Shown here: piece after piece, positions 1 through 40,298 of the stretch
Layout: each line of letters opens with the position of its first letter
Position numbering within the stretch: the first letter of the stretch is position 1
Virus record (IMG/VR): IMGVR_UViG_3300027357_000001
Reading direction: 5' to 3' (one strand)
DNA: 40,298 nucleotides
From: a virus
The notes under the pieces: model-generated
Databases searched by the model: none
Told to the model about the DNA's origin: nothing
The model's input: only the letters and a program-made list of their open reading frames with translations
Program-made: the position numbers and the translations under genes

Positions 1-51
1 ACTGGCGCGAGAGACGGGACTCGAACCCGCGGCCTCCGCCGTGACAGGGCG
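1..51. repeat. Left att direct repeat (integrase-distal junction); displaced 3' fragment of tRNA-Asp
   Basis: Nucleotides 1-51 are identical to 40248-40298. The reverse complement of 3-51 is the anticodon-stem-to-CCA part of tRNA-Asp(GUC). The adjacent 50 nt contain no D-arm and no 5' acceptor strand (GCGAGAG), so this copy is a fragment. Confidence 0.85.
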
Positions 52-142
52 AGTAAAATCCAATCAATTCAACGTCCGGGCATACTTTCGAGCCTTTATT
101 ATATGTCAGAAAGCTCAAAAGTATTTCTGAGGTAGCGCGACC

Positions 143-706
143 GTGACAGAACAGCTTTTCCTGTGCCGGAACACCCAAGACTGCGCGCCGCCCATTCGTA
201 AAGAAATCGGCACCAACCTTTCCCGAAACTGGCGTACTCGGTCTGTTCTCGCTAGGCTGGGCCCCGTGCCCACCCTCACCCGACGCCTTGACCCTGACAG
301 CCGCAACTGCTGGCAAATCTGGTACGGCGACATCCATGCCGGCGCGATCGCACGCGCGGTCGGCAACCCCGGCAACGCCGAGCGCTGGAACTGGCATTGC
401 GGCTTCTATCCCGGCAGCGAGCCCGGCGACTGCACGTCGGGGAGTGCCGACACCTTCCCCGAGGCGAGAGACGCCTTCCTCAACGCCTGGGCGATCTTCC
501 TGTCGAAGCGCACCGAGGCCGACTTCGAAGAATGGCGCCACAAGCGGGACTCGACGGCCTGGCTCTATCGGATGTGGGACGAGGGCACGAAGTTGCCGAC
601 GCAGGTCACTTCCGGCCAGGCGCGCTGCTTCTGCGGGGCCGAGATCACCGCGGCGACGATGCCGGCGCACATCGACCAATGTCACCGCTTAGGACAGACC
701 CCATGA
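143..706 (+). CDS. Hypothetical protein with C-terminal Cys/His cluster (att-proximal accessory gene)
   Basis: GTG-initiated 187-aa ORF. The C-terminal two thirds look protein-like (WQIWYGD, WNWHCGFYPG, CFCGAEI...HIDQCH). The start is uncertain (alternative GTG at 266). Its stop overlaps the next ATG (ATGA at 703-706). Confidence 0.6.
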   Translation: MTEQLFLCRNTQDCAPPIRKEIGTNLSRNWRTRSVLARLGPVPTLTRRLDPDSRNCWQIWYGDIHAGAIARAVGNPGNAERWNWHCGFYPGSEPGDCTSGSADTFPEARDAFLNAWAIFLSKRTEADFEEWRHKRDSTAWLYRMWDEGTKLPTQVTSGQARCFCGAEITAATMPAHIDQCHRLGQTP

Positions 707-988
707 AATATGTCGACGACCGCCCCAAGGAGCAGCGCCGGCCCTACGCCAACCCCGAGAAGGCGGCGCGCCGGCTGATGGAGCACGCCTTCAAGTTCGA
801 GCCGATCCAGGACGGCCGGATCTATATCGAGGTGATCAACGGGCCATTCATCTTGGAGGACAAGGCGACGCCGGCCGAATACCGCGCCGGCTTGAATTTC
901 GCGATCGAGCGCGGCTGGCTCGAGCCTGTCCACGAGAGCGGCACCTTTCACGAGGATGACGCAGGCTGGCAAGGACCTATTTGCCTGA
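703..988 (+). pseudogene. Small hypothetical protein, apparently frameshifted (or sequencing error) at the T-run 946-948
   Basis: The ATG at 703 opens a protein-like frame (MKYVDDRPKEQ...AIERGWLEPVHESGTF). After 948 this frame degenerates into an Arg/Ser/Pro-rich tail running to 1095, across the next gene. The +1 frame from 950 reads TRMTQAGKDLFA-stop, ending at 988 just before the next start. Confidence 0.5.
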
Positions 989-1028
989 CCGATTCGCAAA
1001 GCCAGCTCGGGCTACCTATCTTCCGGCT

Positions 1029-1244
1029 ATGCCCATCACCCGCAAGCCGATCGAGATCCCGACTGAGGCGGCGCGCCAGTTCGCGGCCGATATGAAGGCT
1101 TACCACGCCGAGCGAAGCCAGATCCGGCGCGACGAGATCGCCGCAATGACCAGGAGCCTATTGCTTGGCCATATGCCCGCCGGCGCGAAGCTGCGGTTGA
1201 GCGAGGTCAAAGAGCTTTTCGAGCAAATGAGGGACGGCCGATGA
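1029..1244 (+). CDS. Hypothetical protein, 71 aa
   Basis: ATG at 1029 within track ORF 981-1244. Sequence is protein-like (MPITRKPIEIPTEAARQFAADMKAYHAERSQ...). Its stop overlaps the next ATG (ATGA 1241-1244). Confidence 0.6.
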   Translation: MPITRKPIEIPTEAARQFAADMKAYHAERSQIRRDEIAAMTRSLLLGHMPAGAKLRLSEVKELFEQMRDGR

Positions 1245-1414
1245 ATAAAGTCTGGGTCTACATCAACACCGACGTGCGGCCAGCCGATGAGGAAGGCCTG
1301 CGCCTGCTCGATAAGGACGGCATCAAGATTTTTCGGACGAGCGAGGCGGCCGAAAAATGGATTGAAGAGCACGACCGGGCGGGCGTCGCGTTCAGCTACG
1401 ATGTCCTGGAGTGA
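1241..1414 (+). CDS. Hypothetical small protein, 57 aa (below ORF-track cutoff)
   Basis: Hand translation: MNKVWVYINTDVRPADEEGLRLLDKDGIKIFRTSEAAEKWIEEHDRAGVAFSYDVLE. It is coupled to the upstream gene through an ATGA overlap. Confidence 0.55.
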   Translation: MNKVWVYINTDVRPADEEGLRLLDKDGIKIFRTSEAAEKWIEEHDRAGVAFSYDVLE

Positions 1415-1488
1415 GACGCCCGAAGTTCATCTTGGGCGCGTGCCTGTTCTGGATCCTCTTCGCCCTGGTCTGGGCCCTCCTCCGATGA
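1411..1488 (+). CDS. Possible 25-aa hydrophobic peptide
   Basis: A GTG at 1411 overlaps the previous stop (GTGA). Translation is VRRPKFILGACLFWILFALVWALLR, a single TM-like segment. It ends at the A-run of the terminator. Very short, so speculative. Confidence 0.25.
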   Translation: MRRPKFILGACLFWILFALVWALLR

Positions 1489-1518
1489 AAAAAGGCGCCG
1501 CTCCTACGGGAGAGCGGC
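1488..1518 (-). terminator. Rho-independent terminator closing the minus-strand late/lysis transcription unit
   Basis: On the minus strand, a 7-bp stem GCCGCTC/GAGCGGC (1497-1503 / 1512-1518) with an 8-nt loop is followed by GCC and TTTTTT (plus-strand A-run 1488-1493). It lies 56 nt downstream of the last minus-strand gene. Confidence 0.7.
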
Positions 1519-1573
1519 TCCAGTCTCCAGGAGACCCGTCAGCCGGGCCAGGTTTCGGCGCGAACGCCGAATT

Positions 1574-1915
1574 TCAGGCGGCGGCGTTCGATCCGGTGGT
1601 GCCGATATGGCCGAATGCGAGCTGCGTCCGGAGCAAGTATCCCTCCAGAGCCCAAATCTTGTTGCGGGCATTGTCGCGAGCGATCCGGCGGCCGATCGCG
1701 GCGTCAAAATTCTCGGGCGACGCCGCAGCGCTCTCGCCGGTCACGATGAACCCATTGCGCAGCGTCAGCGCGCAAATGGTCATGGTGGTGCCCGGGAAGA
1801 CGTGGAACGCCTCGCCGACGATCGTTTCATCGATGGCCCGCGGCGTCAGCCGCGGAGCATTCAGCCCCTTCGTTTTCAGTTCGGCTTCAATCGCGGCTTC
1901 GCTCGCGCTCAACAT
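1574..1915 (-). CDS. N4 Gp49 / Sf6 gene 66-family phage protein
   Basis: 113 aa. The block FHVFPGTTMTICALTLRNGFIVTGESAAASPENFDAAIGRRIARDNARNKIWALEGYLL is the pattern I recognise for this family. Confidence 0.75.
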   Translation of the reverse strand: MLSASEAAIEAELKTKGLNAPRLTPRAIDETIVGEAFHVFPGTTMTICALTLRNGFIVTGESAAASPENFDAAIGRRIARDNARNKIWALEGYLLRTQLAFGHIGTTGSNAAA

Positions 1916-1936
1916 GCAGTCTCTTCCTCTGTGGGA

Positions 1937-2248
1937 TTACCGGGAGCCGCCCGGCGCGGAAATCGTTGACGGCGGCGCTGCCGCGCTCGCCTTGAAGCCT
2001 GTCCAGAACGCCCACACGGCGCCGCTCACGGCCGCGCCGACCACGCCGGCAATGATGACGTTGCGAAGATGCCGGGCCGCATAGTGCATGTTCCGCAGGA
2101 ACGAGAATTGGCCCTGCACGGAGATAACGGACGCCGGGTTGGAGACGTCCATTCCGAGCGTGAGAAACGTTTCTGCAACGGCCGCCTTCGCGGCCATCCG
2201 CGCCACTTCCTCGAACTCGCTGCGCTGGGCCGGTGACAGCGACATCAC
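1937..2248 (-). CDS. Small membrane protein at the end of the lysis cassette
   Basis: 103 aa with a C-terminal TM segment (VIIAGVVGAAVSGAVWAFWTGF). Its ATG overlaps the o-spanin stop (ATGA 2245-2248). Confidence 0.65.
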   Translation of the reverse strand: MMSLSPAQRSEFEEVARMAAKAAVAETFLTLGMDVSNPASVISVQGQFSFLRNMHYAARHLRNVIIAGVVGAAVSGAVWAFWTGFKASAAAPPSTISAPGGSR

Positions 2249-2580
2249 CGCGCCCCATAGCTGGCGCGAACGCCGTCGTACCAGCCAGGCACCGCACCGA
2301 GCCGCGCGCGCACTTCCTGGTCATCGGAGACCGTCAGGCGCAGCATGGCGCGAACGTCCTTGCCGGCGCAGCCCTTCACCTTGAACCAGGGGAAATGGCA
2401 TTGCGTGTCGAGATGCGGCACGGCCGGCGCTTTCGCGATCTTATCGGGCGCCGGCGGCAGCTCGCGGGCGATCGGCGGCGGCGGAAGATCCTCGCGGGAG
2501 GTGGCGCACCCCGCCAAAAGGATCAAACTTGCAACGGTCATCAGTCTCGAGCTGACGAATATATTCGACGTCGCTTTCAT
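2245..2580 (-). CDS. Outer-membrane lipoprotein spanin (o-spanin, Rz1-like)
   Basis: Internal ATG at 2580 of track ORF 2245-2712. It has a signal peptide with lipobox (MKATSNIFVSSRLMTVASLILLAGC) and a Pro-rich mature N-terminus (LPPPPIARELPPAPD). The gene starts inside the i-spanin gene in another frame and extends beyond it. Confidence 0.75.
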   Translation of the reverse strand: MKATSNIFVSSRLMTVASLILLAGCATSREDLPPPPIARELPPAPDKIAKAPAVPHLDTQCHFPWFKVKGCAGKDVRAMLRLTVSDDQEVRARLGAVPGWYDGVRASYGAR

Positions 2581-2947
2581 GTTGTGCCTGGGCCCCTTCG
2601 GCGATTGCGCTCGCTCGCGCCGCATCATCAGCACGCGCTTTGCGTGAATTTTCCAAGTCGGCGCGCTGCGCGGCGATGGTTGCCCGCAGATTTTTCGCCT
2701 CTTCGCGCTCATCTGAGACGCGAAAGCCGATCATGAAGAACAGGAGCGCGGCGACCAGGACGGCGACCATCCGGGCGGCTGCGACGTAAGGCGCGAGCTG
2801 CGCGGCGAACCATGGCAACGGCAAATGACCGACGGCGAAAGCCACGGCGAGAACGAGCCCGTCGAGCCCGAGCGCGAAATAGGACGTCGCGACGCCCCAA
2901 AAGAGATCGCCGATCAAGATTTGACCTCGCATTTGAAGATTGCACAC
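2441..2947 (-). CDS. Inner-membrane spanin-like protein (Rz-like) with an extended multi-TM N-terminus
   Basis: 168 aa. Hydrophobic segments at roughly aa 10-40 and 60-75 are followed by a charged coiled-coil-like region (SDEREEAKNLRATIAAQRADLENSRKARADDAARAS). The o-spanin gene overlaps it. The start is uncertain (2947, 2932 or 2770). Confidence 0.6.
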   Translation of the reverse strand: MCNLQMRGQILIGDLFWGVATSYFALGLDGLVLAVAFAVGHLPLPWFAAQLAPYVAAARMVAVLVAALLFFMIGFRVSDEREEAKNLRATIAAQRADLENSRKARADDAARASAIAEGAQAQHESDVEYIRQLETDDRCKFDPFGGVRHLPRGSSAAADRPRAAAGAR

Positions 2948-3621
2948 CAGATGCGCCGGCCCCAGCTCACCTTCGCCGGCGCCGTCGGTGCGGGAGCCGG
3001 TTCAACAGCAGGCGCGGGAGCGGTCGCGACCACGACGGGCGCGGGCAGCGGAGCCGGGAAAGCTGGAGCCTCGACCGCGGGCGGTTTCGGTGCGCGCGCG
3101 GCGTCCAAACACTTCCGCCGCTCCTTTGCGCGGCGATTGATCAGGCCGCGTTGCACCACAAGCGGGGTGCCCGGCCCATTCGGGCGCGACGAAATGCGCC
3201 AACCGGTATAGTTGCCGTTCTCGTCTTTGGTCAGGATCGCGCGGCACCCGCCGAGCACGTCGCCCTTATTCCAAAGGCGGACCATCGGCGATCGGCATAC
3301 GGCAGGCGCCCCGGCATTGTACGAGAGCGAAATAGCCATAGCGCGCACGCCATCCGGCAGTTGAGCCGTGATGCACTCGCCGATTTCCCGGTCATAGGTA
3401 TCGGCCAACCGACGTTGCAGCCGATCGGACCAATATTTCTCACTGTGCGTTTCACCGAGGCGCACGCCGACTGTTTCGCCATAACCACCCGTCGGCAGAC
3501 CGCCGGCCAGGTGATCTGGAACGACCTTCGGCGCGTAGCCCTCGAACTGCTTGACGGACGTGCAAGCGATGCAGAGCGCCGCAGCGCTCGCGACCGTGAC
3601 GGTAGTTTTGCGGGCGCTCAT
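2914..3621 (-). CDS. SAR-type endolysin (phage lysozyme, GH24-like) with Pro/Ala-rich C-terminal tail
   Basis: ATG at 3621 within track ORF 2914-3840. The N-terminus is weakly hydrophobic (MSARKTTVTVASAAALCIACTSV). It is followed by the lysozyme signature FEGY-x7-D-x7-T-GGYGET. The C-terminus reads APKPPAVEAPAFPAPLPAPVVVATAPAPAVEPAPAPTAPAK. Confidence 0.8.
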   Translation of the reverse strand: MSARKTTVTVASAAALCIACTSVKQFEGYAPKVVPDHLAGGLPTGGYGETVGVRLGETHSEKYWSDRLQRRLADTYDREIGECITAQLPDGVRAMAISLSYNAGAPAVCRSPMVRLWNKGDVLGGCRAILTKDENGNYTGWRISSRPNGPGTPLVVQRGLINRRAKERRKCLDAARAPKPPAVEAPAFPAPLPAPVVVATAPAPAVEPAPAPTAPAKVSWGRRIWCAIFKCEVKS

Positions 3622-3833
3622 TCCGGCTCCTTTTGCTTGGCAAGCCGGGCAAGCGGGATCACCGCCGTATTGAAAAACACGCTGAGGGCGACCAGGAACC
3701 ACGGATTGAAAATGTCCGTGAAGGCCCCGAGCACGCCGGCAACGCCGTTGAACACGCCGACGGCGAGCGAGATCCTGATAACCCACAGCCGGTGGAATTC
3801 CCGGCGCGCGTTCTCGATCAATTTGAGCTTCAC
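3618..3833 (-). CDS. Holin (two TM segments)
   Basis: 71 aa with TM1 WVIRISLAVGVFNGVAGVLGAF, TM2 WFLVALSVFFNTAVIPLARL and a charged C-terminus. Its stop overlaps the endolysin ATG (ATGA 3618-3621). Confidence 0.75.
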   Translation of the reverse strand: MKLKLIENARREFHRLWVIRISLAVGVFNGVAGVLGAFTDIFNPWFLVALSVFFNTAVIPLARLAKQKEPE

Positions 3834-3946
3834 ATGGCACCCATTTCCGTCGAGAAAACCGCTCGATCGGGTCAGGGCTACCCCCGCGCCGTTAGTAGAA
3901 TGTGCGCCGGATTGATCGCTCCCCGGTTGTGGTGCTAGGAAGGCAC

Positions 3947-4564
3947 ATGTTTCGTTTTTTTGCCTTGATTTCCGCCGCGGTCGTTGCCGGTGCCGTCAGC
4001 GCTCATGACCACCTCGAGACAAGGCTGTTCATCATCCGCAGCCAGCTCGCCCAAGCTGGGCCGGACCCGATCGTTTTCGGCGGCGATAGCATCACGGAAG
4101 CCGAGCTGTTGCCGGCCGACGTCTGCGGGCACCGCGTCATCAACGCGGGCATAGGAGGAGCGACAGCCTACCAGTATGCCATCGCCATTCGTCGCCTCGA
4201 CTTCAAGGCAGCGGCTTTCGTGCTCGCGATCGGCACCAACGATGCGCAGCCGGGCAGCGTTGCGGAATTTCCCGACCGCTACCGCTTCCTTTCAAAGGCC
4301 CTCGTCGCGAGATCCGGCGTCGTGCTGTATGCGGGCATCCCAACGCTGGAAGCTGGCCCAATTGCAGAGCAATTCGATCCGGCAAGCTCCGACGAAATCA
4401 ATCGATCAATCGGAGATTACGCTGGCCGCGATTTCATCGACATTCGGGCCGCGCTTTCCAAGACAGATCGAAAGACGATCGACGGCGTGCACCTTTCGCC
4501 GAGCGCGCAAGCCATCTGGCTCGACACGATCCTTGCGCGCCTGAAATCGGCGATCGGATGCTAG
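3947..4564 (+). CDS. Secreted SGNH/GDSL-family hydrolase (esterase/deacetylase-type), moron
   Basis: ATG at 3947 preceded by AGGAAGG. Signal peptide MFRFFALISAAVVAGAVSA. SGNH blocks are GGDSIT (block I), GIGG (block II), GTNDA (block III) and DGVHLS (block V). It is the only plus-strand CDS inside the late region. Confidence 0.8.
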   Translation: MFRFFALISAAVVAGAVSAHDHLETRLFIIRSQLAQAGPDPIVFGGDSITEAELLPADVCGHRVINAGIGGATAYQYAIAIRRLDFKAAAFVLAIGTNDAQPGSVAEFPDRYRFLSKALVARSGVVLYAGIPTLEAGPIAEQFDPASSDEINRSIGDYAGRDFIDIRAALSKTDRKTIDGVHLSPSAQAIWLDTILARLKSAIGC

Positions 4565-5592
4565 ATAATCCGGATAATGTAGTTGCAAATGATTGTCGGC
4601 TGAACGTTCAAGTGCCCCGCCCCGCCGGTATTATTAGAAGTGGACGAAACAGTACCGGAGGCGCTACCGCTCGACGCCAATGTGCCAACGCTGAAACCGG
4701 CACCGGCGGAAACACCACCTGTTGGCCCGCCTGCTTGAGCTGAAAACGCCGAGGCGTCATTGGCTTGCTGAGCAACATACCTTGAGCTGCTCACGGAGAC
4801 CCCAAGATTAGCCGACGCCGTCGACGTAATCTGCGGGATTTGAGTAGGCGACAGGACTTGGCCCTCTGAGCCGCCGGCTGTACCGACAACGTTCCCAGCT
4901 CCAAAATATGAGAGGGTCAGGCGTCCAGCAGTTGAACCGCCCATGCCATCATTCGCGGCCGACACGCGGCCTCGCTTGTCAGGCAGATTGAATGTGGTTG
5001 AACCGTCACCGCCGCCGAACTGCGTGCCGATCAACGCAAAAAGGGTTGCATACGTCGTTCGCGATATCGCCTGCCCCACCGGAAAAGCGAAATTGTTGCT
5101 CGGAACGGAGCTGCCCCAATAGTCCATCCCGGCGCCGATCGGCATCACGTATGGGACTTGATAGAAATTCTTCATCCGCCATTGGTTGACGGAGCTGAGG
5201 TATACCGCCTCATAAACCGACCCGACAATGAGCGTCCCGGCCGGAACGGGCGTATACCCGCTAGCGCTATCCATAATCAGCGCTGCCGCGCCATAACCGT
5301 CGACGCTCAAGGTCGGATTTTGCCCGTTCGTCACGTGCATCATGAACGAGATCTCGGCGCCGTTCATCGCAGCTTGAGAGACGAAGCCTTGGTTGCTCGT
5401 CAGGGAGTACGCTGTCGCGGTGCCGCTGGTGAACAGGAGCCCGGCGGTATCATCCCGATACTTGGCAGTTGCCGCCATCATCGCGCGGGCGCTATCGTTG
5501 ATCGTGGATGGCGCCTGCCCTTCCTGCCAGTTGATCGTTGCATCGGCGGTCGCGTCCGCCGCGGCAGTCTGGGACCATTTGTAGAGCGTCAT
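4561..5592 (-). CDS. Tail fibre protein with phage tail-collar domain
   Basis: 343 aa. Collar-domain signature: AISRTTYATLFALIGTQFGGGDGSTTFNLPDKRGR. Gly/Ser/Thr-rich C-terminus. Confidence 0.85.
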   Translation of the reverse strand: MTLYKWSQTAAADATADATINWQEGQAPSTINDSARAMMAATAKYRDDTAGLLFTSGTATAYSLTSNQGFVSQAAMNGAEISFMMHVTNGQNPTLSVDGYGAAALIMDSASGYTPVPAGTLIVGSVYEAVYLSSVNQWRMKNFYQVPYVMPIGAGMDYWGSSVPSNNFAFPVGQAISRTTYATLFALIGTQFGGGDGSTTFNLPDKRGRVSAANDGMGGSTAGRLTLSYFGAGNVVGTAGGSEGQVLSPTQIPQITSTASANLGVSVSSSRYVAQQANDASAFSAQAGGPTGGVSAGAGFSVGTLASSGSASGTVSSTSNNTGGAGHLNVQPTIICNYIIRII

Positions 5593-6293
5593 CCTATCTT
5601 ACCCCTGAAAGAAAACGGCGCGAGCTTAAGGCCGTAGACGTTAGGGCGAGCGGGCAAGAAATTTGTGCCTTGTGGCACCGCCGTGAGCTGAGCGAGGTTG
5701 ATCGCGGGACCACCACCTCCCGATCCCGTGATTTGGACCGCCGGCGCCGATTGCGCTGGCGCTTCCACCGCCGCGATTGAGCCAGCAGGCGCGGCCGCCG
5801 GCGCCGAGGCCGCGGCGGAAGGCCCCGCCATCGACATCGGCGCGGCGCCCTTTCCGCCCATTTTCCGATCCGCCCAGGCCGCAAGATCGCCGGCCGTCAT
5901 TTTCCCGACGAACGGGTTCGCCTTGACCACCCCGGCACCAAGGACCGCCCCGGCCGGCGTCGACGGATCGGCGCTCAAGATCCCAACCGCGCCTTGCGGC
6001 CCGGCGAAATGGGCGAGGTATTGCGTTCCGGGCGTGACAGGAAGCCCGGCACCCTTTAGAATCCCGGCGTTATCCGCGGCGTAGGCCGCCGTCATTTCGC
6101 GAGAAAGGGCCGGGTCGGATTTGAGTGCGAGCAGATCATCCCTCGATCCGGTGATGTCCGGCCGATGCTTAGCCAGCATGTCGAGCCAGGTACTATCGAT
6201 GAACTGCCCCGGCCCAGAGGCCGACGAATTCGGGTTCTTCGCGTTCGCGTTTCCGCCGCTTTCCACCCCAACGATTTGATCAACGAGGCTCAT
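5589..6293 (-). CDS. Virion-associated lytic transglycosylase (SLT-like) protein
   Basis: 234 aa. The N-terminus VGVESGGNANAKNPNSSASGPGQFIDSTW matches the SLT catalytic motif (ES-G...A.NP.SSA.G..QF). The C-terminus is Ala/Pro-rich. Confidence 0.8.
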   Translation of the reverse strand: MSLVDQIVGVESGGNANAKNPNSSASGPGQFIDSTWLDMLAKHRPDITGSRDDLLALKSDPALSREMTAAYAADNAGILKGAGLPVTPGTQYLAHFAGPQGAVGILSADPSTPAGAVLGAGVVKANPFVGKMTAGDLAAWADRKMGGKGAAPMSMAGPSAAASAPAAAPAGSIAAVEAPAQSAPAVQITGSGGGGPAINLAQLTAVPQGTNFLPARPNVYGLKLAPFSFRGKIG

Positions 6294-6418
6294 TTGCGCA
6301 CCAGAATTCTTGCCTGTGTCGTTCTCTTCGCGATCGCCATGGAAGGCGTAAGGCTTGCCGCTAAGGGCGTCGTCGGAGAGTTTGGTATCATCGGCGGGTT
6401 AGTGGTCATTGCGCTCAT
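6290..6418 (-). CDS. Possible 42-aa coupled ORF (ambiguous with a plus-strand ORF)
   Basis: Minus-strand ATG at 6418 lies 11 nt downstream of AGGAGG. Its TGA overlaps the ATG of the transglycosylase gene (ATGA 6290-6293). The peptide is not convincingly protein-like, and a TM-rich plus-strand reading exists in the same gap. Confidence 0.3.
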   Translation of the reverse strand: MSAMTTNPPMIPNSPTTPLAASLTPSMAIAKRTTQARILVRK

Positions 6419-6442
6419 GTACGCCGGCGCCTCCTGGTACGA

Positions 6443-9400
6443 TCAGCGCGAAGAACGCCGCCGCTGAGCGTCGGTAGCGAGCAGACCTTGCCCGAGCATT
6501 CCCGCGCCCTTCGCAAACCGCGGATCGGCTACGCGCCGCGCCTGCGGCCCAAAGAATAGCTCAGTTGCATTCCGCGCCTGGTTGGCGTTCGCGATCCTGC
6601 CCAACCCCTTATCGATGCCGAGCGCGACGGCCGCACCAGGCAGGCCGGCGGTGTTGAAGCCGAGCAGCGGCAAGAGCGAGTGCCGCGCACCGTTGGCGAT
6701 CTTTGCCAACATCGGCGCCGTCCCCGACGGGTTCGTGGTCCCCTTGACCGGGATCATCTGTTTGTAGACCGACGCAAGCTGCTTCATGAGCGCGCGTTCC
6801 TGTTCGGTGTAGAGCACACCGGCAAGCTGCGAGCCCGAGCCGTTCAAGAACTCATGAAGCCGCTGCGAGAGCGCTTGCGCCTCATAGGGGATTTTCCCCT
6901 CGCCGGCGTTGGTCAGCTTCTCCCAGACGCCTTGACGGAGCGCAGTCCAACCTTCCGGAGAAAGCCGCTGTTTCAGCACCGATGCGATCAGCGGCGCATT
7001 CACACCATTGCCCTTGCCGCTCGCGCCCATCAGGTCGTTGACGATCTTGTTCGGCGAGGCCGGCGGCGCGCCATCGGCGCCGGCATAGCGTCGCAGCGTC
7101 GCCGCCACCACGCCGGGCTCATTCGGTTGCGGAAGAGTGCCGCGCAGTCGATCGGCATAGCGCGCGAGCTGTGCGCGCTCGCCCGCATCGAACACGACAT
7201 GGGCCAGCATCCGGCCCTTTGTGCCGTTGAGAAATTCGCCGATCCGCGCCGCCGCCTCTTCCGGCTCGCCGTCCGTCAGATGCGCGAAAAGCCCCTGCTT
7301 ATAGGTCGCGAACTCGTCCGAGTTTCGGCCGAAAATCCGCTCGATCCGTTGCGCGATTTGCACCGGCATTTGACCGCCAGGCGCTGAGCCCGAACCATAG
7401 GCCAGCTTTACGATTTCGTCCGGCGTAGCCCGAGTGTCGGAGAATTTCCCCAGAATTTTTTCAACCGCCGCGCCGACCGTATCGCCCGCGCCGCGCTTGG
7501 CGAATTTCTGCTTGTAATCGGCAAACGACGCCCGCGCCTCTTCCTGCATTCGCAGCACGGCGGGACCGTCACCAGAGAACTTGCCCTGTTCGACCATTTG
7601 CGCGACGCGCCGATCGAACTGGTCCATGATGTGTTCGAGCGCGTGAAGATCCGAGCCCGAACCGCCCGCCATCATCGCACGCCGCGCATCACCGTAGAGC
7701 GTCGAGAGCTGCTTTCGCACCTGTTCGACATCGCGCATGGTGAAGCTGGAGCCGGCCGACTGCGGCACCATCTGCCGATCGCCGGGGAAGTCCGAGACGC
7801 GCGGGATACCCGCAGCGTCCTCTTGTTCCAGTTGACGAAAGGCGCGCTCTACCGCGTCGTCGGCGGTCGCCCCCTCATCCGCCATCAGCTTGGCCGCTCG
7901 CTGCCTGACGTCGCCGCCAAGCTGGCCATAACCCGCGGCGTTCAAATCATCGTCAATGCCGCGCATGAGGGCGTCGAACTCATGCTGTTCGCGCTCCGAG
8001 CGCGCGGCGGCCTCTCGCTTGCCGATATGGCCCTCGAAACCTTCTGGAAAGCGCTTTTGGCCACGCATTTCCGCGTCAATTGCGTCCAGCAGATCATTGA
8101 CGGTCGACGTTCCGTTGTGGCTGCCCCGCAGATAACCGGCCTCTTCCGCTGCCTCGCGTGCGTAATCGAGCGGCCAGCCGCCTTGCCGAACCAGCTTCCG
8201 GCGGCCCAGGCCCTCGACGTTGACGGTATGTCCGTGGCCGCCGATCGCCTCCAACTCTGCATCGGGCCCCAAGCCGCCCTTTGACGCGATGAATTCAAGC
8301 AGGCTTTGCTCCTTTGGAGCCGCCGGCGCAGCGGCCGACTGCTTCTGCCGATCATACGCCGCCGCGACGTCATCACCGAACTTCGCGCGAATGTCTGCTA
8401 CGTTTCGCGCGTGCTCATCGACCGCAGAGGCAGGAGCGCCCGGCGCGGCCGGCTCACGCACGCCCGGCCCGACCGCGTTCAAATTGTCGTCAATGATTTC
8501 GAGACCGCGAAGCGCTTTCGGCGTGTTGGTCGGGTCGAGTGACACCGGATTGTCGCCAGCGCGTAGCCCAGCATCGACATCAGCACGGAAGCCTGCCGCA
8601 GAGCCCGGCGCGAATTCACCTGGAGCCGCGGCGACTGCTTCATATTTCCCGCGGTAGTCAGCCCGCGCCGCATTGCGGGCCGCCGCGAAGCGATCGGAGA
8701 GCATTTCCGCCGCGTCGACGGGCGCGGCCGCCCTGATTTGGCCGCCGCCGATCGCCCGGGCCATGTCGACCCGCTGTTGCGCGGGCGACATCTGTCCGGC
8801 ATGAACGCCAGCCTCCGAAGCTTGCCGCGCCTGTTCCTGCGCGATCAGTTCGGCCGCGATCTTTTCCGCCGCCTCGTTCGGCGGGGTTCGAGCAGCGGCG
8901 CCGGTCGGATCGAGCCCCGCGGCGATTTGATCGCTCGCCTGCCCTACGCGCTCGTCTTGCAGATCCTTGAACGCCTGCGCTCGCTCCTGTGCGGGGACAC
9001 CTCGACCACCGCGAAGCAAAATCTGCTCTTCGGCCGAGAGCGCCGGATTTTGTGTGATTTGCGATTGCGACAGCGGCACATCGACGCCGCCAACGTTCAC
9101 CACGTTTTGAGGGACCGCCGAGGGCGGACGCACACGATCCGCAACCGCAGCAACGGCTTTTCCGACCGCCTTCCCCACCGGACCCATCGCACCGCCGATG
9201 ATGCCGCCGGTCACGGCCGCCGGCCCGATATCCTCACCGCGCGTTACCGCATCCGCGCCAGAGAGAGCCGCGCCCGAGAGCGCTCCATTGCGGACCATTT
9301 CCCGCATGGTGCCGGTGACGCCGAAGGCTTTCGGTGCGAGCGCAACGGCCGGCGCTGTCGCCGCGATGCCGCCGGCGAGCTGCGCGGCCGTGTCGATGAC

Positions 9401-9772
9401 CGGATGTTCGGTCGCAAACTTCTTGTCCGCGCCCTCCTGGTCGCGCAGCGAATGCGCGTAACGTTCCGAAAACGTTGCTTCCGGGAGCTGGTCCTTTTCG
9501 TCAAAGAAGCGATTGAGCAGCGGCGCAAGCGCGGCGTTCGTCGCCGCATCCAGCTTGTTCAGCGCACCGCCGATGATCGGAACGCCCGTTGCGGCCGAGC
9601 GCACCACGTTGTTAGCCGTGACCGGCACCGCCGACGGTTCAGCCGGCGCCGACGCAGACGCGCCGATTTGCTGCGCGATTTGCGCGACGGTCGCGTTTTG
9701 ATCCTCCGGGGAGAGCTTCAAAAAGCTATCGTCAACCGTCACCGACTTGTCGCCGATCGTCAGGTTAGCCAT
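6443..9772 (-). CDS. Large internal virion / DNA-ejection protein (1109 aa)
   Basis: Uninterrupted 3.3-kb ORF. It has a Gly/Ala-rich TM-like region near aa 130-215. It occupies the position of T7 gp15/gp16-type proteins, between the nozzle genes and the fibre. Confidence 0.75.
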   Translation of the reverse strand: MANLTIGDKSVTVDDSFLKLSPEDQNATVAQIAQQIGASASAPAEPSAVPVTANNVVRSAATGVPIIGGALNKLDAATNAALAPLLNRFFDEKDQLPEATFSERYAHSLRDQEGADKKFATEHPVIDTAAQLAGGIAATAPAVALAPKAFGVTGTMREMVRNGALSGAALSGADAVTRGEDIGPAAVTGGIIGGAMGPVGKAVGKAVAAVADRVRPPSAVPQNVVNVGGVDVPLSQSQITQNPALSAEEQILLRGGRGVPAQERAQAFKDLQDERVGQASDQIAAGLDPTGAAARTPPNEAAEKIAAELIAQEQARQASEAGVHAGQMSPAQQRVDMARAIGGGQIRAAAPVDAAEMLSDRFAAARNAARADYRGKYEAVAAAPGEFAPGSAAGFRADVDAGLRAGDNPVSLDPTNTPKALRGLEIIDDNLNAVGPGVREPAAPGAPASAVDEHARNVADIRAKFGDDVAAAYDRQKQSAAAPAAPKEQSLLEFIASKGGLGPDAELEAIGGHGHTVNVEGLGRRKLVRQGGWPLDYAREAAEEAGYLRGSHNGTSTVNDLLDAIDAEMRGQKRFPEGFEGHIGKREAAARSEREQHEFDALMRGIDDDLNAAGYGQLGGDVRQRAAKLMADEGATADDAVERAFRQLEQEDAAGIPRVSDFPGDRQMVPQSAGSSFTMRDVEQVRKQLSTLYGDARRAMMAGGSGSDLHALEHIMDQFDRRVAQMVEQGKFSGDGPAVLRMQEEARASFADYKQKFAKRGAGDTVGAAVEKILGKFSDTRATPDEIVKLAYGSGSAPGGQMPVQIAQRIERIFGRNSDEFATYKQGLFAHLTDGEPEEAAARIGEFLNGTKGRMLAHVVFDAGERAQLARYADRLRGTLPQPNEPGVVAATLRRYAGADGAPPASPNKIVNDLMGASGKGNGVNAPLIASVLKQRLSPEGWTALRQGVWEKLTNAGEGKIPYEAQALSQRLHEFLNGSGSQLAGVLYTEQERALMKQLASVYKQMIPVKGTTNPSGTAPMLAKIANGARHSLLPLLGFNTAGLPGAAVALGIDKGLGRIANANQARNATELFFGPQARRVADPRFAKGAGMLGQGLLATDAQRRRSSR

Positions 9773-11239
9773 TTAGTTGACGCTCCAGTTGATTGCCTGC
9801 CCGCCGACGTTGACCGAACCGCCTGCAGCACCGGTCGACGGCGGCTTGTAGCCAGGACCGGCCGCACCGCGCATTTGCTCGATTGCTGCTTTTCGGAGCG
9901 CAGCCTTTTGCTGAACTACCGCCGGCGCGTCGCCGGGCTGCGGGAACATTTCCTTGTCGTAACGCGCGAACTCGCTCTTATTGATCGCCGCGCCGCTTTC
10001 CTGCCGAAGCACAGCAGTGATGAACGCCGATTTCGCGGCTTCATACTTCTGGTGATTGGTCGTCTGAAGGTAGTTTCCGACCAGCGGAACACTGGTCGAA
10101 ACAGCCTGCGTCCCGCTCAGACCCTCGTTTTGCAGCGTCGAAAGATCGGCTTCCGCCTTCTCCATGCGCGCGGCGAAGGACGAGGCTTTCGCCTGCGCCT
10201 CCGTTTTCTTACCCGTGGCCGCGTCCGCCGAGGCCTCGGAAACCCGCTTGACGAATTCCTTCCGGTTAACGCCAGGCGGGATCGGGATCGGCTTTCCATC
10301 CGGACCGGTGACGGTATCGCTCGCGCCGGCCGCCGCGGCCGTGGCGACACCAGCGATCGGCCGCAAGGTGCCGTCCACCTGATTTTGCTGCATGTAGATC
10401 TTGCGGCCGTCGGCATCTTCGCCGACCTGCACGACGCCCCACTTATCCTTGCCGTAATACTGCTGGATAAGCGCCGTCATCAGCGCGGGATTGCCGACCG
10501 CGGCTTGTACTTCCGGCAGCGATGCACCTTTCGACATGAGCGCTTGCGCCGTCGCGGTCAGCTTGCCACGCGCAATCGCCGAAGGATCGGTTTCCTGTCC
10601 GGTCACGAGCGCGCCGAGACCGCCGGCAAGCGCACCGATCGGGCCGGCCGACATATTGCCCAGGAAGCCGCGCGTTGCCTTCATCAGCCGGTCGCCAGCG
10701 CCACCGCCAACACCAGCTAGCGAGAACGGCGCCGAGGCGGGAGCCGCAGGCGCAGCGGCCGCAACCGAAGCCGCTGGAGCCGTCGCCGCCGCGGCAGGCC
10801 CGGACGCAGGAGCGCCGCCGCGGAATGCTGGCATCTGATAGTCACCGACCGGGATATAATCGGCCGGCGCTTGGCTCCGATTGATCGAGGACGCCTCTGT
10901 AGGAGTTGGAGGCGAAACGGCAGGCGCCGGCGCCGCGATCTGCGACGGCTGCACATTCATGGAGCCAGGACCGGCGAAGCCGAACGGCACTGCACCCTTT
11001 CCGAACCCATCGACCGGCGCGGCCGCCGGTTGCTGCGGTTTCGCATAAGGATCGACCGGAGGCGTCGGCAGCGCGAAGGCCGATGGATCGACGCCGAGCG
11101 CGCCATATGATGCGGCATCCGGCGCGGTCGGAGCCTGCCCGACCGAAACCGGAAGCGTGACGTTCAGCGGTGACGGATAGAGCGCGCTATAGGGCGACGC
11201 CCCGGTTTGACCCGTCAGGAAGTCGAGAAGCCCAGCCAT
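9773..11239 (-). CDS. Internal virion / ejection protein (488 aa)
   Basis: Pro/Ala-rich N-terminal half and a glycine-zipper segment (AGPIGALAGGLGALVTG). It abuts the 1109-aa gene with no gap. Confidence 0.7.
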   Translation of the reverse strand: MAGLLDFLTGQTGASPYSALYPSPLNVTLPVSVGQAPTAPDAASYGALGVDPSAFALPTPPVDPYAKPQQPAAAPVDGFGKGAVPFGFAGPGSMNVQPSQIAAPAPAVSPPTPTEASSINRSQAPADYIPVGDYQMPAFRGGAPASGPAAAATAPAASVAAAAPAAPASAPFSLAGVGGGAGDRLMKATRGFLGNMSAGPIGALAGGLGALVTGQETDPSAIARGKLTATAQALMSKGASLPEVQAAVGNPALMTALIQQYYGKDKWGVVQVGEDADGRKIYMQQNQVDGTLRPIAGVATAAAAGASDTVTGPDGKPIPIPPGVNRKEFVKRVSEASADAATGKKTEAQAKASSFAARMEKAEADLSTLQNEGLSGTQAVSTSVPLVGNYLQTTNHQKYEAAKSAFITAVLRQESGAAINKSEFARYDKEMFPQPGDAPAVVQQKAALRKAAIEQMRGAAGPGYKPPSTGAAGGSVNVGGQAINWSVN

Positions 11240-11242
11240 TCA

Positions 11243-12109
11243 CTATCCCCCGAACGAAATATTGCCCTTCGGCCAAAGAGAGCCGATGCCGCTAGCGATC
11301 GTGGCGAACTGCTGCACAGGCGACATGGTGCTTTCCGTGTTGGACGTGCCGTTTTGCGTGCCGAACTGCGCGGCGACGGGCGCAATCGAGCCGAGCAGCG
11401 TCGTAAGCTGCGACGCCGGAATTCCGAACCGCTGCGCTTCCGCTTGAAGCGTCGCGTTCGCGCCCCAATTCTGGCTGTCGAGCGCCGTTCCGGCCGTGCC
11501 TACACCGTTGGTGAAATTCGCGTTCGCCGCCGCATTGTTCGCGTTCAGCATGCCATAGGTGGTATTTCCGGCATTGTAGAGCGTGTTCGCGGCATTGAGC
11601 GCGTTGGTGACGTCGGTGTTGTACTGCGCGGCGATCACCGGAGCGACGCCAGAGGCGATGCCGCGCGCGAGCGCTTGGGTGTTGCCCGGCGATCCGTCGC
11701 GGCCGGCCGCGGCCCATGCCCCGTTCGTCTGGTTCGTAACGTCCGTGGTGATCTGGTCGAGCTGAGCTTTCAGCGCAGGATTGTTGCCGATGTTCGCGCC
11801 GCTTGCGGTCTGGCCGAGGATGCCGCCTTGCAGAGACGACAGGTTCGACCGGATCGCCGCGTCGTTGTTCGTTGCCCCGCCACCGTTCAACAGGCCAAGC
11901 GTCCCGGACGTCATCGGCGCCGCGAACGGGTTGTTGTTCGCGTTCGCCTCGATCGTGTTGAGCGCGCCAGATTGGGCTGGCGTGATGCTACCGGCGGATC
12001 CGGCGAGATTGGTCAAGCCGCCCAGGAGGCCGGACAGCGCGCCGGATGCGCCGCTATACGGCGACAGCGACGAAGTTTGCGTGGTGGTGCTCTTTGACGT
12101 GCCACCCAT
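11243..12109 (-). CDS. Internal virion protein (288 aa, Gly/Asn/Thr/Ala-rich)
   Basis: ATG at 12109 within track ORF 11243-12364. It shares one base with the upstream stop (TGATG). Confidence 0.65.
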   Translation of the reverse strand: MGGTSKSTTTQTSSLSPYSGASGALSGLLGGLTNLAGSAGSITPAQSGALNTIEANANNNPFAAPMTSGTLGLLNGGGATNNDAAIRSNLSSLQGGILGQTASGANIGNNPALKAQLDQITTDVTNQTNGAWAAAGRDGSPGNTQALARGIASGVAPVIAAQYNTDVTNALNAANTLYNAGNTTYGMLNANNAAANANFTNGVGTAGTALDSQNWGANATLQAEAQRFGIPASQLTTLLGSIAPVAAQFGTQNGTSNTESTMSPVQQFATIASGIGSLWPKGNISFGG

Positions 12110-12519
12110 CAGAGCGCCCTTTCCAAAACGATGTTCGAGACGTGATAGTTTTTCAGGACACGCGCCCAACCAACGCGGCCCATCAGACGCAGCCGTGCCG
12201 CGCCTTCCGCCCTCGCCCAATCCTCGATCTGGGAGAGCAGCGGCACCCAATGGTCCCGGTTTTCGCCGCCAAGCGCGGTAATCAGGCAAACCAAATGCCG
12301 ATCGGTCCGCACCAGGAGAGTGATCGCCGCGGCCTCGATCTTGTCCCCGATGCAGGCGAGCCAAAGCAACCCGTCCCCCTCGAGGACGTCACGGGCAATG
12401 TCGGCGGTATGGCTGAGGTCCGTCCGCAGCACAGCGCGACCGAGCATCACCTCGACGCGCGGCCAGATTTCACGGACGCGCTGCGGCGGAACGCAGATGA
12501 GATCAGCCAAGGCAGACAT
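12109..12519 (-). CDS. Hypothetical protein, possibly GNAT-fold (136 aa)
   Basis: ATG at 12519 within track ORF 12109-12696. The C-terminal pattern LGGENRDHWVPLLSQIEDWARAEGAARLRLMGRVGW resembles an acetyltransferase CoA-binding region. This is weak, by-eye evidence only. Confidence 0.5.
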   Translation of the reverse strand: MSALADLICVPPQRVREIWPRVEVMLGRAVLRTDLSHTADIARDVLEGDGLLWLACIGDKIEAAAITLLVRTDRHLVCLITALGGENRDHWVPLLSQIEDWARAEGAARLRLMGRVGWARVLKNYHVSNIVLERAL

Positions 12520-12811
12520 AGAAAAAGGTTCGATCCGTTTGAGCGTTATTCGCGTGCGAGATCGTGAAGGACTGTTTCGCCACGGTCCCGACGAACGTGG
12601 TCGACAATGCCGCGGCGGCGTTAGCAGTTCGTGGGAAGAGGAAAACCGCGCTCCCAGGCGCGCAGTTGACGGCTGAAACCGTCGTAGACGCCGCATTGGC
12701 CGCGAGCGTCACCGAACCCGCAGCATTCGACCGGCCCGCCGCCAACTGCTGGAGCGACAGCGCGAATTTCGAAAGGTCCTTTTCAGTGGTGCCGGGGAGG
12801 AAAACCGTCAT
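12503..12811 (-). CDS. Hypothetical virion protein (102 aa)
   Basis: ATG at 12811 overlaps the upstream stop (ATGA 12808-12811). Translation begins MTVFLPGTTEKDLSKFALSLQQLAAG. Confidence 0.6.
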   Translation of the reverse strand: MTVFLPGTTEKDLSKFALSLQQLAAGRSNAAGSVTLAANAASTTVSAVNCAPGSAVFLFPRTANAAAALSTTFVGTVAKQSFTISHANNAQTDRTFFYVCLG

Positions 12812-14289
12812 CGCTTGCCCTTTGCGGCGAGGTCGAGCGGTTCGACGCCGTTGATGAACGTCCAGACGGCGCCGGACGGAATTCGACACCGGAAGCGGCT
12901 ATAGCGGGTATCCAAGAGCATGTTGCAAATGCCGGTGATCGCGTTCACCAGCGTTTCAACGCCGGCCTGCACCGCGGCTTGCAGGTTCTCCCGCCGTGAC
13001 GCCGAGCCATACACCTCCGTCGCATCTGTGACCGGCCGAAAGCCGATTTTGAGCTTGATGCGGCGTCCGTCCGTGCCCTGCTCTGCCGTTTCTAGCGTAG
13101 CCTCGAGATTGGAACCGCGGAAGAAAGACACTGTATGGTCAGGACCGAACGCGGCCAGTTCCGGAACGATCGCGGTAGAGAGGCTATCAAACGACTGCGT
13201 AATGGCGTCCAAGTTGGAGCCGATCAGCGTATCCACCGCCTCGAGCGTGATACCCGGCTGCGACATCTTGAACAGGAATTCCCCGGCGAATTTCAGCGGC
13301 GTGAACTTGTCCAAGACTTGATCGTAGCAAAGCGCCTTGTCGAACTGATTGGCCGTTCCGTTGACCGACTTGTAGGCCCAAATAATGCGAGAGCTGCGCG
13401 GATCAGCGTATCCCTGAAAAAGCTGCGGGCTGGTCCGGTCGAAATCCATCAAGAACGTCCGGTCGACACGCTCGCGCCCGATCGGAACGGGCACCCCGCC
13501 GGGATCGATCCGGTGGAAGCCTTTCAGCGAGTTGAAAAAGATGCTCGCCCCTGCGCGCACAAGGCTATACGGCCCATAGATGCCGAGCCCGTCCGCAATC
13601 TTCTCAATCTGGAACACGCGCGGATCGCCCGGCAGGTAGATCATGCGCCGGATGATCGTATCCTGCAGGATGACGCCGGTTTCGCCGCCGGCGATGCCAC
13701 GACAGAACCCGCCGTCGACCAAGTCCTGATAATCAGCCGAGTTGATACCCGGGGTCCAGGAATTCGGGCCGTTCACGTCATTGAGACCGGACCACTGCAC
13801 CCGGTTGGGGTTCGAGAGCAGGCCGGTCAGCACCACGAACCGGCCCACCACGTCGACATAGCGCGCCTGCGGCGGGTTACCGGCGAGGTTGGCGAAGGCC
13901 GTCGAGCTGGAAATATCGAAAACCTGCGGGACGGCGTTCGCCTGCACCGCAATGACCAAATTGTTGAACTGAACGAACTGCCAGTTATCGCTAACCGAGA
14001 GGCCGGAATAGGAGGCGCCCCCGAGCGAGACCTTCGACCACCCATAGGTCGTGTTGCTCATCAGCCAAAGGTCGCTCACGGTCCCAGCGAAAACGACAAC
14101 CGAACCGTCCGTTTTGTAGGCTGCAAATGCGCCGCGGCATTGCGCGCCGAGTGACTGAGAGATCGCCGCCAGGCTTGGGAACGGCCCGTAACCGTCGCCG
14201 CGCGGCACCACGTTGAGGACGTTCCGGCCGGTCTGCGCCTCGTAGTCGCTGAGATCGGGCTTGTACTCTCCGAAGGGGATCAGCGGCAT
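12808..14289 (-). CDS. Tail nozzle / tail tubular protein B-like (493 aa)
   Basis: Large ORF directly after the adaptor-like gene. The call is by position in the podovirus gene order only; no diagnostic motif was recognised. Confidence 0.55.
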   Translation of the reverse strand: MPLIPFGEYKPDLSDYEAQTGRNVLNVVPRGDGYGPFPSLAAISQSLGAQCRGAFAAYKTDGSVVVFAGTVSDLWLMSNTTYGWSKVSLGGASYSGLSVSDNWQFVQFNNLVIAVQANAVPQVFDISSSTAFANLAGNPPQARYVDVVGRFVVLTGLLSNPNRVQWSGLNDVNGPNSWTPGINSADYQDLVDGGFCRGIAGGETGVILQDTIIRRMIYLPGDPRVFQIEKIADGLGIYGPYSLVRAGASIFFNSLKGFHRIDPGGVPVPIGRERVDRTFLMDFDRTSPQLFQGYADPRSSRIIWAYKSVNGTANQFDKALCYDQVLDKFTPLKFAGEFLFKMSQPGITLEAVDTLIGSNLDAITQSFDSLSTAIVPELAAFGPDHTVSFFRGSNLEATLETAEQGTDGRRIKLKIGFRPVTDATEVYGSASRRENLQAAVQAGVETLVNAITGICNMLLDTRYSRFRCRIPSGAVWTFINGVEPLDLAAKGKR

Positions 14290-14921
14290 TAGAAATCCGT
14301 CCCGCGGATTTGGCCGGTTGCGGTGCGCGCCGAGGTCTCATAGTCCAGCTTTGCCTTGAACGCAGGGATTTGGAGCTGCATGCGCTGCATGCCGTCCGTG
14401 TCCTCGATAAGATTGGTGTAGAGCAGCAATTTCGCGTGGCTGCGGATGAGCTGCCCCGCGATCCCGTTGCACCATGCGTTCGTGTCCGTGTCGCTGACCA
14501 GCGGCGCGAGCCGGTAATGCATGTGCGGCCGCATGGTGTAGACCGTGATAGGCACCGGCCAGAGCAGGATTTGGCCGTCTACATAGGTGAAACAGGAGGG
14601 CTTGCCGGGACCGGTGTTGTTGCCCTGCAACCACTCGAATTCGTCGGGCTCGTACCGGTCAAGCTCATACGTCGACACCGTGTCGCGCAGGAACAGATGG
14701 TCAATCCGGATGATGTTCGGGATCTGCGCCAGGTCGTTGCCAGTGTAGGCCGATTGACCGACGACGGTTGGAAACGTCAGCGAGCGCGTGACGTTGAAAT
14801 AGAAGCGATCCGTCTCATAGTGCGCGATTGCGTCGCTTACCGCGCTTGCGATTTGGCTGCTGAGATCGTCCCGCGTCAGGTCGCTCGCGATCTGGTTTCG
14901 GAGGTCCAAAAAGCTCGCCAT
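14289..14921 (-). CDS. Head-tail adaptor / tail tubular protein A-like (210 aa)
   Basis: The call is by position, downstream of the capsid genes. It shares a TAATG overlap with the next gene at 14289. Confidence 0.5.
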   Translation of the reverse strand: MASFLDLRNQIASDLTRDDLSSQIASAVSDAIAHYETDRFYFNVTRSLTFPTVVGQSAYTGNDLAQIPNIIRIDHLFLRDTVSTYELDRYEPDEFEWLQGNNTGPGKPSCFTYVDGQILLWPVPITVYTMRPHMHYRLAPLVSDTDTNAWCNGIAGQLIRSHAKLLLYTNLIEDTDGMQRMQLQIPAFKAKLDYETSARTATGQIRGTDF

Positions 14922-15021
14922 AGTCCACCGCCGGGCGCTGATAGGTGACAGGAGCCGGAGGCGGCGCCGGCTCTTCTAGAACCAGCGCCGCGCCCGCGTA
15001 GTGCAACCAGACGTCCACGGC

Positions 15022-15438
15022 CTACAGGTCGTTGTCCGGGACGTACTTGATGATGACGATCGCCTTGCCTGCGGTCGCCGCGGCGCCGGTCTGGGTATAG
15101 GTCGCCGTCACCTGACTGTCGGCCGCCAGCGGCCCGAGCGCCGTTCCGGTCGGCTTGATGTTCTGGGTAATCGCCACCGTGCTTTCGTCGGCATCGGCCG
15201 CCGCCACAACGTTGTTCGCGACGCCGGCCAGGCCGACCGTCAGAACGTTGGTAGTCGCGGCGTTGAATGCGGTCACAATCTGCACATCCGTGCCGATGAT
15301 GACGGCGCCGGCCGGCAAAACCTGCTTGCTGACGCCCGCAGCGATGCCCACGTCGTTGAAATTCACTGCGAAGCGCAGATAGTGGACGAGCTGGAGCGCA
15401 TTTTTGCGCGCCGTGGTGCCCTTGGTGTTGGTAGTCAT
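15022..15438 (-). CDS. Small structural protein after the capsid gene (possible decoration protein)
   Basis: 138 aa with Ala/Thr/Val-rich, beta-type composition, immediately downstream of the major capsid gene. Confidence 0.55.
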   Translation of the reverse strand: MTTNTKGTTARKNALQLVHYLRFAVNFNDVGIAAGVSKQVLPAGAVIIGTDVQIVTAFNAATTNVLTVGLAGVANNVVAAADADESTVAITQNIKPTGTALGPLAADSQVTATYTQTGAAATAGKAIVIIKYVPDNDL

Positions 15439-15484
15439 GTCGCCAAGCCTTCTTTAAGGTTTCGGGAAAGGTGACCCGTCGCGC

Positions 15485-16552
15485 TTAGTGCGCGACGGCG
15501 TAGGTCGTGGCGACCAGGGCCGCGAAGTCCTGCCCGTTGAAGACGGACTTCTTGATGCCCCACACGGTCTGGGCGGAAACGCCGAGCTCGCGCTCGTAAT
15601 CGAACAGCTCTTCCACCCACTTGAAGTGAGAGCCCTTCGAAAACTCCTTGCCGAAGCCGACTGCGGCCGCCTGCGCGCCGCAGAACACGGCGCGGCGGGT
15701 GTTGGGCTGGTAGGCCCCGGCATTGGAGATGCCGAACGGCAGACGGTTCCACTTGTGGAGGATCACGCCGTTGTACTCACCGAGTGCGCCGGTGTAGATC
15801 GGCGATTTCGAGCCGATGCCGCCGGCCAACGCCGCCTTCTGGATGTCGAGCCACTGGCCCGAGTTGGTGCTAGTCCGCATGTCCGTCACCTGAAAGTCGT
15901 GCAGGAACATGAGGAACTTCTTTTCGCCGCCAACCATGATCGGACGAACGAGCGGCGATGCCACGCCGGCACGCTCGACCAGGGCATCAATGATGCCGAG
16001 ATTCATCGTCGCGGTGTTGTCCGCGTTGATCGTGGCGTCGTCGGTCGCACCGCCCTTCCGATAGATGTTGGTCGGGGCGGTGATCGCGTTGTTGCCGGTG
16101 TACCGGGGATCGGTCACCAGGGTATTGCCGGCGAGCTGGTTCGCCATGCAGGTATCGAACCGGTTCGAGAACCAGTCCGTCAGACCGTCCTTGCCCTCGC
16201 TGCGCAGGTTGAAGGGCACGCGCTGGGCGTCGATGCTGTTCTTGTTGCGAACGCGGACGGCGTGAGCCAGTTCGTTGATGGTCAGCTTGTCCGAATAGGT
16301 CGACAGCGCCTCTTCGTTACCCTGCAGCGACTGGCCTTCGGTCACACCGTCACCGGCGAGCTGAACGCGCAGGCCGATGGTCACCTGATCGCCGGCGCTC
16401 TTCTCCAGCTCGGGCTTGATCTGGATCATGTTCGAGGAGCCCTCGCCCATGAACTTGCCGAAATAGGTGGTTTTCAGCGCTTCGACGTTGAGCTTTTTGG
16501 CCCAAAGCTTGTTGGAGAGCGTGTCATTCACGCCGTATGCGGTCGTAGACAT
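15485..16552 (-). CDS. Major capsid protein (N4-gp56-like family)
   Basis: ATG at 16552 (preceded by GAGG) within track ORF 15485-16672, 355 aa. The N-terminus MSTTAYGVNDTLSNKLWAKKLNVEALKTTYFGKFMGEG...GDQVTIGLRVQLAGDGVTEGQSLQGNEEAL matches the pattern I associate with this capsid family. Confidence 0.8.
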   Translation of the reverse strand: MSTTAYGVNDTLSNKLWAKKLNVEALKTTYFGKFMGEGSSNMIQIKPELEKSAGDQVTIGLRVQLAGDGVTEGQSLQGNEEALSTYSDKLTINELAHAVRVRNKNSIDAQRVPFNLRSEGKDGLTDWFSNRFDTCMANQLAGNTLVTDPRYTGNNAITAPTNIYRKGGATDDATINADNTATMNLGIIDALVERAGVASPLVRPIMVGGEKKFLMFLHDFQVTDMRTSTNSGQWLDIQKAALAGGIGSKSPIYTGALGEYNGVILHKWNRLPFGISNAGAYQPNTRRAVFCGAQAAAVGFGKEFSKGSHFKWVEELFDYERELGVSAQTVWGIKKSVFNGQDFAALVATTYAVAH

Positions 16553-16575
16553 TTCGATGCCTCTAGAAAGGGTTG

Positions 16576-16672
16576 ATCTCGGTGTTGGGGGTTGACCGCG
16601 ATCCGCCGCGATCGAGCGCAACACCGAGATTTCCCGCCTTCGGTGGAGGCGTGGCGCTGTGACGGGCGCCAC
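16576..16672 (-). promoter_or_regulatory. Highly structured leader upstream of the capsid gene
   Basis: Perfect 12-bp inverted repeat ATCTCGGTGTTG / CAACACCGAGAT (16576-16587 / 16619-16630). Small hairpin CCGCC-TTCG-GGTGG. 7-bp stem GTGGCGC/GCGCCAC (16651-16657 / 16666-16672). Confidence 0.4.
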
Positions 16673-16795
16673 TCGAAAACGGATTGAGGCTCCGCGGGCC
16701 TTTACTCAAACCAACTAGCGGCAGGCTCCGGTAATTCTATTAGGACCGGCCCCTGAAAGTGTACGGATCGGCGCCAACGCCGCCGCCGCTAACTT

Positions 16796-17758
16796 CTAGC
16801 CACCAAACAAGCGCCGAGCTTTCGCCGGGTTCTTGTTGCACCACGCTTCGAACTCGTCCGCCGGCATCGCAATCAAGGCTTCCGCGGTCATGTCCGCATC
16901 GCCCGCGCTTCCGCCGGTGCTGGACAGGCTCTTGTTGGCTGCCTGCCCTCGCTCGATCGTCTCGAGCTTTTCCGCGCCCTTGCCCTTGGATGGATCGGGA
17001 GCGGCCGCCTTGTAACCGCGCTGCTTTGCCAGCGCGTAGATCATTTCCGCCGGGCTCTTGTTCTTGGAGAAAGCCATTTCAGCAATGGCGGTTTCGTCCG
17101 CGATGAGAGCCTGATGCAGGGCTTCCGGAGTATCGTATCCGATCGCCTGCAACTCGGCTGCGCGTGACTGTAGGAGGAAGTCATAAGCGGTTCGATAATC
17201 CGGCGTCGCCTTCTGAAACGTTTCAGCATCGTTGCGGTAACGGTTGACGAAATCGGTCTGAGCCGCCGCGTCCTCCCGGGCCTTCTTCTCGGCGGCAGCC
17301 TGGTCATCAAGCCGCTTCTGCAACTGCGCCACGGTCTCGTTCGTGTGCTTCACCGCCCCGAAAATGTCATCCTCGACCGTCGGGGGCGCTGCCGGCTGTT
17401 CGGTGCCAGGATCGGCGCCGGCGAGCTTGAGCCGGTCGATGATGGAGAATTTGCCGGTGAACTCGGCAATCTGCTTTTGCGCATCGGCGAGCTGCCGCGC
17501 CATCTCCTTGCGCGCGTTCTTCTCTTCCAGGAAGGTCGCAAGCGGAACGTGATCGTTCTTCGTGGTGCTGGTGTCCGGCGCTTTCGGCGTTCCGCCCTCG
17601 CCGCCCTCGACCGTGCCGCTCGTTTCGCCGGAGCCTTCGCCGCCACCCTCGCCGGTCGGAATGGTGCCCTCGCCGCCGCTCGAGAAAAATGCCTCTTCTT
17701 CTGCCGTCATGGTCGGGCCGCCACCGCCCGCGCCGCCTTCGATCCCTTCAAAGTTCAT
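16796..17758 (-). CDS. Scaffolding protein
   Basis: Acidic, Gly/Glu-rich N-terminus followed by long helical Ala/Glu/Lys/Gln-rich segments, located directly upstream of the capsid gene. The start is ATG 17758 or TTG 17821. Confidence 0.65.
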   Translation of the reverse strand: MNFEGIEGGAGGGGPTMTAEEEAFFSSGGEGTIPTGEGGGEGSGETSGTVEGGEGGTPKAPDTSTTKNDHVPLATFLEEKNARKEMARQLADAQKQIAEFTGKFSIIDRLKLAGADPGTEQPAAPPTVEDDIFGAVKHTNETVAQLQKRLDDQAAAEKKAREDAAAQTDFVNRYRNDAETFQKATPDYRTAYDFLLQSRAAELQAIGYDTPEALHQALIADETAIAEMAFSKNKSPAEMIYALAKQRGYKAAAPDPSKGKGAEKLETIERGQAANKSLSSTGGSAGDADMTAEALIAMPADEFEAWCNKNPAKARRLFGG

Positions 17759-17834
17759 GTTTTCGCTTTCTGCCGGTGCTGCCGGCTCAGAGAACACGGA
17801 AACGCCGTGCGCGCGGATCAAGCGTTAACCGCGC

Positions 17835-18485
17835 CTAGCAAGCGAGAAGTAACAACGCCTCTTCGTCGCGCCGCTTTTTCTGTGCAGCCGCGGCGGCCTG
17901 CTGAGCCGCCATGCGCTCGCGAGCGACCGCCTGCATATCAAGAACTGGGACAGCGGGAGCGATGGGCGCCCTTCCCATGGACTGGAAACGCGGCCGCGTC
18001 CGCCGGTCGATCGGCACGCCCGGATTGCGCGTGATCCGCTGGAGCTGCCGCGCTCGCTCCATTTCCTCCAGGTAATGGCCGATGCCGCCTTGTTGGAAAT
18101 CGTAGTCAAAGCCGGTGCGGGAAAGCGCGACGTCATTCGCCGTGATGACCAGCGAAGCCGCCTCAACCGGCCCCGTCATGGGCTCATTGACGTTGAACAT
18201 CGCGATGCTGAACGCCGCCGGCGCAACGGCCTGCGATATCGCAACGGCAGGCGCCTTTAGCGTGCAGACAAGCGACGTCGCCGTGATCGGCTCTTGAAGC
18301 CGATACGTCACCGCTCCTCCGGTAATCGCCCAGACCGCGGCGCCGACGCTCTCCGAGATCTTCAACGTGACCGATTGCGTCGTGACCGCAACGCTCGCCG
18401 CCGACACCGGGAGCGTGATCGCCCCCGATCGCGGGATTTGCCCGATCGCGGAGCGTCCTAGCGCGTCAAAGCCGAGAAGAGACAT
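17835..18485 (-). CDS. Hypothetical virion protein (216 aa)
   Basis: Clean ORF between portal and scaffold genes. No motif recognised. Confidence 0.6.
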   Translation of the reverse strand: MSLLGFDALGRSAIGQIPRSGAITLPVSAASVAVTTQSVTLKISESVGAAVWAITGGAVTYRLQEPITATSLVCTLKAPAVAISQAVAPAAFSIAMFNVNEPMTGPVEAASLVITANDVALSRTGFDYDFQQGGIGHYLEEMERARQLQRITRNPGVPIDRRTRPRFQSMGRAPIAPAVPVLDMQAVARERMAAQQAAAAAQKKRRDEEALLLLAC

Positions 18486-18486
18486 T

Positions 18487-18915
18487 CTAGACCGTCAGGG
18501 ACGTTGCGTTGAGAGCGGTCGCGATCTCGTTCATTCGCGGCTGGCCCAAGATGCCAACCAGGGCTTGCCAGCCCGCAAGAAAACGCTGGTTCGCGACCTC
18601 CATGGGATCGCGTTGCGCGAGGAAGGAAAACCAAAGAAGCGCCTTCGCGCTGTCTGCGGCGATCGCCGCCTGCACCGTGGCAATGTCAGCCGCCGTGAAC
18701 TGAGCCATAAGGTCTTGTGGCAACACCTGAGTTGCAACGAAAGGCGAGACCACACCGCCGCCGGTGATCCAATCCCGAACCATCTGAGAGAACGGAAGCG
18801 GACCATTCAGCTCTATGCCGCTGTTCAGCATGGTTTCGCCGTCATCTGCAGACGATTTGACGTCGACAAGGGTGTGTTCAGCATTGGCATAGGCGGCGGC
18901 GCTGATCTTTGTCAC
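18487..18915 (-). CDS. Hypothetical protein (142 aa)
   Basis: Clean ORF. Its ATG overlaps the upstream stop (ATGA 18912-18915). Confidence 0.6.
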   Translation of the reverse strand: MTKISAAAYANAEHTLVDVKSSADDGETMLNSGIELNGPLPFSQMVRDWITGGGVVSPFVATQVLPQDLMAQFTAADIATVQAAIAADSAKALLWFSFLAQRDPMEVANQRFLAGWQALVGILGQPRMNEIATALNATSLTV

Positions 18916-19889
18916 TTCGGCACCTCATAGAACCCGGTGACGTTGTAGGTCGTGTTGGCGAGAACAGTTGTCGAGTTGTCATAGTAGCCGAACTGAGCAA
19001 GGCTCGAACTATTCGGGAGCAGCGCGCGGCATGACTTGCCGTTTGACTGTGTTTCCGCTCCAGCGAGTTCGACAAAGATCGTGTTGGCAGAGCTGATCGG
19101 CACGGATGCAAACAGGTTTCCGGTGGCCGTCCCAACGCTGACGATGGCGGCCTGAAGATTGAGATCAACCTTGGTGCGGATCTTCCGGTATCGGCCGCTT
19201 GCGCTCGTCGTGCCCAGCGTTCCGGAGGTCGCGCTTAAGGTCGGCGTATAGGCGACCCATTCACCAGCGTGATTGGCCGTGTACAGATTGGCGCCGTCAC
19301 ACCAAATCCGCATGCTTTCACTCTGGTAGATGCCAGCGGTTGCCGCGGCGTCGATCGTTCCAGAGCCAGGGGTGAGCGTGGCAATGCCCGTATTGGTGTT
19401 GATAATATCGCAGTACCAGCCATCGCCGAGCGCGGCCGGCGAACTCGTTCCGAGCGCGATCGCGCCTGCACGGTTCAGCTTGACCAGCTTTCCGAAATCA
19501 GAAGCTACCAGCGTGTCGCTCGCGGCCGTGACCGATCGCGTCGGACCACGCGACACCAAATCCTCTTTCAGAGCCACGACGGCAACCTGCGGGACGGTCG
19601 TAAAGTTGATCGGCGTCCCGGCCCCCGACTGCCCGGCCCCTGTGCCCGTTCCCGATGAATTGTAGAGGACGGTGGTTCGCGTCAGGACGCCCGTCGCAGT
19701 GTTATACGTCCCCTCGCCCAATTCCCACTGCGAGAGGTCGGAATTTTCCGCGCGATACTTGTACGTCGCGCCATTGACGACGCCGGCCGCCGCCGGGCTT
19801 TGATAGCCCGTCACCGCGGAGGAGTACGTCCAATCGGTCGTTCCCCCTGCGGTTGGCGTGAAACGGCAAACGTTGAGAAATGAGGCCAT
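18912..19889 (-). CDS. Fibre-/receptor-binding-like structural protein (325 aa)
   Basis: Thr/Gly/Ser/Ala-rich beta-type composition (TPTAGGTTDWTYSSAVTGY..., NSSGTGTGAGQSGAGT). No collar motif. Confidence 0.55.
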   Translation of the reverse strand: MASFLNVCRFTPTAGGTTDWTYSSAVTGYQSPAAAGVVNGATYKYRAENSDLSQWELGEGTYNTATGVLTRTTVLYNSSGTGTGAGQSGAGTPINFTTVPQVAVVALKEDLVSRGPTRSVTAASDTLVASDFGKLVKLNRAGAIALGTSSPAALGDGWYCDIINTNTGIATLTPGSGTIDAAATAGIYQSESMRIWCDGANLYTANHAGEWVAYTPTLSATSGTLGTTSASGRYRKIRTKVDLNLQAAIVSVGTATGNLFASVPISSANTIFVELAGAETQSNGKSCRALLPNSSSLAQFGYYDNSTTVLANTTYNVTGFYEVPK

Positions 19890-20308
19890 TACTGTACCGT
19901 CAACGTACCGTTGACCTGATCGAAGCCGACAATGAAGCTATTGCCGTTGGTCAGCGTGATCGGAGCGCCATAGTCGACCCAGCCGATAAGATTGCCGGCC
20001 GCTGGCGTCGAGTTGTAGAGCACGGCATAGCGGAACGTCGCAAAGGAGCCGCCCGCGGCCGCGAACTGCACCGGCGACAGGATCAGCTTGTAGAGCCCCG
20101 CGGTGTCCGCACCCGACACGAAGGGGGCAAGCAGACCGCCGGCCGTGTAGCCGAAGCCGGCCGCGATTTCGGTAATGTCCGCCTTCACGGCGTTGGTCGC
20201 GACTGGCGCGACATTGCTCAACAAGACCTTGAGCGCGTCGGCGTTCAGATTGTGAACCTTCGTCGCGAGGTCACCCGAAAAGCAGTTGAATTTGGTCAGC
20301 GCGGCCAT
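19889..20308 (-). CDS. Hypothetical structural protein (139 aa)
   Basis: It starts immediately after the portal stop and shares one base with the next gene. Confidence 0.6.
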   Translation of the reverse strand: MAALTKFNCFSGDLATKVHNLNADALKVLLSNVAPVATNAVKADITEIAAGFGYTAGGLLAPFVSGADTAGLYKLILSPVQFAAAGGSFATFRYAVLYNSTPAAGNLIGWVDYGAPITLTNGNSFIVGFDQVNGTLTVQ

Positions 20309-22513
20309 TTAGTGCGTCCCCATAGGTGCGATCCCGACGATTTCACCGGTCTGCGGGTCGCGGATCAGTTGTTTCGGTGTGTTGAGCGCGGTCGCGAGCG
20401 TTGTCATGTCGCGCCGCATCTCCTGAATAAGACCGAGGATCAGCGCGGCCATATCGCCGCCGGCGGGAGCGCCAGCCACCGGCGCACCGTCCGGGCCGAC
20501 CTGTTGCGGCGCCGTCAGCGCCCTCAACACCGCGTCGTGCTGCGCTTTTTCCCGCTCCAGCGCGATCGAAGCGGCGGTTTCCGCCTTCATGTTCTCGATT
20601 TTCGCGTCGGACGCTGCCTTGTCGTTGGCGATTTTCGCCTGTGCCTTGTCGTTCTCGAGCTTCAAATCGGCGTCGCGCTTCTGTTGCTCCGGATCGGGCT
20701 GTTGCTGCGCTTGATTGATGCTGTCCGCGATGTCCTTCTGCGCCGAGGTCGGCAGCGGCGAATACTTGAGCAGCGCGAGCCAGGTTGCCGGCGGCAGCAT
20801 CTTGCCGATGACCGGGAGAAGCTGTTGCAGCATCGCCCAGGTGGCCTCTTTCTGGTTCGCCGAGGTCGGGCTTTCGTCCACAATCACGTCATATTGCGTG
20901 CTGTTGGTGAAAACCTGTTCGCGGATCAGCGGGACGTACTTCGCGTTTTCCTCGCCCTCGATCTTGATGAGGCGGCCGTCCGACAAATAGTGCTCGATCA
21001 GGTACAGCATGAGCCGGCCCTGTGACTTCCGGTAGCGTCGGAGGCTATCGAACAGCGGTTGCAAGATGGTCAGGGCCGATTGCTTGCGCTGGAGGTCGAG
21101 GCTTGCCGCCTGCCCGGCCGCGCTCTGCATGCCGAGGATCTCGACATTGACACCCGAGACGTCCCGAAGCGACGTCACGGCATACTGCATCAGCTCGAAC
21201 GAGGATTGCGGGAACTGGGACGTTGGCTTGGCGACGAATTTCGGATTGGCGCCAGAGAGCGCACCCGGTTTGAGCATTGTCACCGTGTCTTGCTTCGCCC
21301 AGGACGCTTCACCGTCCGCGTCGTCGTCGAAGAACTGACCGCGCTCGACCGCAATTCCACCCTTCGCGGTCGTGTTCATGATGTGCATGGTCTGCGACAT
21401 CCACTTGTTCGACCAGCGCGCCGGATCCTTCATGGCGCGCACCAGGCCGAAGAAGATGTTTTTGTTCCGGTCCCGCTTGCCGGTCATGCATTGGAACGAG
21501 AAATGCCCCCTGCAGGGCGCGTCGCCGATCTCGAGCAGCACGTTGCCAAGATAGGCTTGCCGGTAGACCTTGCGCGTCGACTTGGTGAACCGCAGCGCCC
21601 CGCCGGCGGCCTTCGCCTTGGCGCTGAGGCTGTCAAAATCGTCCTTATCCAGCGTCAGGATGTTCTCGCCGGTCGGATCGGTCGGGTCTAGGACGAGATA
21701 GACCGGGACGCGCTCCCACCACTGAGCGCGAACAAGGGTCACACCGTCGTCGCTGTCCTCGCCGTTGTTGACGTCGCCCTTGTTGTAGAACCGGTTATCG
21801 TTCTCATGGGGCTTGTCGTCATCGCGCTCGCCGACGTCGTTGATCCATGAGGCGTTGTAATCGGCGTCCTCAAAGGGTCGGTCGGGATCGCCCGGGCAAA
21901 GCGCTTTGGCCTCGTCCAACGGCACATTGCGCCGGACATGAAATACCCGGCGCATATCCTTGAGATTTCGCTTGGAAGCGCCGCTATCCCACACCATTTC
22001 GAGCGGATCGCGCCGCTCAATCTTGGGATCGCCCTCCGGATTGTCCTCATAGTCCAGGAGGGTTTCGGTCCAGCCCATGCCGCAAACAACCATGTCGCGG
22101 AAGGCGTCGCTTTCCTCGTCCTCAGCGTCGCACTGTTGCCGGAACCACTTCGCGGCTGCGGTCAGCAGCTCATTGACTTTGACGTCACCTTGCGATCGCG
22201 GGAGGAATTGGACCTCTTGCCGGTTGCCCACCTCTTGACCGGCGACGCTATCGACCACCGGGCCGACGCGGTTGAAGATGACGATGGGCCGCTTTGCGTC
22301 TTTGAGGATCGCCTTATCATCCTCGGTGAGCTGTTCGCCGGCCTCAAAGTCAAAGTCCTCGCGCGCTTCCGAGCGCCATTTCGTCTGCCCCTTGCTGTTG
22401 AAATCCAGCTTGCACCACTTCTGGAGCTTGGAAAAAATGGCGTCAGCGTCGGTCGGCGCCTCGCGCTCGCTCTCTTCGCCCTGCCCGTAGCCGCCCGCGT
22501 CGTTCAGCATCAA
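20309..22513 (-). CDS. Portal protein (P22-like, with long C-terminal coiled-coil barrel)
   Basis: 734 aa, the first large ORF after the terminase. The N-terminal pattern is W-R-x-E-A-R-E-D-x-D-F-x-x-G-E-Q. The C-terminal 130 aa or so are Gln/Lys/Ala/Asp-rich coiled coil (QQQPDPEQQKRDADLKLENDKAQAKIANDKAASDAKIENMKAE). Confidence 0.8.
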   Translation of the reverse strand: MMLNDAGGYGQGEESEREAPTDADAIFSKLQKWCKLDFNSKGQTKWRSEAREDFDFEAGEQLTEDDKAILKDAKRPIVIFNRVGPVVDSVAGQEVGNRQEVQFLPRSQGDVKVNELLTAAAKWFRQQCDAEDEESDAFRDMVVCGMGWTETLLDYEDNPEGDPKIERRDPLEMVWDSGASKRNLKDMRRVFHVRRNVPLDEAKALCPGDPDRPFEDADYNASWINDVGERDDDKPHENDNRFYNKGDVNNGEDSDDGVTLVRAQWWERVPVYLVLDPTDPTGENILTLDKDDFDSLSAKAKAAGGALRFTKSTRKVYRQAYLGNVLLEIGDAPCRGHFSFQCMTGKRDRNKNIFFGLVRAMKDPARWSNKWMSQTMHIMNTTAKGGIAVERGQFFDDDADGEASWAKQDTVTMLKPGALSGANPKFVAKPTSQFPQSSFELMQYAVTSLRDVSGVNVEILGMQSAAGQAASLDLQRKQSALTILQPLFDSLRRYRKSQGRLMLYLIEHYLSDGRLIKIEGEENAKYVPLIREQVFTNSTQYDVIVDESPTSANQKEATWAMLQQLLPVIGKMLPPATWLALLKYSPLPTSAQKDIADSINQAQQQPDPEQQKRDADLKLENDKAQAKIANDKAASDAKIENMKAETAASIALEREKAQHDAVLRALTAPQQVGPDGAPVAGAPAGGDMAALILGLIQEMRRDMTTLATALNTPKQLIRDPQTGEIVGIAPMGTH

Positions 22514-22564
22514 AAATCATCCGAGTGGATTGATCTTCGGTGCTACCATCCGGCAGGAAATGAA

Positions 22565-22592
22565 TTTTCAGACGCGCGAACCGTGCTATATT
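22565..22592 (+). promoter_or_regulatory. Candidate sigma70-type promoter for the tRNA-like gene
   Basis: TTTTCA (22565-22570), 16-nt spacer, TATATT (22587-22592). The -10 element ends 8 nt before the tRNA-like 5' end. Confidence 0.35.
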
Positions 22593-22600
22593 CGACGGGC

Positions 22601-22694
22601 TCGAACGTAGCTCAGCGGGATAGAGCGCGGGTTACCCAGTGCAAGCTAAAGGCACTGAAACGCGAGGCCGCCGGTTCAAGTCCGGTCGTTCGAG
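22601..22694 (+). tRNA. tRNA-like gene with canonical acceptor, D and T arms but a non-canonical 43-nt central domain; isotype undetermined
   Basis: Acceptor TCGAACG/CGTTCGA (extendable to 9 bp). U8-A9. D arm GCTC-AGCGGGATA-GAGC. T arm GCCGG-TTCAAGT-CCGGT. Discriminator G, no encoded CCA. The central region 22627-22669 folds as a 6-bp hairpin CAGTGC/GCACTG with 9-nt loop AAGCTAAAG, instead of a 5-bp/7-nt anticodon arm. Confidence 0.55.
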
Positions 22695-22885
22695 CGACTT
22701 ACTTCCGATGATGGGGGCCTTTTATTGTTTCGCCACGGTCATGCCCAGGACCGGCGAGGGCCAGCTAATCGGTGAAGCGCCCCGGGGATAACCGGCCGCA
22801 GCAATAGCGGCCTTCGACCCAGCAGCTCCCGCAAATACCACGGCGCACACAACCGCGGCTTTTTCGCTTTCCCTCTCGACCAAAC

Positions 22886-23053
22886 TCAACTCTGCTTTGG
22901 CGCCTTCGGCTTTGGTGGCGCCAGGTCATCAACTTCATAGACAACGCCGTCGCGGCGGAAGATCAGGTCGCCACCAAGCGACAGGACAACCTCATCGGTC
23001 TCCCGTAGACCGCGGAAATCTTGCCAATGGATCACGACGGGTTTGTTCTGCAT
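22886..23053 (-). CDS. Hypothetical small protein, 55 aa (below ORF-track cutoff)
   Basis: Hand translation: MQNKPVVIHWQDFRGLRETDEVVLSLGGDLIFRRDGVVYEVDDLAPPKPKAPKQS. The ATG lies 7 nt after the terL stop. Confidence 0.55.
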   Translation of the reverse strand: MQNKPVVIHWQDFRGLRETDEVVLSLGGDLIFRRDGVVYEVDDLAPPKPKAPKQS

Positions 23054-23060
23054 CTATCCA

Positions 23061-24428
23061 TCATACACTTTGCCAAGAGCCGCCGCCAGAGCTGCGCCGG
23101 TCGCGGTACCGATCGCGCGGCGGCGGTACGCCGGCCGGCTGATCGTAATGGATGCACATCAGGCCGAAGCCGTCGGCGCCGTGCGAACTCCAATCGTGGT
23201 TCGGCCCGAGCCCGATGTTCCTATCATCGTTTGAGCGCTTTTCGTGATACCAACCAAGGGCATCGCGGCCGGCTTCCGTGGTCTCCGCGTTGAACCTGAT
23301 CCGCGGGAAAAGCCGCCGGGCAGTCTCAATGCGCGCCGAGGCCGCGCCGGCGCCCTGGTTCGGTATCACCAGCACATCAAAGCCAGCCTCCCGGATCGCG
23401 CTTTCATAAGACGTCGCGAAAACCTTGTCCCCATGCGCGCCGTCATGCGGCAGGATTACCCAGGCGTTGCCCCACCCGCGGGAACGCATCCAGTCAAGGT
23501 GCACCGATAGCGGCTGGCCCTGGGCCTCGTAATAGTCCAGGACGTTGATTGCCTGCCCGACGAACTGAGCAATCCAGATCGAGACGGCATCGGCGCGCGC
23601 GCCGGTACCGCCGATGTCGAAATACGCGCGCGTCTGCATGAGCGGATCGCGCGGGACGAACGTAATTCGACCCTGCTCCTTCGCCTCGAGCAGCCCCTTG
23701 GCGTAATAGGCGCCCTCGACAACGGTTCGAAAGCCGCCGTTCCAGACCCAATCGTATTGGTCAGGCCGGTTCTTCTGGTCATCGAGCCGCGTCTTATTGA
23801 GGATCGCGGGAAAGAACGGATTGTCCCGCCAGTTCAGCTCAATGATTTTCGAGCCTTCCGGCGGGCTCTCCCGAAACCGCTTGTGGGTCGCGCTCTTCTT
23901 GCGATCGGGGTTCCAGGTGACCCAGATCTCCGCGCCCTCTTCGCGAACGGTAGGGATCGTGATCACCCACGCATCTTCGCTGACAGGTTCGGCCTCATCG
24001 ACCCACAGCAGCAATATCCGCGCTTTTGACTTGATGCTTTCCAGATTGTGCCGCAATCCGACGAAAACGAAGCTGATCCGCCTACATTTGGTCCGAATGT
24101 ATGTGTCGCCGACGTCGAAGAAGTCGGCAAGCCACGGCTCAGATGCAATCGCCGCCTTCACCTCCGCGAACGAGCTGTCAGCGAGCGAATTCATGAACTC
24201 GCGGCCGCAGACAATCACACCCTCGCGCCCTTCCGTTGCCCACATCATCGCGCGTACAGCCGCCATCTTGGCGAACGAGCGCGTCTTGGCCGAGCCGCGA
24301 CCACCATAGGCGCCGCGGTACATCGCCTCGCCGGTGAATACCGGGACGAGCTTGGGAGGAAGGAGGATTTGGGTTGACGTCACGGAGAAGAAATTACGAA
24401 ACGTTGCATGTAACGTTTCAATCCACAC
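23061..24428 (-). CDS. terL: Terminase large subunit (PBSX/Terminase_3-type)
   Basis: 455 aa. Walker A YGGRGSAKT; Walker B-like ILLLWVDEAE. The C-terminal nuclease region includes FDIGGTG...D and HDWSSHGADGF. GTG start. Confidence 0.9.
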   Translation of the reverse strand: MWIETLHATFRNFFSVTSTQILLPPKLVPVFTGEAMYRGAYGGRGSAKTRSFAKMAAVRAMMWATEGREGVIVCGREFMNSLADSSFAEVKAAIASEPWLADFFDVGDTYIRTKCRRISFVFVGLRHNLESIKSKARILLLWVDEAEPVSEDAWVITIPTVREEGAEIWVTWNPDRKKSATHKRFRESPPEGSKIIELNWRDNPFFPAILNKTRLDDQKNRPDQYDWVWNGGFRTVVEGAYYAKGLLEAKEQGRITFVPRDPLMQTRAYFDIGGTGARADAVSIWIAQFVGQAINVLDYYEAQGQPLSVHLDWMRSRGWGNAWVILPHDGAHGDKVFATSYESAIREAGFDVLVIPNQGAGAASARIETARRLFPRIRFNAETTEAGRDALGWYHEKRSNDDRNIGLGPNHDWSSHGADGFGLMCIHYDQPAGVPPPRDRYRDRRSSGGGSWQSV

Positions 24429-24549
24429 ACATCAGCGCAGCGATGCCGAGCAGCACGCCGGCCCAACCGTGATCGGTGACGAACGAGAGCGCCGAGCCCG
24501 CAGCGAAAGCGATCGCGACGGCATTCGGGCTGATAGTGGCAAGTTTCAT
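24418..24549 (-). CDS. Small membrane protein, 43 aa
   Basis: ATG at 24549 lies 4 nt downstream of GGAGG. Translation is MKLATISPNAVAIAFAAGSALSFVTDHGWAGVLLGIAALMCVD, with two hydrophobic segments. It overlaps the terL start by 11 nt. Confidence 0.6.
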   Translation of the reverse strand: MKLATISPNAVAIAFAAGSALSFVTDHGWAGVLLGIAALMCVD

Positions 24550-24577
24550 GTAGCCTCCAGGTTTGCAGGGGTGAGGA

Positions 24578-25030
24578 TCAGGGGACGAGACAGGCCGCGC
24601 GAGCACCAGGCGCCGGCAGAGGCGATGGCCGCGGCGAAGCGACAGGCGAGCACGCCGGCGGCGGCTCGCGGCCCTCCATCATGGCGCGGAGCCTCGCCTT
24701 ATCAGCGCGGGTGAGAGACCAGCCGCCAGAGCCCCATTCTGTACGAACCTCGATCCCGACTTTCTGGAGAGCGGCGCGCACCTTGACCATTTGCACGTCG
24801 ATCAGCTTGATTTCGGGCTTGTCGCACTCAGGCCGAGCGCCGAACAGCACGGTAAACATCGCCTCGCGGCCGGCGACTGCCCGCTTGAGCATGAACCCGA
24901 CCATTTCGCACTGTTGAGGCGTGGCATCGAGAACCGTCAGCAGCCGCGACACGTCGTCATCGCCGACGCCTAGCAGCGCCTCCAACTCTTGAACGCGATC
25001 TTGCAGCCTAACGGTATCGTCCAATGCCAT
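24578..25030 (-). CDS. Winged-helix (OmpR/PhoB C-terminal-like) DNA-binding protein; candidate late-gene regulator
   Basis: 150 aa. The segment LIDVQMVKVRAALQKVGIEVRTEWGSGGWSL resembles the recognition-helix/wing pattern V.VHI..LR.KL...I.TV.G.GY.L. It lies just upstream of the packaging genes. Confidence 0.6.
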   Translation of the reverse strand: MALDDTVRLQDRVQELEALLGVGDDDVSRLLTVLDATPQQCEMVGFMLKRAVAGREAMFTVLFGARPECDKPEIKLIDVQMVKVRAALQKVGIEVRTEWGSGGWSLTRADKARLRAMMEGREPPPACSPVASPRPSPLPAPGARAACLVP

Positions 25031-25068
25031 CCCCTTTTGCTGTGTGAAATTGCTGGCTCACCCGCGGC

Positions 25069-25680
25069 TCATCGCATGCAATTCCCACACGCGAAGCCGA
25101 CATCGGCTGCCGCGATTGTTGGACCTTCAGCCGCAGCGTCGATCATGGCCCGCACGCCGGCGGCATCAGCGCCATATCGGCGAACCACGCCGATGAATTC
25201 CTCGACGTCATGACCGCGCATGCAGTAGGACGGCCCGGCGCTGGTGAATTTCGGCGCGCCGAAAGCATCCCGCTCCTGCGCGCAGTGCGACAGCTCATGC
25301 TCGACCAGGGCGCAAAACGTCGCGTCGTTCGCCTGGTCGGCATAGGGCGCATAGATCGTGATGACGAAATCCGGGATATCCCCGAACCATTCCGTCAATT
25401 GCTGTTCCTGCTTGCCCTTGGCCCATTTGTCCGAGCCGCCAGAGCCGCAGAGCTGGGCTTGGCCTACGATCGCGCGCCCATGCTTCCCATTCGGTACCGA
25501 CGTCCAAAGGAAGCCGATCCGAGCACCCTGCAAATGCGCATGCTCTGGGTTTTCGAGGGTCGCGCCCTCATCAATGAACGTCGCGAATGCCCAGCGCTCG
25601 AGATCCGGCGCAGCGATGAACGCCGGCCTCCCATCTGGGATCGTTTCGAGCAATTGCGCTGGAGGCCGCGGCCGCGTCAT
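25069..25680 (-). CDS. Putative phage metallopeptidase
   Basis: 203 aa with a zinc-binding motif HELSH inside ALVEHELSHC. The layout is typical of the phage metallopeptidase domain. Confidence 0.7.
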   Translation of the reverse strand: MTRPRPPAQLLETIPDGRPAFIAAPDLERWAFATFIDEGATLENPEHAHLQGARIGFLWTSVPNGKHGRAIVGQAQLCGSGGSDKWAKGKQEQQLTEWFGDIPDFVITIYAPYADQANDATFCALVEHELSHCAQERDAFGAPKFTSAGPSYCMRGHDVEEFIGVVRRYGADAAGVRAMIDAAAEGPTIAAADVGFACGNCMR

Positions 25681-25979
25681 TCGCTCACCATGCCGGCGGG
25701 AAACGGAGCCGCGACCAGTTCAATCTTGCTCACGGTCTCAAACGGCCCATCCTCGCCATTCTCGATCGCCTGCACCGGCTTTCCGTCGAGACGATCGGCA
25801 ATAAAGGACGCAGCGGCCAAATCGCCCGCCTCGGCCCGCTTGATGACCTTCCGGGCAATGGCACGAAGCGCCTTGCTGTCCTCGCCGGCAGCGGTCAATT
25901 CCATGCGGAGCGCATCGGAGAACGGTTTCTCCCGTTTCCGCCCTCCAGGATTGCCAGATTTGCCCTTTTCGAAAGCCAT
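25677..25979 (-). CDS. DUF5681-like protein, possible terminase small subunit
   Basis: The N-terminus MAFEKGKSGNPGGRKREK matches the G-x-SGNPxGRP motif of this family. ATG at 25979 (the track uses TTG at 25988). Confidence 0.55.
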   Translation of the reverse strand: MAFEKGKSGNPGGRKREKPFSDALRMELTAAGEDSKALRAIARKVIKRAEAGDLAAASFIADRLDGKPVQAIENGEDGPFETVSKIELVAAPFPAGMVSE

Positions 25980-26025
25980 TGTTCTCAACCGTTAAGTTTT
26001 TGGAGAGGCGTCTCGATTTGAGACG

Positions 26026-26463
26026 CTATGCAGCACCGTTGGTGAATTGTCCGATCTCCCTCATGAGGGCGTCAGCCTCCCCGTCGACCGTTGTTGCGAG
26101 CTGGTCATGAGCGTCGGCGGCTTGCTCCATTTTGGTCAGAGCCGCGTCCATCTTCGCGCTTCCAGTTTCGACCTTCTGGCGGATCGCGCGGAGACGGGTG
26201 GAGAGTGAACCGCCAGCATAGCCGGCACCGGTGACGCTCATGGTTTCCTCTTTGGGTTGGGTGGTGACGAGTGCGACGGATGGAAGCCGCAGCGCGTTGC
26301 GAACTGCATCCTCAATGTCCTGGTCCGACGCGAGCGGCGCGACAGCAGCGATCATGCTGCCATTGGCCCAGGTGAGACATTGTCGGCCGGCCGAAAGCGT
26401 AAGAGCGAGAGTTTCGATACCAGGCACGTCAGCCATGCGGGCTTTGAGATCAGCGATCGACAT
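26026..26463 (-). CDS. Hypothetical protein (145 aa), first gene after a 71-nt intergenic region
   Basis: Clean ORF. No motif recognised. Confidence 0.6.
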   Translation of the reverse strand: MSIADLKARMADVPGIETLALTLSAGRQCLTWANGSMIAAVAPLASDQDIEDAVRNALRLPSVALVTTQPKEETMSVTGAGYAGGSLSTRLRAIRQKVETGSAKMDAALTKMEQAADAHDQLATTVDGEADALMREIGQFTNGAA

Positions 26464-26534
26464 TCCCTAGAAATCTCCCGGCTGCGTTAATGCGCCTAGC
26501 AAAAAGCAAATCGTTTTGCGAAATCGTTGGATAA

Positions 26535-27395
26535 CTAAGCCGCGGCGACGGTCACGCGCCGCCCGGCAATGTCCAATCCATGCTTCGCAAGCAGCTCAGC
26601 CGAGGCGCGACAGCCCGTCATGCCCGGCGCAGGCCCAGCCCACCGCGACCAGAAGCCGTTTTTCGCGTACATCCGAACCGCGCCCTCTAGCTGGGCTTCG
26701 ATACCGTCACCCGGCGCCGGTTCGGCGGCAGCGACCTCCGCATGATCCGACCACCGCTGTTGATTGAGCCACGTCGACGCCATGGGAATGAACCGGCTTC
26801 CGATGTTGCCGCGCGCCGCCTCATCGCTCGCGAGTTTCTTCGCCGCGTCGATCATGACTTGCGGATCGGTACCGGCCTTCACCAGCGCGTCAAACTTGGT
26901 TTCAGCAGGCTTGCGCGGATTGCCACCCTCCCGGCGAGGGTAAACCTGCCAGAATTCCTCAAACCTCGAGGGCTCGCGCGGCGGCCGGGCTTTGACCGGC
27001 CGAGAGTGTTTTTCTGTATCTGTATCTGTTTCTGTCTCTGGGGCCGTTTCCGAAACGTCAGATGAAACGTTTCGTTGCCGCTCCCTGAAACGCTGCACTC
27101 GCGACGTTGAGGTATCCGACTTGTACTGCCGCTTGTCCCAATTGTGCGGCTTGAACGTTCCATCCTCGAGCTTGTCGAACAGTTCGCGCGCCACCAGCTC
27201 TACCAGGAGCGCGGCGATCCGCTGCGGTTTCATCCGCAGATGGATTTCAAGATCGGCCATAGGCGGAAGCACGCCGCCATTGTTCGATGCTACACATAGC
27301 AGGAGCACCCAGCCGCGGAACGTCGCGTCAGACAGCCGCAGCGTCTTGGGATCGTTGATCACGTCCCCATACATCCGAAACCAAGGATTGCTCAC
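26535..27395 (-). CDS. Replication initiator / replisome-organiser-like protein
   Basis: GTG at 27395 (GGAAGGG upstream; GTGA overlap with the upstream stop). The N-terminus SNPWFRMYGDVINDPKTLRLSDATFRGWVLLLCVAS is typical of phage replisome-organiser/DnaD-like N-domains. An acidic linker (ETAPETETDTDTEK) follows, then a C-terminal domain. Confidence 0.65.
   Translation of the reverse strand: MSNPWFRMYGDVINDPKTLRLSDATFRGWVLLLCVASNNGGVLPPMADLEIHLRMKPQRIAALLVELVARELFDKLEDGTFKPHNWDKRQYKSDTSTSRVQRFRERQRNVSSDVSETAPETETDTDTEKHSRPVKARPPREPSRFEEFWQVYPRREGGNPRKPAETKFDALVKAGTDPQVMIDAAKKLASDEAARGNIGSRFIPMASTWLNQQRWSDHAEVAAAEPAPGDGIEAQLEGAVRMYAKNGFWSRWAGPAPGMTGCRASAELLAKHGLDIAGRRVTVAAA
27013..27092. promoter_or_regulatory. 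Candidate replication origin (iteron cluster) inside the replication gene linker
   Basis: A TCTGTATCTGTATCTGTTTCTGTCTCTG tract (27013-27040) is followed by CGTTTC-C-GAAACG (27045-27057), GAAACGTTTC (27064-27073) and TGAAACG (27086-27092). Confidence 0.35.
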
Positions 27396-27589
27396 CCGGC
27401 CCACCCTTCCCTTGTCATGTTGAACAGCGTGCAGCCGAGGCTTTCCCCAACCTTTACCGGCACACATGCAATTCGGTTTCGAGCCGCCATCTGGTCGGCA
27501 AGCTCGCGCGTGGCCCAAACCGTGCCGCACGCGCCCATAAGCGGCCGATAGACGTTGACCCAGACGGTTGCATGCGCGTCAGCGGCCAT
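27392..27589 (-). CDS. Hypothetical small protein (65 aa)
   Basis: Its stop overlaps the GTG of the replication gene (GTGA). Confidence 0.5.
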   Translation of the reverse strand: MAADAHATVWVNVYRPLMGACGTVWATRELADQMAARNRIACVPVKVGESLGCTLFNMTREGWAG

Positions 27590-27773
27590 TCGCGCCCCCG
27601 TTCAGCCGATTGCGGAATTTGTGCCCGCGCTTCGCGCCCGCTTGCCTAATCCACCGGCCAATAGTCTGCCGAGGCCGCTTAAATTGCTCTTCAAGGTGTT
27701 TCAGCAGCGTACCACCGGCGTAGAGCCCGACGCATTCGGCGCGCTGCACGTCCGTCGAGTGTCGCGCACCCAT
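27579..27773 (-). CDS. Small helix-turn-helix DNA-binding protein
   Basis: ATG at 27773 shares one base with the DpdA-like stop (TGATG); alternative ATG at 27785. HTH-like segment: LEEQFKRPRQTIGRWIRQAG. Confidence 0.55.
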   Translation of the reverse strand: MGARHSTDVQRAECVGLYAGGTLLKHLEEQFKRPRQTIGRWIRQAGAKRGHKFRNRLNGGANGR

Positions 27774-28522
27774 CAGAACCCCCATGCTAGCTGGACAGGC
27801 CGTTGAACGGCCCGGAGAGACTGTGAAGCAATCGCCGCGGCGAACCGCGCTGCCTCGCGCCAGTCGTTCGCGTCGCGCCCTTGCTTGCGAGCTGCGAACG
27901 ACCAGGCCATGCTATCGGCGCTGTGAAGGAGCGCGATGACTTCAGGAGAACTTAAGGCGGTGGTTTTCAGCCCGAAGCCATGCAGCAGAAGATCCGGGCG
28001 AGCCGCCTTGATCGTGGCGAGTATCCGAGCGATGACGCCGACGTCAGTGTTGCGCTTGCAGACCGAGCCAACACCCACATAGGCGCCAGGTCCAAGCCTC
28101 GATCCGTACATTTCCAGGTGCCGCAGATAGTCCGCGACTGTGTACCCCTGCAAAACGGGCATGATGTACACCCGGCCCCCGACCGCCTTAACCAAGGCGT
28201 CATACCGCTCGATTGTCCGTCCTTGATGTTCCTCGACGGAGAGCCCCGTTTTCGCCAGGATGAACGGTTCGCACATGTAATCTTGCGCGACCGCGGCAAC
28301 CAACGCCGGATCATCAGCCCATCGCAGGATCAGCGCAGCGTATTCCTCGACGCTGTGGCGATACTCACCATGCTGCGAAATCTCTGTGAATGCGCCGCTA
28401 TCCATGATCCAGGCGCCGGCGCCGATCGCCTTCTTTCGCTTACGAACCCGGTTGACGCTGATAAACGCCCGCTCAAAGCGGTGCGCATCACTCGGCTGAT
28501 GCAGTCCCACGTAAAACATCAC
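27773..28522 (-). CDS. dpdA: DpdA-like DNA-guanine transglycosylase (TGT superfamily; 7-deazaguanine DNA modification)
   Basis: 249 aa. Ordered motifs: FYVGLHQP, MDSGAF, QDYMCEP, EEHQGRTIERY, PVLQGY, VGVGSVCKR, LHGFGLK, SADSMAWS. These match the conserved blocks I recall for phage/bacterial DpdA. No TGT-type zinc cysteine cluster is present. Confidence 0.65.
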   Translation of the reverse strand: MMFYVGLHQPSDAHRFERAFISVNRVRKRKKAIGAGAWIMDSGAFTEISQHGEYRHSVEEYAALILRWADDPALVAAVAQDYMCEPFILAKTGLSVEEHQGRTIERYDALVKAVGGRVYIMPVLQGYTVADYLRHLEMYGSRLGPGAYVGVGSVCKRNTDVGVIARILATIKAARPDLLLHGFGLKTTALSSPEVIALLHSADSMAWSFAARKQGRDANDWREAARFAAAIASQSLRAVQRPVQLAWGF

Positions 28523-28707
28523 CGCGTGCCTGCAATCCTCTTGTCGCGGATCGCCGCGAGACGGTTTGCAACAATGCTTTCCGGAAGCGCCAGGTGCTTT
28601 GCAATCGTCACCGTGTCGTGCTTCTCACGCCACAGCGCGGCAATCGCCAGATCGTGCACCTTGCGCGCGCCGACCTCGACCGGCGCCAATTCACCGAACA
28701 CGCTCAT
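28519..28707 (-). CDS. Hypothetical small protein (62 aa) between methyltransferase and DpdA-like genes
   Basis: ATGA overlaps at both ends (28704-28707 and 28519-28522). Possible HTH: TVTIAKHLALPESIVANRL. Confidence 0.55.
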   Translation of the reverse strand: MSVFGELAPVEVGARKVHDLAIAALWREKHDTVTIAKHLALPESIVANRLAAIRDKRIAGTR

Positions 28708-29885
28708 TCTGCCGCCTCCAGTTGAGGGATTGAAATTTGGGAAACCATCTCGATCCGGCGGCCGAGCCAGCGCATTGCGTTCACCGCCATGGAGTTGCCC
28801 AGGGCCTTGTAGCGAGGCCCGTCAGCAGCCATCCGCCCGCGATATGGGATCAGCGTGTAGTCGTCGGGGAAGGCTTGGAGCCGTTCGCATTCTCGAGGAA
28901 TGAGACGACGGACGCGCCACGAAGCGACAAAGCTGCGCGAAGAACCACCCGACGCGGCTCTGATATTCGCTGTGTGGTGCGGACCTTCGAACTGCGCACC
29001 GCCATCGCGGCCGCGCATGTCGAAAGCGACATGCTCAATGATTGGATTAATCAAGCCGACTTGGTTGCCAGCCACCGCGCCTTTCGAACGCTCCCAATAG
29101 GCGGTTAGCGTGTCGGCAACGGGTTGCGCACGCGCGACCGCGATCACGGTCTCGTAATCTTGCCGGCCCATGCCGCCAGCATTGAGGCAGTGCGCGACAT
29201 CGCCTGTGGATGGGATCAGTCCGCCGTCGCAATCGACGTCTGTCCCGAGCCCGCCCCCGCCAGAAGGGCGCGCGCTAATTGAGCCGGCAACTCCTTCCCC
29301 CGCTTCTCGGCGCGGCGCAGAATTCCACGACAGGCTTTCGGGCTCAAAAAGTACCGCTGCGGCACGTCGCCAGTCTCCAAGACATCCGACAACGAACACA
29401 CGCCGTCGTCGCTGAGGGACAGCCCGTCCAAACCCGTCCACTCGCACGAACTGAGCGTCAATGATGCGGTAGGCCCACCCATACCCGAGTTCTGCCAGCG
29501 CCCCGAGGAAGGCGCCAAAATCCCGTCCTTTGTTGGATGACAGGACACCGGGCACGTTTTCCCAAACGAGCCATTCGGGACGGTATCGATCAGCGATGCC
29601 AAGGTATGTAAGAGCGAGGTTCCCGCGTGGGTCAGCCAGGCCTTTGCGCAGTCCTGCGACCGAAAAGCTTTGGCATGGTGTCCCGCCAACGAGAACATTG
29701 ATAGCTGCAAGAGGCCACTCCCGATATTTCGTCATGTCGCCGAGGTTCGGCACGTCCGGATAGTGATGCGCCAGCACGGCGCTTGGAAACTTGTCGATCT
29801 CAGCGAATGCGAACGGCCTCCAGCCGAGCGGATGCCACGCGACCGTGGCGGCTTCGATGCCAGAGCACACGGACAGATAATTCAT
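28704..29885 (-). CDS. dcm: DNA (cytosine-5)-methyltransferase
   Basis: ATG at 29885 within track ORF 28704-29969. Motif I LSVCSGIEA; motif IV GGTPCQSFS; motif VI ENVPG; motif VIII QRRRRVFVVG; motif X ALGNSMAV. Confidence 0.9.
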   Translation of the reverse strand: MNYLSVCSGIEAATVAWHPLGWRPFAFAEIDKFPSAVLAHHYPDVPNLGDMTKYREWPLAAINVLVGGTPCQSFSVAGLRKGLADPRGNLALTYLGIADRYRPEWLVWENVPGVLSSNKGRDFGAFLGALAELGYGWAYRIIDAQFVRVDGFGRAVPQRRRRVFVVGCLGDWRRAAAVLFEPESLSWNSAPRREAGEGVAGSISARPSGGGGLGTDVDCDGGLIPSTGDVAHCLNAGGMGRQDYETVIAVARAQPVADTLTAYWERSKGAVAGNQVGLINPIIEHVAFDMRGRDGGAQFEGPHHTANIRAASGGSSRSFVASWRVRRLIPRECERLQAFPDDYTLIPYRGRMAADGPRYKALGNSMAVNAMRWLGRRIEMVSQISIPQLEAAE

Positions 29886-30151
29886 TCGTCCACGCGCTCC
29901 CGCAGCTCGAAAAAGCCCTTGGCTTCCGGATGGATTTGGAGAAACCACCGCGACAGCGGCGCCGTCCAATGGTCGTTGCAGCGAAAAGCGCGATTGCCGC
30001 GCTCGATCCGTTCGTGCCAGCGGATCCGATGCAGGATCGCGTCGGCCGAATATCGCTTGTAACCGAGCGCGTGGACCTCGAGCGCCAGGCGCTCGAACTG
30101 CTGGCAGACGTCGAGCGGCACCCCTGCTGGATATGCCGGCACCGGCGGCAC
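29882..30151 (-). CDS. Conserved hypothetical protein (89 aa)
   Basis: GTG start. Its stop overlaps the dcm ATG (ATGA). The segment YSADAILHRIRWHERIERGNRAFRCNDHWTAPLSRWF looks like a family I have seen next to phage/plasmid methyltransferases. Function unknown. Confidence 0.55.
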   Translation of the reverse strand: MPPVPAYPAGVPLDVCQQFERLALEVHALGYKRYSADAILHRIRWHERIERGNRAFRCNDHWTAPLSRWFLQIHPEAKGFFELRERVDE

Positions 30152-30180
30152 GCGATCGAATAGCGGCAGACCGTCCAGGA

Positions 30181-30723
30181 TCAGCCCTCCAGCTCGTCGC
30201 GAAGGGACTTCACCATGTCGACGGTTTCACGCTTGATGCCCTCCGGATGCTCCGGATCGAGGCCACATTCCCGTTTGATCTTGTTCACGGCGTGCAAGAC
30301 CGTGGTGTGATCCTTGCCGCCGAAATGGCGGCCGAGCACCGGCAGGCTATGCGTGGTGAACTCTTTGGCGAGGTACATCGCGATTTGCCGGATATGCACC
30401 AGCGCCGCGGTGCGGCGATCGGAAAGAAATTCCGCGATGGTCCAGCCCATGCGATCGCAGACAGCAATCTGAATATCCCGAACCGTGATCGGCTTAACGA
30501 GAGTGGAGCTGTTGATCGAGAACCATGGCTCTTTCATCGACGGCGGCGCGATCGTTGGAACGGCAGGCTTCTCGGCCGGCGCAGGCTTAACCAACATCAC
30601 CGACGGAGCCGATCTGCGCTGTTGCAGCTCTGCGGCTCGCGCCTCGATCGAGGCATGGAAGGCGGCGCGTCGCGCGCGTGCCTTCAATTCCGTTTCTGTT
30701 GGCCGATACGCGGGGGCGATCAT
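30181..30723 (-). CDS. DnaA domain-IV-like DNA-binding protein
   Basis: 180 aa. The C-terminus ITVRDIQIAVCDRMGWTIAEFLSDRRTAALVHIRQIAMYLAKEFTTHSLPVLGRHFGGKDHTTVLHAVNKIK matches the DnaA C-terminal (DnaA-box-binding) domain signature. No AAA+ domain. Confidence 0.8.
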   Translation of the reverse strand: MIAPAYRPTETELKARARRAAFHASIEARAAELQQRRSAPSVMLVKPAPAEKPAVPTIAPPSMKEPWFSINSSTLVKPITVRDIQIAVCDRMGWTIAEFLSDRRTAALVHIRQIAMYLAKEFTTHSLPVLGRHFGGKDHTTVLHAVNKIKRECGLDPEHPEGIKRETVDMVKSLRDELEG

Positions 30724-31062
30724 TTACCCCCCATTCTTGCGAACCAGAGCCGAAGCCTCATCCAGTAGATCCGATGCAGCGCCGCACGCCGCTTCGGTGA
30801 GTGCAATTTCATGCCTAAGTTTCCTCAATTGACGTTGGCATTCGGCTTCATAGGCCGCCTTCAAACGCATGTACGCGGTGACGCCGATGTCCTTGAGCGA
30901 TGCCCGGCGATATCGAAGCCGCCACATCACCCCGTAGTCGACGCCGTAATCACGTTCGATTGAACGCATCGCGTTTTCGGTGTCTCCTGCACCCCGAGAA
31001 CGCATTTTCGTAAGGTCCTTCGACCACTTAACCGCTTCATCCAGGTACGCAGACCGCGGCAT
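30724..31062 (-). CDS. Hypothetical protein (112 aa)
   Basis: ATG at 31062 lies 9 nt downstream of GGAGG. Its stop abuts the next ATG. Confidence 0.6.
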   Translation of the reverse strand: MPRSAYLDEAVKWSKDLTKMRSRGAGDTENAMRSIERDYGVDYGVMWRLRYRRASLKDIGVTAYMRLKAAYEAECQRQLRKLRHEIALTEAACGAASDLLDEASALVRKNGG

Positions 31063-31195
31063 TTGCTTTCGCCTCCAAAACAATTTGCAACAGTGCAAAA
31101 GGCGTCATGATTGAACTTCCGGCATGACGAACCCGGACAACGAAGAAACCGAACCCTTCCCGTTCCTGCCGCTCGCGACGTTTGCCGCGAGAGTG

Positions 31196-31366
31196 CTAAC
31201 CGGCAGCACCGAGCAAAATCAGAACCGCGCTCCCGACCGAGCCGCCGCCAAGTACGAAGAAGAACAAGCCGAACAGCACCGCGCCCACGTCGATCAGGGC
31301 TTGCGCCAGATAGCCGCGTTTGAACGGCGCGCTCGCGGGCTGAAACGTTGGTGAAACGTTTCTCAT
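31196..31366 (-). CDS. Small membrane protein, 56 aa (below ORF-track cutoff)
   Basis: Hand translation: MRNVSPTFQPASAPFKRGYLAQALIDVGAVLFGLFFFVLGGGSVGSAVLILLGAAG. Its ATG overlaps the cro-like stop (ATGA 31363-31366). This replaces track ORF 31124-31354(+). Confidence 0.6.
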   Translation of the reverse strand: MRNVSPTFQPASAPFKRGYLAQALIDVGAVLFGLFFFVLGGGSVGSAVLILLGAAG

Positions 31367-31611
31367 GCCGCGTGCTCTTTCACCGGATCGGCGGGCACAT
31401 GCGACGGATCGCGCCAGATGTCCGGACGAATGTCCGAAGCTGGGACAGCTCCGTTCAAAAACCGATGGATCGCCAAAGCCATCTCAGCCGTGGCGTGCCC
31501 TTTCCGCTTCGCTTTGTTGATCGCGACTTGCGAAAAGCCTGTTCCTTCGCCAAGCTTGGCCTCAGAACCAGCCAACTGAATTGCTTTTTCGATAACCGGA
31601 CGTGCGCTCAT
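31363..31611 (-). CDS. Cro/YdaS-like HTH regulator, first gene of the minus-strand early operon
   Basis: 82 aa. HTH segment AIQLAGSEAKLGEGTGFSQVAINKAKRKG, then IRPDIW. It is divergent from the CI-like repressor. Confidence 0.7.
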   Translation of the reverse strand: MSARPVIEKAIQLAGSEAKLGEGTGFSQVAINKAKRKGHATAEMALAIHRFLNGAVPASDIRPDIWRDPSHVPADPVKEHAA

Positions 31612-31617
31612 AACCGA

Positions 31618-31646
31618 ATTAATAACATAGGTTTTCGAGACGTCAA
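31618..31646 (-). promoter_or_regulatory. PR-like early promoter with embedded operator
   Basis: Read on the minus strand: TTGACG (31646-31641), 17-nt spacer, ATTAAT (31623-31618), then 6 nt to the cro-like ATG. The 10-bp element AACATAGGTT (31624-31633) fills the promoter-proximal spacer. Confidence 0.5.
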
Positions 31647-31652
31647 CAACTA

Positions 31653-32378
31653 ATGTTTTGGAGAAACGTGGTCGAGCTTTGGCTAAAAGCCTTCGCCATG
31701 AAGGCAGGGGGACTGATCCGCGACAAACGCCGAGAGCTTGGCTGGTCTCAAAAGGACCTAGCCGAGCGCGTCGGCGTGTCGCAGGTAGCGATTATGAAGA
31801 TCGAGCGCGGGGAGACTGTGAAGTCGAAACACTTTCCGAAGATCGCCCAGCTCTTGGGGCTAGATCTCGCCCTGCTCGACCCGACACTAGTCAAAGGTCA
31901 TGTGCACACCGTAACTACCCGGGGTAGTGCACCACCCAACCGGGCGCTACAGGTCATATCTAATGAACAAATAAAAGGCAGGTATGACCTACCCGTGTAC
32001 AGCACCGCTCAAGGAGGGACAGGCGCCTTAGTCCTGTCAAACCAGCCGTTCCGGCATATCGCTCGCCCGCTCAATCTCGATGGCATCCAAGATGCCTTCG
32101 GGGTGCTGATCGTCGGCAACTCCATGGCGAAGGAGTATCGGGAGGGCGATATTGCTTATGTCGATCCCCACCTACCTCCGCGTGTTGGCGACGCCTGTCT
32201 TTTCCAATCTGAGAACCACGGAACTGTCGAAGCCGTCATCAAGTATCTCGAGAAGCCGGCGGAAAGCTCCCCCGATCTCTGGCACGTCAGCCAGTCCAAT
32301 CCAGAGAAGAAGTTCACTTTGAAAAAGGCCGAGTGGCAGAAGTGCTACGTCCTGGTCGGTAAGCAATCCGGCCGGTAA
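31653..32378 (+). CDS. CI-like repressor (XRE HTH + S24 LexA-type autopeptidase)
   Basis: N-terminal HTH: LIRDKRRELGWSQKDLAERVGVSQVAIMKIERGE. C-terminal S24 motifs: VGNSM (Ser) and IKYL (Lys). Start uncertain (ATG 31653, GTG 31668 after GGAG, or ATG 31698). Confidence 0.85.
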   Translation: MFWRNVVELWLKAFAMKAGGLIRDKRRELGWSQKDLAERVGVSQVAIMKIERGETVKSKHFPKIAQLLGLDLALLDPTLVKGHVHTVTTRGSAPPNRALQVISNEQIKGRYDLPVYSTAQGGTGALVLSNQPFRHIARPLNLDGIQDAFGVLIVGNSMAKEYREGDIAYVDPHLPPRVGDACLFQSENHGTVEAVIKYLEKPAESSPDLWHVSQSNPEKKFTLKKAEWQKCYVLVGKQSGR

Positions 32379-32400
32379 AGCGCTACTCAGAGCTGGGAAT

Positions 32401-32431
32401 GCCGGGTGCCGTAGTCTCCCGGTTCTTTTTT
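32401..32431 (+). terminator. Rho-independent terminator after the repressor gene
   Basis: Stem CCGGG/CCCGG (32402-32406 / 32418-32422) with an 11-nt loop, followed by TTCTTTTTT. Confidence 0.6.
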
Positions 32432-32454
32432 AATTGGGGCGATAACTTTTCTTA

Positions 32455-32483
32455 TTGACGATAACTAGAACATAGGTTATTAG
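32455..32483 (+). promoter_or_regulatory. PL-like early promoter with embedded operator
   Basis: TTGACG (32455-32460), 17-nt spacer, TATTAG (32478-32483). The same 10-bp element AACATAGGTT lies at 32469-32478. CGATAAC direct repeats at 32440 and 32459 flank the -35 element. Confidence 0.5.
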
Positions 32484-32510
32484 TTTTCCCATCAGCAGGG
32501 GAAACGCCCA

Positions 32511-32867
32511 ATGTCCTACTACTCGCCCAACCCGCACTACGCGCCCGCCGATTACAGCGAGGACCACGCCCGCCGCGCCGCCGCCGAATTCGAGGGAAGC
32601 CGCTGGTTCAATGACCTGACCAAGCCGCAGGCCGCCCGCCACGCCCAGCGCATGGCCGACGCCCTCCCCTACAAGGGTTCGCCCCGCTGGGAGCGCATGC
32701 GCGAGGCCGCCATGGGCGAATTCGTGGAGACCACCACGGAAGCCTCCGAGATCTGCAACATGGTCATTCGCGACATGCTGGAGACCGGCGAGGTCTCCGA
32801 AGCCACGTCCTACGCCTTCGATGAGTGCATCACCCGCCAGAACATGGCGCTGCAGGCCGCGGAGTAA
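32511..32867 (+). CDS. Hypothetical protein (118 aa), first gene of the plus-strand early operon
   Basis: Clean ORF with AGGGGAAA upstream of the ATG. Confidence 0.6.
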   Translation: MSYYSPNPHYAPADYSEDHARRAAAEFEGSRWFNDLTKPQAARHAQRMADALPYKGSPRWERMREAAMGEFVETTTEASEICNMVIRDMLETGEVSEATSYAFDECITRQNMALQAAE

Positions 32868-32872
32868 TCGTC

Positions 32873-33214
32873 ATGAAGCATTTCCGCTTTGACGTCCGCT
32901 GCGTCGACGGCCGGCTGTTCCAGCACATGCCGCAGAACGATGACCCCTATTTCGAGCGCGACATCGGCCGCTGCGAGGATTGCGACGGCGCCGGCTGCGA
33001 TCGGCTGCACCGCCAAGCTGCAGAGGCGAAGGTGGGCGACAAGATCGTGTGCACCCACGTTTTCCCGCCGATCCCGGATCGCCGCTACGACTGGCTCGCC
33101 ACGCGCGACAACGACGAGCCCGACGACAACGGGCACATGTTCCAGGGCTTCGGCCGCACCGAGCAGGATGCGATTGACGATCTTGTGGCCGTCATCGAGG
33201 ACGCGCGGGGCTGA
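32873..33214 (+). CDS. Hypothetical Cys-rich protein (113 aa)
   Basis: ATG at 32873 lies 8 nt downstream of GGAG. Translation begins MKHFRFDVRCVDG and contains CEDCDGAGCDRLH. Confidence 0.6.
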   Translation: MKHFRFDVRCVDGRLFQHMPQNDDPYFERDIGRCEDCDGAGCDRLHRQAAEAKVGDKIVCTHVFPPIPDRRYDWLATRDNDEPDDNGHMFQGFGRTEQDAIDDLVAVIEDARG

Positions 33215-33216
33215 CG

Positions 33217-33327
33217 ATGATTGATTTCCTTCACCGTCACGGTTGCGACGCGACCGATATCCGCGACCTCGCTGTCATCGCCGCTTTCGTCAGCATGGTT
33301 TTCGTTTGGTGCGCGGTGCTGGCATGA
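33217..33327 (+). CDS. Possible 36-aa membrane peptide (below ORF-track cutoff)
   Basis: Hand translation: [36 protein letters not shown]. Its stop overlaps the next ATG (ATGA 33324-33327). Confidence 0.4.
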
Positions 33328-33632
33328 GCAACAGCAACGCCGCATCCCGCGTCACCTACGAAAAGCGGACAATGGCCTATTACGACCGCTTGCCGAAATC
33401 GGTTCGATACGCAGTTGCAAACGCCAGGTTCGACTGGACGCTGAGCAAGTTGCTGCGCGCATTCGAGCGCGGCCAAGCCAGCGCCGCCGACTTGGTCGGC
33501 GCCGTCGAGCGGATGGACAAGATCGAGAGCGCCAAGACGCGCTTCCGCGCATGGGGCGGCGACTATCCGATTTTCGACGGCGAGATTTCTCACATCCCGC
33601 TCACCCGCAAGCCCCGCCGTTCCCGTCGTTAG
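33324..33632 (+). CDS. Hypothetical protein (102 aa)
   Basis: ATG at 33324 within track ORF 33243-33632. Translation begins [38 protein letters not shown]. Confidence 0.6.
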
Positions 33633-33661
33633 TCCCCTCAAACCACAACAGAGAAACCGAA

Positions 33662-34390
33662 ATGCTCGATACGATCACCAAGCAGCTTTTGAAGTTCGAT
33701 GTCCGTAACCGCTTCACTGGAGCGGTGCAATTCACGGCAGAAATCGACTGCCGCGACGATGCTTCGACCAGCATTAAGCTTGGCCTCGCGATCAAATGGG
33801 CCATCAAGAGCGGCGCGAACCTGAGCGGCGCGTACCTGAGCGGCGCGGACCTGAGCGGCGCGTACCTGAGCGGCGCGAACCTGAGCGGCGCGTACCTGAG
33901 CGGCGCGGACCTGAGCGGCGCGGACCTGAGCGGCGCGTACCTGAGCGGCGCGTACCTGAGCGGCGCGAACCTGAGCGGCGCGTACCTGAGCGGCGCGGAC
34001 CTGAGCGGCGCGGACCTGAGCGGCGCGTACCTGAGCGGCGCGTACCTGAGCGGCGCGAACCTGAGCGGCGCGTACCTGAGCGGCGCGGACCTGAGCGGCG
34101 CGTACCTGAGCGGCGCGTACCTGAGCGGCGCGTACCTGAGCGGCGCGTACCTGGGAGCCGATCAGTGGATCATCCAGGGAGCGACCCGCAGCGACGGTTA
34201 CGCCTTCTTCCTCCAGAAGCTCAAGGCAGACAAAGAGCCGATGGTGAAAGCCGGCTGCCGCTACTTCACTCTGCGCGAAGCGCAGATCCATTGGGAAAAG
34301 ACCCGCGCCGGGACGGCGCTCCTTACCGAAACCGAGACTATCGTCCGTTGCATGGTCGATCTCGCCCGCGCGCGGAAGCTGATGGATTGA
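33662..34390 (+). CDS. Pentapeptide-repeat protein (242 aa)
   Basis: ATG at 33662. Contains 23 consecutive A(N/D/Y)LSG pentapeptides, flanked by non-repetitive N-terminal (49 aa) and C-terminal (about 78 aa) domains. Confidence 0.85.
33809..34153 (+). repeat. In-frame tandem repeat, 23 x 15 bp (AGCGGCGCGNACCTG)
   Basis: The units are identical except for the first base of one codon (AAC/GAC/TAC). Unit order is N Y D Y N Y D D Y Y N Y D D Y Y N Y D Y Y Y Y, which implies a 90-bp higher-order repeat. Confidence 0.95.
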
Positions 34391-34392
34391 CC

Positions 34393-34641
34393 ATGGCATT
34401 CGAACAGCAGCGGGCGGCCGAGGCGGAAGCCGCCCGCAACACCCGAGTTGAAGGCTATGCGTCGTGGCTCGCCGACGACGTCGACGGCCTCATTCACAAC
34501 GTGGTGCCGCGCGACGGCGCGCCCTGCCAGCACTCGACCGCAATTCTCGCCGAGGCCCGCGCCCTTGTCGCGCTCGCCCTCTCGAAAATCGACCTCGCAA
34601 TCCAGCGAGACAAGGAAGCCCACAGCCAGGAGGCCGCATAA
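34393..34641 (+). CDS. Hypothetical protein (82 aa)
   Basis: ATG at 34393, 2 nt after the previous stop. Its stop abuts the erf ATG. Confidence 0.55.
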   Translation: MAFEQQRAAEAEAARNTRVEGYASWLADDVDGLIHNVVPRDGAPCQHSTAILAEARALVALALSKIDLAIQRDKEAHSQEAA

Positions 34642-35424
34642 ATGTCAGCCGAACCGCTCCCCGCCGACAACATCAAGCCGATTGCCGTCCGGCGCCCGCG
34701 CGCCGTCGCGCCGGCCGCCCCGGGCCCGCTCGATATCGTTCAAGCCGCGCTCGCGAGCGGCAACGTCGACATGTACCGCGAGGCCGTCGCGCTCATGAAG
34801 GAAATGGACGCTTTCGCGGCAAGGAAGGCGTTCCAGAACGCTCTAGCCGATGCCAAATCGGAACTGCCGATCATCCGGAAAAACCGGCACGTCAGCTACG
34901 GCGAAGGCAAGAGCGCGACCGCCTACGACCATGAGGATTTGGCCGAGGTTGTCGAAACCGTCGTGCCGATCCTCAGCAAATTCGGACTGTCTCACCGCTG
35001 GCGCACATCTGGCAAGCCCGGCGAGCCTGTCACCGTGACATGCATCATTTCGCACCGCGACGGCCATTTCGAGGAAAACTCGCTTTCGGCCGGCGCCGAT
35101 ACATCCGGAGGCAAGAACCCCATCCAGGGCGTGAAGTCGGCAGTCTCCTATCTGGAGCGCATTACGCTCATGGCTTCGCTTGGTCTCGCCTCGCGCAGCG
35201 ATGACGACGACGGACGCGGCACCACCGCCGAGCCCGCCGAATACGTCCCGCCGGCCGGATCGATCAACGCCGAACAAGTGGAATTCATCCGGGATGAACT
35301 TCGCAACAAGGGCGCCAGCGAAAAGGCATTCCTCCAATGGGCGAAGCAAAAGCGCATTGAGGACATCCCGGCAACTCACTTCGGATCCTGCGTCAACGCT
35401 CTGGCGAATTTCAAGAAGGCATAA
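34642..35424 (+). CDS. erf: ERF-family single-strand annealing protein
   Basis: 260 aa. The segment KSATAYDHEDLAEVVETVVPILSKFGLSHRWR, followed by a conserved core and an acidic tail region, fits the ERF pattern (Y..L..V...V.P.L...GL). Confidence 0.75.
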   Translation: MSAEPLPADNIKPIAVRRPRAVAPAAPGPLDIVQAALASGNVDMYREAVALMKEMDAFAARKAFQNALADAKSELPIIRKNRHVSYGEGKSATAYDHEDLAEVVETVVPILSKFGLSHRWRTSGKPGEPVTVTCIISHRDGHFEENSLSAGADTSGGKNPIQGVKSAVSYLERITLMASLGLASRSDDDDGRGTTAEPAEYVPPAGSINAEQVEFIRDELRNKGASEKAFLQWAKQKRIEDIPATHFGSCVNALANFKKA

Positions 35425-35427
35425 CCC

Positions 35428-36480
35428 ATGAACGCGATTGTTACTCTCGATAGCATTCTGGAACCCTCGCAGGCCCTCACCCCTGCCGCTCTATTCGGCA
35501 CCGGCCAGATTGAAACCATCGTTTCGGCGATCGAGAGCCAGGTTCGCGCCGAGGCCTACGACGTCACCACGCCGGAAGGCCGCGAGCGCATCAAGTCGGT
35601 TGCCTACAAAATCGCCCGGTCAAAGACGACGCTGGACGAGATCGGCAAAGAGCACGTTGCCGACATCAAGGCGAAATCGGCCGCGATCGACAAGGAGCGC
35701 AAGACGCTGCGCGATCGGCTGGACGCCCTCAAGGATGAGGTTCGCAAGCCGGTCACCGATTGGGAGCAAGCCGAGGCGAACCGCGTCAGTGGCCACGAAA
35801 ACGCGCTTGTAGTGATCATTCAGGCGCCGACCATCCTCGCCGGCAAGTCATCCGCCGAGATCAGCGCCGTCAAGGAACAGCTTGAGGCCATGGCCGGCCG
35901 GGATTGGCAGGAATTCGGCGACCGTGCCGTTGCAGCGTTCGCCGAGATCATGCCGAAGATCTGCAATATGCGCGATGCTGCCTTGCAGGCCGAGGCGGAC
36001 GCCGCAGAACTTGCCGAGCTGCGCCGGTTGAAGGCCGATCGCGAGGAAGCCGACCGCAAGGCCGCCACTGAAAAGGCTGCACGCGAAGAAGCGGCCCGCG
36101 CAGAAGAGTGGCGCCGCCAGCGCGAGGAACAGGCCCAGCGCGACCTTGAACGCGCTGTCGAGATCGCCCGCGAGGAAGAACGCCAGCGCGCCGAACAATC
36201 CCGCATCGAGGCAGAGCAGCGCGCTGAGCGCGAGAAGGCCGCCGCGATCGAGGCCGAGCGCCGCCGGCAGGAGCAGGAAGCGCGCGACGCCGCGGCAAAG
36301 AAGGCCGCCGAGGAAGCCGCCGAGCGCAAGCGCCAGGAGAACGCCAGGCACCGCGCGAAGGTGCGGGCCTCAGTTCGCGAAGCCTTCCTGAAACACACCG
36401 TGGTCGACGCCGCGGACGTCGACCGCATCATTGAGACCATCGCAAATGGCCTCATCCCCCACGTTTCCATCACCTACTGA
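35428..36480 (+). CDS. Coiled-coil protein with long Glu/Arg/Ala-rich helix (350 aa)
   Basis: Clean ORF between the annealase and exonuclease genes. About 115 aa are of ER/K-type charged-helix composition. Confidence 0.65.
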   Translation: MNAIVTLDSILEPSQALTPAALFGTGQIETIVSAIESQVRAEAYDVTTPEGRERIKSVAYKIARSKTTLDEIGKEHVADIKAKSAAIDKERKTLRDRLDALKDEVRKPVTDWEQAEANRVSGHENALVVIIQAPTILAGKSSAEISAVKEQLEAMAGRDWQEFGDRAVAAFAEIMPKICNMRDAALQAEADAAELAELRRLKADREEADRKAATEKAAREEAARAEEWRRQREEQAQRDLERAVEIAREEERQRAEQSRIEAEQRAEREKAAAIEAERRRQEQEARDAAAKKAAEEAAERKRQENARHRAKVRASVREAFLKHTVVDAADVDRIIETIANGLIPHVSITY

Positions 36481-36490
36481 GGCCAGCGCC

Positions 36491-37099
36491 GTGCAGATTT
36501 TCAACGTCGACCAGAATTCTCCCGAATGGTTCGAGGCGCGCCGCGGCATCCCGACCGCCTCGCAATTCAAAGCCATCTTGGCGAAGGGCGAAGGCAAGAG
36601 CCGCCGCGCCTACATGATGAAGCTTGCCGGCGAGATCATCAGCGGCGAGCGCATGGAGAGCTTTTCCAACGAGTACACCGAGCGCGGGCATGAGTTCGAG
36701 CCGATCTTGCGCGACCTCTATTGTTTCGAGACCGGCGCGCAGCTCGATCGCGTCGGGTTCATCCGGAACGGCCGCGTCGGTTGCTCGCCTGACAGCCTGA
36801 TCGGCACCGATGGCGGCTTGGAGATCAAGAGCCAGTCGCCGCACTTGCTCATTGAAACCATCCTCAAGGACGAATTTCCGCCAGAGCACAAGGCCCAGGT
36901 GCAGGGAACGCTTTGGGTCACCGGGCGGGAATGGTGGGACATCGCCGTAGGCTACAAGAACATGCCGCTGTTCAAGAAGCGCGCGCACCGAGACGAACGG
37001 TATATCCAGAGCCTTGCAACCGAAGTCGACCGCTTCACCGCGGAGCTTGACCAGGTTGTGGAGCAAATCCACCGTCGTGGCGAGGCGGTGGCGGCATGA
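36491..37099 (+). CDS. YqaJ-like (lambda Exo-type, PD-(D/E)XK) recombination exonuclease
   Basis: GTG at 36491. The N-terminus QNSPEWFEARRGIPTASQFKAIL is the YqaJ signature. Downstream motifs are CSPD and LEIK. Confidence 0.8.
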   Translation: MQIFNVDQNSPEWFEARRGIPTASQFKAILAKGEGKSRRAYMMKLAGEIISGERMESFSNEYTERGHEFEPILRDLYCFETGAQLDRVGFIRNGRVGCSPDSLIGTDGGLEIKSQSPHLLIETILKDEFPPEHKAQVQGTLWVTGREWWDIAVGYKNMPLFKKRAHRDERYIQSLATEVDRFTAELDQVVEQIHRRGEAVAA

Positions 37100-37464
37100 G
37101 CGCTCGCGTCGTCTCAGAAGCTGAGTTCAGAACAAGGATGCGGGTTGTTCTTTCCGACCCGCTCACCGTGACGGTCGGCTGCGTCACTGGCCCCGGCCGC
37201 AGCGGCGCCATTGCCGCCGTCTATGCTAGTCACATTCTGCGCGTGCCCTTCCTACCGTATGGGCAGAAGGCGCCGGCGGATCTCGGTCGGCTCCTGATCA
37301 TCGACACAGCCCGGGAGAGCGGCGCAACACTCCGCAAAGCGGAGCGAAAATATCTCGGCTGCACGCCTCTTGTGCTCGTGGCCTACGAGGAACCACCGCG
37401 CGTCGTCTTTTGGTACGAAGCACGCAAACCGCAGCGTTATCGCCATGAGGGACGCGCAGCATGA
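37096..37464 (+). CDS. Hypothetical protein with phosphoribosyltransferase-like motif (122 aa)
   Basis: VTGPGRSGAIAAVYASHILRVPF followed by LLIIDTARESGATLRKA resembles the type-I PRTase nucleotide/PRPP loop, but the acidic pair is degenerate. ATGA overlaps at both ends. Confidence 0.5.
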   Translation: MSARVVSEAEFRTRMRVVLSDPLTVTVGCVTGPGRSGAIAAVYASHILRVPFLPYGQKAPADLGRLLIIDTARESGATLRKAERKYLGCTPLVLVAYEEPPRVVFWYEARKPQRYRHEGRAA

Positions 37465-37910
37465 GCGGCCGCGCCCTCCTCGTTCTCTCGTCCCGCGCGA
37501 TCCGGGAAAAGGCGATTGACTGGATCATGCGCCTACCTGCCGGGACGCGCGTCGAGTTCAAGGGACCGCAACGGACCCTTGAGCAAAACGACAAGCTTTG
37601 GGCGATGTGGACCGACGTTTCATCGCAACACTGCATCGACGGGCGCCGCTACAGCCCGACCGATTGGAGGCTGATTTTCCTCACCGCCTACGCCGAAGAG
37701 ATGGGCATGGAAATCCGCCACCTACCGGCGATCCACCGCGCCGGGCTCATTCCCTGCGGTCGATCATCCTCAGACCTTTCCGTTCGCGAGGCCTCCGAGC
37801 TGATCGAATGGATGCTCGCGTGGGGCGCCGAGCAAAACCCGCCGATCGTGTGGAGCGACCCGAAGCCCGCAACCGAAGGAGCACGCAGCCGTGAAGAAGT
37901 CGGAGCATGA
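37461..37910 (+). CDS. ninB: NinB/Orf-family recombination mediator
   Basis: 149 aa. RTLEQNDKLWAMWTDVSSQ...SPTDWRLIF matches the NinB pattern R.L.QN..LWA.L.DI..Q......EDWK. Confidence 0.75.
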   Translation: MSGRALLVLSSRAIREKAIDWIMRLPAGTRVEFKGPQRTLEQNDKLWAMWTDVSSQHCIDGRRYSPTDWRLIFLTAYAEEMGMEIRHLPAIHRAGLIPCGRSSSDLSVREASELIEWMLAWGAEQNPPIVWSDPKPATEGARSREEVGA

Positions 37911-38193
37911 CCATATCCAAAAGCTCGGTGCCCGCTGGGCGCCGGTGCTGGCCGCAACGAGCTTGAGCGTGCGGCAGGAAAGCAAACTTGTCGGGCTCGA
38001 CAAGATCAGAATTCCGCTCGCGACTACGGCCGCGCTCAAGGCAACGCTTTGCCCGGATGCCCCCCCCGTTTTTACCGTTCCCGCGATCGCTGGGAAGCAT
38101 CCGGAGGTCATTCAGGAGATCGTGGACACAGCTTTCGCCAAGGCGGTCGAAGCCGGCGAACGCGCATTTTCCGTGGTTGCGGTGGCTGAATGA
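37891..38193 (+). CDS. Hypothetical protein (100 aa)
   Basis: GTG start overlapping the ninB end. Its stop overlaps the next ATG (ATGA). Confidence 0.5.
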   Translation: MKKSEHDHIQKLGARWAPVLAATSLSVRQESKLVGLDKIRIPLATTAALKATLCPDAPPVFTVPAIAGKHPEVIQEIVDTAFAKAVEAGERAFSVVAVAE

Positions 38194-38600
38194 ACCTGCG
38201 CGGCCAGGAGCGACAGGAATTCCCGCAGTCGGTCCGGAAGGCCGCGTTCGCGCGGTGCTGCCGGGAATGCGCTGTTCAGGGCGTCGAGAACATCCCAGGC
38301 GTCCCTCAGTGCGAGGGATGCGGCAACGTGCTGCGCGCCGGCGGCTTCATCTATGAGCATGACCAGGCGGACGGACTTGGCGGCGAGCCGACCGCGGCGA
38401 ACTGCAAAGTTCACTGCATGGTCTGCAAAAAGACGAAGGACAAGGCGGACAACGCCGTCATGCGCAAGGCCGATGCCGTACTAAAAAGCACCTATGGCCT
38501 CAAGCCGGCGAAGCGATCGAAGATCCGCAGTCGCGGGTTCGACCAGGCGCGCCCGCAGCGCACAGCATCATCACCGATCGAAAAATGGAGAGGATTTTAA
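38190..38600 (+). CDS. HNH endonuclease
   Basis: 136 aa. Cys pairs CCRECA and CEGCG, with YEHDQADGLGGEPTAANCKVHCMVCKKTK, give an H-N-H core with zinc-ligand cysteines. Confidence 0.75.
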   Translation: MNLRGQERQEFPQSVRKAAFARCCRECAVQGVENIPGVPQCEGCGNVLRAGGFIYEHDQADGLGGEPTAANCKVHCMVCKKTKDKADNAVMRKADAVLKSTYGLKPAKRSKIRSRGFDQARPQRTASSPIEKWRGF

Positions 38601-38864
38601 GTGGGGCGAACCCGAACCATTGAGCCAGGCGACATCACACCGGGGGAAGCGGCCAAGGTCATGGGACAGGATCTTGCGCAGTTCAAAGCGAGCTTGCCGG
38701 CGCTGCTCGATCGCGGATTCCCGCCGGCTGACCCGACGACCGGGAATTTCGCGCTCGATGCCATCATGGTTTGGCGCCGGACCCGCTTTCGGAGGCTGTT
38801 TCCGGAAGTCCCGGAGTTGACGGCCGCTCCGCGCCTGCGCGATGCTCGCGAGAAGCTAGGCTGA
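38601..38864 (+). CDS. Possible excisionase / small DNA-binding protein
   Basis: GTG at 38601 lies 8 nt downstream of GGAGAGG, 87 aa, immediately upstream of int. The call is by position only. Confidence 0.45.
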   Translation: MGRTRTIEPGDITPGEAAKVMGQDLAQFKASLPALLDRGFPPADPTTGNFALDAIMVWRRTRFRRLFPEVPELTAAPRLRDAREKLG

Positions 38865-38877
38865 GACCACGGCCGCC

Positions 38878-40248
38878 ATGGGGCGCGATAGCATCCGATA
38901 TTTCGTTTATTCGAAAGGCCGCTGGAAATGGCAGCCAACCAAGCCCATGCGCGCCCATGGCTTCGTCACCGTGAAGATGGGTCGAGGCGGTCCCGGGCTG
39001 GACAGCAAGGGCTATCCGGTCGCGAGCACCGAGGACAAAATGCGGGCGGTGGAGTTGAACGCGGCATGGGACGCCGCGCGCCTTGGCCTTCCTGCCCCAC
39101 AGAAGCCCGCAGCGACGGCCGTCAAATATCCGGCCGGGAGCGTTGGCGACGGCTATCAGCGCGCCATGGCGCTCCGGAAGGCCGGCAGACTGGCAAAAGG
39201 CATCGTCTGGACCAACGAGCAGGAAAAGCGCGATAGCTGGCCGCGCGCGTGGAAGTGGCTGGAGCCGAAATTCGCGGACTGCGATCCGCGCACGATCACG
39301 CCGGAGCATTTTCTTCGCCTTGATCCAGTGACCGGCAAACCGGCCGGGCTCGTTGTCGAGATCGAAAACAAGGTTTCCGTCACCGAGCGCTTCATGGTGA
39401 TCAAGGTGTGGCGGGCGCTGTGGAAGAAGATGGCAGGCATGGGGTATTGCGACGAGAAGGCAGACCCCGCCAAGACCTTCCCGAACACGCCGCCGAAGCC
39501 GCGCGATCAGGTCTGGTACCGGAAGGAGACATTGAAGCTCGTACAGATCGCGTGGCGGAATGGCTACTACGGCCTCTCCGCGCTCATGGCCGTTGCGTGG
39601 GACAGCCAGCTCTCGCCGATCGACACGCGAAGCCTCAACCTCGAGAAAGCACGCCTCGATAGCGTCGGCGTCTATTTCGCGCTGGACCGCGCCAAGACCG
39701 GCAGAGCGGCAGCGGCGACGCTTTCGGCCTGGTCACTGGCGATCCTGCGCGCCTATCTCAAGAAGCAATTCAACGGCGCGAAGCTGCTCGACACAACGCC
39801 CCTATTCTGGACCCGCGGCGGCCGGCCGGTGTCCCGAGATGGAACGACGGGACGGTGGGGCGGCGACCACGGCGGCGGCAAGCATGTCCCGTCGCGCCCA
39901 TACACGAAGAGTAGCGCGAACCAGGACTTTGCGGAGATACGGAAGCTGGCCTATGGGCTCAAGGAACGGCGCCAACTCCAGGACATGCGCCGATCGGGCG
40001 CCGTTGAGGGCGACGTCGGCGGGGCCACGGTCGAGGACCAAGCCAACAAGATGGCGAACACGGTCAATCGCAATGAGAAGCTGCGGGAGACCTATAACCC
40101 GGTGAACGTCGTTAGCGCCCGCCGCTTCGACCAAGCGCGCCTCATCGGGGCCAAGCTGCTGGAAGAACAAAAAGGGGCAAAAAGTATTTCAGCGACGCCC
40201 CAAGAAATACTCTTGGGAACCGAAACTTTCGCTAAGTCATTGAAATGA
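38878..40248 (+). CDS. int: Tyrosine-type site-specific integrase
   Basis: 456 aa. Catalytic-domain landmarks: DRAKTGRAAAATLS, QDMRRSGAVE and the C-terminal RETYNP (candidate Tyr). Its stop codon TGA (40246-40248) overlaps the first base of the att repeat. Confidence 0.85.
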   Translation: MGRDSIRYFVYSKGRWKWQPTKPMRAHGFVTVKMGRGGPGLDSKGYPVASTEDKMRAVELNAAWDAARLGLPAPQKPAATAVKYPAGSVGDGYQRAMALRKAGRLAKGIVWTNEQEKRDSWPRAWKWLEPKFADCDPRTITPEHFLRLDPVTGKPAGLVVEIENKVSVTERFMVIKVWRALWKKMAGMGYCDEKADPAKTFPNTPPKPRDQVWYRKETLKLVQIAWRNGYYGLSALMAVAWDSQLSPIDTRSLNLEKARLDSVGVYFALDRAKTGRAAAATLSAWSLAILRAYLKKQFNGAKLLDTTPLFWTRGGRPVSRDGTTGRWGGDHGGGKHVPSRPYTKSSANQDFAEIRKLAYGLKERRQLQDMRRSGAVEGDVGGATVEDQANKMANTVNRNEKLRETYNPVNVVSARRFDQARLIGAKLLEEQKGAKSISATPQEILLGTETFAKSLK

Positions 40249-40298
40249 CTGGCGCGAGAGACGGGACTCGAACCCGCGGCCTCCGCCGTGACAGGGCG
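40248..40298. repeat. Right att direct repeat (integrase-proximal junction)
   Basis: Identical to 1-51. It is truncated by the window edge, so the true repeat could be longer. Confidence 0.85.
40250..40298 (-). tRNA. 3' 49 nt of tRNA-Asp(GUC); the gene continues beyond the window
   Basis: The reverse complement reads CGCC-CTGTCAC-GGCGG-AGGCC-GCGGG-TTCGAGT-CCCGT-CTCTCGC-G-CCA. This gives an anticodon loop CU-GUC-AC, a 5-nt variable loop, a T arm, a 7-nt acceptor strand, discriminator G and encoded CCA. It is closely parallel to E. coli tRNA-Asp. Confidence 0.75.

Follow-up and report, generated by a model that had tools for sequence, protein, structure and literature searches.

The question raised by this locus was whether a dpdA-like gene and a nearby C5-cytosine DNA methyltransferase (Dcm) gene, interleaved with four small ORFs, make up a single DNA-modification module or are independent genes. 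The original prediction had proposed the former as a possibility: a dual module, perhaps an uncharacterized one, with the small proteins as partners and any deazaguanine precursor supplied by the host. The window referred to below is the whole 40,298-nt stretch of viral DNA that was analyzed.

The prophage and its early operon

A repeat search and an exact pattern match identified 51-nt direct repeats, 100% identical, at the two ends of the window (Table 1). Because of these repeats, we conclude that the window is an entire, complete prophage of ~40 kb. An Rfam tRNA match at 40253–40298 covered model positions 27–71, and the nearest named relatives of the portal protein were from Bradyrhizobium (87% identity). 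The prophage is that of a temperate, lambdoid-type phage integrated in the tRNA-Asp gene of a Bradyrhizobium-like host. The 456-aa ORF adjoining attR had no family match in a Pfam search. The Cro/YdaS-like gene is divergent from the repressor gene.

All six minus-strand ORFs were present at the predicted positions and were also recovered by an independent gene caller on the source contig. Adjacent genes among the six overlap by 1–11 nt and are thus tightly coupled; no promoter or terminator signals above chance were found inside the gene stretch. The dpdA gene is situated between the DnaA-C-like gene and the replication-initiator gene; the latter lies directly downstream of the six-gene stretch. 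A second contig (L002) retained the six-gene arrangement, but its DpdA is identical and its gene order matches throughout, so that it probably represents the same phage rather than independent evidence.

Table 1. Positions of the prophage ends, early-operon genes and other features in the window
Feature	Position	Strand	Basis or remark
attL	1..51		51-nt direct repeat identical to 40248-40298; prophage boundary
DnaD-like/replication initiation protein, 279 aa	26535..27374	-	phrog_270 E 1.9e-24 + related replication PHROGs; gene call
orf65	27392..27589	-	Lineage-specific
orf64, 68 aa from upstream ATG	27579..27773	-	Weak helix-turn-helix; lineage-specific
Singleton phage DpdA, 248 aa, Orion-type clade of TGT superfamily	27773..28519	-	Profile, fold, catalytic motifs
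orf62, between Dcm and DpdA	28519..28707	-	Lineage-specific
Orphan C5-cytosine DNA methyltransferase (Dcm), 393 aa	28704..29885	-	PF00145, TIGR00675, phrog_116
orf89	29882..30151	-	phrog_13625 E 9.5e-11; overlaps Dcm start by 4 nt
DnaA domain-IV-only protein, 180 aa	30181..30723	-	PF08299 Bac_DnaA_C E 6.8e-25; upstream, same early operon
Cro/YdaS-like gene, first of early operon	31363..31611	-	PF15943 on sister contig L002 (gene call)
CI-type repressor (HTH_3 + Peptidase_S24)	31653..32378	+	phrog_4 E 2.8e-22; Pfam families
456-aa ORF adjoining attR	38878..40248	+	Probable integrase by position beside tRNA att site
attR = tRNA gene 3' part	40248..40298	-	Anticodon loop CUGUCAC, read as Asp-GUC; identical to 1-51

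The DpdA protein and its relatives

Identification of the 248-aa protein as a DpdA/TGT-superfamily enzyme, first made from short motifs, is supported by profile, fold, and catalytic residues. Every predicted block (MDSGAF, QDYMCEP, EEHQGRTIERY, PVLQGY, VGVGSVCKR, LHGFGLK, and SADSMAWS) was present in the translation. Profile searches gave E 2.9e-45 and 154.9 bits against the Pfam DpdA family PF23859 (cut-off 27) and E 3.4e-68 against phrog_1279. The AlphaFold2 model (pLDDT 88.8, pTM 0.87) was compared with the PDB using Foldseek; the top 50 matches were all TGTs or the DpdA 7ui4 (probability 1.00), with TGT 7nq4 and DpdA 7ui4 leading and query-normalized TM-scores of 0.53–0.63. In an alignment of 44 homologues of 66–79% identity, Asp39, Asp79, Asp201, Q123-G124, and H179-x-F181-G182 (numbering of the 248-aa protein) were invariant; the three Asp residues are the predicted active site.

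The present protein falls in a large clade that includes gp20 of Mycobacterium phage Orion (E 1e-40 and 41% identity across 225 aa). Orion and its relatives were classed by Hutinet et al. 2019 (PMC6884629) as "group 3, DpdA-only phages". Orion gp20 and the present protein are both ~250 aa long, match PF23859, and contain DSG(A/G)F, QD(Y/W)MCEP, VLQGY, VGVGSVC(K/R)R, HGFG, and ADSMAWS, and preQ0 genes are absent from both phages. NCBI names this family DUF7221. The two phages differ in that Orion carries dpdA among structural genes and infects Mycobacterium smegmatis, whereas the present phage is temperate, has dpdA in its early replication operon, and infects a host that probably makes preQ0. 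DNA modification has been demonstrated for no member of the clade; DNA of Orion, the only member tested, contained none of five assayed 7-deazaguanine nucleosides (PMC6884629), which could be explained by the lack of the pathway in its host.

The DpdAs of Sinorhizobium phage phiLM21 (gp25) and Rhizobium phage RHph_TM3_3_3 (EVB37_081) are 61% identical to the present one. These phages are likewise temperate phages of alphaproteobacteria with an early-operon dpdA near a DNA methyltransferase and replication/DnaA-like genes, and without annotated preQ0 genes in the stretches inspected; however, their neighboring methylases are of other types (annotated DNA or adenine methylases), and orf62, orf64, orf65, and orf89 are all absent.

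The validated DpdA1 enzymes of Enterobacteria phage 9g, Escherichia phage CAjan, and Mycobacterium phage Rosebush are TGT-fold DNA guanine transglycosylases, and that of 9g was shown to put preQ0 into DNA (PMC6884629). They have DSGAF, HGFG, and xDSxxW in common with the present protein, whose DSGAF, HGFG, and (A/C)DS(M/S)xW align with the matching 9g motifs, and likewise lack the CxCxxC zinc motif. In contrast, they are longer (317–385 aa) and co-encoded with FolE/QueD/QueE/QueC, with 25–32% of G replaced. Similarity to them is marginal (pairwise E 0.1–0.5; hhalign probability 47%), and 9g DpdA does not match PF23859. The bacterial DpdA from the Dpd restriction-modification system of Salmonella Montevideo (PDB 7UI4; PMC10164549) has the same fold, with a Foldseek E-value of 6.3e-6 at 17% identity, and the same catalytic Asp logic. 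However, it is 413 aa long, carries a CXCX2CX22H zinc site along with the insertions Ins1/2/3/8, depends on the ParB-like ATPase DpdB, and sits in a dpdA-K defence island; the present protein and its locus share none of these.

Precursor supply, Dcm, and the small ORFs

The absence of queC/queD/queE/folE-like ORFs noted in the prediction was confirmed for the whole prophage. A tblastn search of the window with FolE/QueD/QueE/(Gat-)QueC of 9g and Rosebush gave nothing better than E 0.16; in the control comparison, the two query sets matched one another with E-values of 3e-5 to 1e-30. Genes of the preQ0 pathway were likewise missing from the large ORFs in Pfam and PHROG scans, and they were absent within 10 kb of dpdA in 103 related loci except for one distant QueC match. 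With no genes for deazaguanine biosynthesis in the phage, any precursor must be host-derived. A Bradyrhizobium-like alphaproteobacterial host probably makes preQ0; Bradyrhizobium japonicum has an annotated QueC (PMC9069715). There is precedent for such supply: E. coli with 9g dpdA alone yielded plasmid DNA containing dPreQ0 (PMC6884629), and DNA of the DpdA-only phages 7-11 and MED16 contains low dADG (PMC6884629, PMC8306585).

As a class, this gene content is not new. DpdA without precursor genes has been known in phages since 2019, when DpdA-only phages formed the largest group of Hutinet et al. (76 phages; PMC6884629). Pantoea phage vB_PagS_MED16, with a singleton dpdA, an adenine methylase, and DNA containing dADG (~0.13% of G) and m6A (PMC8306585), is an instance of the proposed combination of two chemistries with a host-supplied precursor. 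However, MED16 and Salmonella phage 7-11 belong to a separate gammaproteobacterial singleton DpdA cluster, absent from the tblastn matches of the present DpdA; both are lytic, and the MED16 methylase is an N6-adenine rather than a C5-cytosine enzyme.

The predicted Dcm is complete and canonical, with E-values of 2.5e-44 (DNA_methylase PF00145), 7.7e-43 (TIGR00675 dcm), and 1.3e-85 (phrog_116), and contains the quoted PCQ, ENV, QRRRR, and GNS motifs. Its length is counted from the ATG; a 421-aa TTG form is a mechanical ORF. No nuclease domain was found in the flanking early-operon genes scanned (26026–31098). The nearest Dcm homologue in an isolated phage is in Pseudanabaena phage Pan4, with no DpdA nearby. 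Two of the small ORFs had been described as HTH-like; orf64 matched HTH_28 weakly (E 4.3e-4, under the Pfam cut-off), whereas a second small ORF with an HTH match was not found. For orf62 and orf65 there was no Pfam, NCBIfam, or PHROG match.

Proposed function and alternatives

We consider it somewhat better than an even chance that DpdA and Dcm mark DNA independently of each other, both from early-expressed genes, and that DpdA draws on host preQ0/preQ1. The region would then be the part of the early (replication) operon given over to DNA modification, occupied by two independent cassettes of one gene each and by the four small ORFs, which are lineage-specific. The orphan Dcm would have a target motif of its own, in which it methylates cytosine at C5. 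DpdA, a minimal TGT-fold TIM barrel of the Orion gp20/PF23859 clade, would most likely replace guanines of double-stranded phage DNA with a 7-deazaguanine that the host makes in its queuosine pathway (preQ0, possibly preQ1). In the proposed chemistry, Asp201 would be the nucleophile, general acid/base catalysis would fall to Asp39, and Asp79 would read the base. The mark would be expected to be sparse and motif-specific rather than a bulk replacement. Upon inactivation of the repressor, dpdA and Dcm would be transcribed with the replication genes, and progeny DNA would thereby be marked against restriction.

Alternatively, the Orion-type clade, the present DpdA included, may have diverged in function, to insert another base or to work without any deazaguanine precursor, for example as a DNA glycosylase or another enzyme of the TGT fold; we regard this as unlikely, though less so than the alternatives that follow. 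The active site is intact in ~400 mycobacteriophages, although their host has no queuosine genes (PMC6884629), and in prophages of other actinomycetes (Lentzea, Nonomuraea, Actinoplanes, Kribbellaceae). Such conservation is hard to square with strict dependence on host preQ0. The Orion nucleoside result points the same way, as does the loop GVGSVCKRN, aligned to the 7-substituent pocket, in which GSVCKRN is invariant in the clade and 9g and Rosebush have GGLVG. The marginal similarity to validated DpdA1 weighs against the host-preQ0 reading. Hutinet et al. 2019 themselves called for more work on whether singleton DpdAs have diverged (PMC6884629). On the other hand, the triad with which base-exchanging TGTs recognize guanine and provide the nucleophile is fully kept, the singleton DpdAs of 7-11 and MED16 do yield deazaguanine marks, and conserved neighbors hint at no alternative base or partner gene.

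A single co-evolved anti-restriction or epigenetic module, with the small proteins as specificity or regulatory partners, was largely refuted by the neighborhood survey (104 loci counting this one), and we consider it quite improbable. It would fit the dense packing with overlapping stop and start codons, the arrangement repeated on L002 (probably the same phage), the fusions of family relatives P0124 and P0133 to N6/N4 and D12 DNA methylase domains, and the presence, in 15 of the 104 loci, of some type of methylase no more than 1 kb from dpdA. However, these methylases are of varying classes, a C5-methylase family occurs within 4 kb in only 10/104 loci, and no neighbor family is common to more than 10/104. 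Adjacency of Dcm and dpdA is thus not conserved. In tblastn searches orf62, orf64, and orf65 had no homologue near dpdA in the 103 other loci, including those with 72–77% identical DpdA, and orf89 had a single weak match, 4.2 kb from dpdA; its other homologues are in Roseobacter and Polaribacter phages without DpdA. Moreover, 9g DpdA functions alone in E. coli (PMC6884629).

Also quite improbable is an RNA substrate, with DpdA altering host or phage tRNA, as the tRNA-guanine transglycosylases that head the structural matches and the many database records labeling relatives "queuine tRNA-ribosyltransferase" might suggest: the protein, with only two Cys, lacks CxCxxC as well as the Zn subdomain and the large β8/α8 insertion (Ins8) with which TGTs grip the anticodon stem (PMC10164549), DNA is the target of all tested phage homologues, and the methylase fusions also indicate DNA. 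Integration in tRNA-Asp(GUC), a TGT substrate class, is probably coincidental because tRNA genes are common att sites.

Gene content and the DpdA-like protein

The region from 27392 to 30151 contains six tightly packed minus-strand genes whose neighbors overlap by 1–11 nt. The same six genes were recovered by an independent gene caller from the source contig, which is bacterial, metagenome-assembled, and 534 kb long. The original prediction placed a DpdA-like protein beside a C5-cytosine methyltransferase (Dcm) in this region; the genes and families it named were confirmed, the family assignments are strong, and all of the motifs it quoted were found in the translations.

Features of the prophage, with coordinates and the basis of each call
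Feature	Position	Strand	Basis
orf89	29882–30151	−	Gene call; match to unknown-function PHROG
C5-cytosine methyltransferase (Dcm), 393 aa	28704–29885	−	Gene call and families
orf62	28519–28707	−	Gene call
DpdA-like protein, 248 aa	27773–28519	−	Gene call and families
orf64	27579–27773	−	Gene call; HTH_28 match below threshold
orf65	27392–27589	−	Gene call
Direct repeats, 51 nt	1–51 and 40248–40298		Identical
ORF abutting attR, 456 aa	38878–40248	+	No Pfam match
CI-type repressor	31653–32378	+	
DnaA-domain-IV protein, 180 aa	30181–30723	−	E 6.8e-25
Pentapeptide-repeat protein	33221–34390	+	Pfam, E 4e-46
About 25 tandem 15-nt units in the pentapeptide-repeat gene	33718–34250		
tRNA match	22601–22694	+	Rfam, 42.7 bits, E 6.5e-6
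Phage metallopeptidase	25069–25680	−	Pfam PhageMetallopep; PHROG 513 'transposase'

Several lines of evidence strongly support membership of the 248-aa protein in the DpdA/TGT superfamily. It matched PF23859 over profile positions 5–224 of 291 (154.9 bits, gathering cut-off 27, E 2.9e-45) and phrog_1279 with an E value of 3.4e-68. An AlphaFold2 model, made with 44 homologs of 66–79% identity as input, was an alpha/beta barrel (pLDDT 88.8, pTM 0.87), and comparison with Foldseek identified it as the TGT-type (beta/alpha)8 barrel: the best 50 matches in the PDB were all TGTs or the DpdA structure 7UI4, with probability 1.00 and query-normalized TM-scores of 0.53–0.63, and the best viral structural match was a mycobacteriophage 'queuine tRNA-ribosyltransferase' (TM-score 0.78). 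In an hhalign profile alignment, DSGAF, HGFG, and xDSxxW lined up with motifs of the DpdA of phage 9g, an enzyme with demonstrated preQ0 insertion into DNA (PMC6884629). The protein is tied to the superfamily only by three comparisons, with the Pfam model, with structures through Foldseek, and with 9g DpdA through hhalign; neither phmmer with the protein nor hmmsearch with the 44-sequence profile found a TGT or DpdA among PDB sequences, and the hhalign probability for E. coli Tgt was 0.1%. Profile, fold, and motifs thus all matched TGT/DpdA, a similarity without which the original prediction was to have been abandoned.

Asp39 (in MDSGAF), Asp79 (in QDYMCEP), and Asp201 (in SADSMAW) were invariant in the 44 homologs, as were the QG motif, the HGFG motif, and the GSVCKRN loop. 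In the model, a predicted beta-strand ends, at its C-terminal side, at or just before each of the three aspartates. They align with the corresponding motifs of 9g DpdA and are the predicted active-site aspartates, with predicted roles as general acid/base, in base recognition, and as nucleophile.

Bacterial DpdA of the Dpd system and TGT contain a Zn site, CXCX2CX22H, and a large Ins8 (PMC10164549), both of which are absent from the protein studied here; it has two Cys, no C.C..C motif, and 248 aa compared with the 413 aa of bacterial DpdA. Lack of the Zn site could speak against calling the protein a DpdA; this argument was rejected, since the motif is missing from the validated DpdA1 enzymes of phages 9g and Rosebush too. 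The bacterial system differs further in having the ParB-like ATPase DpdB and a dpd gene island, neither of which is in the prophage. Rosebush gp1, used as query for a DpdB/ParB-like partner, had no match in the prophage or in 103 related dpdA loci, and no ParB-like Pfam domain was found among the neighbors of the prophage dpdA.

Within the superfamily the protein belongs with the singleton DpdAs typified by Mycobacterium phage Orion gp20 (the exemplar of group 3 of Hutinet et al. 2019), to which it is 41% identical. It is 61% identical to the products of genes in two temperate phages, Sinorhizobium phage phiLM21 and Rhizobium phage RHph_TM3_3_3. This family is very large, with more than 7,000 90%-identity clusters scored at E ≤ 1e-5 and 1,876 clusters at 50% identity (E ≤ 0.001), mostly 240–290 aa long, and NCBI names its members 'DUF7221 family queuine tRNA-ribosyltransferase-like protein'. 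Similarity to the validated 9g and Rosebush enzymes was marginal (pairwise E 0.1–0.5). PF23859, although named 'DpdA', scores the Orion-type clade highly yet misses the validated 9g enzyme, which is encoded at 3007–3960 of the phage 9g record (L105) and was undetected at E ≤ 0.01; a PF23859 match should not be taken as proof of preQ0 insertion.

The depositors of RHph_TM3_3_3 annotated an 'attachment site attL' (8156–8170 of record L107) that falls within its dpdA homolog, EVB37_081. If that annotation is correct, the gene would be split on integration and would be intact only in the excised genome.

The orphan methylase and the neighborhood of dpdA

The Dcm protein matched PF00145 (152.4 bits, cut-off 22, E 2.5e-44), TIGR00675 (147.4 bits, cut-off 100.65, E 7.7e-43), and phrog_116 (E 1.3e-85), and its translation contains the catalytic motifs IV (PCQ), VI (ENV), VIII (QRR), and X (GNS) of a C5-methyltransferase. 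It is flanked by the 62- to 89-aa ORFs, DpdA, and the DnaA-C-like protein. Because Pfam, NCBIfam, and PHROG searches gave no nuclease-domain match in these flanking genes, and thus no cognate restriction endonuclease beside it, we conclude that Dcm is an orphan methylase and not part of a Type II restriction-modification system. Its nearest homolog in an isolated phage, in Pseudanabaena phage Pan4, has a helicase and a second methylase as neighbors and lacks a nearby DpdA. A simple consensus scan found no sigma-70-like promoter inside the six-gene region and no excess of terminator-like hairpins; nothing thus points to a separate 'moron' transcription unit, and both modification genes are simply part of the early operon.

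The original prediction raised the possibility that DpdA, Dcm, and the small ORFs form an uncharacterized module. Profile searches of Pfam, NCBIfam, and PHROG gave no family match for orf62 or orf65. We then compared dpdA loci with up to 10 kb of flanking sequence, comprising 21 genomic and 80 viral loci plus phiLM21 and RHph_TM3_3_3. Homologs of orf62, orf64, and orf65 were absent from all of the other dpdA loci, even where the DpdA proteins were 72–77% identical. For orf89 there was a single weak match in the related loci, 4.2 kb from a dpdA; its homologs otherwise occurred in Roseobacter and Polaribacter phages without DpdA. All-against-all clustering of the ORFs within 4 kb of dpdA in the 104 loci (the prophage included) showed that, once dpdA and its shadow ORFs are set aside, no neighbor family is present in more than 10 loci; two families reach that number, one of replication proteins and one of C5-methylases. 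Six methylases of differing classes then served as queries: a methylase of some kind lay no more than 1 kb from dpdA in 15 of the 104 loci, and this count rose to 19 at 3 kb and 31 at 10 kb.

From this survey, DpdA is a self-contained cassette without a fixed partner, one that tends to land where phages keep DNA-modifying genes in their early region. The earlier interpretation therefore stands in part: the DpdA identity and the missing precursor genes held, and the module did not. What the window contains is a temperate phage of the DpdA-only kind that also has an orphan methylase; it does not contain a new module. The 248-aa gene should be annotated as a singleton (Orion-type) phage DpdA, with Dcm and the small ORFs not read as partners.

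The loose functional kinship of DpdA with methylases is nevertheless real. Two relatives, P0124 (550 aa) and P0133 (559 aa), are natural fusions of a singleton-type DpdA domain to a C-terminal methyltransferase domain (N6_N4_Mtase, E 2e-46, and D12 class, E 1e-8), and these fusions support DNA over tRNA as the substrate. In other long relatives, the C-terminal extensions of P0054 and P0179 and the N-terminal extension of P0188 had no match in the loci, and the three proteins had no Pfam match besides DpdA. On the contig (L003) that carries a 392-aa long-form DpdA, the second gene downstream (8091–8471) encodes an Acb2/Tad1-hairpin domain, which belongs to a family of anti-CBASS/anti-Thoeris sponges, hinting at counter-defence surroundings of that dpdA.

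Precursor supply and the activity of Orion-type DpdA

The phage DpdA1 clusters of 9g, CAjan, and Rosebush co-encode FolE, QueD, QueE, and QueC or Gat-QueC, all of which are absent here. When the 9g and Rosebush proteins were used as tblastn queries, the best E value in the whole prophage was 0.16, whereas in the positive control the two query sets found each other at E values of 3e-5 to 1e-30. The earlier observation that precursor genes were missing was thus correct, and it is true of the entire phage. The same queries found nothing within 10 kb of dpdA in the 103 related loci, except for one QueC match more than 3 kb away. At the Rfam gathering threshold, the window contained no preQ1 riboswitch and only two tRNA matches.

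The phage therefore falls in the DpdA-only ('singleton') group 3 of Hutinet et al. 2019, having DpdA and no preQ0/G+ genes, and adds a Bradyrhizobium-type temperate phage to it. That study described 76 phages with DpdA and without these genes, proposed a host or exogenous precursor, and left undecided whether singleton DpdAs had diverged in function. In it, Orion DNA had no detectable 7-deazaguanine, and the Orion host lacks the pathway; the singleton phage 7-11, which is not related, had about 0.02% of G as dADG (PMC6884629). In the DNA of Pantoea phage MED16, which has dpdA alone and an adenine methylase, dADG made up about 0.13% of G, and about 0.27% of A was m6A (PMC8306585), so that two chemistries with a host-derived precursor are already documented; MED16 differs from the present phage in its singleton DpdA cluster and its methylase class. 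The host is represented here by the metagenome-assembled contig, and the portal relatives point to Bradyrhizobium, in which QueC is annotated (PMC9069715).

The analysis shows the gene identities, the fold, the conserved residues, and the lack of precursor genes and of partners; for the substrate, inserted base, timing, and benefit we infer the following as the most likely course. The early operon would be transcribed after induction, and Dcm would methylate its motif. DpdA would flip out guanine at a sequence-specific site and, with Asp39 serving as acid/base, form an intermediate in which Asp201 is covalently bound to the deoxyribose, as modeled on the TGT/DpdA mechanism (PMC10164549); it would then resolve the intermediate with host-made preQ0 or preQ1. 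The outcome would be sparse marks that hinder restriction.

In the main alternative, which we consider unlikely, the Orion-type clade would act on a different substrate or have a different activity. It draws on two observations: the Orion-type active site is conserved in phages whose hosts lack any queuosine pathway, and the loop aligned to the 7-substituent pocket differs from that of the validated DpdA1 enzymes. The clade forms about 1,900 clusters at the 50% identity level, and the phages that encode it infect hosts that have queuosine genes as well as hosts that do not. A specific form of this alternative, to which we give a low probability, is that the clade is not a preQ0 insertase and installs or removes a different guanine-site base in DNA; if so, the DNA of this Dcm-encoding prophage would bear a mark that has not been described. 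The question of substrate belongs to the whole clade. Because the host is uncultured, the prophage illustrates the biochemistry of the clade but does not make it newly testable; for deciding between insertion of host-made preQ0 and another activity, alphaproteobacterial members with queuosine-proficient, cultivable hosts, such as phiLM21 and RHph_TM3_3_3, would be good systems.

Prophage organization and other features

The identical repeats that bound the window show that it is exactly one prophage integrated in tRNA-Asp: they match the 3′ part of a tRNA gene in Rfam, with the anticodon loop CUGUCAC, read as Asp-GUC. tRNAs of the Asp class are queuosine-modified substrates of the host TGT. 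A functional connection between integration at tRNA-Asp(GUC) and TGT chemistry was considered and rejected, the choice of site being probably coincidental. The ORF beside attR is, by position, probably the integrase, and may be a divergent recombinase.

The layout is lambdoid, with a Cro-like gene and the CI-type repressor gene transcribed divergently. Leftward, the early operon encodes, in order, an unknown protein, the DnaA-domain-IV protein, orf89, Dcm, orf62, DpdA, orf64, orf65, and a replication initiator, followed by the phage metallopeptidase and the terminase, portal, capsid, and tail genes. The other arm contains ERF and YqaJ recombination genes and the pentapeptide-repeat gene. The nearest named portal relatives were in Bradyrhizobium prophages (87% identity), then in Rhodopseudomonas, Afipia, and Tardiphaga; on these portal sequences, the host is very probably a member of this group.

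The DnaA-domain-IV protein, encoded just upstream of the modification genes, is essentially that DnaA-box-binding HTH domain, and similar genes are present in the early operons of phiLM21 and RHph_TM3_3_3. In the lysogeny/recombination arm, the pentapeptide-repeat protein may be a candidate DNA mimic or anti-defence protein. The PHROG label of the metallopeptidase looks like a misnomer, as the protein has an HExxH motif. The tRNA match, which lies antisense in the portal-terminase intergenic region and was not found by ARAGORN, has normal acceptor, D, and T arms, with a 33-nt segment in place of the 13 anticodon-arm positions of the model; possible identities are a tRNA that is interrupted or degenerate and a tRNA-like element.

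Follow-up and report, generated by a model that had tools for sequence, protein, structure and literature searches.

The 40,298-nucleotide viral record IMGVR_UViG_3300027357_000001, referred to here at its full length as the window, carries on its plus strand a gene (33662-34390) for a protein of 242 amino acids plus stop, P0001. Its reading frame and translation, an AlphaFold2 model and a match to the Pfam Pentapeptide family (PF00805, 157.1 bits against a cut-off of 20.2, E 6.6e-47) identify it as a phage pentapeptide-repeat protein, as the initial annotation had proposed. P0001 is composed of a small N-terminal cap, an uninterrupted pentapeptide-repeat β-helix, and a conserved C-terminal domain of 78 residues. 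The early region is headed on the same strand by a CI-like repressor with an HTH domain and an S24 peptidase (31653-32378; PF01381, PF00717, phrog_4). This is followed by two small ORFs, a DUF6525 protein (33243-33632; PF20135, E 5.7e-10), the pentapeptide gene, an Erf single-strand annealing protein (34642-35424; PF04404, E 1.8e-17; phrog_155), a phrog_1376 gene, a YqaJ-type recombination exonuclease (36431-37099; PF09588, E 9.3e-22), a further small ORF, and a NinB/Orf recombination mediator (37461-37910; PF05772, E 1.2e-21), all on the plus strand. An early operon near recombination genes had been claimed for this locus, and the Erf, YqaJ exonuclease and NinB genes do adjoin. The phrog_1376 gene (35428-36480, E 1.8e-58) encodes a 350-residue protein from a family of unknown function, with a highly charged, Glu/Arg/Ala-rich second half; it is kept beside Erf in the Bradyrhizobium prophages L001, L003, L004, and L011. 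The ORF packed tightly between the exonuclease and NinB (37096-37464, 122 residues) had no match in Pfam or PHROGs. No Rfam RNA family was found at 32000-36000, and a strict scan around the pentapeptide gene returned no promoter and no plus-strand terminator.

The closest homologues of the Erf protein were found in Bradyrhizobium genomes. In L002-L004, which are syntenic Bradyrhizobium prophages, the early operon is the same but the pentapeptide gene is missing, and L003 and L004 carry the DUF6525 gene without it. Where the gene is present its position shifts: it lies before DUF6525 in L011, after NinB in L017, and between the DNA polymerase and the helicase in the Caulobacter JessA group. An obligate pairing with DUF6525 or Erf was rejected, given the different order in L011 and L017 and the absence of the gene from L002-L004. 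The pentapeptide gene belongs to the accessory early genes of a temperate phage infecting Bradyrhizobium-like bacteria. An exact 51-bp direct repeat is shared by positions 1-51 and 40248-40298, at either end of the window, and resembles the 3′ part of a minus-strand tRNA gene (GGGACTCGAACCC T-arm). ARAGORN found no complete tRNA in the window, and the repeat marks either attL/attR cores, with the prophage inserted in a tRNA gene, or the overlap of a circular contig.

The body of P0001 is encoded by a tandem array of 23 head-to-tail copies of the 15-bp unit AGCGGCGCGNACCTG (33809-34153, plus strand), translated as SGA[N/Y/D]L, or as 23 units of A[N/Y/D]LSG in the protein. In a unit-by-unit parse, 14 of the 15 columns were invariant and base 10 alone varied. 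This base is the first position of a NAC codon; it is T in 13 units, G in six, and A in four, giving Tyr, Asp, and Asn, respectively. Tandem Repeats Finder returned nearly the same interval (33808-34153, period 15, 23.1 copies, score 622). A pattern search of the window gave 23 exact unit matches where 0.09 would be expected by chance. Outside the array, the only match with one mismatch was a single isolated one at 24770-24784, so there is no second array in the window. All 92 Ser, Gly, Ala, and Leu codons of the array are AGC, GGC, GCG, and CTG, a uniformity with a probability of about 1e-37 from the codon bias of the window alone. Along the array the variable residue runs NYDY-NYDDYY-NYDDYY-NYDYYYY, such that units 5-10 and 11-16 form two exact 90-bp higher-order blocks (33869-34048), and the unit order implies an exact self-match of about 165 bp at an offset of 90 bp. 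The array is in the frame of the ORF at 33662-34390 and has features of an in-frame variable-number tandem repeat (VNTR), namely near-identical tandem units and a unit length that is a multiple of three. On all of these points the earlier description stood: direct reading, Tandem Repeats Finder, and the unit parse agree on 23 units with one variable base encoding N, D, or Y, the N Y D D Y Y order recurs as a block present twice in exact form, and the proposed construction from 90-bp blocks fits the single variant found, P0002, which is short by exactly one block.

The AlphaFold2 model of P0001, built with 33 homologues, had a mean pLDDT of 89. The N-terminal cap (49 residues, 33662-33808; matches to phrog_31265 and phrog_31567) is modelled as a β-hairpin with strands at residues 9-16 and 22-29, followed by a helix at 36-49. 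The same cap is found in Caulobacter JessA-type proteins, where it is joined to a different C-terminal domain. The predicted solenoid spans residues 56-163 and is perfectly regular, with one short strand for every five residues; the C-terminal unit occupies residues 169-237. Foldseek matched the solenoid body to 2j8k (E 2e-11), Np275/276, 2f3l, designed consensus solenoids, and Rfr23 (2o6w), the last with an rmsd of 0.6 Å over 92 columns; the nearest solved chains by sequence were designed 'beta1' solenoids. The model and these matches support a right-handed quadrilateral β-helix with four units per coil, the fold that had been anticipated from the DNA alone, here likewise as a prediction. The best array matches in both sequence and structure are to the cyanobacterial Rfr proteins (Np275/Np276, Rfr23, HetL) and to designed solenoids (the beta1 series, 4yc5, 5dra). 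In regularity the window array equals a designed consensus repeat. The Rfr proteins and designed solenoids lack the terminal domains of P0001 and any phage link.

The C-terminal domain (78 residues, 34154-34387) was delimited by alignment, model, and profile search, and is predicted to consist of four strands and two helices (pLDDT 93.9 when modelled alone). An alignment of 18 homologues showed 28 invariant columns over the last 78 residues, with the signature RSDG[YH]xF...AGCRxFT...HW...R.GT.LG.E. Searches of Pfam, NCBIfam, and PHROGs with the domain alone returned no family, no PDB entry reached E ≤ 0.001 in Foldseek, and the best Z of a wide VIA-align search (5.2) was at background level. 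A profile search of 1.84 billion representative proteins retrieved 498 clusters with the domain at E ≤ 0.001. Among the 150 matches listed of these 498 clusters, it stands at or near the C-terminus of proteins of 61-336 residues. About 100 of the top 147 cluster matches carry pentapeptide arrays, and the remainder have YdcK-type or hexapeptide solenoids (PF18836, PF00132) or no solenoid. Structure searches of BFVD and the ESM Atlas gave the same picture, and the clusters are almost all viral. In this wider set RSDG, F, AGCR, A, HW, R, T, L, and E remain near-invariant. A polar signature of this kind would be more usual at an active or binding site than in a simple cap, and the Asp, Cys, and His that hardly vary may together make up a catalytic or ligand-binding site.

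It had been claimed that the length of the array would differ between isolates, and a comparison of relatives showed that repeat number does vary; invariance across isolates was not seen. P0002, from ENA assemblies (in one of them on a 534-kb contig), is identical to P0001 at both ends and exactly 30 residues shorter, which corresponds to six units, the length of one 90-bp block. The pair P0017 and P0018 also has common ends, and their lengths (230 and 255 residues) are five units apart. In the Caulobacter phages RapA and JessA the 2 kb flanking the gene on either side are 100% identical, but RapA encodes 277 residues with 28 units and JessA 242 residues with 21 units; BL94, with 98% flank identity to this pair, has 23 units in another order. 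Two isolates of a single species, the phages RW and GB2A, are separated by a few bases and a 375-bp deletion in the pentapeptide gene (PMC11053796); their genes measure 1071 and 696 nt, with 47 and 22 units. Among Salmonella homologues of gp60 of Vibrio phage 24, 45 cluster representatives with identical first 20 and last 60 residues range from 165 to 220 residues in 5-residue steps. These copy-number comparisons come mostly from assemblies, and any single pair may be miscounted. Taken together, the sequences indicate that the VNTR reading holds for the family and probably also for the window locus. An exact 45-nt search of viral contigs with the 5′ junction of the array found no match, and a search of metagenomes with a degenerate pattern, designed on the conserved beginning of the C-terminal domain just 3′ of the array, found no further contig. 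No paper was found on repeat-number variation in phage pentapeptide genes as such; the array-plus-domain design recurs widely in phages, and the mentions of it found in the literature are incidental only.

The reliability of the count must be considered. The window contig is listed under JGI/IMG and 'gem', the latter taken to mean a metagenome-assembled genome catalogue, and it contains an exact repeat of about 165 bp at a 90-bp offset, longer than the usual assembly k-mers; for these reasons the count of 23 units in the window is not secure. It is quite possible, though on balance doubtful, that the array itself is real while its 23 units and the NYDDYY duplication were produced by short-read assembly, the 17- and 23-unit forms then being one allele. 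Five of 16 related viral contigs stop inside the array (L012, L013, L015, L018, and L023, all IMG/VR), as several Ralstonia phage records start within it (MT740747, MT740725, and MT740735), and the gene is truncated or unannotated at such ends. The authors of the Vibrio phage 24 study resolved its array with PCR and Sanger sequencing (bioRxiv 10.1101/2024.07.02.601686). The array looks like a systematic assembly breakpoint, and the 17- versus 23-unit difference could be biological or the result of collapse. The array design is family-wide, however, and cannot be an artefact, and in RapA/JessA/BL94 and P0017/P0018 the differences in length are accompanied by differences in unit order, for which simple collapse is insufficient. 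Because short-read assemblies break or miscount at such arrays, the pentapeptide gene is often cut short or incorrect in phage and prophage records.

A recent turnover of the array had been proposed from its DNA-level identity. This is borne out by codon usage in 15 homologous arrays of at least seven units, taken from a Bradyrhizobium MAG and IMG/VR contigs, as well as by the near-identical genomes with other repeat numbers described above. Unit counts in the 15 arrays range from seven to 28. Each array uses one Ala codon and one Leu codon, with at most one exception in any array, while lineages differ in their Leu codon (CTG, CTC, or CTT) and Gly codon (GGC, GGA, or GGT). Uniformity within arrays together with difference between lineages is, judged from these codons, concerted evolution, and no single assembly could have produced it as an artefact. 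Base 10 is polymorphic in 16 of 16 arrays and encodes the i-1 residue (N, D, or Y, and H in one relative), whereas the codons for the inward-facing Ala and Leu are essentially invariant even synonymously. Within-array alleles in 16 arrays comprised 69 non-synonymous and seven synonymous changes where 26% synonymous would be expected (binomial p 2e-4), a test that is indicative only, as the arrays are related and uniform mutation is assumed. On this pattern, heterogeneity seems to be maintained at the exposed surface and purged from the core. In the family the unit counts take every value modulo 4, so the end domains need no fixed mutual orientation, and the six-unit block is out of phase with the four-unit coil; both observations would argue against a precisely patterned surface. 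Single-stranded folding of the array DNA gave z -0.63, that is, no special hairpin propensity, which gives hairpin-driven slippage no advantage over plain misalignment of repeats as an explanation. A diversity-generating retroelement target was rejected, as there is no second array or template in the window and the variable base is A, T, or G, and in relatives C; the A next to the variable base never varies in any of the arrays.

The interpretation that we favour, and consider reasonably probable, is that the window carries an accessory early gene whose three-part product is built on a self-homogenising in-frame minisatellite and contacts a host factor or defence system rather than mimicking DNA. 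Either slipped-strand mispairing or unequal recombination, acting on the 15-bp units and the 90-bp blocks, would gain and lose units faster than point mutations accumulate, and such turnover would leave one codon set per lineage and a drifting repeat number. The phage's own Erf/YqaJ annealing system may aid this process. Within the protein family, the C-terminal domain appears to be the constant part and the helix surface the evolving part. If the array is indeed a mutable specificity surface, it would offer phages a simple and widespread route to vary their counter-defence, and it would also be a natural scaffold of tunable length.

The sole experimental precedent found in the literature is gp60 (24_60) of Vibrio phage 24. 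Deletion of 24_60 renders this phage highly sensitive to the RexAB-like system Sucellos, and six escaper phages have the substitutions Y112R and N115D within the 24_60 repeats (bioRxiv 10.1101/2024.07.02.601686). The N to D change is of the same kind as the A/G toggle at base 10 in the window. Like the window protein, gp60 (KJ572844, 12900-13322) is an accessory early pentapeptide protein with a DNA-homogeneous 15-bp array (93% matches in Tandem Repeats Finder) and a small C-terminal domain, but it has a different N-terminus, a gammaproteobacterial host, and basic repeats (R/Y). In the Vibrio phage 24 annotation, the gene neighbours are tied to the consecutive CP-T1 genes 0015/0016 and the pentapeptide gene only to a Salmonella protein, which suggests that the related phage CP-T1 lacks this gene. 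BLASTP aligned gp60 and the window protein over the repeats and a short AGC motif, and the C-terminal motif common to the two is only V[KR]AGC[RQ]xxT. A comparison of the C-terminal domains with hhalign gave probabilities of 13.5% and 57% over 14-16 columns only; gp60 is therefore taken as a working analogue and not as a family member. The GenBank version of gp60 (L032) has 140 residues and eight units, while the published escaper mutations are numbered 110-115 within the repeats, so the array of the laboratory stock or of a corrected gp60 must be much longer than in the record. By analogy with gp60 acting against Sucellos, P0001 would work through protein-protein contact with a host factor or defence system, and this is the most likely role for an accessory early protein that combines a constant C-terminal module with a fast-evolving solenoid.

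Other cultured phages show the same layout. In a tblastn search the only cultured-phage records with the C-terminal domain of the window protein were gp016 of the Caulobacter phages RW, RLK, KcrB, and GB2A, annotated as 'pentapeptide repeat family protein', and gp1 of EBPR siphovirus 2. All of these share the cap, the pentapeptide array, and the RSDGY...AGCR domain. The domain in these relatives is only 36-48% identical to that of the window protein, however; they are acidic (pI 4.6-4.9), belong to virulent phages that infect another host, and are without a known function. Although RW and GB2A are 25 units apart, no difference in host range was seen among the tested strains (PMC11053796), and length may thus not matter for function.

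This last result would fit another explanation, in which the helix is a neutral slippery spacer that does no more than link the C-terminal domain rigidly or stabilise it; repeat number and surface residues would drift without adaptive value, and the instability would be a mutational by-product. Such a spacer would also account for the tolerance of unit counts from seven to 47 with all values modulo 4, and for the occurrence of the C-terminal domain without any solenoid as well. We nevertheless regard it as unlikely. Arrays persist across a range of lineages and hosts, the gp60/JessA group (for which C-terminal kinship is unproven) among them, despite an expected deletion bias of tandem repeats, and variation within arrays is strongly skewed to amino-acid changes at exposed positions. 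In Vibrio phage 24, moreover, the gain-of-function changes map to the repeats (bioRxiv 10.1101/2024.07.02.601686).

Early pentapeptide genes are common in phages and are usually annotated as DNA mimics by analogy with Qnr. A tunable mimic aimed at host nucleases, gyrase, or defence systems had been called conceivable for P0001. On such a reading the β-helix would imitate B-DNA, as in Qnr, MfpA, McbG, and AlbG, and block gyrase, RecBCD, or a DNA-sensing defence, with repeat number setting the length of the mimic. The mimic proteins share the fold predicted for P0001, with MfpA, QnrB1, AlbG, and EfsQnr also among the Foldseek matches, and recombination genes adjoin the pentapeptide gene. Lambda gam and P22 abc lie beside recombination genes as well. 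Some relatives are acidic, such as the RW protein with a pI of 4.6 and an array charge of -14. P0001 itself, however, is near-neutral (net charge -1, pI 5.9, with six Asp against 13 Tyr in the array), and its nearest orthologue, L011, whose C-terminal domain is 92% identical, has a pI of 9.6 and an array charge of +6; L020 and L024 are basic too. Array charge in the family thus runs from -14 (RW) to +6 (L011 and L024), and a sequence-level test of P0001 and its relatives found no conserved anionic DNA-like surface. The Qnr model scored 39.1 bits against a cut-off of 240 and the MfpA model 51.6 against 360, and the uninterrupted array leaves no place for the Qnr loops. What is conserved in the family is the C-terminal domain and not the helix surface, and this domain also stands behind hexapeptide and YdcK-type solenoids, which are not DNA-like. 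For P0001 the mimic is accordingly a weak idea, and we consider it very improbable, although acidic members of the family might conceivably have such a role. The window protein shares with Qnr, MfpA, McbG, and AlbG the quadrilateral β-helix and the A(D/N)LXX repeats, but differs from Qnr and MfpA in the absence of loops and of a conserved acidic surface, in its C-terminus, and in its phage early-operon context. The arrays of Qnr and MfpA proteins are degenerate at the DNA level. The mimic annotation is called into question here by three results: the unconserved charge of the helix, the location of the conserved element in a C-terminal domain that lies outside Pfam and NCBIfam, and concerted turnover with variation concentrated at exposed residues.

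A parallel at the DNA level may be drawn with bacterial in-frame VNTRs and contingency loci, which like the window array have near-identical in-frame units and change copy number between otherwise identical genomes. Since every length stays in frame, the window gene has no on/off phase switching, and its repeat builds a folded solenoid rather than a disordered linker. More tentatively, phages may possess a large modular class of early proteins in which a constant C-terminal domain is combined with interchangeable, self-homogenising β-solenoid arrays of pentapeptide, YdcK-type, or hexapeptide repeats, these arrays acting as hypervariable contingency surfaces that retarget the protein against fast-evolving defence sensors. 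As a class, such proteins have apparently not been described so far. In P0142, P0157, P0194, P0199, and P0216, the C-terminal domain stands behind very regular hexapeptide or YdcK-type repeats, an example being many copies of YGNAWVSGNARV, and these proteins have their own conserved N-terminal domain (KYEFTGETKV...GGWIE); their repeats may be length-variable in DNA too.
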